A stretch of 63,372 nucleotides of DNA, the filler included, from Pseudovirgaria hyperparasitica (taxonomy: Eukaryota), in NCBI GenBank assembly GCA_010093815.1. It is 3 parts of 2 records of this genome, joined end to end, with 100 filler letters (N's around TTAATTAATTAA, not from the genome) between each part and the next. Parts side by side here need not be neighbours in the genome. Positions count along the whole stretch, not along the records: positions 1 to 14,925 come from ML996607.1; 2 more parts are not named here. The stretch is one strand, 5' to 3'. Within the stretch, counting starts at the first letter, position 1. Every line of letters starts with the position of its first letter. The translations under genes and the position numbers were made by a program. The notes under the pieces were generated by a model. That model ran no database searches. It was given only the letters and a program-made list of their open reading frames with translations, and was not told the DNA's origin. Of this stretch, positions 1-63,372 are shown one piece after another.

Positions 1-391
1 AGCAAGTCCGGTACCTGCCCATCATCCAATTTCATCTGAGCGAACAACGATCCTAGCGAGTTTCAAACATCGTGAACTTCCTAACGCGCAATGCGAGAGA
101 GATCGACCGGTTCCGAATCCACCGGCAACTCTTCCTGGCCAGGCAAATTATGAAAGAACTGAAAGCCTAGGGCGCACCGAGCTCGACTCACAGACCAGTG
201 GATCGTCATTTTCACAAAAAACTGACGACAACTCAGTCTACAGTTTTCAAGACGACCTCTCGTATCCAGTCGTTACCTCATATCCAGGGCATCTTCAAGC
301 ACCAATCGCGTCGGCGGGTGCTGCTGTCGGCCTCCTTCCGTTTCCAGATGCTAATCATCGCACGAAAAGTCGCACTTCATCTAACATCCAG

Positions 392-754
392 TTGCAAGAT
401 AGGACTGATAGCGGTCTTGCCTTTGGCGGTGACTATGAGCACTATACTAGATTAGATAAATATGGTCGAGCATATCAAATCCCAGTCGAGATTAAGTCGG
501 GTTCGAAACAGGCCGATGATAGACGGAAACGGAACGCAGGCGCCTCGGCTCGTTTTCGCCAACGACGGAAAGCGAGAGAGAAGGAACTTGCATCAAAATT
601 GGATGCTGCCTCCAAAGAAGTAGAGGCTGCTCGGGCAACCATAGAGGATCTCAAATGCCGTTTGGACCAGGCGCTGGAGGACAAAGAATTCTGTCGACAA
701 AAGTCAGCCACCTTAGAAATTCGAGAAATGACCAGAGTCACAAAAGACATCTAG
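392..754 (+). CDS. bZIP transcription factor-like protein (5' end uncertain)
   Basis: Basic region KQADDRRKRNAGASARFRQRRKAREKE followed by a leucine heptad zipper, preceded by the IPVEI..S motif seen in a conserved fungal bZIP family. Confidence 0.75.
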   Translation: MQDRTDSGLAFGGDYEHYTRLDKYGRAYQIPVEIKSGSKQADDRRKRNAGASARFRQRRKAREKELASKLDAASKEVEAARATIEDLKCRLDQALEDKEFCRQKSATLEIREMTRVTKDI

Positions 755-2979
755 GGAGACTATAATCGATTCATCCTCAGTCACCGCTGGGTCTATCGCC
801 AGTATGAAGATATCAATATATTCGCATAACACATACAAGAAATTATCCCCATCGATCAAGCTACGTGGGTGAAATTACGTGTAATGAGTTGAGTGAGGAA
901 TGTGCGGATAATGAAGGCTACTTATCTATATTCCCACCAATTTGAATTGTGTGCGCCGGAATTTGACAAAGGTGATAGTGTTCACTGTCACTCATCCCTC
1001 TACCTTAGTACGATAAGTATCTCTGATGTAAGAGTACATGCAGTCTAGCCTCTCGTACTGGAGAAGTCAAGTTATTGTCTACAATGTCGATCCTACTCAC
1101 GAAAAGTGAGCCACTTCTCGATCTCTATAGTCGGACACTCGTGACTCACTTAGCTAGCTTGCATAGGGATCCGGCCGTTATATGCAATTAGCTAAGTAAA
1201 GACTACCTGGATACATCTCAAAGCTCGCGCAGCTTGGGACTATCACTTGAACTGAAGGAACCGTTTGCTTAAAAAAGGTTTGCGAGGTCACCATGTTGTA
1301 CGACTAGCCGTCTCTTGCAATGCGAAAAATATACCCTAAAAGGCCACATTCAATGCCTGACGCTGTGACGCTTTTCGTCCATGGGCTACCAATATAGGAC
1401 CCGTTTACTGTGGCAGGACCTTAAGAATCAGGGACAGCTTGGATGATACTGAAGAGTACCACGACTCGATGACGTCGCTTATCCAGGCAATTGAATCATT
1501 TAGACTGGATACACAACATCAAGACGATATGCGGGAACCAATTCAGAGGAAGCCTACTACAGCAATGAAGTATCTACAGATCCTGCATGATGCCCAGCGA
1601 CGCTGTATGGTTGAACAACAGAAACTCAACAAAGAATGGCTGCGATTACATGGTATAGAGAGCTCCAATTTAAGACAAAGAATCCAGCAGTATTGCGAGC
1701 GGAATTGGATATGAAAAGCAGTAGAGTCATGACTAGCGGCGGCTTGGTAGACGGGTTTTGCGAAAATCGGATCGATCCCCTAAATGCTCTTCATCAACCC
1801 CGACTCAGCATTCCGACTCAGCAGGCTGAACTCCGGTCTATCTCATTTGCAGCCAGTCTGTTATGCTATCTCGAATGTTTCCCAACTTCGTTTTCACTGT
1901 GTGTACTATTCGTTATAGTATAGTTGACGCTGCCAAATGCAGTATATCGTGAAGATCATGAGCTACAACTACGGAGGTCTCCAAGCTTATAAGAAACGGT
2001 GACATCTCTTTCATCAGCCTCGAATCATGTTAGTGTGGCCTGTCTTTTGTTTAACGTGCTCTATTGGATCATCTATCGGTCGGCTCGCGGGCGCCCCTAC
2101 GCAATCATTCTACCTCAATGTAGAACGCCTCCACGACGTCAAATCACAACTGTATGATCAGGTGTACTTAGATCTATCCTGCTCGGTGTATCGAGGAATT
2201 CGGAAAATCTACAAAATGCTGTGGGATTTCACAGCCTTCAATCGAGTCTTCAACCACTTCCGCTTTGAGAACAGCACTTTTGACTATGATTTCTGAGCCA
2301 GGGGAGTTCGCCAGGCAATAGCCAAAGCATACCCCAAGCCGCACGGCGGAAATTGTTCGACACTCACTCACGGCCTGTGGCTTCTCGCATCAATATAAAC
2401 CTGGGTTGGTCGTTGTTCCGGAAAATCAATTGCACAACAAGCTCACGTCTGCCGATCTAAACTATTTCGAGCTCCAAGCTCTGAAGGCTCTGGCAAATAT
2501 CCTCCCTGCGTGCTTGGGCCGTGCAACAATTGTCCGAAATGAGGTGAAAGGCAGGAACTTTGTGAAATGGTGAATGAGACTAAAAGACAGTGTAGCGAAT
2601 GAAAAGTGAGGTATTCACGTTATACCGACGCAGGAGAGTTCGTGATGACCAGTGAGAAATGGGTGATGTCGAATCAAGTAGCGAATCGATCATTCTGGAA
2701 CTTGATCCTCCGGCCTGCCTGATGCTGCAAATGGGTTCATTGCGTTAGTACTTGGGGTAAAGTGTGTGCGAAGTCGCTTATTACCGTCAATCCCGTCCGT
2801 AACTTTTTCAGCGCAACTCTTGGCATGCACGCCTATGCGCGACACAACGTTTTTCCATAGTAAACGAGCATTTTGAACATTATCGTGCATAGCAGCCGCA
2901 ACGTCGTGAAATACGTCGAATCCACGTATATAGGCACTCATTAGCCTCATCTCCATATTGTATAATACTTGAAATACCC

Positions 2980-5170
2980 CTAAACCATGCCTATAGCGCG
3001 TTATAGTGGTAAGAGGGCTCGTTTTAGTAGGCCGCTTGAGATGCCTAACTGCTCGATAGAGGCTCCTCCTCCTTAAACGCGTCGTATATATTAACTAATA
3101 GTAAGGGCGATAGTAAGCCGTAGTTAGGTAGTCCGAAATAGGAAGTCTAAGAGTAAGACGGCAAATAGTACCCTAGCTACTATTATTAAATAGGCGGCTG
3201 TCATATCTAATCGTAACGCGAATGCGGTAGAGATACTTATCTCTATGCTATAGGCGTTAAATAAGGCTATAGATATACGTTCGTTACCATCACCATTACG
3301 TAGTAATAAGTATAATATAGAAAATAAGCCTCCTCTATTAAGTCCTCCTATAGCTATAGCCCTCTTTATACTATATCTAATATTAGTACTTTATATTAAT
3401 AGAAAGAAGGAGAAATAAAAGAACCTATCTTTATCTCTACGCGAGTTCTAGGCGCTAGATAAAATTAAGGATAGGATAAATAAGGCTATATAAGAGATAG
3501 TTATTAATGAGTCGTAGGAGTTCGACGGAAAAACGTCCCTAGTTATATAATCTTAGTCTACCTTGAATAAGTATATATACTTAATAGAAGTCTCCTTCGC
3601 CCTTATAGATAAGGTCGAGATTCTATCCTATATTAATTATATTTATATAAGGAAACCAAAGCACAATATTAATCTAAAGTTCGAAGTTAGAGTACTATAC
3701 CCTAGATATAAAGCTATGAAGAAACGAAGAGTATAAGCTTCTAAAACCGGCCCTCGTGGCGTAACGTTATTAGTAAATATACGTGGGACGCCTACGCTTA
3801 CTAGTATATATAGCGAATTACTCTCTCCTCCAAATAATCTTAAGATACCGCTATTACACGCCTTTATATACTATATATAAGCTAGGGCACCTAGTTTAGG
3901 AGGGAGACGGAATGGCCTAATTAGCGCCGTGAATACTATATAAGTAGACGTAGTAGTAAATACTACGTAGTATTACCACGCTCTAGTTGCTCGTCTTAAG
4001 TATAGTGTAAGAATAGGGTTATTGGATAGTAGTGTAGTCAGATGGAACAATGGGGTGTATTCTATCACAGAACAAATTACTACCGAACCCTTTCAGTAGG
4101 AATCCGAGAGTATATACACAAAGGGACGCCGATCTGTCTAGCACGTGACTGTTCACCGCCCTTCACGTCACCTCCTGACCCTGTCAGCTGAGGTACGTGC
4201 AGGTCGGGTCCTGCCTAAGGCTGAGTCCTGACATATAGAGTTAATAACTATTCTTATAAGGATAGGTACTATTAGATATAGGCCGATAAAGGCTCTAGTA
4301 TAGGTGCTTAGTACTATAAAGTTATAACTATAGATATCTACTACTAGGTAAACGTACTTACCGTAGAAGTAGAGGAGAGTATCTCTATTAAGAATCCACC
4401 GTCTTTTCTAAAGGAGCGATTCCGTAACCGTAAGCCTATCGGCGTATAGTTGAAGCGTCCTAATAAGCGTTAGCTTAATAAAGAGAAATAGACGAAGTTA
4501 TAAGAGGATATGCGGCTATTTATTACTAAGTAGTAATTATAAGACATAAAACGTAAAGAATAGTAGGCTAAGCGTAATAAGGCTTAAGCTAGACGTAAAG
4601 AGAGACGGGATTGAATACGTGATAAGAAGTAGATAGACGATCGTAAAGTAAAGCGTTATTACCACGACGGTATATTTAAATAAGAGGTTATCCTATATAG
4701 GTATATCTAGCCTTATTTACTATATTCTATTTAGGTATACCCTCCGCCTTAATATTCTTTACCTCTATCTAGTATATTACTAGTTTCTTAAGAAGTAACG
4801 CCGCCTAAGCTAGTTCTAGTAGCTACGGCTTCTAGTCCTGCGGCGCTATATATGGACTAGGTAGAGGTTATTAAGTAGATAATGGACTAGCGGATAGATA
4901 TAGAGAGAGTAGATAAGAAGATCAAGGCGCTAGAGAACTTTAAGGCATGGTTATCGAAGAACTTATATAAGTATAGTAAAGTTAAGGCGATAAGGACGCG
5001 TAGGCACCTATTATATAAGGATGCGCTTATAAATAGTATCTCTATACCATACATCTAGAAGTGTCGCGCGTGGCTATCTAAATATAAGAGAGAGTTAAAG
5101 AAGATAGATAGATAGGTAGATAGGGATACTACTAATACACTTCTACGACTATAGAGTGGAGTTATATAGA
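2980..5170 (+). pseudogene. heavily RIP-mutated second ORF region of the TIR element (product unrecognisable)
   Basis: Very TpA/TAG/TAA-rich, purine-rich coding-like texture inside the TIRs, convergent with the integrase; no open frame; strand is inferred. Confidence 0.35.
4006..4233 (-). mobile_element. solo LTR (228 bp)
   Basis: TG...CA termini, 5-bp TSD TATAG (4001-4005, 4234-4238); reverse-complement homologue of 11019-11246. Confidence 0.9.
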
Positions 5171-5658
5171 CTATATTTTAGGATATATATATATATTCAT
5201 ACTACTTTTATATTACTTGATTAGGAAATACGTTAGAATACGTTAGTAGTAACATTACTCTATAACTTTAGCTCCTTTAAATCTCTCTACTAATTCAACT
5301 ATATCGTGGCTGGCTTGGAGGAGGTACACTCGTACGAAGAGTGAGGGATTGGCGTAGAGTATTTGGTGTGTGTGGTATTGGATGAGGTGAGGGAGATCCA
5401 ATTGGGGATGAAGTAAGATTAACAATCTCTATATTAGTAAAGAGTGTTTGCTGGCAATCTGGACAGGTAGCCACTTCGTACGAAGAGTGGTGCCTCCCAG
5501 TTTTGGAGCAGTAGTTATGGAAAGCATTTAATACTGGCATGGCTATTCGAGATGCAAGTTAAAAGGTTTTCATATAAGAAGAATATTATAAAAGAGAGGG
5601 GCTGTAAGTTATAGAAAAACCAAAGTACTCTCGTACGACGCTACTTCCTAGATTATAC

Positions 5659-7335
5659 TCAATCTACCCAATTAATTATTATTAAGATTAGACGCCTCAA
5701 CATTCTTAAGAGCGGTTCCCTGTATAGTCTATTAGTATACCGCTCTTTATTCTCGTACGGAAGAATGATACTTACAAACAAATTAGGATCTAGATGTGGA
5801 TGTGCTAGGACTTCTAGCCGAGGGGCTATTCTAGTATAGACATGGTCCTGAATCCTACGGCGTAGCTGAACATAGATATCCATAAATGGACTTCTCTGTT
5901 CTTCAGCCGTACGAAGCGGTGTACCTCTATTAAAGCTAAGATCTTCGAGCTGGTTCGTACACCATAGTAGTGTATTAGGTGGTAGATATGCATCCATATC
6001 CTAAGCTCCTGCCTGGCCTCGGATAGTAGCAAGAGCCTCTTGATTAATAGGTACTGCTCCACGTTTAATACCTTTAGCTGGCATAAAGTAATTTCGTACG
6101 GGTGGTCCAGAGACAGCAGATGGTCGATCTCTCTGTCTTCGGATAGGATGCTGATTCCATGTCTGTACGAAGCTTGAAACTTCCGTACGGAGAATTGGAA
6201 TATAGATTGCCTGAATAGTAATCCGATCTGTATAACTCTGTGTATTAAAGATACCTCTCTGCTTAAGCTCTGAGAAGAAGTTCTAAATATCTATTAGCTA
6301 AGTATAATATACTACCGTACGATACATACCCTCCATCGGAATAAGAGTGCCTTAGAAAGCTGTGCCCACCAAGCCTCAATCCTTTGATTAGATGTACTTG
6401 TCCTAAACATCCAGCATTGATTTAGTGGAATCTCTGGGTCATCAACCTGGCGGAGATTCCACTGAATATTTGCCATACAAGTTGTCTCACCACCTCTATC
6501 ACTTCGTACGAAGCGTGGCTGGATACCTCTAATTCTTAAAGTTTCTAGAAACTGAAAGAGACAACTAACTGCTGTAGCAGATGAGATACTAACATAGGCC
6601 CAGATAATATATCTTGAGTATGCATCCATATAGGCATAGATCTCAATACCGTATAAGCTAAGCTTGTGGTACCCATCCATACTCTAGATATAATCAGGAC
6701 CTTTCATAATATGCTGGCCTCTATGGCGCTGAAAATCATGATAGCGGCGTCGTACGCCCTCTGGATTTAAGATCTTCATAGCCTGAAATAGCCGATCTCT
6801 AGATAGATTCTTAGAATAAGTCTTTATATATAGATAGATAGAAGGGTATAGATACCGTACAGTCTGGACTCCAGCTCCTAGGAAATGTGCATGGAGTAGG
6901 CCTCGACTAAACCCATTAATTACTCCTAACTCTAAGCCTTCCCGTACGAGCTGCATTGCCTTCTTACTTTCAGCCTGTTATGCATCAATACCTCGTACCT
7001 TTCGTACGATACCCATATCTATACGACGGCGATATAGAGAACTCCGTGAGATCTTAAACCCTTCTTCTTGAAGGATCCGAATAATCTCAGTATCTGGAAG
7101 AGCTAGTTCAAGGGTAAGAGTACGGATTCTATCCTATAGGCTCTCTCGTACGGAAGAGGGAAGTAAAGAAGAGTCCTTTTAAATCTTCCATGTAGAGAAA
7201 CAGCGCTTGAGCGTACGATGGGATACTGTAATACCATGTACACGCTTAATCCAGGCTAGGAGATCATTCTAGGTATAACCAGAGGTATATTTTGAGATAA
7301 TCTCCATCTGGAGATGGGCTATCTGTTACGCCATT
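5659..7335 (-). pseudogene. integrase-core (IS3EU-type) DDE transposase, probably with N-terminal Clr5-like HTH, broken by RIP stops
   Basis: Motifs DGYHKL..YGIEIYAYMDAYSR, PRFVRSDRGGE and STSNQRIEAWW in ORF 6312-6680; upstream fragment RDRLFQAMKILNPEGVRRR. Confidence 0.8.
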
Positions 7336-7632
7336 ATATAAAGAGAGAAAATATATATAGATAGGCACGTATTACGTACGAAGAGAGGGATATTTAAAGA
7401 GGGGGGAGTAGGTTTGATGTATATGAGTATGCTTTTAAGGTGTGTGCCCTCGGCAAAAAAAAAGTGTGGCCCGCTGACACATACCGTCCGCGGTAGTGCA
7501 TGCCAAGAGTTACGCTGAAAAAGTTACGGACGGATCCATGTAGAATATGCTGCTGCGTTCTTTCTCCTCGCCGACCATCTTTCCGACGCTGTCCAAGTTC
7601 TCTCAAATCAAATGCAAGACACACAACTCGCC

Positions 7633-8387
7633 NNNNNNNNNNNNNNNNNNNNNNNNNNNNNNNNNNNNNNNNNNNNNNNNNNNNNNNNNNNNNNNNNNNN
7701 NNNNNNNNNNNNNNNNNNNNNNNNNNNNNNNNNNNNNNNNNNNNNNNNNNNNNNNNNNNNNNNNNNNNNNNNNNNNNNNNNNNNNNNNNNNNNNNNNNNN
7801 NNNNNNNNNNNNNNNNNNNNNNNNNNNNNNNNNNNNNNNNNNNNNNNNNNNNNNNNNNNNNNNNNNNNNNNNNNNNNNNNNNNNNNNNNNNNNNNNNNNN
7901 NNNNNNNNNNNNNNNNNNNNNNNNNNNNNNNNNNNNNNNNNNNNNNNNNNNNNNNNNNNNNNNNNNNNNNNNNNNNNNNNNNNNNNNNNNNNNNNNNNNN
8001 NNNNNNNNNNNNNNNNNNNNNNNNNNNNNNNNNNNNNNNNNNNNNNNNNNNNNNNNNNNNNNNNNNNNNNNNNNNNNNNNNNNNNNNNNNNNNNNNNNNN
8101 NNNNNNNNNNNNNNNNNNNNNNNNNNNNNNNNNNNNNNNNNNNNNNNNNNNNNNNNNNNNNNNNNNNNNNNNNNNNNNNNNNNNNNNNNNNNNNNNNNNN
8201 NNNNNNNNNNNNNNNNNNNNNNNNNNNNNNNNNNNNNNNNNNNNNNNNNNNNNNNNNNNNNNNNNNNNNNNNNNNNNNNNNNNNNNNNNNNNNNNNNNNN
8301 NNNNNNNNNNNNNNNNNNNNNNNNNNNNNNNNNNNNNNNNNNNNNNNNNNNNNNNNNNNNNNNNNNNNNNNNNNNNNNNNNNNNNNN
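7633..8387. other. assembly gap (N)
   Basis: Run of N. Confidence 0.99.
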
Positions 8388-8819
8388 GCCATCATGGTCA
8401 GCCAGCGAGTCGAGTGGGAATTTGTCATTCACACTGCTCAGTTGTATCAGCGCATGGGTTGCGATGTGCTAGCGCTAGATCTAGTGCGAAGTTGGGAGTT
8501 TCTTACGCCGCCGCCGCAGATGAAGAAGCAGATGCCGACCTCGCCGCTCGCGTCGTATGATCTGGATCCGAGGAAGCTGTTGAGGAGGAGGAGCTCCTTA
8601 GTCGTGGCCGATCTGCCAATCAGAAGGACTATGACGCCTTCACTTCGGAATGGGGTCAAGGAGGGAAGTCAAGAAGACGACGACGAAGAGACTGAGGATG
8701 AAGACGTTGACAAATACGAGGGCGAAAAGGAGAAAGACTCAGAGAAGAAAAAGTCGCAACCGCCGACGCAATTCAATGAACCGGACGCAAACAGCTTGTT
8801 GGATTCTTTTGGATTCTAG
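8388..8819 (+). CDS. RAV1: 3' end of RAVE complex subunit Rav1 (partial)
   Basis: EWEFVIHTAQLYQRMGCDVLALDLVRSWEF and terminal PTQFNEPDANSLLDSFGF resemble the fungal Rav1 C-terminus. Confidence 0.7.
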   Translation, partial: AIMVSQRVEWEFVIHTAQLYQRMGCDVLALDLVRSWEFLTPPPQMKKQMPTSPLASYDLDPRKLLRRRSSLVVADLPIRRTMTPSLRNGVKEGSQEDDDEETEDEDVDKYEGEKEKDSEKKKSQPPTQFNEPDANSLLDSFGF

Positions 8820-8900
8820 AGCGCTCGCGATCGCGCAAAAGTCTTTGGATGTTTTTGTAGAGTAGTCAGAATTTCTATGCCCATGAGTTTAGCCCCATTG

Positions 8901-9836
8901 CTATGCCTTCACAGGACTGAATTGCTTGATACGACCTTCGACCATTGGAGCGATTGCCTAGAATGTCAGCGATTGGCACGCTTGAAGATGAAAAAGACTT
9001 ACCGTTGTCCAATTCACAGTGAATTCGCCATGGTTTAACGGATGACCTAGCTTTGCATCCTCTGTCATCCCGGCCAGCCGCCACCATTTCCGCATGACTC
9101 GTCTCATAACCTCCAGCTCTCGTTCCTGCCGACTCGACTGCGTCGAAATCGGTTTGGTGGTCGCGGTCTCATCCTCGCTGTCCGCATCAACGCCATCCGT
9201 CTCCCCAGTCACTTGACTTCGATTCGTGCGTTCCGCCTCGAACGACTCGAACGCTCCCAGAACATCGTCCGTCGGCGACTGGGGCTCCATATGGGGGTGT
9301 TTGGCCTGCAAATTCCTTTGTACGCCCTGCCAATGTCGACCCATACTTGGCCCCCACATCTTCCATTTCCCGAGCACTTTCAACGACATGAAGTACTGTC
9401 GCAGCAGTGTCGATATCAGGACACCGTTCTCCTCGGACACAATTTCGACTGCCTTACCACCCTCAGCTTCGATGAGTAGCGAATCATACCCATCCTTTCC
9501 GCGCGCCATATAGCCCCTTGTCGCCAGCTTATACACACGGTCCTTGTCTAGCGGCCCGCCTGCAACTTCACAGCTTATAATGCGGGACCCCTCTGGCTTT
9601 TCGGGATGAAACTCGAATTCAATGTTGGAGACTTGTGGAAAGCGACCCTCGAGCGCGGGGAATTTGCTTACGGAGTTCTCGAGAGCTTCGAGGATAGCTT
9701 GCCCAGTTACGTTGATGACAACTACCGGATCTTCGAATGGGAAGCAATTCATAATGTCCTTCAGTCGGAGCACGCCTGGTGGGTATATTTGATCACCTCG
9801 GATAGTACCGGCGGCCATGAGGCCGCAATCTGCATA
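8901..9836 (-). pseudogene. 5'-nucleotidase C-terminal half (5' truncated)
   Basis: ADCGLMAAGTIRGDQIYPPG...FPFEDP...LEGRFPQVS...YKLATRGYM...GKDGY; intron 8958-9002 then last exon AIAPMVEGRI; no metallophosphoesterase half upstream. Confidence 0.8.
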
Positions 9837-10806
9837 GCGGTTGTTTAACCTGTCAGCGGCGGAAGATAAGTGTAAGATTACATAAAATTGATGAAACTTA
9901 TACTGATATAGCGTTGCAGTGCGATAATGCTCGACCAGATTGCAAGTCCTCTGACTAATTACGACTCCACTAGCTCTGCTAACAGATATTATAGGTCACA
10001 GATGTTATCATGCCTGGCTCATCTGCGAACGATCCTCGGCGGGGTGCGCTATCGAAGGCGTCCTTAATACGATATTTGCGCTGTGTGCGGTAGCGATTCT
10101 GGGTTTCCTGTACATGTACTTAGTTTTGGCCGGATCTCGTTCTGATTTGAAGCAATGAAACTTTCAATTCTGCAGTGGATCGATATGAAATCAGAACTCT
10201 TGAGGATACTACAATGAATAACCAATTCATGACCCAAAGATATCAAAACAGGGGAAGACAAATAGATGATTTTACCGTCTGGTCTGTTCGACACTGAGGT
10301 TTCCACATACGTGAGCTAAAGATCCTCTGAGCACTCTAACTATATACATTTCGTCGCATGACGCTCAGAATTAGGGGTTTTGAAACCTCAGGTGACCTTC
10401 GTTTTTTGACCTTTTTGACCTCCAATACTGTTGGAGGCTGGGATACCAGCCACCCATTTCCGTATACTTATACGGTTCCATAGTCTCCTCTAGTTTAGCA
10501 ATCAATCAATCCTTCTACCCTTCTACAACGGTGTCTATATTCCAACAAATACCCCCATATTCAACCGAGTGTTTGAATCCTCATCTCACCTCCAGCTTAA
10601 AACCCGAGCTGAGGACAGGGATTAGAAGACGGTGCGGAAGTAAAGGAAGACGGCGTGAGACTAAAGGATTGTGGCTTCGGGATGGCTGAACCTACCTATT
10701 ATAGGTATGGTTGGAGGTCAAAAATTGACATTTTTGAGCAGCAAGTATTTTTCGCACGTCGACGAGCTCGAATCTATTCGATTTCGCCTATACTTCGGTA
10801 AATCTA

Positions 10807-11565
10807 ATCTTCGCAACTTTTTCAGCGCAACTCTTGGCACGTGTCGCGCGCGCAACACACGTGTTTTTTACCCGATACCTCTAATTCACAAAACCTTATA
10901 TTTTCCTTAATAACTCTAGATTAAAGACTCTAGAAGATAATAAAAGACTCTATATACCTCTATTTATATCTTAAGAATATTTATTAAGTCCTTTTAAAGA
11001 CTAAAGAATCTAAAAGAGTGTCAGGACTCAGCCTCAGGCAGGACCAGATACGCACGTACCTCAGCTGACTTGGTCAGGAGGTGGCGTGATAGGCGGTGAA
11101 CGGTCACGTGCTGAGCAGATCGGCGTCCCTTCGTGTATATACTCTCGGATTCCTACCGAAAGGGTTCGGTAGTAATTCGTCCTGTGACAGAATACACCCC
11201 ATTGTTCCATCTGGCTACACTACTATCCAACTACCCTATTCTTACAAAGAGATACATAGTAGAGAGAATCTCTATTTTCTCTCTATCTTTACTATATACC
11301 TCGGTACTTTAACCCCTCTATATACTTTAAAGTTATAATTATAGAGCTTTTCTTAGAATAACTAATTAATATATTCTTTTTTTCTTAATTTTTTTCTATA
11401 GAAAGTAAGAGACTATATAGAAGTATATTTAGATATAATTAAAAAACTTCCTAGAGTCTTAGTTCTAGAGTTATTAGAGAAAAGGTAGGAGTCTAAGAAT
11501 AAGAGAAAAATGTGTGTGTTGCGCGCAACACGTGCCAAGAGTTGCGCTGAAAAAGTTACGGACGG
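10807..11565. mobile_element. MITE sharing TIRs with the 2793-7533 element
   Basis: AACTTTTTCAGCGCAACTCTTGGCACGTG at the left end and its reverse complement ending ACGGACGG at 11565; AT-rich RIP-like interior. Confidence 0.85.
11019..11246 (+). mobile_element. solo LTR (228 bp)
   Basis: TG...CA termini, 5-bp TSD AAGAG (11014-11018, 11247-11251); same family as 4006-4233. Confidence 0.9.
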
Positions 11566-11753
11566 ATAGAATCTATCGACGGGTGGCGTCCGGACACCGT
11601 CTCTATACTTAAAAATAAGGTTATTCTGGAGGTCAGAAATCGACCTGAGGTTTCAAAAACCCCTTTATTATGCTAGTCAATTAGACGTATAGTCGCCTCG
11701 AAACTATGAAAAGAGACTCCATCATGCGGGTAGAAGTGGGGTCGTTCTGCCCA

Positions 11754-11990
11754 CTAAGCGCATGCTCCTTTTCCCCGCATCCTAGGGTGCCTACGTGCTG
11801 TGCCGCACCATGCACGCAGCCCAAGGTGAAGCTGATGGCTATATTTTTCGGCTGAGCACTGCATGCTACTTTCACGGGAGTTTTCACAGCAAATATCCTT
11901 CCTGTCGAGAAGTATGTCAGGCTCACACATCTCATAGATACACCACCACATGGCCATCTAATCACTATTTTCTGTCTCAGAGCGCGAAGC
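11754..11990 (-). pseudogene. possible degenerate fungal C2H2 zinc-finger fragment
   Basis: WWC...C....DRKD and RAWCG resemble the W-C/RKD/WCGFC fungal C2H2 pattern; frameshifted. Confidence 0.3.
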
Positions 11991-12768
11991 TTTCGCTCTG
12001 AAGGCTAATTCAGGCGAATGACTTCTACAGTGGCAAGATGGGTGTTCCAAGGGGATATGGTAAGTATCATCACATATGGTGTAGTAAACTGACGAAGTAT
12101 AGTTCCACGAACGTCTTTATTCCGCGATAGTGACATGACATATACCCTGCCCAGTCCTTCAGATCCCGATGGTCAGTTGAGTGCCTCCGACGTCATGTGC
12201 AAACATACAGCAAAGACGCACTAACGCGTCGCTAGGTCCTAACCCCTGATAAACTTGCAGATTGTGGGCCCTCCCACGCCACTCCTAACAGGGTGCACGC
12301 AGAGGTCGCACGGCTGGAACACGCAGCGCTCTGATGGTCTATTGGTCGTCGTATAATTACGGGATCGAAAGCAAGCCCTCGCTCTCGTGACCAATCCCCC
12401 GCCTTTGATTGTGAGGGCCCCAGCGAGTCAATGTTGTCCTAGTCCAGAGCGGACTTGAGCTCTGGTTGGGAGTTACCCACGACCTTTCTTTCTTTCGAAA
12501 TCCGCTTCATACGCCATGCCAGGATTGGGATGGCGATCGGAGATATGCCATTCGCGGCTAGAGCAGCATATTTAGGCGCGCACCAGCTTCCAGAGTAATG
12601 AATTGTTAGGTTAATTAGCTTTTTGAGCCGAAAACACCAGAAAAACGTTAGATAATAGGTATACTAACTACTAGACAGCCTTATACCCTACCGAATACGT
12701 ATAATCGGTAATAGCAACGCGTTGGCGACCAGTATACGACAAAATGCCAAAATATGTCCGTCTCACAT

Positions 12769-12960
12769 CTCTCCTGCCTAGTAAGATATGGGTCTGCGAG
12801 CCGCTGCGTGAACCGTTGAGCAAGGATAGCCTGTGCGTTGTGCGTAAGGTCCTTGCAATTCCATGGCTCAGTATCCATGGCCTACCAGTTTAGCCGGATA
12901 CCAGGCGTCGACTTAGTGGATTTAACGGCTCAGGATCAGACGGCTCAGCATGATAACACT
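12769..12960 (-). pseudogene. internally deleted copy of the homeobox locus (homeodomain fragment plus upstream module)
   Basis: Encodes AQAILAQRFTQRLADPYLTRQE, near-identical to 62816-62907, joined directly to GGCTCAG-rich sequence resembling 62300-62400. Confidence 0.8.
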
Positions 12961-13869
12961 GTGAACTAATCTATGAAGATGATGCTCAGTACCGTCAGAC
13001 ACACATCTGTTGTTTTCGTAGAACCTGACCCTCTTGACCCTCGTTTACGAGTTTCGTCTCCTCATTATCTGATAGTAACTCTGTTGGGCCACGCGGCATA
13101 TCCGCGGGACACTTGGGTGCCTGGCCCTGGATTGGCCCAGCTCTATACGACGACGTGTGACCATTGCACGCGACGGCAGGAACACGAGTAGTGTTACTGG
13201 AACATATATAATAGGACATCACCTAGTAGCTTCCGGCTCCTGGATTTAAGAACACTAACTAACAACCCGGTCAAGATGCTCGTAGTCGCTGCTCTTCGAG
13301 GAGATGTGGACACCGCTGACGAATAAATTCTTCAAGCCGCTAAGCTATGAAGATCTTAGCAACATCATCCTCAGAGAGTAGGGCAGTCCCGGTGACCTCA
13401 ATCGTCACTATAGCTGGAGCAGCCGCATAACGTGTCGTGACGCCATCGTCTGCCGGGCTGTACAGAGGCGATGTGCCCTGGTGCACCAAGCTGGCAAGTG
13501 GCGGAGAGGGAGAGGGAGATGAAGCAGAGAAATGCTGCGGCGTAGCGTTCGGTCCGTCATCCGGTGAAGGTGCTCGGTAGCCGGGGATGGCCGGATCACC
13601 GCCGTCGGATGTGGTGCCGGAGCACAAAACAAAATGGATGTCAGCATCGATCGATCCGGCTGCGCATTGGCGTACAGGCTGATACGGGTTCTCTGTGCCA
13701 TTCGCGACCATTAGTTCCGTAGACCTTGACGCCCTCGTCCCATCCAGGACACCCTTGACCAGTATGATTTTTGAAAAAGGTATCTACGACCCCAGGAGTA
13801 CTTGTTGCACAATCCACGAAAGAGATGTCATAGCTTATAAACCAGTCTTTCCGATCGCCGACATCACCA

Positions 13870-14316
13870 TACTTGCTCCCCCAGGAGCCAGCTACTGGCA
13901 CTACGCTTTCTTTGCGATGGTTTTTGCAACTATCGGGATTGATACGACATTCACAGTATCGAACGTCTTTGTAGGTCTTTATCCCTCCCGCCTAGAGCCT
14001 AGCCTAATCCATATAGTTGACAACCCATGTCCCGATTCAACATCAAGGGGCTGCTGGAGCAATCAGTGGAAGCCTGGTTCACCTCGGCGCTGCGCTTTTC
14101 CTAGGATGTGCAAGTATCGTGTCGGTCATGAAGCAGCCTGAAGGAGAGCTCCAGAGCTTTAAAGCAGTCTTCTACCTAGAAACTGCTCTGGCCGCTACCT
14201 CACTGCTTATTGTGGTAATGTTTGTTCGTGTAGACCGGGCGGTCGCAGATCTTACTACCGATGAGAGAGCTGAGCGTGAGGGTACTACCGGCTATGTCCG
14301 TGGATTGGCTCCATAA
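13870..14316 (+). pseudogene. MFS transporter (14-TMS drug-efflux type) C-terminal fragment
   Basis: PPGASYWHYAFFAMVFATIGID..F, intron at ~13971-14016, then QGAAGAISGSLVHLG...VADLTTDER; N-terminal helices absent. Confidence 0.7.
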
Positions 14317-14925
14317 ACGATGAAGGAATGATTGAGCCTTTACGTGCCACGGACTGAGGAAATATATGCAAGGGATTACCTGGATGGAAAACTCGTTGAC
14401 TTTAGTAGAGCACTGGTGTTCCCGGGATGAGGAGCTTGTACTGTTCAACGAGATGATTAATGATGCGAAAATCATTTCCTGCGATGTTGCCAAGCGATAA
14501 CGCTGTCCGAGGGAAGCGGGTGAGGCTAAAGAGATCCGAAGCCGAGGCTGTATTATGACTCTAGAAGCCAAATGTCTTTGATTTCACCTGGCTAGATGGA
14601 GCTTTGACACCAAGGCAGTTCAACAGAATTAATCTTGTCGTTCGCACTTTTGGATACTCCATAATTCTATAACTGTCTATCACAAGTGGGGAGAATTCCT
14701 CAGCCCCAACGAAGAATCGCTGTACTTGTCATTACCGTGAAAATTGCCGGTATGAGTGCGCCAATGCTTAGACCCTTCAAACTACCGTACCTCAAGTCAA
14801 TCCATGACGGGAGCAAATCCGAAATGCTACCAAGCTTCGATAAAAAGCCGAGTATCACCGCGAAGATCATAAGGCAAAGCAAACTGAAAAGGAGCGTCAC
14901 CCCCCCTCTGACCTTCTTCGAGTCT

Positions 14926-15025
14926 NNNNNNNNNNNNNNNNNNNNNNNNNNNNNNNNNNNNNNNNNNNNTTAATTAATTAANNNNNNNNNNNNNNNNNNN
15001 NNNNNNNNNNNNNNNNNNNNNNNNN
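14926..15025. other. artificial contig-join linker
   Basis: 100-nt N block with central TTAATTAATTAA (14970-14981). Confidence 0.95.
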
Positions 15026-15304
15026 TAAGAAACGCCGAGCTTTCCCAAGTGATTCTTCGATATCCTTGTGGGATATGTGGCCATAAAACGCGCATGCGCC
15101 AGTCAGACGGAAGCTTCGGAACAACGAGACTTGGAGATTGAGGAGGAACTCAATGACAAACGTAGAGGCTGCGTGTTTGAGTCCAAAGAATCATCGTCTT
15201 GTATTACAAGGATGCTACCTCGTTGTACATAAGATGGTCTACTGAAGAGGCAATCCTATCATTTCCTCTGCAACTTTACAGGCTTCGCATGCCCGCGATG
15301 GACC

Positions 15305-15550
15305 ATGGCATCAGGCTTTCTTGATCGATGCATATTGCGCCTTCTACATATCCGAACTTTAATTGCGAACAAGATCTGCGGCACATTAGGTCGTAACGTC
15401 GTTCGAGTAGGTCGACATCGACTCGTTAAAGGTCCCTGCCATGAGACCGAACTGGAAGCCTTACAATTCGTCGCCAGATCAACATCTATACCTATACCCA
15501 GAGTTCATCGGACATATAAATACAAAGATAGGCTCTACATCGAGTCTTAA
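15305..15550 (+). pseudogene. aminoglycoside-phosphotransferase/kinase-like N-terminal fragment
   Basis: LVKGP...ELEALQFVARSTSIPIPRVH..Y....LYIE; cut off by AT-rich RIP-like DNA at ~15545. Confidence 0.65.
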
Positions 15551-16218
15551 TCTATATAGCTTAATTAATACTAGTCTCTAATAATTAAAGAATATAATAG
15601 ACGTTAGTTTAAGTCTTCTATATACTTATAGAGAGAGAGACCATTAGGAAAATAATATAGAAAAGATTGGTCCATAGAAAGTAGTTATTCTAGAATAAAT
15701 TTAAAAAGGCAAGGGCTATGTAATAAACCTTTATGCTTCGAGGAGCAAGAGCGGCTTATCCCTAGAGTAAGTAGTCCGTAACACACAGAGGCGTTTCGGC
15801 TTTCCAATAGGCAAATGTGCTTGAGGCGCTTCAACAAGGTAACCCTAATCAATGAGGTACAAATGGTAACAGGCTGGTAGACGAGTGAAGTAGCAGTTGT
15901 AACTAGAGTTCAAATTGACAACTAAGTGTCGGGTGTAAGGAGCCTACATAGTTCTGCCAAGGTGCCTTGATCAGAATGCCTATTCTGAGCACCCGGCGTG
16001 CTGCTCAGAATACGGTCATCACATTCCTTGCCATCAGAGGCTGAACAGGACATCGCCGCAGCCTTCCAAGTTAGATGGTAACCTTGTTGGAGGCTCTATC
16101 ACAGCCTTAGACCATTCCTGTGAGCTGGCGTAAACGGCCTATTTCTTCAAAAAACCGCCCCATTATGTTGAATTTTAGAATTTGAAAAGTCATAAAGAGA
16201 GCATAACTGTTCATTCGC

Positions 16219-16832
16219 TCAAATTTGCGACTGCGCAGAGCCGCATTTCTTTGACTCTTCCGGATCCACCGTGCCTATTATCTCCGCCACATTATCACAG
16301 TATTTAGCCATGAGTGTATCCTTCTCAGTGAGGCCGGGAGGATTATGGGTCGTCCAATGTACTGTGACTGAGGATACGGTCTTCAAAAGAGTGAGCTGTT
16401 ACATCCTCGACTTGCAGCCCAGGGACATACAGTGGTCAGCACCGGATGATGGTTCTTAAGTTGACTTCGCGACATGATCTCGAGTGATAAGAACTAAACG
16501 CTGTTAGCTTCGTTTGAGCTGCAGAAACCACTACATACTTTCACATTGCGATAACTAGCCAAATGATATGTCTTCGCTACTTGTACTTCATTCTTGTCGA
16601 GCTGCCATCCGCTGCTCACCAGCTCTTCAAGCTCGGACTTTACCTTGTTTTCGTCTTCCCCTGTCGCTATCTTCGGCTGCATGACGGAAGGAGCAGTTGA
16701 GAGCGACTTGAATAAGGTGATTGCTTGTGAAGAGCGCTGAGTTTGGAATTGGAAACGCGGGGTAGTTATTGAGAACAGGCGAAGCGCTCGAGCGGCACGT
16801 GTTGTCATAATAATATGAGGAGCTGTGAACAT
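16219..16832 (-). CDS. pterin-4-alpha-carbinolamine dehydratase, probably mitochondrial (spliced)
   Basis: Arg/Ser/Thr-rich presequence; GWQL...KTY; downstream exons give KNHHP and VTVHWTTHNPPGLTEKDTLMAKYCD; stop at 16219-16221. Confidence 0.8.
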
Positions 16833-16997
16833 GGCCCGTCGTCAATAATCAAGGTAGTTGGGCGTGTAGTGGGTACAACGCGCAGTTCCCGAAAACTTTT
16901 CCGTCTTATGAAGAGGTCCGAGCGGACTCTGTGCACGTGATCTACTCACTCAAATCCCAAAATGTGAATTGTGATGTCCTAACCTATTGACAGATTC

Positions 16998-18074
16998 TTA
17001 AGAATACAATTTGTCTCTTTTACTGAGAAGATACTTGCCGGCATTTATTGGACCCCATCTCTTGGGTATCTCGGTATTGTGGCAAGCCGGGAGTGGTTCG
17101 ACGACAGTATGAGCATCAGGGAAGCTGAAAAAGGCGAAACTGTATCTCTCAGGTACGATCTGCTTATCAATTAAGCTAGGAGGCTCCGAAACCCGATGGA
17201 CGCTATTTTTCCACCTCGCATTGGACCATCGCATCAACAGGTAGCCAACATTGACTAGGATTGTTTCAGCATCTGGCTCAACCGGGATAAACGTGGCGCT
17301 CTTTTCCACAGCCGCACTTGATAATTTATTGGTAGAGCTCATATCCGCCACTTCAAGACCTCCAATGTTTTGCTGAAAGAGAAGAGTAAGGGTCCCAAGA
17401 TCGGAATGCGCTGGGCTTCGTACTACTTGACCTGACCTTAGACTGTCGGAGGATACGGCAGGGTAGTGAATGAGACTAGACACGAACATCGAGCCAGTGT
17501 GATAGCAGCCGAAGAAATCAGGCTCTTGGTTCAGTGCCACTGAAAGACACTCAAGTAGCTTGTCTATCAGTTTAGAGCAGTCCTATTGATGTTTAGTCAA
17601 CATAACCATCATTAGAATGCTCGCATACCTGATGAAAGTCTGCTGCGAAATCTCGAAATCCTGGCAGCTGTTCTTCCTGAGGCCAACAGGACGCATTATT
17701 GGCTTCTGGGTCACCGAAATCAAAGTTCTCTTTTAAAGCGGTCTGCTCGCGTACTTTTTCCTTGTGAATTCCAAAATATCCCTGTTCAAAGGACCGAGGC
17801 GTTGGGAATAACCTTTCCTTTTCAGAAAGTGGGAGGTCGAAGAATCGTTGGCTCTTCAATTTTCATATTAGTCGTCAAAACGCGCAGGGCACTGAGGCTG
17901 ACCTACCCATTCAAACCACATGTCAATCTTCGCTCTCTCAATACCGTAGTTTCGAAGGTAAAAAGCACCAACGGTCCGCAGCGCATTATCGATTTCCGAA
18001 ATAGTACATTGACGACTCTCTAAAGAACCGAAAAGAATCGGACTGAAGTCAATGATTGGGAGAGCTGAGTGCAT
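16998..18074 (-). CDS. 2-oxoglutarate/Fe(II) dioxygenase (IPNS/DIOX family), three exons
   Basis: LPIIDFSP..GAFYL.NYGI N-domain; AHSDLGTLTLLFQ, SVHRV and RYS motifs. Confidence 0.9.
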
Positions 18075-18227
18075 TCGGATGTCGTTATGTTTATGTAGTT
18101 TTGATGCTCGCCAGAGAAATGCAAATCTAATCATTTGCGGTTGATGGAAGGATGCAGACAGAGATAAATAGAATTAGAGTGGCGACCTCTCTCGGCGAAA
18201 CGTCGGATTTGCCACGCGGAGGCAACG

Positions 18228-19763
18228 TCATTGACTCTTAGCCCAACCGGCCATCGACTCTAGTTTTTGCAAGACTTCTTCAACCCATTTCGCAAAGGTT
18301 GGTATCCAGTAGTCCCTCGGTCCGCGATCTAATATTGCTTTTCCGTGTTTAAATGAGGATTCCGCCCTTTCATGCTCACCCAATTCCAGATATGCGAGTG
18401 ACCGTGAAAGATGAATAGCCGAGTACGTGAATCCTTCACCTTCGAAACTATTATAGGATTGTACACGTCGCAATGCCACGTCCCATACATGGATGGCACT
18501 CCTAAATTCTCCTCGCATGTGACAGATTCGCGCTGATGCGACAAGAGTGCGGATATGCAGAAGCTGATCGCTGACGTCCAGGCGACTCAGATTGCTGAAA
18601 ATGACGCCGAGCTGTTCAAGGTCCAAGCTTGCATCGTCATATTGTCGGGTTTGTACGCAAGTTTCAACTGAAGACACCAAAAACCTTCGGAAAGCTTTTG
18701 TTTTGGTGGCTTCCTTCCTCCCCTCCTCGATTTCGGGAGCAAGGAGTTCGTTGGCCGCACTTGAAAACCCAACGTCATTGTATACATCCGCTAGTTGGCA
18801 CAAGACCTGGGCTCGGGCTGGTTCGCGGGGGTGCAGAAACTTGACGCATAACTCTAGACTTTCCTGGGCACATTTAAAAGCTGCTTGTGATCGAAATATT
18901 TTGGAAGTAGTGAGTGTTCTAGACGGTAAAATACCCCATTCCATTGGCGAAGCTGTTTCTGTCAGCTGCCAATGACTGATGTGCTCTGTTGCAAGCTGAT
19001 ACTGCTCGCACTGAACCAAATTCTCGAGATGCGAACGATGAATGAGTCCGTATAGAGCATTTAGCCGCTTTTGTCGCTGCTGAAAGGAGGATGATAAGCA
19101 TGATTGCTCAGGAGTTCCACAGCGACAGCAGAAATCATGGATAACACGCTCGGAATTCTTGAAATCTCCATCGAGGCGAAACATAATGCTTCGTTGTAGG
19201 GCAAATTCGGCATGAAGATGACGTGGCGATTCGTCGCCAAGGAGATCGGCGACTAACGAGAGTGCGTTCGACCGGATATTACCGACTTTAGATGCTGCCA
19301 GTAATGCCTCTGAAACCTCGTCTTTTAACGACTGTGGTATATTGGCTTCCTCAACGGATCGTACCAGGCGTTCCATGAGGGGCTGAAGGGACCGCACGAT
19401 CGACGTGAAACTCGGAGATTCCTCCCACAGTTCATGCCGCGGAAATATGAAACAGAGCCATCTCAGAGCTCTGATGGACCATTTCTCTTTGACCTGCTTT
19501 GTCAAGAATTGGGATAGTTTTGTGTAGAGTTCGCTGGAGAGAGGCAAGGACGACTCGCTTACAAAGCCCAGATTTCTTACTCGATCAAGAGCTTGCTTGA
19601 ATCGTTCAGGGTTCGACACAAAGGCGGCCAATTGTGGATCGAGGGTAGCCTGGGCGGGCGTAACAAGTTGCTTGGTGCCATCATCTGACCACCGCCACTG
19701 TGATGACAGTGATCTTTCGAAGACGTACTCGGGTACGCAGCCGCCCATCGAGCAGAACAGCAT
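18228..19763 (-). CDS. TPR/helical-repeat protein; probably the last exon of a gene continuing through 19810-21481
   Basis: 511-aa ORF with TPR-like helices (LCQLADVYNDVG, SLAYLELGEHERAESSF); collinear upstream ORFs end at GT donors. Confidence 0.55.
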   Translation of the reverse strand: MLFCSMGGCVPEYVFERSLSSQWRWSDDGTKQLVTPAQATLDPQLAAFVSNPERFKQALDRVRNLGFVSESSLPLSSELYTKLSQFLTKQVKEKWSIRALRWLCFIFPRHELWEESPSFTSIVRSLQPLMERLVRSVEEANIPQSLKDEVSEALLAASKVGNIRSNALSLVADLLGDESPRHLHAEFALQRSIMFRLDGDFKNSERVIHDFCCRCGTPEQSCLSSSFQQRQKRLNALYGLIHRSHLENLVQCEQYQLATEHISHWQLTETASPMEWGILPSRTLTTSKIFRSQAAFKCAQESLELCVKFLHPREPARAQVLCQLADVYNDVGFSSAANELLAPEIEEGRKEATKTKAFRRFLVSSVETCVQTRQYDDASLDLEQLGVIFSNLSRLDVSDQLLHIRTLVASARICHMRGEFRSAIHVWDVALRRVQSYNSFEGEGFTYSAIHLSRSLAYLELGEHERAESSFKHGKAILDRGPRDYWIPTFAKWVEEVLQKLESMAGWAKSQ

Positions 19764-20221
19764 TAGGAAATAAGCGTGGTCACCAAGCCAATTCCCAGCA
19801 AAGGCGGTTTCAATTTCGTCCCAAAGTGCGGAGGAGCTGGGAATGGGGCTCGATCCATGGGATGGTGGGGGAGTTAAGAATGGACCGGATATTGGTTGAT
19901 CGGCAGGGCGGCTTGGTATCCTCTCTTCTGGGAATTGGAACTGCAGTCTCTTCTCTCTTGACGCTTGGTGAGGCGCAGTTGTTCTTCGCTTTGGCGTACC
20001 TGTAAGACTTAGACATCTGACACTCGTGGATATTGGAGTACGACATACGCTGCATATATGTACGAATGATGGTCGTTACTTCCTCGTACTGTTTGGACTC
20101 TTGAAGGATGCCGGTAGTCAACCAGGGGAATCTGCAGGCACATGACTCCCACTCTTTCGATAAGTGTGCTAAACTGTGGAATGGTGTGTAAGCATTGGTT
20201 AAGAATAAAGGGAGTGTAGAA

Positions 20222-21481
20222 TTACTCTGCTCTTGACAAAAGCTGGGTGACTGTTAATAGAATACCAGTATTTTCTGTGGTGATCATGAGGAGGGCTTCC
20301 CCTTGTTTAAGGTATCTCTCAAATCTTTGGTAGAGAGGATCTCTATCCTTGCGCTGCATATTCTTAAATCCTGGATATATCTCTTGCAGCATAGCTTTTC
20401 GACAGCTGAGTTCAGGAAGTTTTGACTCTTCTATACGCTTCTGGAGATGGTATGCAAGGTTGAGCTTGTGAAATGGATTCCGCTCCTTATCGAGCTGATT
20501 TTCGGAGTCCGTCAACGCTCTGAATGACCACTGCTCGCTGGAGATGAATTGAGTAGCTCCGAAGAATTCCTCGGGGTTGTTTATCCATGAAGAATGACAC
20601 TCTCGGAGTCGGATTCGCCGCTTGCTGAACTCTCTCTCGACCTTCTCACGGATATTTCGGCAATATACACATGCTGATACGGTATTGGCCTCATTTTTTC
20701 GACTCGTTGTATACATGTCATCACCAATTACCTCGCTCTCAGCAATCTGGTCCTGGCTGCTGTCGTTCTGGTCCTGACTCTCGCAGCTTTGGTCATCCTC
20801 GCTCTGGTTGTTTGCAGCTAGATTGTCTCTGCTTTTGCCAGATGTCCTTCGGCCATGCTCTCTCCCGTCACCCTGGCGAAGTTGTCTATTCCTTACGGGA
20901 CGTTCGGTCTGCTTTGGGTCTCCATGGGGATCTGCAGAGGCAAGCTCGAATTGTACTATTCTGTCCTTGTTCTCCCAGCTTTCAGTATGGTGGAAAAGCT
21001 TCTCCTTCTCCTTTCGATGCTTCCGCAGAGACTTATATCCAGTTATCAGTCGAATTGAGAGATTGAGAGATCCATCGCAGGTCTGGGTCCATTGTAACTT
21101 GAGGTCAGACCCAACAGACACGATGCATTCAGTGTTGCCAAGCATGCTTGATTGTCCTCCGGTTGAAATCGTGATGAGTGTTTGAANNNNNNNNNNTGAA
21201 TATCCAATTGGTCTTATCTCCCTCTCGTGTGTCGCAACCTGGACCGGAAGCATGCCTTGGGAGACCTCAGAATTTGACCTCAGCCTTGTCGAGTATTGGT
21301 TCGAATACATCCGAGTATAACTGTTTGTGTACCCGAGACAGACCGCACCTGCCTGTCGAAGCTTTCTTCCAATGTTTAGCTTGGGGTTTTGCACTGGACA
21401 GCGAAAAGGGACTACGACCAATATTACCCCTAAACATACCAAACTGTCCATAGAATGCTGTGGGCAATGTCCAGGGGACAT
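20222..21481 (-). CDS. hypothetical protein, probable upstream exon of the TPR gene
   Basis: Long ORF with a short internal N gap, ending at a likely donor near 20226. Confidence 0.4.
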   Translation of the reverse strand: MSPGHCPQHSMDSLVCLGVILVVVPFRCPVQNPKLNIGRKLRQAGAVCLGYTNSYTRMYSNQYSTRLRSNSEVSQGMLPVQVATHEREIRPIGYSXXXXQTLITISTGGQSSMLGNTECIVSVGSDLKLQWTQTCDGSLNLSIRLITGYKSLRKHRKEKEKLFHHTESWENKDRIVQFELASADPHGDPKQTERPVRNRQLRQGDGREHGRRTSGKSRDNLAANNQSEDDQSCESQDQNDSSQDQIAESEVIGDDMYTTSRKNEANTVSACVYCRNIREKVEREFSKRRIRLRECHSSWINNPEEFFGATQFISSEQWSFRALTDSENQLDKERNPFHKLNLAYHLQKRIEESKLPELSCRKAMLQEIYPGFKNMQRKDRDPLYQRFERYLKQGEALLMITTENTGILLTVTQLLSRAE

Positions 21482-21784
21482 CTCCTTCGGAAGCTCGCAC
21501 CCTTCCGCGGGCAGAGGACTATGAGAATCGGGTGTTTCCGGCCTGGAATTTTCTTTTTAATACATGAGGTTAGTACTTGTTAGCTACTTCCTTCATCTCT
21601 TAAGCGTGAATGTAAAGATCGTTTCGAAATGTCTGGCCATTCAGAATGCCAGGCACTCAAGAGTATGAAACTTCAGCGGCCGACCTCGCGAGCATTGCTG
21701 AACTTCAAATGATCAATTTGCGAAACAACCACATGACATGGTTCGACATATGCCCGAAAGACGTTCAAGAGCAGTGAAGAGTTT

Positions 21785-22775
21785 TTGAAGAAGTCTCCTT
21801 CGGCACTCCAGAACGTAGCTACATTCCGTTGGATGCAACATCAACCTACCATTGACGAAACTATCACGCTCAAGGAGATAGCTCAGCTCGTCGAGGATCT
21901 CCGCGAAAGTCTCGCAGACCCTGAGGAAGTCAAACGCCTGATGAAGGAGATAGACAAGAAGGCATCTGATATGTTCGATGCGCATCGGAGGCAAATAGGA
22001 CCTCAGCTTGAAAAAAAAGCCATCAAGGATATAATTGCAAAAGAAAGCCGGGAAAGACAATTGATAGTCCTCCGGAAATCTATTGAGGACTTACTATCCG
22101 ACGAAGCCCCAGAGGAGTATTATGTTAACGTTTCGGAAGATGCAATGTCTGTAAATTCTCAGCCCCCAGACGTATCCGTACAACAGGATCAATCAATTAT
22201 GGCCACGAAGCTCCCGAGGGAACCTGAAGAGCCTACTCTGGACGTCTCGATGCCAGATCGTCCCAAGGATGGCAATGAAGCTCCAAGCGTCTCGATTGCC
22301 AACCCACACACAGTGGCATCCCCTGAAATATGGCCCTGGGCTACTCCATGAACCTCTGGAACGAGATACTATCTCGAGGAAGACCATTAAGTGGGGTCGT
22401 GCTAGGGGCAACCTCTATATCAACAAGTATGGCAGCCACGAAGCCCCGGTCTACCGATGGTCTCACATCCCAATCGACCTTGCTTATGCCAAGGATCCTC
22501 CCGAGAAAGACAATATCTGCAACCGCAACAATCGATATGGGGAAATTATCCATCCTCGAACAGGTAAGTTGTTTTATACCGCTGCGAATGTCAAGGAGGT
22601 TCTCGGGGTGATTGTGCAAGGTGACGGCTGTAGAGCGGCTGATCTGAACGGTCTGGACCCATCGCATCCTACCAGCGACTGGGTTTATTTAATTAAGCGC
22701 ACCCATGCAGGAGGACATCGAGCAGACCTCGTCGAGAATCCGAAGCTCCCGAAGTCCCCGTATTCAGCAGCATGA
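21785..22775 (+). pseudogene. hypothetical protein split by a frameshift
   Basis: Overlapping protein-like ORFs 21785-22351 and 22269-22775. Confidence 0.4.
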
Positions 22776-22841
22776 GAGAGATATCCAGGATCTTGAGATG
22801 TCCGATGGACACGAATCAGACGAGAGTGATGAGAATGTGCT

Positions 22842-23125
22842 ACAACTAAATGTCGGGTGTAAGGAGCCTATATAGTTCTGCCTGATGAAAGTCTGCTGCA
22901 AACTCTCGAAATCCTGGCAGCTGTTCATCCTGAGGCCAAAACGACGTATTATTGGCTTTTGGGTCACCACAATCAAAGTTCTATTTCAATGCGGTCTGCC
23001 CGCGTACCTTTTCCTTGTTAACTCCAAAATATCCCTGTTCGAAGGACCGAGGCGTTTGGAATAGCTTTTCCTTTTCAGGAAGTGGGAGGTTGAAGAATCG
23101 TTGGCTCTTCAATACTCGTATTAGT
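22842..23125 (+). repeat. collapsed duplicate of 15919-15958 joined to 17628-17875
   Basis: ACAACTAA.TGTCGGGTGTAAGGAGCCTA.ATAGTTCTGCC fused directly to a diverged copy of dioxygenase exon 2. Confidence 0.85.
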
Positions 23126-23300
23126 CAAAATAGATATATATCCACATTCTCGGAAACTAAAATTTGTATACCGTTGTGCGTCGACACATCTCAACAAACC
23201 CTATTATATACACTAAGAGGAAGATGCCATATGTATGGCGAGGTCCAAAGCATGAGGATATATCTGAATGGCTGTGTCGACGCTCGAAAAGCCTGGATGA

Positions 23301-24630
23301 TCAACCACGCATGTCCGAGTCCGCTAGTACAGATATTAGACTTGCGCTGCAAATGGGGCATTTCAGCCCGTCAGTTAGAGAGAGTCCGGGGTAGAATGTT
23401 GACTCTGCGCCAGGCAAAGAAAGTTCCAAGAGGGGCTCAGCACAGCTGGTTAGATTCGACGTTGGAGCTTTGTAGAAGTTGTCGACCAAGCGTGCTCGAG
23501 CGGGGCTGTATGCCAGCACTGACTTTTGTAGCCTTGTAAAGACTCGGGTGGGAACGACAATAGTTGAATTCGCTTCCTTTGACAGATCTTCCATGATTTC
23601 TGTCGTAATGCTGCTTTCGGCATTTTCTATCGATAGATCTTGAAAATCATCGCTCTCAATGCGTTCAACGATCATGGATCTGAGCTGGTTGAATAACGCC
23701 ATTCTTTGCGCTCGCCCTTCTGCGATGTTGCTCATGTCAACTCCACTAATATGGCCTATATAATGTTGGAAAGTTTGATTGTCTTGGTGGCCCATGTGTT
23801 TTCTCCTTTCAGCTGTCAAGCATAATACCAAAACCCCTCCTGAAACCGTAGGAAGAGAGCGATTGCTTGTATCCCGCTCTGACTCCCAAGGAATTGAGTG
23901 CATTGTGGAAAGTCATGAATGGCCAAATTTTGTCGGGATGGAAGAGATCGAAAGCCTTTGAAGACCCCATCTGCTAAACGAAGAGCTACTGTGACCAAGC
24001 AATGCATTCGTTGGGATGTTTCGAGTATAGGAAATTCGAAACTAGCTTTTCGTTAGCACGATATTTCTGCCAGCGGTGAGTACAGACTTATTCGAGTCAT
24101 TATCTCGTTCATTCTTGCGATTGCGTACGCAGACGCGCAAAACGTAGATCATGCCGGTCTCTCGCGCCCCGGCAATGCTATGGGTATCAAGGACAAAGTA
24201 ATGTCTCCGTAAAGTAGTCCCTCATTGATACCCCGATGACATTGGGACTCGACGTAATCGCCTGGACGTCCGCCATAGTATGAAAGACAACTGGACAGGT
24301 ATACGATCGTGGCCAAATTGATGCACATCGTGCTGCCAGAGAAAAGTTAGGAGATCCTTAACGACCTCTATTGTCGCGATTGGCTTTTCGAATGCCTTGG
24401 TAGAGCAACTTTCCATCCTCGACAGTGTTTTCTGGATGAAGGACTTCATCTGCTTGTGCTCTGTCTGAGTGTACCCATAGCGCGCCCTAATGCTTGTGAT
24501 TCGTCTTATAGAATTCCAAACTCTCATCATCGTGGGTATGTTTACTTTCTTTTCGAGCTTCCCTTTGGAACGTTGAAATAAAGACAATTCAACGCTGTTG
24601 GTGATGAGGCTCATGTATGAGACGAAGTGG
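23301..24630 (-). pseudogene. DUF3435 tyrosine recombinase (Starship captain type), frameshifted
   Basis: In order across frames: SKGKL..T...W; KPIAT...KDLLTFLWQHD.H.F.H.R..VQL; YGGRPGDYVES; GLLYGDI; LADGVF; SYGFRRG; RRKHMGH...TFQHY...SGVD; YPG...CPIC. Confidence 0.8.
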
Positions 24631-25087
24631 GAAGAATGGAAGCAGTTCGTGACGGAAGTCGGGCGAGGGGAGAGACAGCGCGAGCGCCGCATTGTAACGC
24701 ACGCCCGCCATATTGCTGCATAGCCACGATACAGCGCGTGATGGAACCAAGAACTGGGATGGATGCAATGAGACCCATTCGTGGGAGTTGCGGTGGTAAT
24801 CTGGGTTTTGGTCAAGTTGGGGCGCGTACTTTATCAGGTTCTGGAAATACGCCCGCTAAAGAAAAGCCAAGCCCGACAAGTCGCGTAGCTAGATAGCAGA
24901 GCGCCCTTCTAAATACTATACCTTCAACACACACTGCTCGTCAACTCGCCGTCTTTCGGCACTCATTCTCATACACGGCATCGTTCAGGTTTGCCGTAGA
25001 GTTTCCTCGCTCCCGGAATGCTCCCAAACGTACTACTATACTCGTCCCCAATTTACGGTTAGATGCTTCATTTGCTCTCGACCGGTT

Positions 25088-26108
25088 TTGACACCCCAAA
25101 ATCGTATGGACCTCGAAATTTATAATCGAGCCAAGTCGCTCGGCCAGTCTCCATACATAGTCGCAAAGCTGGCAGCATACGGCTTAGGAAATTTCCTCGG
25201 CGACAACGGCGAGCAGCAGAACCCTGCCGATGAATTCCAAAACATTGACGTCCTGCACGGCCTCTACGCTTTGCTGGAGCAGGGCTCCTACATGCAGCCT
25301 CGGCCTGACATGGGCCGCGACTACTCTACACAGCAGCAGCGAGTCAAACGCCCACGCTCACAAGATTCCCTCGCGCTACAGGTCGAAGGCATGCAAGGAT
25401 ACACATCGAACTTCTCCGGGCAAGACGCTGTAGAGCTAACACCAGGAGGTCATCATGCTCAACTGCAAACGCAAGGACTTATCACCATCACCGCATGCCT
25501 GGGCCACCACCAGCCAAGATAGCTGGGCCTCCCAGTGTCGTAGGACTGGAAGGCATGCCGGATCCTGCGCCACGTGCACGCGGTCCGAAACTGAAGTTCA
25601 CGCCTGAGAACGACCAGTTGCTCGTGGATCTTAAGGAGAAGAAGATCTTAACATGGAAGCAAATTGCAGACTTCTTTCCAGGGCGCAGTAGCGGCACGTT
25701 ACAAGTACGGTACTGCACGAAGCTGAAGGCGAAGACCACAGTTTGGAACGACGAATTGGTGAGTCTATTCCTTTACCTTGCATTGAACGTTGGGCGGTCG
25801 CGATCCTGGCTCAGGGGTATATAGCCATGCACCAAGACCATTTATGTGCCACACGGTGCCAGTACTGACCTGGGTGGAACAAGCAGGTGCAGAAACTTCG
25901 GACGGCAATGTCGGAGTACGAAAACGACACGTGGAGAATAATCGCGACCAAGGTTGGGAACGGTTTCTCCCCAGCCTCATGCAAAGACAAGGCCTCGAAG
26001 CTCTTGGAGCTAGAAGGCTTGGATGAACCGCAAGCAGACGACGAGGAGGACCAAGCAGAAGAGCAGGACGAACCAGAAGAATACGGAGCCATCGAAATAC
26101 GAACATGA
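25088..26108 (+). CDS. Myb/SANT-domain protein (frameshift near 25490, intron ~25760-25887; may be a pseudogene)
   Basis: GPKLKFTPENDQLLVDLKEKK.LTWKQIADFFPGRSSGTLQVRYCTKLK; second repeat WRIIATKVGNGF..C. Confidence 0.8.
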
Positions 26109-26961
26109 ATGCAGAAACGTCATGCACAGACAAATCACACCAGGAGCCCGAGAAGCACCTGTTGCGCCCGACCCTGGTTATTGCTGGCCAGAACCCCTAA
26201 CACACACTCATATCCCCAACGTCAAACTACCTAAACTGTCATTTCCCTTTTGACGTCAACTTGTGATTATTTGCTCTTCCTTGTCGCTGAACCCGCGGAA
26301 AGGACTTGAACGTTCTCGCCACGCATAAGGAACAGGGATAGGCCGGTCCGTTACAAGATGCTTCCCTAGAAGGCTCTGACTCTTGTACAGCAGACATGTA
26401 GACAGTTGTGCGCAGCAGCTGGTAGCTTCGGACGAACTCAATCGCCTATTGATTTCGATGCCGCAGCATCTTTCAGGGCGATATTGTTGTTCGCAGGATC
26501 GTTCGTGTCTCACAACGACAGCACACATAAATACACTGCACTGGTTGTGGTCCGGCCTATTTTTCTTCCTAGTACTAAAAACAGCCATAATGTGGAAGGG
26601 CGCTTAAGACGCTTCACACATTGCGTCCCTGTCTATCCCCCAAGAGATGATGGGGTGTCAGACACATTCCGAATGCCTGCACCGCGCAGTCTAAATGCAC
26701 GCCTTAACCTCGTTCCCCTCTTCCACTGAGCTTCGTGCGCCGTATCTAGACCCCTTATCGTGACGTAGGACAGCTGTAGGAAGATGCAGCAAGCTAATAA
26801 CTACCCAACACTAACGCCATCTCAGAGAGTTTTCCCATCTTCCGTGGACGACCTGTAGCGAATTCTGTGATCCTTCGAGCGCCCCTGGAATGAAGAAATA
26901 AGCATACACACAGTGGGAAGCATCAATGGATCATGCCTGATGCCACACGCCCTCTCTTGGT

Positions 26962-27243
26962 CGCTGCAGTGATGAGAGCTACAGGGCGCGCAGGACGCCT
27001 CTCTGGGATATCGACGTTTGAGGCTCACTAAGCAGGTCAGCACTGAGCCTTTCGACTATCTAGACTGCCAAGACTTTGGCGAGTAAACAGTGGCGCCAGT
27101 GTGCGCTATGGCGGAGGACTCAGTAAACAATACAGTGCTTGTCCTCCATCAATCACAGCGTCCGCTAGCAAGAAAGTACAGTGCACCATGCAAATGATAT
27201 AAACGGTAGGGGCGTCTTTTAAGTCCCGCTTGTGATTATTTGC
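26962..27243 (+). repeat. dispersed non-coding repeat, homologous to 61667-61937
   Basis: Shared blocks CTGCAGTGATGAGAGCTACAGGGCGCGCAGGA, TCTAGACTGCCAAGAC.TTGGCGAGTAAACA and TTTTAAGTCCCG.TTGTGATTATTTG. Confidence 0.8.
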
Positions 27244-28107
27244 ACCTGTCTAGCGAGGCTGACTTTGTGTTATAAAATCAGGCAGTTCTAGCACAACATG
27301 ACTACAGAGGCACGAATTCTTGAAGCAACACACCGTCTCAATGAGGTGACGTCCAAAACACCCCACTCATCACATAGGGGAGTAAGTGAATTAGCAGCAG
27401 GGTTCTCGCCCTCCGAGACTCTCAGTTTAGAGTCTCTAATATGCTCTATACGCGACAGAGATACTCGCAGCTCACAGGGCAAGATCTCGATTCTTGAAAG
27501 CGCCAAGGAGATTGTACGGCAATTGGAGAGCCCAGACGAGCGAGCAATGGAACTTCTCATGTCACTGTGTTGATTCGATCCGGTCGGATCTTCTGGTCTG
27601 CATTGCCGGCGTCACCTTGAGTCGAAAGCGAGGAAGCAGTCTGGACGGTCACGCCGAGCGACAGGTGGATGTGACAGTTGTGAAGCAGTTCTGGAAGGGT
27701 AGTCTGGCGACTTCGTTGTTCGACATCGTCTCGTGCACGTTCAGCCTTACGAGGGCGGCATAGCCACGTTCTGTGACATAGTTAGGTCAATGTACGATCA
27801 AAGTCGAATGTTGTCACGCGCGACGCGTCAAGCACCCCTTCACCAACACCACGGCGAACAAGCAGCCGCACAGTGACAACAACTACACGCAGCATCAAAG
27901 CAAACAAAACTCTCGGTACCTCTCTAGGAGCGCCGCGCAAACCCTTGACGTCTGTCCAGTCACGTACAACCGCTACAGTTGAATCTCCTCGCTAAAAGTG
28001 GATACTAGACTTTGGACAATCTTCATCACAAGTACAAAACACACAGGACTAAGACAATGCAGCAACATCACAGTTTGTCGCGTTCTCCGTTTCTGCGCTC
28101 TCCGCTT

Positions 28108-28977
28108 CTACAGCTCTTCAAAGTCAGATAGCCCTCGTTCGATCACTATCGGATACATGGCGGTATATCCTATCTTCATTAGATTTAGACTAAGAAGCCG
28201 GATGCACCTTACTTTGTCAATTATTGACCCCGGCCGAATCATTGCACCCATACCAATTCTCACTCCAGGCAACACTGTGACATTCGCTCCGATTGCGCAA
28301 TTTTCCTCGATGTTGATTTCTCCTCCTTGGGCCTTACTCTGAAACCCTCGCCGGCGCTGAGGAGAATCCGATAAAAGATACCCAGCCAATGTCACATTCG
28401 GGCCGATGACAGTGTCATTTCCGATACAGACCTTGCATGCATCAAGTATGGTACAATTAGAACCGATCATAACGTTGTCGCCGATATGGATGTTGTATCC
28501 ATAATCACACGAAAACGGGTCTTCAATGATGACACCGTGCCCCATCGTGCCTTGCACTGACTCTGGATGATCCGGTCCGTAACGGATATCCGATGCGCAC
28601 AGCACGGAGCGGAAATGCTCTGTGATAAGCTCCGGACAAGAGTTGGCGTAGTCGAATTGCTTCAGTCGCTCCTTGCACAGCCTGTGATCAGTGACCAACT
28701 GCATTGCAAAGAATGAATAACTTTGACCGTTTAACATCTTAGTCTTCTCTGATGGCTGGTATAGTGGACTAGGCGGTATTATAGGCAGATCCGGAGGCGA
28801 AAGTCCATAGGGTATCAGAGATTGTGATCTTTCGGTGGTAGCTTGAGGTAAGAGCGCTCGATTCCTATGGCGCGAGAACTGACCATATCCTTCACAATCC
28901 AGATTCAATTGTCGACAATTCTCGCCTAGGAGGTTAGCCGGGCATATGGGACCAACATAACCTGAAGCGTACAGCAA
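28108..28977 (-). CDS. maltose/galactoside O-acetyltransferase-like (Mac plus hexapeptide LbH) protein
   Basis: SEKTKMLNG..Y; IEDPFSCDYGYNIHIG; IGPNV; IGANVTVLPGVRIG. Confidence 0.8.
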   Translation of the reverse strand: MLYASGYVGPICPANLLGENCRQLNLDCEGYGQFSRHRNRALLPQATTERSQSLIPYGLSPPDLPIIPPSPLYQPSEKTKMLNGQSYSFFAMQLVTDHRLCKERLKQFDYANSCPELITEHFRSVLCASDIRYGPDHPESVQGTMGHGVIIEDPFSCDYGYNIHIGDNVMIGSNCTILDACKVCIGNDTVIGPNVTLAGYLLSDSPQRRRGFQSKAQGGEINIEENCAIGANVTVLPGVRIGMGAMIRPGSIIDKVRCIRLLSLNLMKIGYTAMYPIVIERGLSDFEEL

Positions 28978-29411
28978 GGTTTAGCCTCGTCACACTGATT
29001 CACTCTTAGCGAAAGATGCACTGTAGTTCGGGCTAGACATACCTTTTTCTTTCTCCTACGACAAGTAGCACAGCCAGTCTTGGTGCGTGGATAGAACTGC
29101 AAAGCTTTGAGAACTATCAGGCAATGCAGCCTGTGTCTGACTTACTCTCTTTTTCCGCGGATGCCTGGATGGATTCTTACCAGTGCGGCCAGGATTCTTG
29201 ATGGCTGGACAATTCAGGTCGCAATGCTCGACTGGTACGTTCTGATCGTTGAGCATCGAGTGTATAGTGATTCTTTCCATGATAGACTCTGTAGCGTTAG
29301 GTCATTTAATTGAAAGACAGCAGAGATTGTGCAAGATCAAGCTGTTATACTGACATGTTGTTCGACAATGTTGGTTGGTACGCTAAGGACCGTATCTGCT
29401 GTGCCTCCTAC

Positions 29412-29650
29412 CGTATGCCAAGGCGGGTCTCCTCCCTCCTAACTATTATCTTTCTATCTCATCGAAGATCGATCGTAGTAGAGGCGCAATAGCGTTCGTA
29501 GACGGCTACACAACCTGGATCACGGGCCCATCTGCCGCGGAGAACACCGACGTTCTACAGAGGACGGCTGTGGCCAAAGTAGAGCAGTGGACACGTCGGA
29601 GCGGCGCGGTGTTCGAAGCGGACAAGACAGTCTTCGTGCATTTTACCCGC
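29412..29650 (+). mobile_element. LINE (Tad1-like) reverse-transcriptase fragment
   Basis: Manual translation GAIAFVDGYTTWITGPSAAEN...EQWTRRSGAVFEADKTVFVHFTR; degenerate PQGS-like block upstream. Confidence 0.75.
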
Positions 29651-30184
29651 ACGGAGAAGAAATTATCATTGATAATCCAGATAGACAGAGTTATAGACAA
29701 GTAGCACTTCGGCTAGTCTTGAAGTTGTTGATTATCTGAGACCAGTCTCTGTAGACTGGGCCCAAATATGATTCTTTCTACTCTTGCAGGCTGTTGGGTG
29801 TTATGTCGAGCGCGTTGTGAAAGGAGTTTGATATTGTCTTGAGAGCGGCAGACGTCCAGGTTCCAGGTTCCTGCACTGTGCAAAGATTGTGGCTGCGGCG
29901 CAATAACAGACCGACGGCTTATGATCATCCGAATGAAATTAGATCCAGAAGAAACATCTACGGTACTCGTCACATGGGTACTCCCTTAAGCCTATAAGTG
30001 GCCGGGTACGGCGAAGTCTGTTGGTTGGTGGCACAATTGCACTAGGTCGGTTTGGTGGCCAAAAATTCCAATAAGTAAGTCATGATGATATCACTTGAGG
30101 TAGCGACCGTCCATTCAGAATGTGTTCCCGTGCGAGTGATGAGCATGTGAGCGATGGATTCATACGACCATCCGGATTCATGGA

Positions 30185-30226
30185 TGGATCCGTCTGTAAC
30201 TTTTTCAGCGCGACTCTTGGTACGTG
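30185..30226 (+). repeat. solo TIR of the 2793-7533 family
   Basis: TGGATCCGTCTGTAACTTTTTCAGCGCGACTCTTGGTACGTG; no partner seen. Confidence 0.75.
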
Positions 30227-30809
30227 GTTCATCCTTCACTTGCTAAACCACGTAGGTTCTTTCTAAAGTTGCGGACGTAGTCTAATACTAGTAGAGGATA
30301 GACGATGAAGTCAAGAGGATATACATTTCCGAGTACAGTTAGACCTGGCCACTCCATTACACGCGATAGACTTTATCGCTATCCCGATTCGCTCGTCAAG
30401 CAGTCTGCATTTACCAGGACACAGATCCTATCTCTTGGGACCACGCTACATCTTACGTACAAAGATGTGTCTCGAACTCGATCAAAGCTGTCTACATTGA
30501 TTCTTCGATTCCCTTTCTGCGGAATGTACTGAAAAACCATCGGACTATTCAGCACATTGATGTCAGGAGACGACTAGGTAGTTCGAGTGCTTGGTACAAG
30601 CTATTCTGCCTCCAAGTGTCTCGCTCTTTTATGGTACTAGGCAAGTCATTGATGACTTGTTAATTACTGTACATCCTTCAACCATTACAAAACTTGAACT
30701 AGGCTATATCCGATTATCCATAGTTACATGAGAAAGCTTGGCAGACGGTGCACACATGTCGCGCGCGCACACGAACCGTAGTATAAATGATATTTTTATC
30801 TATTACCGC

Positions 30810-31312
30810 CAGACTTCCTATCAAACAATCAGTTCAATTCTGTGCCTATATTTGAAGTTGAACTGAAGTACTTCATATAGTCAAAATATAGCATATTTAA
30901 GGCTATATAGATAATTTTCGTATACCCTTTCGTACACCTAGACGTATACTTAGGTGTATTTGAGTACTAAGTCGTCTAAAACGTCTATATTCGTTAAGTA
31001 ACTAATTAATACTCGGCGGAAGTTTCTAGTATAGACTCGGCGGTATAAGCTCGGCTCAGGATCCATGGAATATCATTTTCCCGGTATGCCTTAATGTCTA
31101 ACACCCTAGGTCACCTATAGCCTACCCATCTAAATATACGAATATACTAAGCATATATATACTTCAGTTCAGTTCAATTATTTGCAGTTCAATACTATCT
31201 TAAATTGAAGTTGAACTGAAGCGTCAGTTCTTGGCAAGAGGCCTCAACTGAACTGGACTGACCAGTTCTTGAGGCGGTCGAATTGAAGTTGAACTGACTG
31301 ATAGGAAGTCTG
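30810..31312. mobile_element. hAT-like MITE
   Basis: 14-bp TIR CAGACTTCCTATCA/TGATAGGAAGTCTG; many subterminal GAACTGA/TCAGTTC motifs; TSD imperfect. Confidence 0.7.
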
Positions 31313-31606
31313 AAATTTACCGCCGTATTATCCCTCCATTATATATAAACCTATAATAATAATAATAATATTGTATAACTAGGTAGAGTAGTACTCTACA
31401 GGCCTATGCCTCCTCTAGTCTAAGCTACTATATAAGAAGAAACCCAAGAGGGGAAAACTTCCTTATGTCGATAATTACATCTCGTTAAACCTTTGTTTCT
31501 TCTAAAGTATACAGCCATAGGGTACACCTATTGGCCTACAGCCTGTGTTACCGTTGTTTTGCCCTCAGGCAGCACGTGCAGGTGCGGAGGTTATTAGTCA
31601 AGGGGT

Positions 31607-31670
31607 TCTTCCGGCATATGCCGGGTTTCCTCCGACGTATGCCGGGTTTCTTCCGGCATATATTTCCGGG
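31607..31670. repeat. 3 x 21-bp tandem repeat inside an ORF fragment paralogous to 59330-59450
   Basis: TTCTTCCGGCATATGCCGGGT-like units; adjacent RWLNEYPKDVARWM coding segment recurs inverted at ~59340. Confidence 0.65.
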
Positions 31671-33069
31671 TCCACTGGAATTGGAGGAGTGGTAGGTGTG
31701 TAATCATCCACCGGGCGACGTCCTTAGGGTACTCATTAAGCCATCGTACGATATCGGAGGTTCTTGTCGTGTGGATGAGCTTCTGCCTTTGCGTGTGAAG
31801 ATCGGGGCACATTGCGAGCCTCCAGTTCGAAGTCGGATGACTCCTGCAGGTTCGACGTGCCCTATACCATCAGGCCCTGCTCCTGTTTTCGCCTTATCTC
31901 TCCCCTTTGGGCTTATACCTCCGGCTCTACCAGAAGAGGGGCACGACGCCTCCTCCAGCCAGGAAACTGCGAGGTTTGCTCCTTAAACCCATGTCACCAG
32001 CGTGCGTGCCTAGCGACACGTTCTGTCTCCTCATGAATCGACACGCGCATCCGTTCTCTCGGGCCATATAGTAGTCTCCCCGGCCAGGACGTGATCCCGC
32101 CTACTTCTAGGTACACCAAAGGTCAGAGCCCATTGAAGGGGTGAGGTCCTTGGAGCCAGCAGTCACTACTGTATACCACGCCCCGCCTTCAAGCATGGCT
32201 GCTATCCGGTTTCGCGTTGCCCATGAGGATCTCTCCACGATGGGTCGACCGTGTCTTGCAGGCGAGCATCCTTTGAATCCCATACGTGTACACTCGCGTG
32301 ACGCGCCTAGGCGACTCAAGCATCCTCTACCTACTAACCCGACTTGTTTCCACTGCTTTTGATGGGTCCCTGTAGCCGCCTCTTGCCTGTGTCCGTGTAC
32401 CATTGTCTGTGTGCACCAGCGCCCTGCCTCCCACGGTAGACTGTGACATCTCTCGTGCGCGGGAGCCGCTCTATCTATCCTAGACCCGAGCGGTATCCCG
32501 TATCGAGCGAAAGGTCTTAACAGAGTCGCGCTGCTGGTGGTCGCGCTGGGCGTCTTAACAAACGTAGTTTAACACTGCAGGAGAGTTAGCCTTAACAAGT
32601 TCATCCGCAGCAGTTTGTAGTTGCCCTCGACGTGATTTCTCGCTGATCCTCACGCACCCAGAGCCATTCAAGCCTCGAGGTGTCCTGTCGCGCTGCTGGG
32701 ACTTCCGCTTTCTCTACCCATATGGTATGGTAGATTCAGGCCTGCTTTCGACACAGCAGCAGCGCGTCGGATGGTTTTCTTATCCCGGTATCCTCGTGGA
32801 CTCCTCTCGACGCGTTGATTGAGAACAGGATGGAAGTGTATGCTGTCCCAGCTGGTTTGTTGCGGTGTGGTCCCTGTAGAGTGACGCGTCGCGAAAACTC
32901 TGCAACCACCCACCCAGCGACGACGAGGTCGCCATCAACGCCGCTCCGAACCTCTTGCTGCCTCCGAAGAGGCATTGCCCAGCTGCGACGACGTGGACGC
33001 GGTTCGTGAGACTTCGCAGCCTATAAAACTATAATATATGTAAGAATAGGGTAAATGGATAGTAGTGTT

Positions 33070-33558
33070 ATATGCGAGGGGGATGAAGTAAAGCATGAAT
33101 TCGAGGCTTTCGGGAAGATATTCGCGGAGTAGCGTAAGGAACGAGTGTATAGCGTGCTTCCACATTCGAGCGGGCATGGAATACTTGAGAGCAAGCCGCT
33201 GAAGAGCTGGGGTTGCTGATGGATGCTGGGAGGAGAGGAAGAAGTCGTGATGCTCATGGAGCAGTGTACTGTGTAGTGCAATGAGAACTTGGCAGTGCTG
33301 AGACGCCAGCTGTATCCTATCCTTCTCTTGGGACGCAGCCGCTTGGGCTTTATCAACGCTAATGCATTTGTTTTCGACCAATACAAGACCGGTGTATATG
33401 CTCTTTACCTCGGCCGCAAGTTGCGATTGTGAGATAAGTCTATGGTCTGGCTGTAAGAGTAGTTTGGGTTGCCAATCATCGGTAGAAAATGGACTGGGCT
33501 GGCGAGAACCTGGGTTTTCGGGGCTTCTAGACTGAAGTGATAATATATGGGGTTTCAA
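33070..33558 (-). pseudogene. Est1/SMG-like fungal protein fragment, 3' truncated
   Basis: LISQSQLAAEVKSIYTGLVLVENKCI; LIALHSTLLHEHHDFFLSSQHPSA; YSMPARMWKHAIHSFL; ends at an LTR-terminus fragment (33039-33068). Confidence 0.7.
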
Positions 33559-35213
33559 CGATCTTGATTGAAGCCTAGAATCAGTGGCCTCGTGGGCTTT
33601 CCTGCTGAGGTGTGAGTTAGTAAAGGCACATGGCTAGTAAGAGTTATACTCACGCTTTGTGCGCTGCTTCCTCGTATATTGGCCTCCGATCCAGTGCTGT
33701 AGACACGTGCGAGTCCATTTTTAGATTATTAATCAGCTGCTGCGAGTGACGGCTTTGCACATGGTCTCATAGAGTGTCGTCCTTAAGGAATGTCTGGTCG
33801 GTACAGTAGGGACAAGCGTAGAGGTCAAGCTGACCTTTTCTAGACTGAATCATAGTAGTAATCAATGTAGTGTTAACAGTTTATTGTATTGCTAGTTATC
33901 ATGACAAAGATAGAAAGTAGTGCGGGCATAATATAAATTGAGAAAAGGGCAACAAGCCCGTCATTCAAGGTCGCACATCCATCAACTTCACCGGTCACAG
34001 GCACCTCAAAACTCTGGGAAGGAGTTGAGAGGCCTACAGCATGGATAGAAGGCAACCAGTGAGTCTCCTTACAGCAAGCAAGCTCTGATGAATTTGCTTT
34101 CAGGCATACTTACGGAGAATCACTGTAGCCTGTCAATGCAGTAATGACCAGAAATTCATCACTTCATCAGGATGCATGATTATTATGCGACACTAGCAGG
34201 TAACGCAGTGCATGCTCTTCCAGTTGTCCACCCAGCTATGCTATAGAATCTATGCTATCCTAGCGTCCGTTCTGTCCCGCCCGTCTTAGTGATTACGAGG
34301 AGTCGCTGAAACACGAGCTAAACTAGGCGTCAATGCAAAAACTTCGCGGCTTGTGTGCCGTTATCGCTCTTGTGTATTCCAAACGACCGTGCAGAGAGAC
34401 TCATGGCTGCCAAGAGAAACCACGGGGTGGGCATGTCAATCGCTTGAAATAATTCAGGGGCTCTGCATGATTCTTAGCACCCCAGCCATAATTCAAACAG
34501 TAAAAGAATACTAACGCCTCATTCATGCATTGCTCTGGCGGGCCAACAGTCGAATACGGGATCAAAAGGAAATCCCTGTGAGGGTCCCGGGGAGTAGATG
34601 TTCTCCTGGTCCAGAGCGTGCTCGAAACCTGACTGGGAGTTCGACATTGGTCCTGATGCAAGCCTGGGGGAGCCACTGGCTCGTTCCACTAGTAGATTAA
34701 GTTAGCTCCTCACCTGTAGCATCCACCCCTACAGGCTAATCCTTGATGTTGCCTATACGATGGACGCAACGTTCCTCCATTGACATACCAATCTGTTTCG
34801 AAGATCCCTGGCTAATAATAACAAGTGGCCATGAAGCACGGATAAGGTGCAGTGATATTTAACTTATCCTTGGCAGTGCATAAAGCCACTTACTAGGTGC
34901 AATGAGACTATCCCCTGTTATCGAGAATGAGTTGCAAGTACTTGACCGGTCAGTTATCGCTACTCGATCGCCGGACGCCAGCTCGCCGGCCTCGCATCGG
35001 ATGAGTTGGGGCGACCTCTGGAACAATTGAAGAAGTCTCTACCTTGTCCTCGGTCCAGTCCCTACTCGATATTGGTGGACGACAGGTAATGCAATGCCCT
35101 GGCTTTGGTTCTGTCAGAGGCCTAAAAATATCCAAAATCAGTTCGTCGTCGCACAATTGGGATACCAAACGTCTGCAACCACCTGTAAACAAAGTGGCTT
35201 CCCGTCCTGTCCA

Positions 35214-35313
35214 NNNNNNNNNNNNNNNNNNNNNNNNNNNNNNNNNNNNNNNNNNNNTTAATTAATTAANNNNNNNNNNNNNNNNNNNNNNNNNNNNNNN
35301 NNNNNNNNNNNNN
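35214..35313. other. artificial contig-join linker
   Basis: 100-nt N block with TTAATTAATTAA (35258-35269). Confidence 0.95.
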
Positions 35314-35469
35314 CGGGCCGCGGAGCTCGTCGAAGAGGTGGTATGCTTATTGGCAGCAGGCTAAGACGCAGAGTCTCGCGACTCGAGAAGGAGTGAGATA
35401 TCCACGTTTGCAGAAAACGTGAGCTAGCGGAGTCTTCGCCAGCTCTAGCAAATATATGTCTCTAAAAGT

Positions 35470-35703
35470 CTCAGGCGCGGGTGAAAGGAGTCGCAGTGTA
35501 GCAGTGTTCAACAGCCAGTTCTCGACTATGCCGAACCCTTGCGCGCCCTCCTCTCCTACGTTCACCTTCTACCCACACCATACCAACGTGAGATACCTAG
35601 TCGACCAGTAAGTGTTCATGCGCTCAACCGAAAACATAAACAAGCCGCATATGCCGGCTACAGAGCGCCTAAGAATATAAGTCGTGGGAGCCATGCAACC
35701 ATA
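35470..35703 (+). pseudogene. truncated paralogue of the 5' part of the CXC-SET gene
   Basis: Aligns with 47190-47423 (CGACCAGTAAGTG...CGAAAACATAAACAAGCCGCATATGCCGG...GTCGTGGGAGCCATGCAACCATA); stops at PCNH. Confidence 0.85.
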
Positions 35704-36579
35704 AGGTTTACGCAAAAGAAAGCACGTCGACTTAGCTAGATGAAATGACAAATCTAGACACGCGAGAGCGCCATGTCGGTAGCCCCTGTATATTTATACA
35801 TGTGCTGCTTCGGAGGCGCGGTTATGCTCCCTCCGACTATCAAAGCTATATACTGCTCTTGGCAACAAGGTGTTGCCAAGAGCGGCTACTTTCGCGAGGT
35901 CGCCTTACGGCGCTGCAGTACCGACTCGAATCACACCGAGAGTTTCAAAGTGTGGTCACGGTGGCGCTGTGGATATGCCGGTCACAGCGTAAGCCATGTA
36001 GCTCAATGCATGAGCCGCACGAGAAACGTCGATGCAAGTCTGTACGAAGACTAGGACCTGCTCCCTTAATGCCACTTGGGTCCCGTAACTATCAGGATGA
36101 AGCCAGAAAATGAGATGCAAGGCTGGAGTTCTGACTCTACCCACTCCCCCTACCTGTGGTCTTGCGTACTCGTCCCAATTCGAAGATGCTATCTCAAGAT
36201 GTACACCCCGTGCCAACTCAACCCAAGCAATCATACCTATCATGATCTGCCTGGGTAGGAGTGTAGGTGACCATGCTAGGAACTTGCAAGCCACCATCCT
36301 CATTGAGCTCTTCATTACTTCTCCCGTAAGCACGAAGGGGCCGTTTAGGAGCACATCAGACGCAGCAGGTAAGCCAGACATATCGCGTCAGCCTTTTCAT
36401 TGGTCCACACGTACGCGATCTCTGCTACGGAGATTACTTGTCCCAATGTCCTTATAACTCAGTGTGTGTCCCAGTCCGACATGATACATGAGACTGACTT
36501 CTCCAAGCGTCATAAACAGGCGAGAAAAAGCCACAACGGCCTTACAAACCCCTCAACTTGGCGGAATGGTTTTCGGATG

Positions 36580-37081
36580 CTGACTTCGGCACATACAATC
36601 CGAATCCATGCAAGCTCAATCTGCTTAAATATTCTAATAGAGAATACAAGCTCAATCTACACCTCAAAAATGATTGCCACGACGGTACAATCTCAATCCG
36701 ATTGGTCAGATTGCTTGTGTTAGATTGAATAAAGTGGGGTATATTCATAGATATAGCCTAGAGCCTTATCTTAGCTATATTTAGGTATTTTTAAAGCCTT
36801 AGGCAGGAATATTAGGGCCTTAGGGCACGTTAAGGCCTTAGGCAGGCATATTAAGGCCTTAGGCAGGAACATTAGGGCCTTAGGCAGGAGTATTAGGGCC
36901 TTAGGCAGGAATATCATAGCCTTAGGTATATCTATATATATATCCACTTTATTCAATTTAACACAAGCAATCTCAATCCCTTGGCGCAGATTCCAAGCTC
37001 AATCCGTACTTTGAGGGTGACTAATCATACAATCCTAATCTAGGCCCTCGGATTGTATCCGATTGTATATGCCGAAGTCTG
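36580..37081. mobile_element. hAT MITE with 8-bp TSD
   Basis: TIR C(T/A)GACTTCGGCA...TGCCGAAGTCTG; TSD TTCGGATG (36572-36579, 37082-37089); internal ~21-bp minisatellite TTAGGGCCTTAGGCAGGAATA. Confidence 0.9.
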
Positions 37082-37541
37082 TTCGGATGCCTTTGAGCTT
37101 TATATCTATGACGGATTGTGCGAAATCTCTCGGAGATCTTGCTGCTCATACATTCACATCATCGGCTACCCTATCTCTTCTCTGAACTAATTTAAACTTC
37201 TTGGAATGGGGGCAAGTCTCGAATAGTTTTGGAGTTACGCGAATCGGAATGGGGTAGTTCTGGTCCTGTTGGCCTTGTTACTACATTCTCCCGGATGATC
37301 AGCGCCTTCATCTTACTAGCATCTTTAGATCTGTTAGCCAAGAGACACCGTCCTTATGACGATGAAGATATCTGCGCTATAATTCTTCTTGAAAAGCACG
37401 CCTTTCCGAAGAAAATTGTCTTTAGCCTCGCGGAACTTTCCATTGACCAATTTTTGGCCCATGGTTACGAGTTAGGTAGGGCTATTTCGCATAAAGTGTT
37501 AAGCTGCGTAGTATACCCTAGGTGAAGAGCTCATCCGGAGT

Positions 37542-37627
37542 GACTTTACTGAGCCGCAGACTTTACTGAGCCGTAGACTTTACTGAGCCGTTACACCTTA
37601 CTACGCCGTCACACTTTACTGAGCCAC
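37542..37627. repeat. 17-bp tandem repeat GACTTTACTGAGCCG(N2), three clean and two degenerate units
   Basis: Units start at 37542, 37559 and 37576. Confidence 0.85.
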
Positions 37628-38159
37628 TGCAATATTCAACGCTAATATCGTTACGATTGAAACTGAGCCGTGAGAGGTACTGGCCTGGTGACTAGTCGCC
37701 AGCTGATCATGAAACCACATCGGCTTCCACCTGCCCTTTCCAGCGAAGAATTTCAGAAGTGGACTTGCCTAGGCTTCATATTGAAGTCCTGCCTTACAGT
37801 AGACGATATGCTGTATCTCGGCGCCATCTCCAACGTCTGCCTTGGATCACTCACACAATGCAAGCATACTGACCTTTGTAATGTCGACAAGCCTTACTAA
37901 ATCTGCGACTCGGTACTTTCTATGGGCACCTCGTACTATGATTATGAATACCTCATACTTGATAATGTGGAAGTCCAGAGTATAGACAACCCAGATGTTC
38001 ATTGATAATGTTCGAAAAGTCAAGGTTACCACAAGTGTGTTCAAGCATTGGGTGGAAAGGACGAGTACTCGAAAGAAGATGGTAACAGCCAAGTGCCAGT
38101 TCAATACGGGCCACTATCTTCTTGCCGTTATCACTGCGTCATCACAAGCCTCCATTCGT

Positions 38160-38375
38160 CCTTCTCACTGTACCTGGCGGGCATATGATCGTCTTTGGGC
38201 TGACTTAAGCTATCCTCAGGCGCAACGAGTCTATCGAAGTCGGCTAGTATACCAGAAGCGCTCTCGCTCCCATTGCAACTCTTCTTTGAGCTCGAGATTC
38301 TCAGACAACCAGACTTAACAGGTTGAGGGTGCGAGATTGGCGGAAAGTCGACTCCCTTTTTCGAACGGATTAGCC
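38160..38375 (-). pseudogene. deleted paralogue of ORF 56109-56504
   Basis: FPPISHP and ILADFDRLVAPEDSLSQP match FPPISYP and ILADFDRLVTPEDALSQP, with internal deletions. Confidence 0.75.
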
Positions 38376-39949
38376 CTATACTGGATAGGCAGGGATACAC
38401 TTCTCGGCATACCGACAGTGAAAGCCCCTTAGGTATAGTAGAAAAGCAGCTGTAAATAGGAGAGGCATGGATTGAAAGTGACAAGATCCGGTCCGAGGTC
38501 CGAACCGGGCCGTCATTACAGCTGATCTCTTTACATTTCATTTCTAGTTAGTACTCTCCATACAGCATTGAATAGACTTTTGTGCGTGTGCGAGATAGAC
38601 AGATCGTCCAATGTCTGAGATTCCGTTACCGGTCGTGCGAAGGAAGTCCTCAGCCGTATGCTTGATCCAAGTATACGCCTGGGTCCCCGAAACTGGGTCA
38701 AGTTTGCTAAATATAGCATCATACTGTATTGCACGCGGACGCCTTTGAAATCGTAATCTTTTTTTGGTAGCACATCGTTAGCATAGACCACGAAGCATGT
38801 TCGACGATAACTGCGCAAGGATGATTCTAAGTAATGTATAGTATAAAACCTGTTTGGTTAAGCTAGAGGGCTGCTTGGGAGATACTTCGTACAACGATGG
38901 ATGACCAGTCTTGCCGTCCGGGTATGAGTATCTACAGCATCACGCCTCCAGAGAGCGAAGTTGCACTCTACGCTGGTGGCCCTGACAGCCCTAATGCTAC
39001 TTGGGAGAATGGACCTTTCCTTCGAGCCCTACACCGGCGATCTTATATCGAAACAACCTAGGGTCTGAACAGATGACAGCTGATTCCTCCGACTTGTTCG
39101 CTAACGTCAATAAATACTCCTTTGAGCCGAACTTGGATCTTGTATTGGACAGATTAGCTCCAGCTCTGTTCTACTCGGCTGGATGCTCGAGCATTTGACT
39201 TGGAAAAGAAGTCAGGTTCCTATTAAGGCAGGATTGACTGCCTGGAGGAGAAAGTAATTGCGCTAGAGGGAAGCAGAGAGTTGCTACAGCAAAGCAACTC
39301 GCGACTCGAAAAGCAGATGGATTCTGCATCAAAGCAGATCGGCCGGCTCACGGAGCAGAACACGGCGCTCCGGTGGTAAGTTGACTGTGCTCTACCTGTC
39401 CCCGCATGAGGTCTCATGGGCTGATGGTACACGAAGGGATCTCGATGGCGTAAAAACGTATCTCGAGCAGTTCCAGGACTGGTCCTTTGAACTCAGGCAG
39501 TTGCAAGCAGCAAGAGGACGACGGTTCGGAACGGAGACTATAGCAGAAGGGAGACAGCATCGGTTTAACCTCGGGCTTATCTGAGACTGTCGGTGATGGC
39601 ATTCATAGTTATCTACAGACACGTCCCTATCGTAATTATCTAAGAGCTGTATAGCTGCATAATGTAGTTCAGCCTAAGATAGCCTGTTGCATTGTGCTTT
39701 GATGCCTTTTGTGTCCGAATTCGACGTAGGTTTCCAAATTCAGCTAGGTCTCGTGCCCATTCAGAAACCGCTTCATCGTCAACGTTAACTAAGTGAACGT
39801 CAAGTCATGATATAGGAGGTCCGACTAGGAGCTTATAGGTGTTTCAGCTCGATATGAGTGACTTTAATATTGTTTGTTTCATATGCCAATTATCTCATGA
39901 TCAAATTGTAAATCTATCGATATATGACATAGCTAACGTAGATCTTATA

Positions 39950-40483
39950 TTACCTTCGAAAGAAATCAATGCTCAGACAGAGTGAAACTCCACACAGCAG
40001 TAAGGACAGCGATGTTGACAAGTCATGCCCGGTACTTGTTACGTGGACAGGGTCGCCTAGCATTACTGTTGGGAAGGCAGTGCCCCCGACGAAAGACCCT
40101 GTTCCAGTGCCCCAAAGAACACTCTGCGTCGAGTTTGGGTATGGATATGGAACCTTGTTTGACAAGGGTGGCGCAGGTGAGAGTGGAGAGAAGCGAGCGA
40201 CATCAGAAGCGTCGAGGACAGAGCTTGGCATCGACGGGTCGTCGACCTGTGAGCTTCCGTCCTCTGCTCCTCTCCAAGTGGTTTGACGAAGCTCCGATGA
40301 CGATGACGTCAGGGTTGGCAAATTTTTCCCGGCTCCGGCGGTGACCAGAACTTGAGTAGGCGAGGAAGGTTCTGTAATCTGAGAAAGAAGAAGTGTGCCT
40401 TGGCCTACATGACCATCGAATGAGATGCCGAAAGCCACCGTCACGACTACAGGGTCTCCAGTGTCCATGTCTGTGGTCTGCAT
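39950..40483 (-). CDS. Ser/Thr-rich protein with hydrophobic C-tail (possible GPI/cell-wall protein, partial)
   Basis: S/T/P-rich ORF ending LSLLLCGVSLCLSI; 40326-40730 duplicated at 58906-59255. Confidence 0.4.
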   Translation of the reverse strand: MQTTDMDTGDPVVVTVAFGISFDGHVGQGTLLLSQITEPSSPTQVLVTAGAGKNLPTLTSSSSELRQTTWRGAEDGSSQVDDPSMPSSVLDASDVARFSPLSPAPPLSNKVPYPYPNSTQSVLWGTGTGSFVGGTAFPTVMLGDPVHVTSTGHDLSTSLSLLLCGVSLCLSIDFFRR

Positions 40484-41069
40484 GGCAAGTAGTGGAATGG
40501 CATAGAGTCGAGGAACAACGGGCCAAGTATCAACCTGCCTGATATACTGCGTAGGACAGACTTAGCACGGCAAGGACCGGAAACGGGCTCGGCTGTTCCT
40601 AGGTCCTCTGATAGTAAAGCAGTCCCGAACCGTTTCTGCTCTTCTTGTCCTATAAGGGGTGCGGACTACACGGGAAGGACATAAGTGAGATAATTCGAGC
40701 ACTAAGGTATGTTCTAAGATTAAAAAAGTTGTCAGAATAGCAGCCCAAATATACGATCAATCTTCGACCACATTAGATTATGTAAGCAAGCTGATAACTG
40801 CATATCGGCGGATAAGACTTGAGAGCTGGGTTGAGGCCTTGAGCCGACTTCTCCATGAAAGTAGGAGCGATCAATCAAGGAACATTCTTCCCACGATTTC
40901 TAACAGCATGCGAGTATCAGTTCCCTTCGAATTCCCCTACTTTGGGTCATCTTGTGTTCATCCGAGTCGTGTATGAGAGACATTCCACTTTGTTCGAGCA
41001 AGTATTCAACCTGTGTCAAGCTAGAGGACAATACATATCTAGCTTCATTCGATGACAATGGTATGGGGA

Positions 41070-41914
41070 NNNNNNNNNNNNNNNNNNNNNNNNNNNNNNN
41101 NNNNNNNNNNNNNNNNNNNNNNNNNNNNNNNNNNNNNNNNNNNNNNNNNNNNNNNNNNNNNNNNNNNNNNNNNNNNNNNNNNNNNNNNNNNNNNNNNNNN
41201 NNNNNNNNNNNNNNNNNNNNNNNNNNNNNNNNNNNNNNNNNNNNNNNNNNNNNNNNNNNNNNNNNNNNNNNNNNNNNNNNNNNNNNNNNNNNNNNNNNNN
41301 NNNNNNNNNNNNNNNNNNNNNNNNNNNNNNNNNNNNNNNNNNNNNNNNNNNNNNNNNNNNNNNNNNNNNNNNNNNNNNNNNNNNNNNNNNNNNNNNNNNN
41401 NNNNNNNNNNNNNNNNNNNNNNNNNNNNNNNNNNNNNNNNNNNNNNNNNNNNNNNNNNNNNNNNNNNNNNNNNNNNNNNNNNNNNNNNNNNNNNNNNNNN
41501 NNNNNNNNNNNNNNNNNNNNNNNNNNNNNNNNNNNNNNNNNNNNNNNNNNNNNNNNNNNNNNNNNNNNNNNNNNNNNNNNNNNNNNNNNNNNNNNNNNNN
41601 NNNNNNNNNNNNNNNNNNNNNNNNNNNNNNNNNNNNNNNNNNNNNNNNNNNNNNNNNNNNNNNNNNNNNNNNNNNNNNNNNNNNNNNNNNNNNNNNNNNN
41701 NNNNNNNNNNNNNNNNNNNNNNNNNNNNNNNNNNNNNNNNNNNNNNNNNNNNNNNNNNNNNNNNNNNNNNNNNNNNNNNNNNNNNNNNNNNNNNNNNNNN
41801 NNNNNNNNNNNNNNNNNNNNNNNNNNNNNNNNNNNNNNNNNNNNNNNNNNNNNNNNNNNNNNNNNNNNNNNNNNNNNNNNNNNNNNNNNNNNNNNNNNNN
41901 NNNNNNNNNNNNNN
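41070..41914. other. assembly gap (N)
   Basis: Run of N. Confidence 0.99.
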
Positions 41915-42578
41915 ATAGGTTTGGCTGTGTCAAACATATCGAGTGGTGAAGAAGGCAACCAAATGACGGTGTGTTGACCGGTCAGAGACATACGAAGTTA
42001 TATATTTCGGGGCGAGTAATATGGGGAAGCTACTTCGCAGAAAGCGCCAGATGAGCCCGTAAGTCAAAGGGGCCACGCGAGAATCGTTAAATTTTGAAAA
42101 GGATCGTTATGGGGGTGCTTCTGACGGTCGTTCAGAGTATACCAACTCAAAGCTACGGCGCTAATAGCAGAGGTGATACAGAACAGGCAAGATATCTTCG
42201 TAGTGTTGGGCGTGGGTTGCTCACTGGTCCGTGAAAAACAAAAGTAGACACAGGGGTCGGGACCTAGCAACGCGTTTCTATTTCTTTACTGTTCGAATTG
42301 CGCTACTAGGAAATTTCATGCTATTCTTCTCTAAAATGACAATAACATGGCTCTCCCACCAGCAGGGGTTACATTTCAAAGATGTGTGGTTGGGCCTACC
42401 TGATAATTAACATCTATATTAAATCCTTTATTAAGGATAGCCCAAGGCATCTGTATACCATTTCGCCAAGTAATAATGTAGGACAATTCCACGTGCTATG
42501 AGGAGCTCCATGAAGGGCAGTCTCACGATACTGGGGGCTTGCATACTTAGTGCATCAATCTACAGGCAAGTAGCCCAA

Positions 42579-42648
42579 CATACGGCTAAACCGTGGCCCC
42601 GACCGCAAAAATCCGTTTTTGCGGTCAGGGCCACGGTTTAGCCGTATG
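42579..42648. repeat. near-perfect 33-bp-arm hairpin; possible TIR-only Tc1/mariner relic with TA flanks
   Basis: CATACGGCTAAACCGTGGCCCCGACCGCAAAAA-TCCG-TTTTTGCGGTCAGGGCCACGGTTTAGCCGTATG, one mismatch. Confidence 0.85.
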
Positions 42649-43997
42649 ATCAAGGTACCTGCATTTACCCTCACCCCCTGGTTCATGCAACAGATATGCA
42701 GCACTACTGTCTCGTCCTCCACAGCAGTTGCCTTCTTTCCAGTGATGGGGGATAATGAGTTATACTCCGGAGCTCGTGAATAGGTTCATGGTCAACGACA
42801 AACCCAAAACATAAAGACCCCGTATATCTTCGAAATTTACATTAGAGCGGATTATTATTACCTAGCTTAACTCAAAGTGTATAGGAACGCCTTCGCCTAC
42901 TTGAAAGACACTCTCATGGGTGGGCTCTTGTTTGAAGTGAAGGTATACATAATTGGCACTACGCATGTAAGTTCACCAAATGCCTTGGTGACGCGGCCGC
43001 TCGTACGAAAAAAAAAGTTGGGATAGCCAACAATTAGGCCCGGTATTGTGTGGCAAGTATCGTATCCCGGGCCGACCTTCTGAAGGCGTTTTCGGAGTAG
43101 TCTTTCCTGGCTCCTCGTCTCCTGAACTGGCTTCAATGTCATATTGATTGGACCAGGCGTGACTAGAAACAGTGCGGTTTGTTGGTTGTGCTTCGCACAC
43201 TGCTTTATCTCGTCAATTCACTAGTTACATTCAAAGAGGACTGTAAGGATGACAAGCGCCGCATTGTATTTCTCTTGATCGAGATAATGTGTAGCGGCTG
43301 GAGAGACATGTTGGATTCAAGAAGGCACCGAAATGGCGGTATACTAATCGGTGGGTGGCTTATATAGCTCCAGGTCCGGGTACGGTCCATGATGCATGAC
43401 ACGGTCGAAGCGATTGCATATCCAACATCTGACTACAGGTCGTCATCGGAAATCGTCACAGGTGATAATCTTTTATTGCCGTGCCGAGCAAGGACCAAAC
43501 ACAGGGATCGATGAAACTATCCATTGATGAGCAGTAGCATAACTTTGAGCCAGCCGCCTCGGCTTATGCTCCTAGTGGTATTGACGCAGCCTTGATATCT
43601 TGATGTAGAGCGCTTCCAGGTCCCATACATCGAAGCAATCCATCCAACGAGACCAGCATGGATGTTGGGTTCCGATCCCCACCCACGCTGGGATTCTCTG
43701 GTCGAAAATGACATATCTTGAGTCGGAATGCCAGGTTGGGAGGCAGGAGGACTCACTTTTGATCCCGTATACGACGATCAGTAGTGCCAGTGCTGCTTCG
43801 TCGCACACCAGCCGCCAGTCTGCGAGTCTATCAAGGGTCAAGACCACAGCGTGGTTTCAGGCATGCTCTGGCGCGGGGCGTAGCTGATGGACAGTCTACA
43901 GGATCCCTGCTCCACTGGGCAATCGGAGTGCTGGTCCGGCAAGGAGTGTCCTGGCAACAATACTGTGAGGAAGACACTCCTTCCGGTTCCCTTGTTT

Positions 43998-44042
43998 GTA
44001 AAGCCGCTCTTGGCAACATACTGTTGCCAAGAGCGGCTTTAC
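43998..44042. repeat. perfect 21-bp-arm hairpin; related copy at 35855-35887
   Basis: GTAAAGCCGCTCTTGGCAACA-TAC-TGTTGCCAAGAGCGGCTTTAC. Confidence 0.85.
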
Positions 44043-44699
44043 CCCGGGCTAGCATGTCTGTACGATCGCAGGATCATATCGCACTACACCATATATAGCT
44101 TAGATAATCCTTTTCGACCCACATGTTAGTTGGAGGGAGCATGACCGCGCCTCAGAAGCAGAACATGTATGAATACTACAGCGACAAGTTTCTACTGCCT
44201 TCGTGCTATCTGTATACATAGCAATCGGGCCCAGGAATTTGGGAAGGAGGGTAAGGTTCCGGGACCCTCCTCGAGCGGGAGGACTTGCTTTTGATCCCGT
44301 ATATGACCAAATCAGATCAATAGCCTGTCCGTGCCGCGTTGTCGCACACCAGCGGGCAATAATATGCTGCGTGCGCCCTGTGAGGAAGTCTATCAGGGGT
44401 CAAGACCAATGTACCGGCGTTACAGATCGAACCATTCTGGAAATCTGAATAGGAGGTCGACATTGGAGTACAAGCGCAAGCAATCACAGTGTGATTGCGC
44501 AGGGGTGGGAGTCGGAACGAGACCTGGGGTCCCATTCTAAGCTCTCATGTTAGGTGTTCCATATCGTGTGTTTGATATCTTATGTAATAGTGAAGGATAC
44601 TCACGCATGGATTGTACCAAAAATATTCGTTACCTTTAGACCTGTCTAAGCATCCCTCATCTACTCGTCAAAATCACTAGCAAGACTTCGCAACACGAT

Positions 44700-46963
44700 A
44701 TGAGCTCCCGTGGCTCAATCGATGATGGCTGTGGTGGCGAGGATGCTTCTACTCCACTCCTCCCTCGATTGCTCCCGGCTTTGGGGGGTCATGGAAGTCG
44801 AGGTCCCAGCATTCGACTCTCGTCTGCACCGCCCAAGAGGATAGGAAACTCTATGGCGTGCGGCCCCTGTAAAGCCAGGAAGTTGCGGGTATGTTTCCAT
44901 CGAGCTTTGACGACGGACGCCTCTAATATGTGAGGCGGGTGCTAGTGCGATGGAATTCGGCCAGTGTGTACAAGATGCCAGAAGAAGAACACCGGTTGTC
45001 AGTATGAGTTGCGAGCCGGTGTTTCTCGTCAAGTCGCCTTGAAGAACTTTAAAGATGATCTGAAGCGTGAGAACGCCGACTTGAGAGAGCTTGTATTACT
45101 CCTGAAGACGAAGAGTGAAGATGAAGCAAAAGCAATACTCAATATGATCAGATCCCACGACGATCCTGTCAGCGTTATCGAGAAGCTTCGACAACATAAA
45201 CTGCCTCTCGCTTGGTCCGACACGCCGAGCCAGGACTCTGATAAGGCTGACGAGAAAGTCATCAAGAGTGCGACCCAGGTCCCTGCCCAGCCGTGGACAA
45301 GTGTGGCGACCGACGAAGTGGTCTCGGAGCTGATCACTGCCTGGTTCGCTTGGGAAGACACGACACTGTTTTCGTATATCACACTAGATCTTTTCGTAGC
45401 AGACATGAAAGCAAGCGATCCAGAGCGTGCGACATTTTGCTCTCCGTTCCTCGTCAACGCCATCTGTGCTGCCAAAGCCATCAGTTGCATCGCACGAGCT
45501 CATAGAATGAGAAGTGTCCACAAGGCCTTCAAGTCCATGGACAAGCCTGCCGCAGACGCAACGTCTGAAAGCACATGGGAGCTAAGCGAACGATTCCTCG
45601 CCGCTGCGAAGGAGCACTTGGAGCTTCAGTGCGGACGGGCTTCGCTTCCTACCATCCACGGACTGTATTGCCTTTTTCAGCACGCATCTATCTCAGGAGT
45701 AGATCGGGCAGGCTCGTTCTATCGACTTGCTGCGATCGACATGTTAAGCCGTCTCAACCTCACAAAGGTATACAGAAGCTTAAGAGACGACGTACCATCA
45801 CATTTCAGGCGAAAGCAGGCTATATCACGAACCCTGTGGGCAGTCTGTAATGTCGAAAGGTATGTCAAAGCTACTATGCCGTACCCGATCCATCACAATA
45901 AATATGTTGTTACGGTTTCTGGTATTGAAGACATGTTAACATCATTCCGAAATAGTCTTGCTGCATCGCTGTACCTGAAGCCCACCCTATTTCCGGCACC
46001 ACCAATTCCTCCCTACTTTCGAGAGCCTCCTCTTACATCTTCAAAAACGGAGGTCGAGGAATTTGACTTCCTGGGCTCCCCATTTTCTCCCAAGAGTTCA
46101 CAACCGCCCGTGGTACGAGGCGCACAATATGCACTATGCGAGGTCTCAATCATCATGAATGAGGTCGTATGCTACAACCACACCACCCGCGAGTGCCCAA
46201 GTGGTGATGCTGTAGATATCGACATCCGTAAGGATCTCTACCGCCGGCTCACAGATCTTGAAAGGTCCTGGCTAAGCTGGCTCAGACACGACGCTGAAGT
46301 CACCCCGCAAACTTTCGTCTTGGGGTAAGCGAGCACCTGCATTACTACAACAGCCTATTAACATTCCCTAGCTTCTTTGTGAACATCGTCGCCTACAACA
46401 TCCTCCGTCCGTTATACAACGTCCACCCTGATACAGGCTTCGAACCCTCACTGCCTCCAGGCTCGATGAGAGGCCCGCTAGGGTACGGGTCCACAGCACA
46501 GTCGTTCATCCTCAAACATGCCGCCATCGACGTCAAACTAATGGAGACGCTCGAGAAGCGCTGGCCATACAACATCCACCCCTTCACATCTTTTTTCCTC
46601 GCCGCACCGTACAACTGCGCCGCGACTCTGATCTCCCTCCTTCACATCCCCGTTGCACAGAATCTTTTCACCCGAGCCGTCTGCAATCTCCGCCTGCTCA
46701 AATCAGGTCTAACTTGTGTCAAGTTAATCCTCGGCGGCCTGCTGGTCGTAGCACAGTCCGTCGGCCAGCAAATCCCATCCGAAGCACAGGGCACCTTCGA
46801 CGGCGTGGAGGAAGCTTGCAGGCTGGAGAGCAAAGACATTGCTGTGTCGTTCCGCGCTCCTCAGGACGAAGCGTTGGTCAAGTTGTTGGCTATCAGCGAG
46901 AGTGAGAATCTTGACATGGTTGGCGAGGTAGAAAACATGGGGATGCATGCTATCGCTGTATAA
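44700..46963 (+). CDS. Zn(II)2Cys6 transcription factor with fungal TF middle domain (NirA-like type)
   Basis: ACGPCKARKLR|CDGIRPVCTRCQKKNTGCQY across intron 44889-44945; VPAQPWTSV, FCSPFLVNAICA; further introns 45860-45955 and 46325-46371. Confidence 0.9.
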
Positions 46964-47312
46964 GAGCGTGAGCCTGAAGGGGAGGGATGGTGCGAAATGA
47001 TGTGATACACCCGGCTTTATAGTCCTGGAATCTGGGAGAGCTGGAAGATTTGCTTTGCTTAACACTCACACAGATAAAATTTCGGACTGCGTGTTGGCCT
47101 AACGAAATGAGATATGCCTATTAAATTATGAAATTCATGCTTGAGAATCCTGATGGAGATATGCGCCGTGCAGGCTGTGACTCTGGTCGTTCTCAGGGGC
47201 TGCAGTACAGCACGTGACGAACAGCCAGTTCTCGACTTTGCCAGACGCTTGCGCGCTCTCCTCCACCTACTTTCATGACCTTCTCCCTCCTACCACACCA
47301 TACCGACGTAAG

Positions 47313-48346
47313 ATGCCTGGTCGACCAGTAAGTGCTCCTGTGTTCAATCGAAAACATAAACAAGCCGCATATGCCGGTTATAGAGCGCCTAAGAAATATA
47401 AGTCGTGGGAGCCATGCAACCATAGCGGCGCCTGCACCAGCTGCGTGTGCGCTATAAACAAGACGACATGCGAAGCCTCTTGTCGCTGCGCTGGGAACTG
47501 TCCTCGCCAGAGGGGGGGATGCAAGTGCGAGGGCGAATGCGTGTGGGAGGCCTGCTCGTGCTCGTCCGACTCATCGCAATGCACAACAGCATGTGCATGC
47601 GACGGAAGATGTGCGATCTTCCACCCAATGCCGTACATACTCTTTGTCGGGCTATCTAAACACGGGTTCGGATGCTTCGCTCTCCAGCCGGTTCCTGCTG
47701 GTACGATTCTTGCCGAATACGAGGGCTACCTTCGCCCGATCAGCGACGAGCCAGGGACGGTCACCCTGCTAGAAATGAGTACATGTATAGTCTACACCTT
47801 TGGAGGCTCGATTAATGAGACTGATCTGATCTGGTAGCACATTGCATTCAGGGCGTTTCAGGGACTCCTGCGTTTCACATGAATCACAGCACGAAGCCTA
47901 ATGCCTCTTTCTTGCAATGTAGAGCTAATTCCCGCCAATGGATACCAGTTATACAAACGAAGAAGCGCATGTCGCTGGGGGATGAAGTGCGACTTACCTA
48001 TTCGTGAGCTGCCTATCTTCTTCTTTACTCTTAGTGCTTACTAGGCCCTAGATGTGGGAATCTTGTTTTCGAACCGCAGCCAGAGTTTGCGACAAGGCCG
48101 CCGACTGGAGTGTACTGTCAGCGCAATCAGACCGAGCTACGCGGCGGCGATATCATTCCAGTCAAGCTGCCGGCGTTGGGTGGCCTCTGGTATGGGCAGG
48201 TGTCTGGGTTCAGTGTGTTAAGCACGTCCGAACGCACCGCATCGGCGTCGGATTTTGTTGAAGTGCGATGGCTCTACGCGAAGGACGATCTCCCGGAGAC
48301 TCTAATCGGGCGTCCCGCAACCACGTGTGGCACAATATTCGGGTAA
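47313..48346 (+). CDS. compact E(z)/KMT6-like CXC-SET lysine methyltransferase with C-terminal BAH-like segment
   Basis: Exons 47313-47784, 47838-48003 and 48052-48346 splice in frame (310 aa); CXC with 17 Cys plus His in EZH2-type spacing; SET motifs HGFGCFA, EYEG, HMNHS.KPN, GDEVRLTY; then LRGGDII.V...WYGQV...VEVRWLY. Start codon uncertain. Confidence 0.75.
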
Positions 48347-49432
48347 AGTGACAGTACGCCAGAAGCGGAGTAGACAGGGCTCTAACCCACTCAAGAGGCA
48401 GCCGACCGCGAAGAGAGCAAGGCAGGCCAGCACCAAGAAGAGCGTATCTGAGCCTCTGGAAACATCCGAAGCAGCTTATGCGTGCGCTGACTCGGATACC
48501 GTCGCAGTAGCACGTCTAAAGCGAAGTAGACCGGATGCAGACTCACTCGAGAAGGAGCTGACGGCGAAGAGAGCAAGGAGGACGCCGAGGCCGCGAGATT
48601 AGAGAGCCGAGAGCTTAACGGAGATTTGCATGAATTTGGCTGTCATGGACTGACTAATCAATAACGGAACGGGTCGTGCCATTTTGCGCCACCCCGCAAT
48701 CGCCAGCCTTAACTTTTTTAAATATTAATGTCAATTAAGAGAAATAGTTTTCATCTTGAACAGTGGACTCTCGAGCTGCTCAATAGCGTTAGGGTTTCAG
48801 GCCCTACCGCGAGTGTCGAAACTTGTAATTAATGAAATGGTTACATCTAAAAGCGTCGACCGGTGCTTAGGATAGCGGTGGGGCTATATCGAACCCGGCG
48901 TCGATTCCCATGACAGTTCTCGTGATCTACGATAGTCTTTGAAGTTAGTAAATACAAGAAGCGTGAATCTATTAGTCTAACGCATCTGGATTGGTAGGAT
49001 AAGGTGACTCCTGGGATACCAGCGGATTGTAGACTCTTAGACGAGCGTACATTCCGTGGCTGCGAGCCGCATTCGTTTGGTTTCATGTCTGCCTATGATG
49101 CGCAAACTCCGGCTTATTAGAGGATGGAGTAGGATAAATGACCCTACCACGGACGGAGACGATTGAGTGACTTCGCGTAAACCATGACATATGACGTCTC
49201 AGGATCGAATATTTTAATCGAACTGTGAAGTTGTGTGTGACTATAATAATAATAGTATTCCACGACCTAAATTCAAGAGCTAGCTATGACGACCTGCGCC
49301 TAGTATTAAAGATAGGCTAATTTTAAACCTAAAGATCTTCATCTATATCTCTATTACAACTAGAGAAGTCTTTCCATAGAAGAAAGCCACATTTACTCTT
49401 CACTAACACATTTAACACAGACTGTAGCTCAA

Positions 49433-51608
49433 ATGGGAAATTTGGACCTTAATTCTACGGAATCCCTCGAGGGTTTACAAAGCGATGAACAGAGGCGAGT
49501 CCTTGATACTGTGACCCAAGTCCGCAAATGCGGCCTTGATAGTATCCTTGCGTTACCTCAGCTGGTTGTCTGTGGCGACCAGTCTGCCGGAAAAAGTTCG
49601 GTTCTTGAAGCTCTCACCGAGATACCTGTCCCACGTAATGATGAGTTATGTACACGATTTGCAACGGAAATAATCATGCGTCGCTCCGCACAGGAGTCTC
49701 TTACCGTCAAAGTAATCCCTGACGCCGCACAACAATTACCAGGTCTCATAGACAATACTATGCAAGTCATGGGGATTACTACCACACAAGTATCCTCGCC
49801 TGCATTCGCCCGGGATGTCCTGAGTATCGAGATTGAAGGTCCCTCCAGGCCCCAACTTACAATGGTGGATCTTCCATGACTCATTCAAAACGAGAAAAAG
49901 GGAGTTACCAACGCGGATATCGAGCTTGTCAAAGAAATCACCGATCATTACATATCGCAGACACGAACGATCTGTTTAGCGGTTGTATCCGCTACGAATG
50001 ACTACGCAAATCAAGGAATTCTGACAAAGGTCAGGAAAGTTGATCCAGAAGGGGAGCGGACCCTAGACATTATCACCAAACCCGACAGTCTCTCAAGTGG
50101 CTCGGGTGGTGAGATGGCTTACATTAGATTGGCACGAAACGAAGACATTTTCTTCAAGCTTGGATTGCACGTGATCAAGAACAGGAGTTTTGAGGAGGGA
50201 GATTGTAGTTTCGTGGAGCGAAACGCGTCTGAACCATCCATTTTCCGGAGCTCGAATTCCAAGAGCTTGGAAAAAGAGACAGTGGGTGTCAACGCACTGA
50301 GGGACCGTTTGAGTCAGCTTCTATTCAAACACGTCAAGCAAGAGCTTCCGAGGCTTTACAATGATCTACAAGTGGCTCTAAAAGAATCAAAGTATAGATT
50401 AGTTTTGCTTGGGCAGCAGAGAGCAACGCCTGCACAATGCAGAGCATACCTGATGCGACTTAGCCTTGACTTCCATCAAGTCTGCTTAGCCACAAACAAA
50501 GGACATTATGAGGGCATATATTTTGATGGCCCAATCAGCGATGAGTTCACTTCCAAATCGGAGCCCTGAGTACGTAGGCTACGGGCTCTGATTCAGAAAT
50601 CGAACATAGTTCTCGAATTGGATGGATCAGAAAGGACATACGTACGACATGGACATTTCCAACGATGACATCGAGTCAGACTATGGACAACTTCCCCCAG
50701 CTTCTGACTCTGGAGATGTTGTCCCACTCTCTAGGGCGCAGGCGCTAGAATGGGTGAAAAGGCTTGTTGAAAGGAATGGGGGTCGAGAACTGCAAGGTAA
50801 TTTCAACCCCCTGGTCATCGGAGAGCTTTTCTGGGATCAGTCAAGAAAATGGAGTAATATGGCCCTTACACACACGGAGGACATCTCGGAAATCTGCCGA
50901 ACATTTCTATCGGACTTGCTTCAGCATATGTGCCCAGTGGATGTACGCAGTCGCCTCTGGGCATCGCATTTTGAGGAATCCCTGAAACAAATGATGGATA
51001 ACTCAAGGAAGGAACTCGACCTGCTCATCGAAGATCTCAAAGGCTTTCCAATGAATTACAATCATTACTATACGGACACGATCTATAAGCGGAGACTGGA
51101 ACGAGATCGTAAACTTCTGGCTGCAAGCATTGACAAGGCATCAGAACACAAAAGATTGCCTGAATGCCAATCGCACCATACATCGACAAAAGTAGATATC
51201 GCCAATGTCTTCGAGAATTTTCTCCGGGCTAAAAGCATGGACATGGATAGTCATGCATGCGAAGAAGCGATCGATGGAGTTATCGCCATCTACAAGGTCT
51301 GTAAAGCTCTGTAAAGCTCTGTATTGCCATTGCGCGTGTATACTCACATGTTATTCCACTCTCGGGTATTAAAAAAGCAATTCGTCGCAAACTTAACCGT
51401 ATAGGTTATAGAACGTCATATCGTTCGTGGGGTGAAGAATATTTTCTCGCCTATGACGATCAGCGGCCTCAACGCAGGGGAACTTCAGGAGCTGGCATCT
51501 GAACCAACATCGGTCAAACGACAGAGGGAATTTTTTGTTGACCGTATGGATAACTTAACGGAAGGGAACGCTATTCTACGGCGAGTCATGCGAGGGTCAT
51601 CTGGATGA
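49433..51608 (+). pseudogene. dynamin-family (Mx-like) GTPase, disrupted
   Basis: LPQLVVCGDQSAGKSSVLE, CTRF, DLP*L, TKPD, GRELQGNFNP, GED-like end; in-frame TGA at 49877 and 50567 plus a frameshift. Confidence 0.85.
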
Positions 51609-51851
51609 TTTTGTCAGTTTATTCAGGAGTAAGCGGGCGACGCACATTCTGACACGCTGGCATGCATGGTCAGCCTTCTATAAATATAACAGCTTGTGAC
51701 TCTGCTCGAATCTCGCCGCAGGAGCAAAAATCCGTTCTCAGTTGATTCCATCAGAGACTCTCTAGATCAGACTCCACATTTGCCGTATTCATCGGGAAGT
51801 CCCATTCGAAGCTATCTGGTCAGAATCGACAGTTCCTTACTAGCTTCCAAG

Positions 51852-52762
51852 ATGGCTCATCGCTCAGACGTGTTCACGTCGAACCCTACCACATTTCTTG
51901 TCGGCAAAGAAGAGGTCCCCATGGTCGTACATCATGGTGTCCTTGCTCCGTTGTCCGACTATTTTAAAAGACTTCTTGGCGATGATTCGGCATTCAAGGA
52001 GGCTGAGGAGAAAACGGTCCTTCTGCCACAAATCAAACCGGATGACTTTAGTCGCTTCTGCACATTCGCGTATACTGGCGATTATGCAGCACCACCATAT
52101 GTCGTCGACGATGACTGGACCGAAGAGCTACAAACCACGCGTGTGGATATGGTTGCAGAAGCAATGAATGAGGTACAGGATGAAGCACACCGGGGGGGAC
52201 CGAATTCACAGCGGAATTCCTGGTATATACCTCTGCGTCAACGGTGAGCAAGGGGAAGAGAACGACGAAGTACGCGGATGAGCCGACCGCTGCTCTCTAT
52301 CAACCAGTGGTTGGAGAGCAGGACTTTCATGTCAGAAGACCAGATTTTGAGAGACGAGCATATTGTGCCACTACCCCGTACGAGGATTATCGCCAATCAT
52401 TTCGTGTTGCTCCTCATAGTGCCGGAGCAGAAAAAGCAGAGCACGTCTTCCTTGCCCACGCGCGGCTCTACGCATTCGCCAAAGAGAAGATGGTGGACAG
52501 TCTTATCAGTCTCAGTCTTCAAAAGCTGCATAAGACTCTCGCAGTCTTTACCCTGGACCAAAGACGTTACCAAGATATTCTAGCGTTAACTCGATTTGCG
52601 TTTAGTGAGGATTATCCTGAGCTGCAGGATATGGTGGCGTTGTATCACGGTGCACATTTCACCAAGATTGGACGCTTTGAATCGTTCTACTCTATCTTGT
52701 GTGAAGAGGGACATCTTGGTGCAAACTTGTTGCGATTATTCTATGAGAATAAAAGACATTGA
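51852..52762 (+). CDS. fungal BTB/POZ-domain protein (frame change near 52245; may be a pseudogene)
   Basis: TFLVGKEE..MVVH...LSDYF...FKEAEEKTVLLP...FSRFCTFAYTGDY; VFLAHARLYAFA...LSLQKLHKTL. Confidence 0.75.
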
Positions 52763-53296
52763 TATGATAAAAGTCCGTTTCGCGGGCACAACTAGCACGT
52801 GGATAGGTGAGGCTATACGTGCCGTTGTACAGTTATATTATATGTGGTAAGCAGGCGATTTGTCTGTATAAAAAGCTGTCAAGACTTCAATCGTGCAGTG
52901 TCCAATTCAGTCAGTAAAAGCAATCTGGATTTGGATGAGTGACCAGAAAGCATTCCATTAGCTGCCGACGTCGGCGTGCAATTGCTTTCGCACTGAAACA
53001 TCTTGGTGGATCTGAAGGGGAACGTTAAGGTGATTGAAATCATTGGTACGATCAATGAAATGCGTGACCCACCGTCCTTTTTCTTTGTCAAGGATATTGA
53101 ACTTCTTGAACGTCTAGATAGTCATCTCTGCGTAGTTGTCGCCAGTATGGGAGCTGAAAGCCCCAGGTAAATCAATAGCGATATCTTCAAACTGGATGTT
53201 CTAACTTACAAAGTGAACACAGTATCCTGAAAGGGTGTATTGTCCATCTCGCATCGTCTAACCGTTTATGAGACATATATCTGTGGAATAGCTGAC

Positions 53297-53759
53297 GGGC
53301 AAGACATCTGGGTCTTGCAGCACGTTCTCGATTATCTCGAACCAGTGTACGATCTTGTCATATATTGTCCTCATTGCGATTGCAGTCGATCGCTCGGACT
53401 CTTTCTCGCTTGGAGCTCTGGATGTCGCTTCTCGAAGGCCCGAGCCCAGTTCTTTCCTGGAGGTTTGATGGGTCGGTTCGCGGTGTCCCGCTGGGCAATA
53501 CTGAAGGTGAGCGGTGGCGAGAACTTGATTCGCGCTGGACTACCTAGATCAGAAATATTTAGTAACTTAGTAAATTCACCGGTGCTTTCTTTTCGAACGT
53601 GTGGAGCTACTGCTGGCTACAGGCTCTCTGTTCCTTCGAGCGTCTCCCTATTACGCGATAGTGGAGACTAAGAGAGACTTTGCCATGCTCAGCCAGAGCA
53701 GTATATGTTCTAGGCACGTTAGGAAGACCTTCGGATAGCACTTGACTTGCTCGGTCCAT
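53297..53759 (-). mobile_element. pogo/Fot1-family transposase N-terminal fragment
   Basis: Manual translation across frameshifts: MDRASQVLSEGLPNVPRTY.ALAEHG; RPIKPPGKNWARAFEKRHPEL; IYDKIVHWFEIIENVLQDPDVLP; truncated before the DDE core. Confidence 0.75.
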
Positions 53760-54487
53760 GCTAGCATTCTGCTGGAGAGAGCATACACCGTGCTATCACG
53801 TTAGCTGTGTGAGTGCAGAAAGACAGCATGAAGGAGGAGAAGCGATGGGCTCGGACGCGCAGCGGCAAGCGGGGGAGCCAGAGACCCTGAGAAACCGCCG
53901 TTTCTGGCAGTCACACTTGAACGACCTGCAAACGTAATATTCGATTGGTTGAGGGCTGTTACAGTAACCCGACAGTCCGGTTTGGGACTCTGAGTCACAT
54001 TCGTACATGCTGTGGTGTGAAAAGCGACCTCTGCGTCTGAAAACAGGAACCTGGAATCAAGGTCAACAGGTCATTTTTGGACCTACTGTACTGTACTCCA
54101 TCCCTTGCATCGCCTAAATTTAGGATTACTGAAGGACGCGGCGATTGCCCAGGCTGAAGGCGTCAGTCCAGTCCAAAAATGCCATGGCGCGACCACAAGG
54201 CTTGTATGTGGAGCGCGTCCCTATAAGGCCTGACGGCTGAAAGCCTTTGTCACGTGAAGCTTCGATCATTGTTACTCTGCGTAAATTGGTTCTCATGACG
54301 TAGGTATATATATTCTAAAAACATACACCTTAGTATACAGTAGGATAGGTTCAGATTCTAGAGACTCTATTCCGAGAATCTCTTAAGTTTTCAGGCATTG
54401 TTGAGTTTATTCCAATGTACCAAGAACTATTTTCGCATCCCGTCGCACGGGTTTCTCGATGGGCAGGGGGTCGTCAAGTCCCATGCT

Positions 54488-54937
54488 TCATGGTCTTCTA
54501 AGACTAACATTACTCTGCTCAAGGCTTTCGGTAGCTTTTACAGGCTCTCCCGGCCCGACTTCCGGAATTTTTGGTAAAACTTGGCGGGGGCGGTTTCGTC
54601 CGTTTCGAGGACGCAGGGTAGGTCCCACCCTCTCCAACCCCACAGTTGATGTAGGCGACGATTGAGTCTCGGAAGCCTGTGCAAGATAGTCCGGGTCGAT
54701 CGTGAGATGGAGCGTTTCTATCTCCCTAAGCAAACTCTCATTGTTCCTGGCGAGCGCAGCATTTGCCTCTTGAAGCTGCGCTACTTGAGAAACTAGTTCA
54801 CCCGTGGCATCGCGAAGTTGGCTGTAAAAGTGTTGCAAAGTTGTACGAACCGGAAGCCAGCTCTGCTGAACCTCGCGATCGATACGAATGAATGCATCAT
54901 GGAGCTGCACTGTTATCAGTTCCATAGCGTTCTTCAC
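54488..54937 (-). CDS. small coiled-coil hypothetical protein
   Basis: Heptad stretch LVSQVAQLQEANAALARNNESLLREIETL. Confidence 0.45.
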   Translation of the reverse strand: MKNAMELITVQLHDAFIRIDREVQQSWLPVRTTLQHFYSQLRDATGELVSQVAQLQEANAALARNNESLLREIETLHLTIDPDYLAQASETQSSPTSTVGLERVGPTLRPRNGRNRPRQVLPKIPEVGPGEPVKATESLEQSNVSLRRP

Positions 54938-55456
54938 AATCTTTAGCTTACCATGTCTGTCACCTCTGATTCTGGCAGCATGGTTTGTAGAGCTACTGGT
55001 AGACAGTCCCGCCTGGATAAATCTAAGAGTTTGGTATCGTGAATCTCATCATGTGTTCTTTGTGCTTCATTTATATACGTCCTCGACTCATCCACCTTTT
55101 CCAGCGGTTCTATCGTCTGACTCTACGTCGCAGCGTGCCAAGTAGTCGTACTCACCTCCTCCTTGCTTGAAAAGTCTACAGGATTATGCGTGGTGCCAAA
55201 GATCATCTTTGCATAAACTCCCTGCGCCCTCCTAAGGGCGTTGACTTTCAGCTATTTAGTAGGCCGGCCCTGGTTTCCAGTTCATGGATAGCAAGTGCCG
55301 TGAGGGCTTCGTTTCGGGTTCAAGAAAGCGGGCACTCCCACAGATCCACCAGCAGAAGACTAGCCTGCCTGTCCGGGCATTCACGGTTTCTAGATACGGA
55401 TTTACAGCATCAATACAGCAGAGAAGTGTGAGTCGCGCAGAATCACCCATACGACA

Positions 55457-55957
55457 GTGCTTAAGTCGTTCTCTAGGATGTCGATAAGAGAGCACCCCGA
55501 CGAGGCCATTACTCGAGCCAGCGTAGAGCTTTACAAAGCAAGCCTATGTATTCAAAATTGTCGTACATCCATTCTCCAGTTGCTCACCATTCGAAAAGAA
55601 GAGAAAAGAAGTCGAATGCAAGTAGACCGAGAGAACCGACGCCTTCACGTCCTTTGCCAGGAGGCTGTGCACGACCGCAACGAGATCGCCAGCAAATGCC
55701 AAAGCCTATACCGCGAGCTAGGAGATGCCTATACGGAGATTCTCTCTCACTATGCCTTGTCTGAGAATTCGGATCAAGCATCGATGACCGTGAAGGATGG
55801 GACGCGGATGACACAACTTGAACGAGAAAACGACAAGTTGCAACGACAGAACAGTGAGCTCCAGCGGGCATTGGGAATGGCGGGCGATATGATCCGCGCT
55901 GTGAGAATCCAGGATCCAGCTTCAGAGACTCATGGTGACATCCAAGTGCAGCTATAG
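55457..55957 (+). CDS. small coiled-coil hypothetical protein
   Basis: QLERENDKLQRQNSELQRAL and other heptads. Confidence 0.45.
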   Translation: MLKSFSRMSIREHPDEAITRASVELYKASLCIQNCRTSILQLLTIRKEEKRSRMQVDRENRRLHVLCQEAVHDRNEIASKCQSLYRELGDAYTEILSHYALSENSDQASMTVKDGTRMTQLERENDKLQRQNSELQRALGMAGDMIRAVRIQDPASETHGDIQVQL

Positions 55958-56108
55958 CAATGCCTTGATTCGGTCCACGGTCCCGATTTTGTGCATTCCA
56001 TTTTCAAACGTTTCCATTCGAGTCATCATACCTGTTATATGTAGGACTCGTGCTACATCTCTATGCCATAAATTTCATCTCTAGCATTAGCTGTTCGCTT
56101 CACCCGAT

Positions 56109-56504
56109 ATGGGATTGTTCAGGTCCAAGAAGCCACCCACTTTCCCGCCTATCTCTTACCCCAAGCCGGCTGATCCTCCGTCCGTAGAAACAACAACAAA
56201 GCAGCCTAGAAAGCGTAGGCTAGACACAAACAAGAATTTGCCGGTACCAAGACTTGCACAGATGATTGAGAGGAAGATGTCTGAGAACTTCCAGCTAAGA
56301 GAAGAGTTGCAGTGGGAGCGAGACCGCTTCTGGTCAAGCTGCCAGGCAAAATCATTCCTTGCAGCAGAGGTTCAAGCCGTGGTAGAGAACCTTCGTCAGA
56401 TCCTAGCCGACTTCGACCGGCTTGTCACACCAGAAGATGCTCTGAGCCAGCCTAGAGACTTGCCTCGGAGCGAGAGCAATGGATGGGAACCCGGACTAAA
56501 TTAA
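56109..56504 (+). CDS. hypothetical protein (MG start, coiled coil); has a decayed paralogue
   Basis: ATG-started 131-aa ORF; paralogue at 38160-38375. Confidence 0.55.
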   Translation: MGLFRSKKPPTFPPISYPKPADPPSVETTTKQPRKRRLDTNKNLPVPRLAQMIERKMSENFQLREELQWERDRFWSSCQAKSFLAAEVQAVVENLRQILADFDRLVTPEDALSQPRDLPRSESNGWEPGLN

Positions 56505-56624
56505 GTTGATCAGAGTACATGCGTGTTGCTCAGGTCTTACTTAGCTAGACTAGACAGGACCGTCAAATCAACTTTGTCATGCTTTACTCTACAGACGTTC
56601 CCACATTGAAAGGGCGCAGGCTCC

Positions 56625-57085
56625 ACGTGCCCAACGCTGCGTGGCATTTCGCTGACAAACTGCATTATACCTTGCAGTGATGACGGCGCACAGCAAGCTC
56701 TTCACTCTCCTGCCTAGTAAGATATGGGTCTGCGAGCCGCTGCGTGAACCGTTGAGCAAGGATAACCTGCGCTTTGTGCGGAAAGTTACTTGCGTATTCG
56801 TTTCCATTGGTCTACATAAGTCCGTCATGGTTAAGTAGCATCATGTACGTGTCGTCGTATTGTTAGTATAGCCAAGGCGACTGACATGGTTTGGCTCAGA
56901 TACAGATCCCGAGATAGCTTAGCAGAATCTATGCCTCAGCATGGCTTAGACGATTGGAGAGCGGCGATGACTTGGTGGATCTCATGGCTCAGTATCATGG
57001 GTCCAACGGCTCAGTATCTAGACGGCTCCACTAACCCTGTAAATCCTGGAGCCTAGTATATCTTGCTACGGTGTAGATACAATTT
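56625..57085 (-). pseudogene. second decayed copy of the homeobox locus with its upstream module
   Basis: 56700-56790 matches 62825-62920; 56915-57085 is the reverse complement of ~62250-62420. Confidence 0.8.
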
Positions 57086-58562
57086 ACTGTAAAGCGTCTT
57101 AGGCCTTCGCTTATAATACAGCATAGCATAGTGGTATTCTTTCATGGTTGATAGACGTCATGTCAACATTTCACTTCTCTGTTTCAAGTAGGTGGTGGAC
57201 GAGACCGGAGGCGGATTCATACTCTACTGACTATGTATCTAGGTGAGCAGTTTGGCAGCTCATCTTGCCAGTGGCCCGAGAATCAAACCTCCAGTCCGTA
57301 TACTGTCACCTACCGAAACTCGCAGCTTAATCTTTATGGCCGTTCTATTTGTTCATTGCCACATGGTATAGGAACAGACAGAAATAGCTCACGATTTGGC
57401 GGGAATCTGATACGTAATGGATACTTTCTGCGACGAGCCTGTCATGCAGCAACCACTGGCACTGTTGCTGCCTGTTCCGCAAGCGCAAGCAGGGCCGGGC
57501 TCTTCTTCTAGAGCTTCCTCTTACTGTACTCCTCTTCCATTCCGCACCTGGCCCTGCGCTCATCGCGGCTTCAGGGGACAAGTGGCCCGCAAGCCTGCCA
57601 GGTAATAGCCGGCCCCCTACCCGGCTGACCCTGGCTAATTCTGGGCTGACGGCTTCTAGCTGCCTTTTAGCTGTCACTTACCGTGATCTCCAACAAGTCT
57701 CAACCATTAGGTCCCAGACTCCATGGACGGAGTAAGAAATGGTCTAATCAGAGAATTCGACAGCCGCATGGCCAACATTGTATGATTGATTCTGAATCTG
57801 CATTCTGGCCTGTGAAACTCAAACATTTATGGACCGGATCGGTGCTCAATGAAAGCTCAGGGGTGAAGTTGCTCCTCATCGTCCTTGCTCTACGACTCGG
57901 TCGAGGGCACGCGATCTTAGGAGGTCTTATGCGGTGCTTATATCCATCACACTTCCTATTCGTACGTGTTACAGAGTAGAGTCACGACCCCCATTCTCAA
58001 CACCTCTTCACGTAACGAACTCTTATTGGAACTCTTCAACAATTCCCGGGGATGCTGGGCCCGGAGACGGATATCGCATCATCGAATGAGAATCGCCATG
58101 GCTTGGAGTCACATCATCGACTGTGGAACATGATTCGCGAGCCTTGTGATCATCGCGACAGGTCTGGCATGGAAGACTCCTGTAGAAAGCTATATCTACC
58201 GCAATACGAAAGTCATTACACTCGCAGCCTATGGAGAATGCCGCCTTGCTCTGTTCAGATTCTTCAGCACCCATGAGCGCGGAATTCTCTAGATTGCATG
58301 GTACTGAGCTCTTTCCGTCGGGAGCGCCAGCCATATTAGTTCGTCTGCAAAAAATCGAAACCATTTACTTGTTTGACACTCACCTGTGTGAGGAAGGGTC
58401 TGTACGCAGTTGTAATCTCATTGAATAATCAAGTGCCAAAAGGACTCTTACTACATTCAATCTGCAGATCCAAGGTCGCGCCCAGGGGATCTAACTCGCC
58501 GTAAACCGAAGGATCATAGTTCCCCAATACCAGCACATCCAAGAGCCCTACAAATTTCATGA

Positions 58563-58870
58563 ATGAACATGAAAAGGAATACCAAAACTGGCGCAAGGCA
58601 GCCCGTCGTGGATGTCCAAATTTCCCCTGGCCTCGCATTGCCTCACTTCAAGCCGTCCAAGGACTCTAACAGCCTCCCAAGAATAACCTGTCAGACTCTG
58701 ATCGAGACTCTGAATGACAGATATAGCGACAGTCTCCGGAAATCAATGGTCATTGATTGCCGATCTGAGTATGAATACGACGGCGGTCACATCCCTAGTG
58801 CTGTGAACTTTTATGAGAAGGAGCAGCTTCTACAGTTCTTGTTCAAGTCCGCAGAGTCACAGGAGTTGGG
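58563..58870 (+). pseudogene. Cdc25/Mih1 phosphatase rhodanese-domain fragment
   Basis: LPHF...SLPRITCQTL.E.L...Y....VIDCRSEYEYDGGHIPSAVN; breaks before HCX5R at the junction with the 40326-type repeat. Confidence 0.75.
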
Positions 58871-59545
58871 CTGTCTAAGAAGAAAGAGGTCTCTACGGGC
58901 TTATTCTTCCCAGCTCCGGCGGTGACCAGGACTTGAGTAGGCGAGGAAGGTTCTGTAATCTGAGAAAGAAGAAGTGTGCCTTGACCTATATGACCCTGAA
59001 ATGAGATGCCGAAAGCCACCGTCACGACTGCAAGTTCTCCAGTGTCCACGTCTGTGGTCTGCATGGCAACTAGCGGGATGGTCGAGGAACAACGGGGCAA
59101 GTATCAACCTGCCTGATATACTGCGTAGGACAGACTTAGCACGGCAAGGACCAAAAACGGGCTGAGCTGTTCTTAGGTCCTCAGATAGTAAAGCAGTCCC
59201 GAACCGTTTCTTCTCTTCTTTTCATATTAAGGTATGTTCTGAAATTAAAAAAAAGTGGTCTTGCATTCTGCTAGCTCGAGTCTTGCACTCTGCCCCGACC
59301 TCCACGACCAACGACGGACGCCTATACGCGCCACGAAGACATCTGACACATCACGATGGCTTCAGGAGTACCCTAAAGACGTATCCAGCTGGATGCTCAC
59401 ACACCTCCCCCTTCCCCAATTCTAATGGACCCGGATACACATGCTGGGAACACTTCGGGAGGATCCCTATCCATTCAGTCAAGGGCAGCCCTTGACTAAT
59501 GATCCCGCACACACACGCGCGGCCTGAAGGCAATACAACGGTACC

Positions 59546-60016
59546 CAGACTTCGGCATATACAATCGGATACAATCCGAGGGCCTAGATTAGGATCGTAT
59601 GATTAGTCACCCTAAAAGTACGGATTGAGCTTGGAAATGCTAAGGGATTGAGATTGCTTATGTTAAATTGAATCGCTTGTACTATATAAGATTACCCAAT
59701 TAGGCAGCTATTATTAGGTATATATTCGACAAATAAAAGTATATATAGGGCCTTAAGTTACCCGTCTCCGCGTACATAACCTCCCTGAGGTTATAGGGTT
59801 ACGTATATATGAGGAACTTACTTCTAGAACCTTACTAAAATCGACTAATATATACACGCCCCACATGTTCAATCTAACACAGGCAATCTGACTAATCGGA
59901 TAAGATTGTGCCGTCTTGGCCATCATATTTAAGGCGTAGATTGAGCTTGTATTCTCTACTAGAATATTTGAGCAGATTGAGCTTGCATGGATTCGGATTG
60001 TATGTGCCGAAGTCTG
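59546..60016. mobile_element. hAT MITE, inverted relative to 36580-37081, no TSD
   Basis: TIRs CAGACTTCGGCA...TGCCGAAGTCTG; shared subterminal arms, different AT-rich core. Confidence 0.85.
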
Positions 60017-60665
60017 AACCTGATACTCGATATCCACGCCTTGCACTCTGGAATCCACAACCTCCTCCACTTCCCAGTGGCCATCAGGACTGTTCGAATT
60101 CCAAACCACCCCAGGTGGCACAGTCTTTGCCTTAGGGTAGGCTGCCTCAAGCCAGTGTCGTTTATGCAGCCTGGTAGCGTGACAGTTGTGCAGATTTTGG
60201 CCACGACTTCCATTCCCGGTCTTGGGAGTGTGTCACAGCACTATGTCTCCCCTATAGTCTCACAATACTATTAGCCATAATCACAACGTAAGTTTGAGCC
60301 CTAGCTCCAGCGGAGACCATGTACATCACCCACTTCTTCCTGCTGTTAGGCGAGATCATATTGATGATCTTTTGGTACCGAGCACGCGGACAGGGCCAAC
60401 AGAGTGAGTCAAAGCATCATTGACCTCCGGGAATTCAAATGATCGTGCCGTCAATCAATGCCACACGAAATCGACGATCGTCGGATGAGCGGAGTGAGCT
60501 TCATGTACAGAGGCACATTTCTCACTTCGTCTATTCCTCCTCTAACTTAATTCACAAGTCGTGTCTAACACGTCGTTCTCTCCGATTTCTGGAGTCATCA
60601 CAATAAGAGCGATGAGGGGGGACTGAGATTAAATTGTTGAATAACTTCTCCGGCCAATGCAGATC

Positions 60666-61184
60666 CTACTTATTGCCGTCGAAGGGCTCGTGGATTCCAT
60701 TACATAGGTAATAGCCTGTGCTAAATCGATAACTTGTCGTTTTCTTCTTCTTACGGGTGTTCTCGTCTTTACTAACGCAGTGTCTAAACACCGTCACGAT
60801 AATCTTCATAGCCTCCTCGGTAGGCTTCGCTTTCTGAACAGCAGTAATAAAATTATTCCATTGCTTTGCGCTCAACATGTCCGACCGAAGGCTCTCCACA
60901 AACGCCACAATGTCTGCATCACCCATTTCCTGAATTTCGTCGTTGTCAAGCACAAGCCATGGCAGGTAGAGACTATTGCTACTTGGCACCAGGTGTGACC
61001 CAAAGTGTCGTAGATAGCGATTCTCCTTCCGAAACTGCTTAGAACACTGCGACCAGCCAGTATTTGTCTCCACAGGTATCTCGCACACGTAGCTAGTAGT
61101 CGCTCTCTGCCGTCGATGGTGCGTCTGTACTGCGACTGAATGAGACGCTGGCGGGTAATTGGCCAAAGGCATATTCCAATCCAC
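60666..61184 (-). CDS. C2H2 zinc-finger-containing hypothetical protein
   Basis: YVC...CSKQFRKENRYLRHFGSH. Confidence 0.5.
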   Translation of the reverse strand: MDWNMPLANYPPASHSVAVQTHHRRQRATTSYVCEIPVETNTGWSQCSKQFRKENRYLRHFGSHLVPSSNSLYLPWLVLDNDEIQEMGDADIVAFVESLRSDMLSAKQWNNFITAVQKAKPTEEAMKIIVTVFRHCVSKDENTRKKKKTTSYRFSTGYYLCNGIHEPFDGNK

Positions 61185-62520
61185 ATTGAATTGAACGCTT
61201 GTCGCTGGATTGCCGCTAATTTGACCCGTCCAATCGCTGCCCTAGGTCAACTGATGCGTCCGATACTGGGTTCTATGGATCTTCGGCTACTGACATATCT
61301 GGGTAGTAGGAGCCACAGACCTCGTTCGAAGTCCTAGAAGGCAACCCGGAATAATTGAGCTGCTGGGGTATGTAGATAGCATAGGGGTCATCTGAGAGGA
61401 CTTCACACTCTGTTTCTGCTCCTAGGGAAGTCGCTGACAATGGTTCGAGAGGCGTTTGCGACTGCATCTTGCTGTCAAGGCGGACGCTAGAAAGTCAGTA
61501 CCCTCCAGATTTCTGCCGGGCGTAAGTACAACTAAAAGTGCTTTAAATACTAAGTTTCGAAAATACTGATGTCCGGAAGAGGCAGTCTGAAAAGGCGCAG
61601 GCCCCACATGCCGACGCTGTGTGCCATTTCGCTGATGTATCGTACTAGGTATAAGTTGATTGATCCCTGCAGTGATGAGAGCTACAGGGCGCGCAGGAAG
61701 CGTCTCTGTAAGGCTCAGTAAGTAGGCAACCGGTGGACCGACTTCTAGGCGAGTCTTCATTATTTTACGGCACTGTGACAAGATCTACTAATTAAGCTGG
61801 TCAGCACTGGTCCAGGATTCTAGACTGCCAAGACCTTGGCGAGTAAACAATGACGCCAGTATGCACTATAACAGAAGACTCAGTAAAGATGCCTGGGCCC
61901 TTCTCAGACATTTTAAGTCCCGATTGTGATTATTTGTGCCTGGAATGCGGACCATTCTGCACCATTCACACCTAGGGAAACGATTGCGCTACACGAGCAT
62001 CATGTCTCAAGCAAGCTCGCAAGATGGTAACAAGTATCTGATCGGCCACTAGGGTACCCTTTGCTTCTCTGACACGTTCTACTAGATTCTCCTATGAAAC
62101 TCGCGTGTTTTGGTGGTACCTGTGCATGTTTCCCGTGTCAACCCCAAACCTTAAGACCGGCACCAGGGCTATCAGGTCTGCGTAGAGCTCTGTATTGTTC
62201 AGTCGCGGGAAGAACAGTCCTCGTGTATCTTGAACGAGATGGGTGCGGAAATGTGCATCTACACCGCAAGAGGATATACTAGGCTTCAGGATCTACAGGG
62301 TTAGTGGAGCCGTCTAGATACTGAGCTGTTAAACCCACGATACTGAGCCATGAGATCCACCAGGTCATCGCCGCTCTCCAATCGGCTAGGCCATGCTGAG
62401 CCATAAATTCCGCTAAGCTATAATACTCTTTTCCTATAGTGCCGCTTTGTTCAGCCATGGCTCTGCCAAAGCCTCTTGACTCATTGCAGATAAGTAAGCC
62501 TATACTGGGACAGTGTATAT

Positions 62521-63372
62521 GTGCTTTTAGTCTCCCAGGAGCCTCCCCTCCGGTCTACTAGGCCAATGGAGATGAATACGCAACTATGCTCGCAACAGAG
62601 CGCTTCATGCTGGAGTCACGACCACTGGTATGGATATCATATATCTCTAGCGTATGGCTCATGCGAGACTGTCCATTCGACCGCGCCGCAGTCACTCGAA
62701 AGAATAGAGTACTCCACTGCCAACCCTTCAAAGCCTCAATATTCTTCATATCTAATAAGGCAGACGCCTGTGGGAGACACGACAAAGGAGAATCAGTCTT
62801 GTAAGATTGCGAAAGATTGCAAGAACTTTCCGCACAAAGCGCAGGCTATCCTTGCTCAACAATTCACGCAGCGGCTCGCAGACCCATATCTTACTAGGCA
62901 GGAGAGTCAAGAGCTTGCTGCGCTCACCGATCTAAGTGTCCGTCAAGTACAAGTATATTTCGCTAATGCTCGTGCGAGGAAGCTCTGTCGAGGACAAGCA
63001 AAAGCATCTGCAGGTACCAAGAGTGTCAAAAAAGCGTAGACTGAAGACGTCGCAGCGCATTCAGCCTGATCTTACCGCATCGCTACTCCGGACGCCGTCT
63101 TCTCCCGATCACATCTTCCAGTGCACTTTCTGTGTGCAGGACTTCAAGCGCAGGTATGACTGGGAGAGACATGAGCAAACTATACATCTCCGCCTGCAGC
63201 AGTGGATCTGCATGCCCGAAAAGGCTGTAACATCTCCATCAATCGCGAAGAAGACTCAGTGTGTATTTGGTGGAATGAACAGCCCCACGTCTTTGCATCT
63301 ACAGTCACACGACCTGTGTCAATGTATCAAGAAGGAAGAATCAAGACGTACGTTCACCAGGAAAGACAAATT
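62521..63372 (+). pseudogene. TALE/KN homeobox plus C2H2 transcription factor (stop and frame change at ~63037; runs off the window)
   Basis: DPYLTRQESQELAALTDLSVRQVQVYFANARARK; in another frame FQCTFCVQDFKRRYDWERHEQTIH..QWICMP...RTFTRKD. Confidence 0.8.

Follow-up and report, generated by a model that had tools for sequence, protein, structure and literature searches.

An array of CGTACG palindromes along the body of IS3EU-type fungal transposons and its probable remnant in Pseudovirgaria hyperparasitica

Introduction

The closest described counterparts of the element studied here are fungal transposons of the IS3EU type. Members of this superfamily have, in the account given by the relevant part of PMC12730594, TIRs of more than 30 bp ending in TAYGG..CCRTA, 6-bp target duplications and an IS3/integrase-like DDE enzyme. 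REP9/Styx of Zymoseptoria is presented in the main text of two papers as an IS3EU-like class II transposon with genes for an RVE DDE transposase and DUF3716 proteins and with 43-bp TIRs, and, at 7.9 kb and with four genes, as a multi-gene DNA transposon of Pezizomycotina subject to RIP (PMC8232023, PMC10853768). The main text of neither paper mentions an internal palindrome array, and the string "palindrom" occurs nowhere in that of PMC10853768; nor is an element-wide motif array described in the IS3EU literature among the matches listed.

The window, that is, the whole 63,372-nt stretch of DNA analysed (filler included), comes from the Pseudovirgaria hyperparasitica assembly GCA_010093815.1, positions 1 to 14,925 being from record ML996607.1; its copy of the element was compared with 80 related loci fetched from metagenomes. 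The window transposase is, as in IS3EU elements, a DDE enzyme with an integrase-like core, and two relatives show ends of the expected form: L003, a complete element, has a 43-nt TIR of the form TACGG...CCGTA, and the left end of L015 starts with TACGG. The length of the L003 TIR, together with the co-occurrence of an integrase-core DDE transposase and DUF3716 in relatives, also recalls REP9/Styx, in whose description an array of this kind does not figure. A 6-bp target duplication was found neither at L003, whose flanks differ (GGATAC and CATGGT), nor at L015.

In Pseudocercospora fijiensis, the Pfcyp51 promoter contains repeats of 16-20 bp whose palindromic core is likewise TCGTACGA, the full word of the array. 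One to six copies occur, and where there are more of them expression is higher and sensitivity to azoles lower; the authors call this core a likely enhancer and do not identify the factor (PMC6637983, PMC8252799). The 8-bp word is identical, but the Pfcyp51 repeats are tandem units in one host promoter, whereas the transposon has 15-39 dispersed, evenly placed sites, most of them in coding sequence. Of the 19-bp unit of the Pfcyp51 "A element" (TAAATCTCGTACGATAGCA), only the 8-bp core matches: even at the best-matching site, the flanks mismatch at 5 positions in the window and at 3 in L021. The site of the sterol regulator FgSR, considered as a further candidate, is a CGAA-NN-CGAA direct repeat and not TCGTACGA (PMC6420630, PMC7136401). 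Among the matches listed, the literature contained nothing relevant on a factor binding the Pfcyp51 repeats.

Other iterated words offer looser parallels. HIP1 (GCGATCGC) of cyanobacteria is reportedly, after work by Elhai in 2015, a highly iterated 8-bp palindrome found genome-wide, and methylation-linked short-patch repair has been proposed as its origin. It shares with the present word over-representation of an 8-bp palindrome tolerated in all frames through codon choice, but whereas HIP1 is genome-wide in a prokaryote, CGTACG keeps to a single eukaryotic mobile element and falls to chance level in adjoining host DNA. Words that bind proteins are known from the ends or the leader of transposons. 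Ac/Ds, En/Spm, Hermes and the P element carry subterminal transposase-binding repeats near their ends, so that in them, too, a short word recurs many times inside a DNA transposon. The array described here, however, occupies the body of the element and leaves its ends free; the end-type arrangement is seen in L040 and L076, two distant relatives. In the Drosophila element gypsy, 12 Su(Hw) sites clustered in ~350 bp of the leader have a chromatin-level effect. This is again a transposon-borne array, made in gypsy of sites of one sequence-specific protein, but in the CGTACG array a site follows every ~130 bp along 4 kb, exons included. No description of a whole-body, evenly spaced palindrome array in a transposon was found in the literature among the matches listed.

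Results

A RIP-mutated transposase copy within a nest of repeats

On the minus strand, the window contains a pseudogene (5659..7337, ATG at 7337-7335, C-terminal end approximate) for a DDE transposase with Clr5 and integrase-core (rva_4/rve) regions, traced by tblastn with P0009, P0047 and P0041 and broken by at least six in-frame TAA, TAG or TGA stops of RIP type. Pfam rva_4 (PF24764) matches above its cut-off (1.3e-11 and 4.2e-07) and rve (PF00665), at 24.4 bits, lies under its cut-off of 32.6; the 68 homologues of this transposase, with 39-65% identity over the core, carry PF24764, PF00665 and PF14420. The proteins P0009, P0023, P0033, P0036, P0041, P0052 and P0055 are encoded at loci of Aspergillus, lichen fungi and Plenodomus. 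Intron 2 (6283..6329, minus strand, 47 nt, GTATGT...CTAAT...TAG on the gene strand) encloses the CGTACG at 6316, and a contig of run X3 links 6282 to 6330, with CT..AC ends on the plus strand. A predicted intron 1 (6810..6860, minus strand, 51 nt) is a sequence reading of a 19-residue insert relative to the homologues, and its 5' splice site GTACGG overlaps a decayed site, CGTACA, at 6856. The 3' flank of the gene (5250..5658, minus strand) contains three sites, at 5331, 5477 and 5632; left of ~5309, other copies of the same organism diverge from the window copy (loose ends at 5309), which is therefore probably truncated in this flank. On the other side, the 5' leader and upstream element end (7338..7495, minus strand) contain one site, at 7375, the final ~115 bp being site-free, and the sequence past 7415 is common to other copies (their loose end there, at 7415, agrees with the window copy apart from G>A changes). 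A search for the TIR of the window copy gave weak, gappy alignments only, and no likeness to ORF2 or DUF3716 was found in positions 1-12000.

The initial annotation had treated the surroundings as a single element, which proved to be a nest. Its 38-nt inverted repeat (2793..2830, plus strand, pairing with 7496..7533, minus strand, 97% complementary) is MITE-like and is the frame of the whole nest, outside the integrase element proper. This terminus recurs at 11545-11565 and 30190-30210, an intact MITE-like copy of ~760 bp lies at 10812-11565, and an un-RIPed island at 4006..4233 (minus strand), 90% identical to 11019-11246, is the interior of the MITE-like element. On its two sides lie heavily RIP-mutated unrelated repeat DNA (2950..4005, (CA+TG)/(AC+GT) 0.30) and further heavily RIP-mutated repeat DNA (4240..5250, index 0.22), neither assigned to a strand and both with zero CGTACG. 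We dropped the idea that 2950-5250 is the missing part of the integrase element, as it shows no detectable likeness to the downstream genes of relatives: tblastx and blastn gave no match to the downstream halves of L001, L003, L004, L015, L021 and L067 or to any of the loci, a test weakened by the heavy RIP.

The window copy is itself a RIP-mutated repeat. Its indices over 5250-7420 are 1.17 (TpA/ApT) and 0.92 ((CA+TG)/(AC+GT), against 0.22-0.30 in neighbouring DNA), and same-organism copies differ by C>T in 110-118 places and G>A in 126-136, any other class accounting for at most 11. The motif had been thought to offer RIP nothing to hit, which is not wholly so: among the differences listed, RIP-type changes destroy the sites at 6943 and 7375 in other same-organism copies, including CG>TA changes at 7375-7380.

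Fifteen sites in the window

An exact-word scan recovered all 15 CGTACG of the initial annotation, at 5331, 5477, 5632, 5754, 5908, 6095, 6184, 6316, 6505, 6751, 6943, 7003, 7147, 7212 and 7375 (array 5331..7380, strandless). Five of the 15 are the full TCGTACGA, and two lie in the 12-mer CTTCGTACGAAG, which was rightly given as occurring twice (5474-5485 and 6502-6513). The "left half", said to be free of the word, indeed has none between 2793 and 5330. Under a first-order Markov model, 5250-7420 should contain 0.18 CGTACG (Poisson p ~3e-24), and 30 of its 70 CpGs belong to CGTACG sites. The whole window has 23, against 8.9 +/- 3.1 in dinucleotide shuffles, none of 100 of which reach 23; only 8 are found in the ~61 kb outside the array, which is about the shuffle expectation, and TCGTACGA occurs there twice, without enrichment. 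The enrichment persists when codons are preserved: the aligned coding part has 9 CGTACG, whereas its synonymous-codon shuffles average 0.94 and never exceed 4 (0/1000 get to 9). It is also independent of reading frame, with sites in all three frames (read as Val-Arg, Arg-Thr or Pro-Tyr-Glu), in the intron, in the 5' leader and in the 3' flank.

Gaps between window sites range from 60 to 246 bp (mean 146), a spacing more even (CV 0.34) than random placement (0.90) and than any of 5000 simulations. The near-site words CGTACA, at 5956 and 6856, and TGTACG, at 6164, each expected 0.24-0.33 times, look like sites lost through one CpG transition. The best explanation of the window sites, 15 intact and ~3 decayed, is that they are the remnant of an array typical of an IS3EU-type fungal transposon clade, relics because this copy is dead, with its RIP stops and its probable truncation.

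The array in related elements

CGTACG, GTACGA or their CpG-transition forms are among the top-enriched 6-mers in 22 of the 80 relatives. L001 carries 39 sites in 4.3 kb, where 0.41 are expected, and L003 carries 37. Over all 80 loci, CGTACG occurs 311 times against 35.7 expected, and CGTGCG plus CGCACG 109 times against 98.4, that is, at expectation. The full word is an 8-bp palindrome, the consensus of 230 sites being T(76%)CGTACGA(70%) with further positions unconserved, and its TA spacer is strict: in L001, CGNNCG has TA 39 times and any other spacer at most twice. The sister lineage L016 has instead 9 copies of TCG[GA/TC/CA/TG]CGA (form TCGGACGA), with the same half-sites and spacing and a changed centre. 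L046 was set aside as an array carrier, its CGTACG copies sitting in a 47-bp satellite unit, which is a different thing.

In this clade, TCGTACGA recurs about every 100-170 bp of the element interior, in exons in any frame, introns, leaders and intergenic parts, but does not occur in the terminal ~160-200 bp or in host DNA. In L003, the first site is 161 bp and the last 195 bp away from its end of the element, the density is similar in coding and non-coding parts (8.6 vs 7.9 per kb) and the host flanks contain zero CGTACG; neither its TIRs nor those of L015 contain the word. The word is identical in deeply diverged elements, on contigs of many different records, and unchanged among elements whose transposases share only ~45-60% identity. 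Decayed relatives lose it (L028, L053, L031, L006 and L014). The distant relatives L040, L045, L080 and L076 have classical short-repeat arrays at both ends, in inverted orientation.

Selection on the DNA word

The word is maintained by selection acting on the DNA itself, since distant living relatives bear the same word along their length. The 14 array-rich copies have 112 coding sites where synonymous shuffles yield 13.1, and spell compatible residues with the motif far more often than the 67 motif-poor loci do: 53/69 against 16/157 for Arg-Thr, 42/59 against 6/107 for Val-Arg and 17/22 against 18/81 for [SPTA]-Tyr-[GEDVA]. In four diverged pairs of elements, 21/39, 8/11, 6/8 and 6/10 sites are conserved, compared with 13%, 14%, 11% and 31% of background 6-mers, a 4- to 7-fold excess in three pairs and an about 2-fold one in the fourth. 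Positions nonetheless turn over, the sites occupying 53 distinct codon positions, of which the window has only 3 in common; its other 12 sites are without counterpart in the relatives. Spacing is over-dispersed in 6 of 9 arrays (CV 0.28-0.47 vs ~0.9; 0/5000 simulations as even), with a median gap of 132 bp and, besides a preference for 120-160 bp, no convincing fine period. Outside the motif, CpG is depleted in 4 of 6 arrays (o/e 0.44-0.57), in which 35-43% of the CpGs belong to the motif.

Accessory genes

Among the 44 loci with at least 1.5 kb past the transposase, ORF2 and/or DUF3716 is found in 10 of 14 with an array and in 0 of 30 without one; these loci are not phylogenetically independent, and the association may merely reflect shared descent inside one clade. 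The other 4 long array loci have neither gene. Extra ORFs of array-free relatives match no Pfam family except a neighbouring pogo-type DDE_1. In array-free L008, L010, L048 and L058, the transposase is full-length from residue 1-6 onward; its N-terminus therefore does not go with the presence of the array.

The DUF3716 gene, found in seven relatives (L001, L003, L015, L053, L054, L067 and L072), encodes a protein with many basic residues and six near-invariant cysteines, C-x2-C-x10-C-x10-C-x2-C-x8-C. A Zn2Cys6-type domain with a Gal4-like binuclear cluster was considered for it; the protein has no match in the PDB by profile, Foldseek (best E 4.8) or VIA-align wide (no Z >= 2), and its model (pLDDT 87.8) matched no solved DNA-binding fold. 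ORF2, aligned over its second half only because the first has in-frame stops in several loci, showed no Pfam family or recognisable domain and no usable match in the ESM Atlas (Atlas model pLDDT 0.47).

Discussion

A DNA-level array of binding sites is the best reading of these sites, because their enrichment is real, independent of frame, robust to the null models and not made by RIP. This part of the initial proposal stands, whereas the binders that it named (transposase, second-ORF protein or host factor) stay candidates. We tentatively favour a selected array of putative docking sites for a dimeric DNA-binding protein, most likely an accessory protein encoded by the element. A sequence-specific protein would dock on TCGTACGA as a symmetric dimer, the likeliest candidate being the element's own cysteine-rich DUF3716 protein or ORF2. 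Towards such a reader point the accessory genes found with the array, the full-length transposase of array-free relatives, the changed centre of the word in L016 and the cysteines and basic residues of DUF3716; the array loci and the window copy that have neither gene, and the searches that found no matching fold for DUF3716 and no domain in ORF2, speak against it. With about one site per nucleosome length, it could occupy the entire element, and its occupancy would set the chromatin or defence state of the element, which would stay expressed or shielded. A bolder form of this proposal, in which dimeric DUF3716 or ORF2 on TCGTACGA acts as a self-carried shield against heterochromatin, methylation or RIP and also drives the Pfcyp51 repeats, strikes us as decidedly improbable.

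A conserved transcription activator of the host could bind the sites instead, the transposon being packed with a strong host enhancer word for transcription or open chromatin, as gypsy is with its Su(Hw) sites. Such a factor would also explain a word unchanged at ~45-60% transposase identity and identical over deeply diverged elements from many different records, and TCG..CGA inverted half-sites resemble fungal zinc-cluster sites. That the same 8-mer serves a host gene of P. fijiensis as the core of its enhancer repeats (PMC6637983, PMC8252799) fits this possibility at least as well. However, the Pfcyp51 element shares the 8-mer only (3-5 mismatches at best over the 11 flanking positions), an enhancer would be expected in promoters and not at equal density within exons, the array tracks accessory genes, the word has a different centre in one lineage, and elsewhere in the window it shows no enrichment; on balance, we consider a host activator unlikely, though a serious contender. 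The word might also act in RNA, where copies of the self-complementary 8-mer, present in the transcripts of both strands, would pair with one another within or between molecules or be recognised by an RNA-binding protein, with effects on dsRNA formation, export or silencing. A palindrome is identical in sense and antisense RNA, the site-free terminal ~160-195 bp of L003 are probably outside transcripts, and the X3 contig without intron 2 (run type unrecorded) fits a transcript of some copy; yet introns and intergenic parts have exon-like site density, it is hard to see what an RNA role would gain from an even spacing close to nucleosome length, and neither covariation nor structure speaks for it, which makes an RNA role rather improbable.

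A mutation or repair bias, as proposed for HIP1, could have made the array without selection for binding. The resemblance is one of kind (an 8-bp palindrome, all frames, very high frequency), non-motif CpGs are depleted and 6 of the 34 sites not shared between L001 and L003 lie in alignment gaps, but a genome-wide bias would cross element borders and include the termini, whereas the word keeps to a single clade of transposons and is no commoner than chance in the genome around them; dead copies lose the word, as the three decayed sites of the window show, an even spacing is not what mutation bias should give, and we assign such a bias a low probability. Internal binding by the transposase itself, through two Clr5-type helix-turn-helix units serving synapsis or cis-preference in the manner of subterminal repeats of Ac, En/Spm or Hermes, would suit an enzyme with an N-terminal Clr5-type region and with distant relatives that show inverted end repeats. 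It appears very unlikely, since the TIRs of L003 and L015 and the terminal 160-195 bp are free of the word, the array is missing from relatives that share the full-length transposase, and end recognition needs no coverage of the whole body. Least credible, to the point of being nearly dismissible, is that the sites are a by-product of chance, of codon usage or of RIP turning CGCACG or CGTGCG into CGTACG. RIP has indeed marked the window copy, in its TpA/ApT and its stops, and several sites encode conserved Arg-Thr or Val-Arg, but relatives without RIP carry CGTACG itself, CGCACG or CGTGCG precursors fill just 5 of 526 aligned homologous cells at the nine coding sites of the window, and codon shuffles never reach the observed count. 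C>T and G>A changes moreover destroy sites in same-organism copies, and none of the 8 listed of 16 T>C/A>G places hits a motif centre.

The docking array that we favour would add to what is known of transposon-borne words. An 8-bp palindrome kept throughout the body of a eukaryotic transposon is a new kind of constraint, which fixes about three quarters of the spellings of compatible amino-acid pairs, and counting the word provides a quick marker separating live-like from decayed copies of the family. The array also opens a route to the function of the accessory genes in IS3EU/REP9-type elements and to the interplay between transposons and genome defence in fungi, and it connects these elements to the unexplained cyp51 enhancer word of a major banana pathogen. 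If the shield proposal were true, a transposon-encoded activator would underlie a field mechanism of azole resistance.

A CGTACG array in a transposon relic

The window contains 23 CGTACG sites, against 8.9 +/- 3.1 in dinucleotide shuffles, none of 100 of which reached 23. Fifteen are packed between 5331 and 7380, exactly where the initial annotation had placed them, and just eight occur in the remaining ~61 kb. A first-order model predicts 0.18 sites for 5250-7420, and 30 of the 70 CpGs of this interval belong to the 15 sites. The left half, from 2793 to 5330, is indeed free of the motif, and the 12-mer CTTCGTACGAAG does occur twice. A flank bias toward T before and A after CGTACG extends the word to an 8-bp palindrome, TCGTACGA, complete at 5 of the 15 sites.

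The array stretch is a pseudogene on the minus strand. Pieces of it match Pfam rva_4, an integrase core (1.3e-11 and 4.2e-07), and it resembles ~500-residue fungal proteins with Clr5 and rva_4/rve domains from Aspergillus, lichen fungi, Plenodomus, and many metagenome contigs. In tblastn, three full-length homologues align to the gene between ~7304 and ~5797, revealing six or more in-frame stops. These replace Gln or Trp codons, the type produced by RIP. The window copy is a dead relic. Its start codon can be read at 7337-7335 (ATG, minus strand), followed by a predicted intron 1 (6810-6860, minus) and an intron 2 of 47 nt (6283-6329, minus; GTATGT...CTAAT...TAG). A contig of run X3 lacks exactly these 47 nt, a hint of splicing but no more. 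The sites use all three reading frames plus non-coding DNA, so that the frame independence proposed as a check holds: 7212, 6184, and 5908 are read as Arg-Thr; 7147, 7003, 6943, 6751, 6505, and 6095 as (C)-Val-Arg; and 5754 as Pro-Tyr-Glu, while 7375 lies 38 nt before the ATG in the leader, 6316 within intron 2, and 5632, 5477, and 5331 behind the gene. Some sites overlie residues conserved among homologues (RT at residue 43, VRSD at residue 256); others fall where homologues show unrelated residues.

What had been described as a single element is actually a nest of several repeats. The 38-nt inverted repeat at 2793-2830 and 7496-7533 belongs to the ends of a MITE-like element ~760 bp long, of which an intact copy lies at 10812-11565 and a further end near 30190 (30188-30226). 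Its imperfect terminal inverted repeats measure ~120 bp and are 75% alike. One copy, broken up by two or more nested insertions, now frames the entire 4.7-kb nest, and the un-RIPed island at 4006-4233 is the middle of this element (90% identity to 11019-11246). Two blocks are very heavily RIP-mutated (2950-4005, index 0.30; 4240-5250, index 0.22), and no likeness to the relatives' downstream genes was found in them; the integrase element is far less mutated than these neighbors (index 0.92). Other copies in the same organism part from the window copy left of ~5309 and match it right of 7415, which means that the element was longer and that the window preserves its 5' ~2.2 kb. To the right of the nest lies the 3' end of a Rav1-like gene (7519-7633 and 8391-8480; Rav1p_C profile positions 611-640, E 4e-08), with a 754-base N run inside it (7634-8387). 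Its long 5' part is absent from the left flank, which carries a bZIP gene (2-754) instead, so either the gene is truncated or the scaffold was rearranged at the nest. Elsewhere, a block at 40000-43000 is very poor in G+C (0.27-0.29 in 2-kb windows), and its TpA/ApT of 0.92 and (CA+TG)/(AC+GT) of 1.08 do not indicate RIP.

The array in relatives

Using a profile of nine full-length homologues (alignment A1), we retrieved 80 metagenome loci carrying transposase relatives. Together they contain 311 CGTACG sites against 35.7 expected, whereas the potential RIP precursors CGTGCG and CGCACG are close to expectation (109 vs 98.4). CGTACG or GTACGA ranks among the three most enriched 6-mers in the window and 16 loci, and the CpG-transition forms CGTACA, CCGTAC, GTACAA, or TGTACA are the top words in six more. 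L001 is the richest locus, with 39 sites over 4.3 kb, followed by L003 (37), L021 and L067 (19 each), L015 (18), and L029 (15). Across 230 sites, CGTACG is preceded by T in 76% and followed by A in 70%, with no conservation further out, and comparison of CG-NN-CG spacers shows the TA center to be strict. In L046, the region 7084-7822 is a 47-bp satellite whose unit contains GCGTACGA by chance; as it explains all 10 CGTACG copies, we rejected this locus as a dispersed array.

The element at L003 is complete; it spans 4393 bp and has terminal inverted repeats of 43 nt, starting TACGG and ending CCGTA. L015 measures 5011 bp with repeats of 54 nt. Termini of the TACGG/CCGTA type are an IS3EU hallmark according to PMC12730594 (section 3.1.3), and its transposase and, in relatives, its termini mark the element as an IS3EU-type transposon. 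The inspected flanks of L003 and L015 showed no 6-bp target duplications. The L003 array begins 161 bp inside the left end and stops 195 bp inside the right end, is equally dense in coding (8.6 per kb) and non-coding DNA (7.9 per kb), and has no site in 730 bp of host flank. Spacing is remarkably even in L001, L003, L021, L067, L004, and the window (gap CV 0.28-0.47 vs ~0.9 for random placement): none of 5000 simulations was equally even for five of these six arrays, and 0.4% were for L004. Evenness is weaker in L015 (p 0.04), L029 (p 0.02), and L005 (p 0.34). Over 170 gaps, the median is 132 bp and the mode 120-160 bp, with few gaps below 20 bp and no prominent finer period.

Selection on the word

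The initial annotation had raised RIP as a possible source of the motif, and codon usage might likewise generate it. In the aligned coding parts of 14 array-rich copies, 112 sites stand against 13.1 in synonymous shuffles; the observed count was reached by none of 1000 shuffles in 12 copies and by one and two in the others. In these copies Arg-Thr is spelled CGTACG, one of 24 possible spellings, in 53 of 69 pairs, Val-Arg is spelled (C)GTACG in 42 of 59, and [SPTA]-Tyr-[GEDVA] triplets contain the word in 17 of 22; the same spellings in 67 other loci amount to 16/157, 6/107, and 18/81. Diverged pairs retain sites far more often than background 6-mers: 21/39 and 21/37 for L001/L003 (background 13%), 8/11 and 8/10 for L002/L019 (14%), 6/8 and 6/7 for L067/L019 (11%), and 6/10 and 6/8 for L021/L007 (31%). 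Sites also turn over, occupying 53 distinct codon positions over the loci, just three of them common to the window; at positions homologous to nine window coding sites, CGTACG occurs in 12/54, 7/79, and 1/73 aligned loci. CGCACG or CGTGCG, which un-RIPed homologues should carry had RIP made the sites, appears in only 5 of 526 homologous cells.

Other copies in the window's organism differ from the window copy mostly by C>T (110-118 places) and G>A (126-136 places), and sites 6943 and 7375 are degraded in them. The array is thus worn down, not created, by RIP-type mutation here; the single-transition relics at 5956, 6164, and 6856 agree with this, and none of the eight T>C or A>G places listed, of 16 in all, falls at a motif center. 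The motif had been thought to offer RIP no target. CpG is also hit in this organism, however: another copy has two CG>TA changes at 7375-7380, reading TATATA in place of CGTACG, and the local genome defense can therefore reach the word as well. In L028, L053, L031, L006, L014, and L009 all that survives of the array is TGTACA/CGTACA/GTACAA words, the outcome that CpG deamination should give once selection on the sites stopped. An artifact of RIP or codon usage is thus extremely improbable. The word is kept by selection on DNA throughout the element interior; it is symmetric, specified at all eight positions, evenly spaced, and lost from dead copies.

Distribution and candidate readers

In a FastTree phylogeny of 78 transposase rows, array-rich loci cluster (none of 500 label shuffles needs as few changes) within one large part of the tree, mixed with decayed and poor copies; the position of the window copy is uncertain, its branch having been lengthened by RIP. 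More distant clades, at ~35% identity, have no such array. Their two ends instead bear long tandem arrays of short units, inverted relative to each other (L040, L045, L080, L076); these are subterminal repeats of the classical kind and bear no resemblance to the dispersed array. Their period is 42-48 bp, or 65 bp in L076, with the unit core AGACGGAG or AAGTAAGC. Closer relatives with full-length transposases, L008, L010, L048, and L058, are also array-free. L016, the sister lineage of the main array clade, contains just two CGTACG sites, both short of the full TCGTACGA, along with nine TCG-NN-CGA sites with centers GA/TC/CA/TG (positions including 418, 849, 1500, 1671, 2003, 2055, and 2453); its sequence looks like a switched word center with half-sites and spacing retained.

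Elements such as L003 and L015 encode an ORF2 with no recognizable domain and a DUF3716 protein behind the transposase. Of the 44 loci whose sequence extends 1.5 kb or more past the transposase, one or both occur in 10 of 14 with the array vs none of 30 others, counts that are phylogenetically non-independent. The word is co-inherited with these accessory genes, not with transposase architecture. DUF3716 (e.g., P0069, L001:3582-4106, minus strand) has six near-invariant cysteines (C-x2-C-x10-C-x10-C-x2-C-x8-C, alignment A2), preceded by a conserved RPSYINA.LIQSRG helix. Its predicted model is confident (pLDDT 87.8), and profile, Foldseek, and wide VIA-align searches returned no solved structural match; the model may represent an undescribed zinc-binding fold.

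We propose, as the reader of the word, a sequence-specific DNA-binding protein acting as a symmetric dimer. With one site per ~130 bp, occupancy would be about one protein per nucleosome, and such element-wide coverage could set a chromatin or defense state. Accessory-gene co-occurrence, the changed L016 word, and the lack of host-DNA enrichment lead us to favor, tentatively and at somewhat less than even odds, a reader encoded by the element itself, DUF3716 and ORF2 being the candidates. A conserved host activator binding the word is a less likely but serious contender: the Pfcyp51 promoter of P. fijiensis contains repeats with this very 8-mer as their palindromic core, and the copy number of these repeats tracks expression (PMC6637983, PMC8252799), although that element and the array share just the core. 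Action of the word at the RNA level is improbable, and so, to the same degree, is a repair bias of the kind proposed for cyanobacterial HIP1, which is alike in kind only, as the array here is restricted to a mobile element. Internal transposase sites are somewhat less probable still; known subterminal sites are also alike only in kind, whereas this array avoids the ends.

The same holds for the gypsy Su(Hw) cluster, since the array is element-wide and inside exons. The closest described element is REP9/Styx of Zymoseptoria, whose gene set, as reported in PMC8232023 and PMC10853768, is that of the array-bearing relatives. Neither these papers nor PMC12730594, in their available parts, nor the literature matches listed for the word, IS3EU, and DUF3716 describe an element-wide palindrome array, a point on which supplements might bear. 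The array itself resembles known systems only in kind.

Follow-up and report, generated by a model that had tools for sequence, protein, structure and literature searches.

An unusual short CXC-SET gene in Pseudovirgaria hyperparasitica

The locus and its surroundings

The window, that is, the whole stretch of DNA analysed (63,372 nucleotides, filler included), consists of parts of the Pseudovirgaria hyperparasitica genome separated, at 14926-15025 and 35214-35313, by spacers that each comprise 44 N, ttaattaattaa and another 44 N. The CXC-SET gene sits on the last contig of the window (35314-63372, 28,059 nt), in which an unreadable run of N occupies 41070-41914. Its neighbours are a Zn2Cys6-type gene upstream and dynamin-like and BTB genes downstream, with a homeodomain gene beyond. 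The initial annotation had placed the gene in accessory or mobile DNA, a setting that is unsupported: among the ORFs tested with Pfam on the contig (35314-63372), no transposon-type or Starship family was detected, and DUF3435 was not found on it (Pfam, E ≤ 0.001, submitted ORFs of at least 100 aa). The Pfam scan took in the ORFs other than the eight that overlap the gene, the ORF at 49561-49884 and those touching N runs. The RIP indices of the contig are ordinary, as is its GC content (0.47-0.54).

A degenerate copy of the 5′ end of the gene, comprising the upstream region and about 37 codons, was located by tblastn and alignment at 35505-35702 (plus strand) on the same contig. In this copy, the ATG has become ATA and one nucleotide is deleted. 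This 5′ fragment is all that tblastn yielded, and no second full copy of the gene is present within the window. The contig also carries inverted repeats at 56688-57081 and 62254-62923. Because of the dead 5′ fragment and the inverted repeats, we read the contig as a duplication-prone stretch.

Gene structure and transcript contigs

The first ATG in frame is at 47313, and the upstream frame is closed at 47181. From this ATG, three pieces of the plus strand (47313-47784, 47838-48003 and 48052-48346) join in frame to give 933 nt, or 310 codons and a stop. Exon 1 (47313-47784), delimited by sequence and contig cover, encodes the initiator methionine, a basic lead of 34 residues, the CXC region and the first ~50 residues of the SET domain. 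Exon 2 (47838-48003) provides the second half of SET with the NHS..PN and GDEVRLTY motifs and was assigned from these motifs, the Pfam SET match and the AlphaFold pLDDT. Exon 3, as first read, runs from 48052 to 48346 with TAA at 48344-48346, whereas its end in the public model is 48342.

Intron 1 (47785-47837, plus strand) is 53 nt long and reads GTATAG...CTGAT...TAG; intron 2 (48004-48051, plus strand) is 48 nt long and reads GTGAGC...TAG. Both are GT..AG introns, and both joints, 47784 to 47838 and 48003 to 48052, occur in contigs of two out of two runs (X1 and X2). The same two junctions are used in the public protein P0005 (‘hypothetical protein EJ05DRAFT_490812’ of P. hyperparasitica; UniRef name, SET domain-containing protein). 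The proposal that two GT-AG introns join three ORF pieces into a protein of 310 aa is thus borne out by contigs and public model alike, and exon 3 is indeed spliced on, since the joint at 48003 to 48052 is found in contigs of both runs and P0005 agrees.

Runs X1 and X2 come from one sample of one study, and their kind (RNA or DNA) is not on record; we read them as RNA-like because their contigs carry GT..AG skips. Were X1 and X2 DNA, the joined sequences would represent DNA copies without introns and not mRNA. One further GT..AG joint, 44887 to 44945, is present in the upstream gene, in X2 alone. Contig cover is uninterrupted from 47158 or 47229 to 47730, and therefore the CXC coding part and the start of SET lie on the same molecules. 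The bins at 45835-46635 and 48772-49572 are free of contig cover and were not counted as evidence.

Although it shares both junctions, the P0005 model begins at Met106 of the 310-aa reading, so the CXC is missing from it. The public gene model starts too late and should begin at 47313; the reading from 47313 corrects a model that omits the CXC.

CXC region

The CXC coding part (47415-47612, plus strand; residues 35-100) contains 17 cysteines and, after the first of them, His37. When exon 1 was compared with PDB sequences, the first 14 Cys/His positions matched the EZH2 CXC column for column. All 15 top chains belonged to EZH2 or EZH1 (best E 0.003), and the next family, EHMT2, followed at E 0.66. 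A profile (A2) built from exon 1 and 30 short relatives, which we chose from 96 matches, reached the CXC-SET of EZH2/EZH1 at E 9e-30 (107 bits), as against ~1e-15 (about 60 bits) for the top chains outside E(z) (Set2, EHMT1, ASH1L and NSD). The identification of an EZH2-type CXC with 17 cysteines therefore stands on the alignment of residues 35-100 to EZH2 and on the profile. The short CXC models of Pfam gave no match on exon 1 at E ≤ 10, and no other Pfam family was found in exon 1. Judged from their number, the 17 cysteines and the histidine would be enough for two three-zinc clusters.

SET domain

All of the SET motifs named initially (GxG, EYxG, NHS..PN and E...Y) are in place, as GFG, EYEG, NHS..PN and E..LTY. 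Pfam SET scores 23.9 bits on P0005 against a cut-off of 22.4, and the single exon pieces each fall below it. AlphaFold gives a pLDDT of 84-95 across the SET core (P0005 residues 1-110). In the alignment with relatives, GxG, the tyrosine of EY.G, NHS..PN and the final tyrosine are kept. Compared with E(z) proteins, the SET-I segment from EY.G to the following strand is short by ~8 residues, and the positions that usually read (I/V)DA and GN..RF are IQG and SGTPAF.

Structure comparison with VIA gave Z 14.0 to the SET domain of EZH2 (4mi5), a tie with hSET8; the top place in Foldseek went to MLL1, with EZH2 only at rank 25. On the predicted model, the fold searches confirm a SET fold and do not single out E(z). 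P0005, in which SET stands without the CXC, found no significant solved relative among PDB sequences: S. pombe Set7 (E 0.36) and MLL3 (E 0.38) come out best, and EZH2 is absent among the best 20 rows. Since the SET core by itself has no significant solved relative, it is the CXC and the first third of SET that carry the link to E(z).

The exon 3 module

Exon 3 carries the strings GGDIIPV, LWYGQV and VEVRWLY. These strings (GD.I.V, LWYGQV and VRWLY) look like the front half of a BAH domain, and a BAH-like domain had been proposed from them. The corresponding region (48107-48307, plus strand) is a beta-rich ‘BAH-like’ module of four predicted strands with an AlphaFold pLDDT of 45-64, whose fold is unproven. 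The strands make up ~57 residues and are followed by a disordered basic tail. A full BAH domain is about 120 residues long. With at most ~70-80 residues ahead of the basic tail, a complete BAH does not fit, and the exon 3 residues correspond at most to the front half of one.

Sequence searches did not recover the domain: BAH (PF01426) had no Pfam match on exon 3 (E ≤ 10) or on P0005 (E ≤ 0.01), and no BAH chain was returned by exon 3 from PDB sequences. The AlphaFold model of exon 3 alone has a mean pLDDT of 50.5. With this low-confidence model, the best Foldseek match was the barrel of an A-ATPase B subunit (E 0.06), rows for Tudor and PWWP had low probability, and VIA gave unrelated small barrels with a best Z of 4.1; no BAH occurred among the best 50 rows of either search. 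AlphaFold modelling of the protein thus bears out SET with confidence (pLDDT 84-95); for exon 3 the models, being of low confidence, neither show a BAH fold nor count against one.

ESM Atlas comparisons, for which the model of P0005 has a pLDDT of 0.52, returned BAH-linked rows that were all ‘under the bar’: 6 of 10 rows for residues 122-206 (TM by query 0.57-0.62) and 3 of 10 for residues 108-272 (TM 0.37-0.39). The Atlas feature search gave no usable match for residues 108-272; for residues 122-206 its best named match reached 0.75, which is a lead only. Of the proposed BAH-like domain, then, the strings in exon 3 stand, the Pfam and PDB matches do not, and the Atlas neighbours lie below the bar.

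The 3′ end and a near-identical copy

A GKVTV piece at ~48340 had been taken as the end of the BAH domain, displaced into another frame. It shares its frame with the tail and not with exon 3, and because the stretch SGKVTV-RQKRSR..TAKRARQ has a counterpart further along, SDTVAVARLKRSR..TAKRARR (15/30 identical, E 4e-6), it is a unit of a repeated basic tail; its reading as the end of a BAH domain is ruled out. The tail units are underlain by a direct DNA repeat (48353-48422 and 48509-48578).

In the public model, the tail is reached through a third intron (48343-48397, plus strand; 55 nt, GTAAAG..CTAAC..AG, from comparison of P0005 with the window) and is encoded by exon 4 (48398-48602, plus strand; P0005), which contains two KRSR..AKRAR units and ends with TAG at 48600-48602. 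Removal of 48343-48397 reaches the tail frame, and the CTAAC branch site is a good one; splicing of this intron is not among the joints listed for the X1 and X2 contigs.

Contigs of both runs also show a joint from 48323 to 48364, leaving out 40 nt (48324-48363, plus strand) that have no counterpart in a near-identical copy of higher depth. A frame check showed that loss of these 40 nt brings exon 3 into frame with the tail. The ends of the missing stretch, CG..GA, are non-canonical and the variant contigs differ from the window by 1-2% of bases; we therefore attribute the joint to a second copy or allele and not to splicing. The variant contigs have a depth of 200-640 and the exact-match contig, which spans 48275-48589 unspliced, has a depth of 8/22, although depth is a poor measure here. 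No second annotated protein for the near-identical copy is present in the protein library. Four of the seven listed exon 1 differences between the two copies are synonymous, which may be a hint of selection.

The window's copy is probably frame-damaged at the junction between exon 3 and the tail, to judge from the reading frames. As the 40 extra nucleotides break the frame, the product would probably be the 310-residue protein without the basic tail, or else the third intron would be needed. Damage to this copy had been suspected already because of the displaced GKVTV piece; that basis has fallen away, and the 40-nt frame break makes the damage probable on other grounds.

The missing PRC2 interface and the relatives

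Only 34 residues separate the start of the protein from the first cysteine, and the protein therefore has no PRC2-docking N-terminus. Among Pfam families, none of the EED-binding region, SANT, MCSS or SET activation loop families was found in exon 1. Together with the closure of the upstream frame at 47181, this confirms that the long N-terminus for binding EED and SUZ12 is lacking.

A phmmer search of exon 1 against 1.84 billion representatives gave 97 matches at E ≤ 0.001, P0005 itself included, and the relatives align over residues 11-146 of the exon 1 protein. Of the Pfam families specific to E(z) (PF18264, PF21509 and PF21358), one or more occur in 44 of the 96 non-self matches, and Ezh2_MCSS occurs in 15 of the 96; BAH was found by Pfam in 0 of the 96. 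The closest relatives (P0006, at E 1e-13, P0007, P0009, P0010, P0011 and P0012) have 176-255 residues. Short relatives, P0006, P0007, P0009 and P0011 among them, begin 30-60 residues ahead of the CXC, and in some of them the lead has the P.F...Y pattern of the window protein. Members of this short group align contiguously to residues 30-140 of the query, and their CXC abuts SET. Many relatives end at the site of the window's intron 1 and are therefore possibly single-exon calls; the full-length relatives P0006, P0009 and P0036 stop right after SET.

The search with profile A2 returned 12 proteins, of which the named ones are from Phytophthora cactorum, Mycena filopes and Heterobasidion irregulare, that is, one oomycete and two basidiomycetes. 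A search for orthologues of P0005 at 149-476 aa and one for homologues of exon 3 at 171-2000 aa each returned P0005 alone, and no relative was confirmed at metagenome loci with alignment A4 or with P0006.

A quick tree was calculated from 81 rows (the window protein and 80 of the 96 exon 1 matches) and 121 columns; 15 matches that had no aligned CXC or SET start were left out, and one further match is not accounted for. The tree has poor resolution, stars being found on 7 of its 78 inner branches. Left free, it places the window protein on a branch of length 1.34, together with two further long ones, within the cluster that includes the long E(z) proteins (SH-aLRT 81, unstarred). Constraining the window protein to 33 rows of the short type changed the log-likelihood by +27.9 relative to the free tree (p-AU 0.85), the group having been named post hoc. 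The window protein would be one of a scattered group of short CXC-SET proteins whose sequences start shortly ahead of the CXC.

Interpretation

The CXC-SET build of the gene is real and unusual. We favour, with a probability of roughly 0.6, a real, transcribed, intron-containing gene whose product is a stand-alone methyltransferase of the E(z) lineage, independent of PRC2. Read from 47313, the predicted order of domains would be a basic lead, the CXC, a divergent SET, a beta-rich module of ~75 residues and a repeated basic tail that resembles an NLS. The SET domain, although divergent, retains the SAM-binding and catalytic residues (GxG, the tyrosine of EY.G, NH and the C-terminal tyrosine). 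From this arrangement we infer a nuclear SAM-dependent lysine methyltransferase, derived from E(z) and acting without PRC2, for which H3K27 would be the putative substrate as a default guess only.

The window's gene could instead be a decaying duplicate, one among several copies of recent origin in this duplication-prone stretch, heading towards a pseudogene while the function is carried by the other copy, or else a lineage-specific relic. We consider this unlikely. Exon 3 and the tail are put out of frame by the 40-nt difference, and the GKVTV unit is off the exon 3 frame although its homologous second unit is in frame. The exact-match contig is unspliced and far shallower than the variants (with the reservation on depth given above), a dead 5′ fragment lies on the same contig, the second half of SET is divergent, and searches with P0005 or exon 3 gave no orthologues. 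Set against this, all three exons are open with both introns spliced, the SAM and catalytic motifs are kept, and the majority of the listed differences between the copies are synonymous; the third intron of the public model, with its good branch site, would moreover restore the frame.

A non-catalytic role is improbable in our estimation. The CXC-SET would then be a decoy or competitor, one that modulates chromatin or PRC2 by binding to nucleosomes, H3 tails or PRC2 partners. The shortened SET-I, several altered positions of the substrate channel and a SET core without a significant solved relative could be accommodated in this way, but a dead enzyme would not be expected to keep GxG, the tyrosine of EY.G, NH and the C-terminal tyrosine, and the protein does not have the region that binds EED and SUZ12 with which to compete for partners. 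EZH2's SET domain taken by itself is described as autoinhibited in PMC8106495, which fits a non-catalytic protein; it follows that partner-free activity of the window protein is not a given.

We hold it to be more improbable again that the protein is a self-contained H3K27 writer-reader, in which SET writes the mark, the BAH-like module reads it and spreading proceeds independently of PRC2, as the initial annotation had it. The E(z) type of the CXC, the likeness of the exon 3 strings to the front half of BAH, and the BAH-linked Atlas rows for residues 122-206 and 108-272 are consistent with such a protein. So is the existence of the fungal BAH-PHD readers EPR-1/BP1, which read H3K27me according to PMC8501951 and 10.1101/868117. 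The likeness of exon 3 to EPR-1/BP1 is at the level of motifs, however, and the window protein differs from them in having no PHD, no Pfam BAH and about half a domain's length. Every Atlas row is under the bar and derives from a model of low pLDDT; the exon 3 model is of low confidence, with unrelated small barrels as its best matches; the 70-80 residues available do not extend to the back half of a BAH; GKVTV is a tail repeat; and none of the 96 relatives carries a BAH. The idea of a writer-reader is not supported well enough to be counted on. Least probable of all, in our judgement, is the evolutionary form of this idea, in which an E(z)-derived enzyme shed its PRC2 interface and captured half a BAH barrel, so that writer and reader came to lie in one polypeptide.

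Returning to the stand-alone methyltransferase, E(z) proteins are thought to require EED and SUZ12 for activity. A one-polypeptide writer-reader, if true, could spread H3K27-type methylation without either of them. A natural, transcribed protein that has kept of E(z) just the CXC-SET core, and that has relatives of similarly short build, makes partner-free methylation versus non-catalytic competition testable; whichever the answer, lone methylation or competition, it bears on the evolution, loss and replacement of PRC2-type silencing in fungi.

Comparison with known systems

The window protein shares with E(z)/EZH2/KMT6 (SET-7) the spacing of the Cys/His residues and the position of the CXC directly ahead of SET. 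It differs from E(z)/KMT6 in having no EED/SUZ12-docking modules, SANT or MCSS, and in its extra C-terminal module and basic tail. In comparison with fungal KMT6, it is short (~310-380 residues) and its SET core is divergent; fungal KMT6 proteins are longer than those of animals, as stated in PMC8788455. The short CXC-SET proteins (P0006, P0007, P0009, P0011 and P0036 among others) have the NKTTC motif in common with the window protein, at an identity of 30-44%, but the window protein does not have their F.ISKG insert, and its C-terminal module is found in none of these short relatives. A limited literature search found no description of a CXC-SET-BAH fusion or of a short fungal E(z)-like protein. 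E(z) proteins of clades I and II have SET only, or CXC followed by SET, as described by Sharaf et al. 2022 (PMC9018016); the CXC-SET build of the window protein is alike, the comparison being one of descriptions.

The likeness to vSET of chlorella virus is one of fold. vSET has no CXC and no sequence relation to the window protein beyond the SET fold. It is a minimal SET enzyme that is active without PRC2, and its structure (PDB 3kma) ranks 36th in the Foldseek search with the window's SET model.

Copies and relatives of the CXC-SET gene

Contigs of two public runs (X1 and X2; one sample, one study) were compared with the window. Across the segment carrying the CXC-SET gene and the Zn2Cys6 gene upstream of it (44500-52500), many of these contigs diverge from the window by 1-2%, and they occur beside contigs that match it exactly. 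Past 51890, the divergence rises to about 8%; a 3,009-nt record, aligned with 51890-52500 after an 89-nt skip, shows 48 differing letters and 5 gaps. The divergent contigs suggest that the whole segment has a second copy or an allelic version. No second protein for this putative copy or allele was found in the protein library searched.

A degenerate copy of the 5' end of the CXC-SET gene, comprising the upstream region and the first ~37 codons, is located at 35505-35702, on the same 28-kb contig as the gene itself. It has ATA in place of the ATG and a 1-nt deletion, and its homology to the gene ends at the ...PCNH codons. At the CXC-SET gene, the main ATG is overlapped out of frame by an upstream ORF of 18 codons (MTFSLLPHHTDVRCLVDQ, 47275-47331); in a transcript beginning upstream of this ORF, translation could be dampened.

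In terms of identity to the window (44%), P0008 (604 aa) ranks first among the exon-1 relatives. Its JmjC and C5HC2 domains are followed by a CXC-SET of the short type. P0008 may be a genuine fusion of a demethylase with a methyltransferase, or else the gene caller merged two adjacent genes.

Window layout and repeats

Spacers (N44 + ttaattaattaa + N44) occupy 14926-15025 and 35214-35313. The window is thus a chain of separate contigs, and distances spanning the spacers are therefore meaningless.

On the contig of the CXC-SET gene, tandem copies of a ~21-nt unit (ttaggcaggaatattagggcc-like) are located at 36770-36900, and a 33-nt palindrome that is nearly perfect and has a 4-nt loop (42579-42648) lies soon after an N run. 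Inverted repeats, 100-168 nt long and with 90-95% complementarity, lie at 56688-57081 and 62254-62923, their arms separated by 5-6 kb; one arm adjoins the homeodomain ORF (62494-63039).

No DUF3435 was found among the ORFs of 100 aa or more compared with Pfam (E ≤ 0.001). On the first contig, an ORF on the minus strand (6315-6683) carries an integrase core domain (rva_4, E 1e-11; rve) and looks like a retroelement remnant. An N run (7633-8387) lies beside it.
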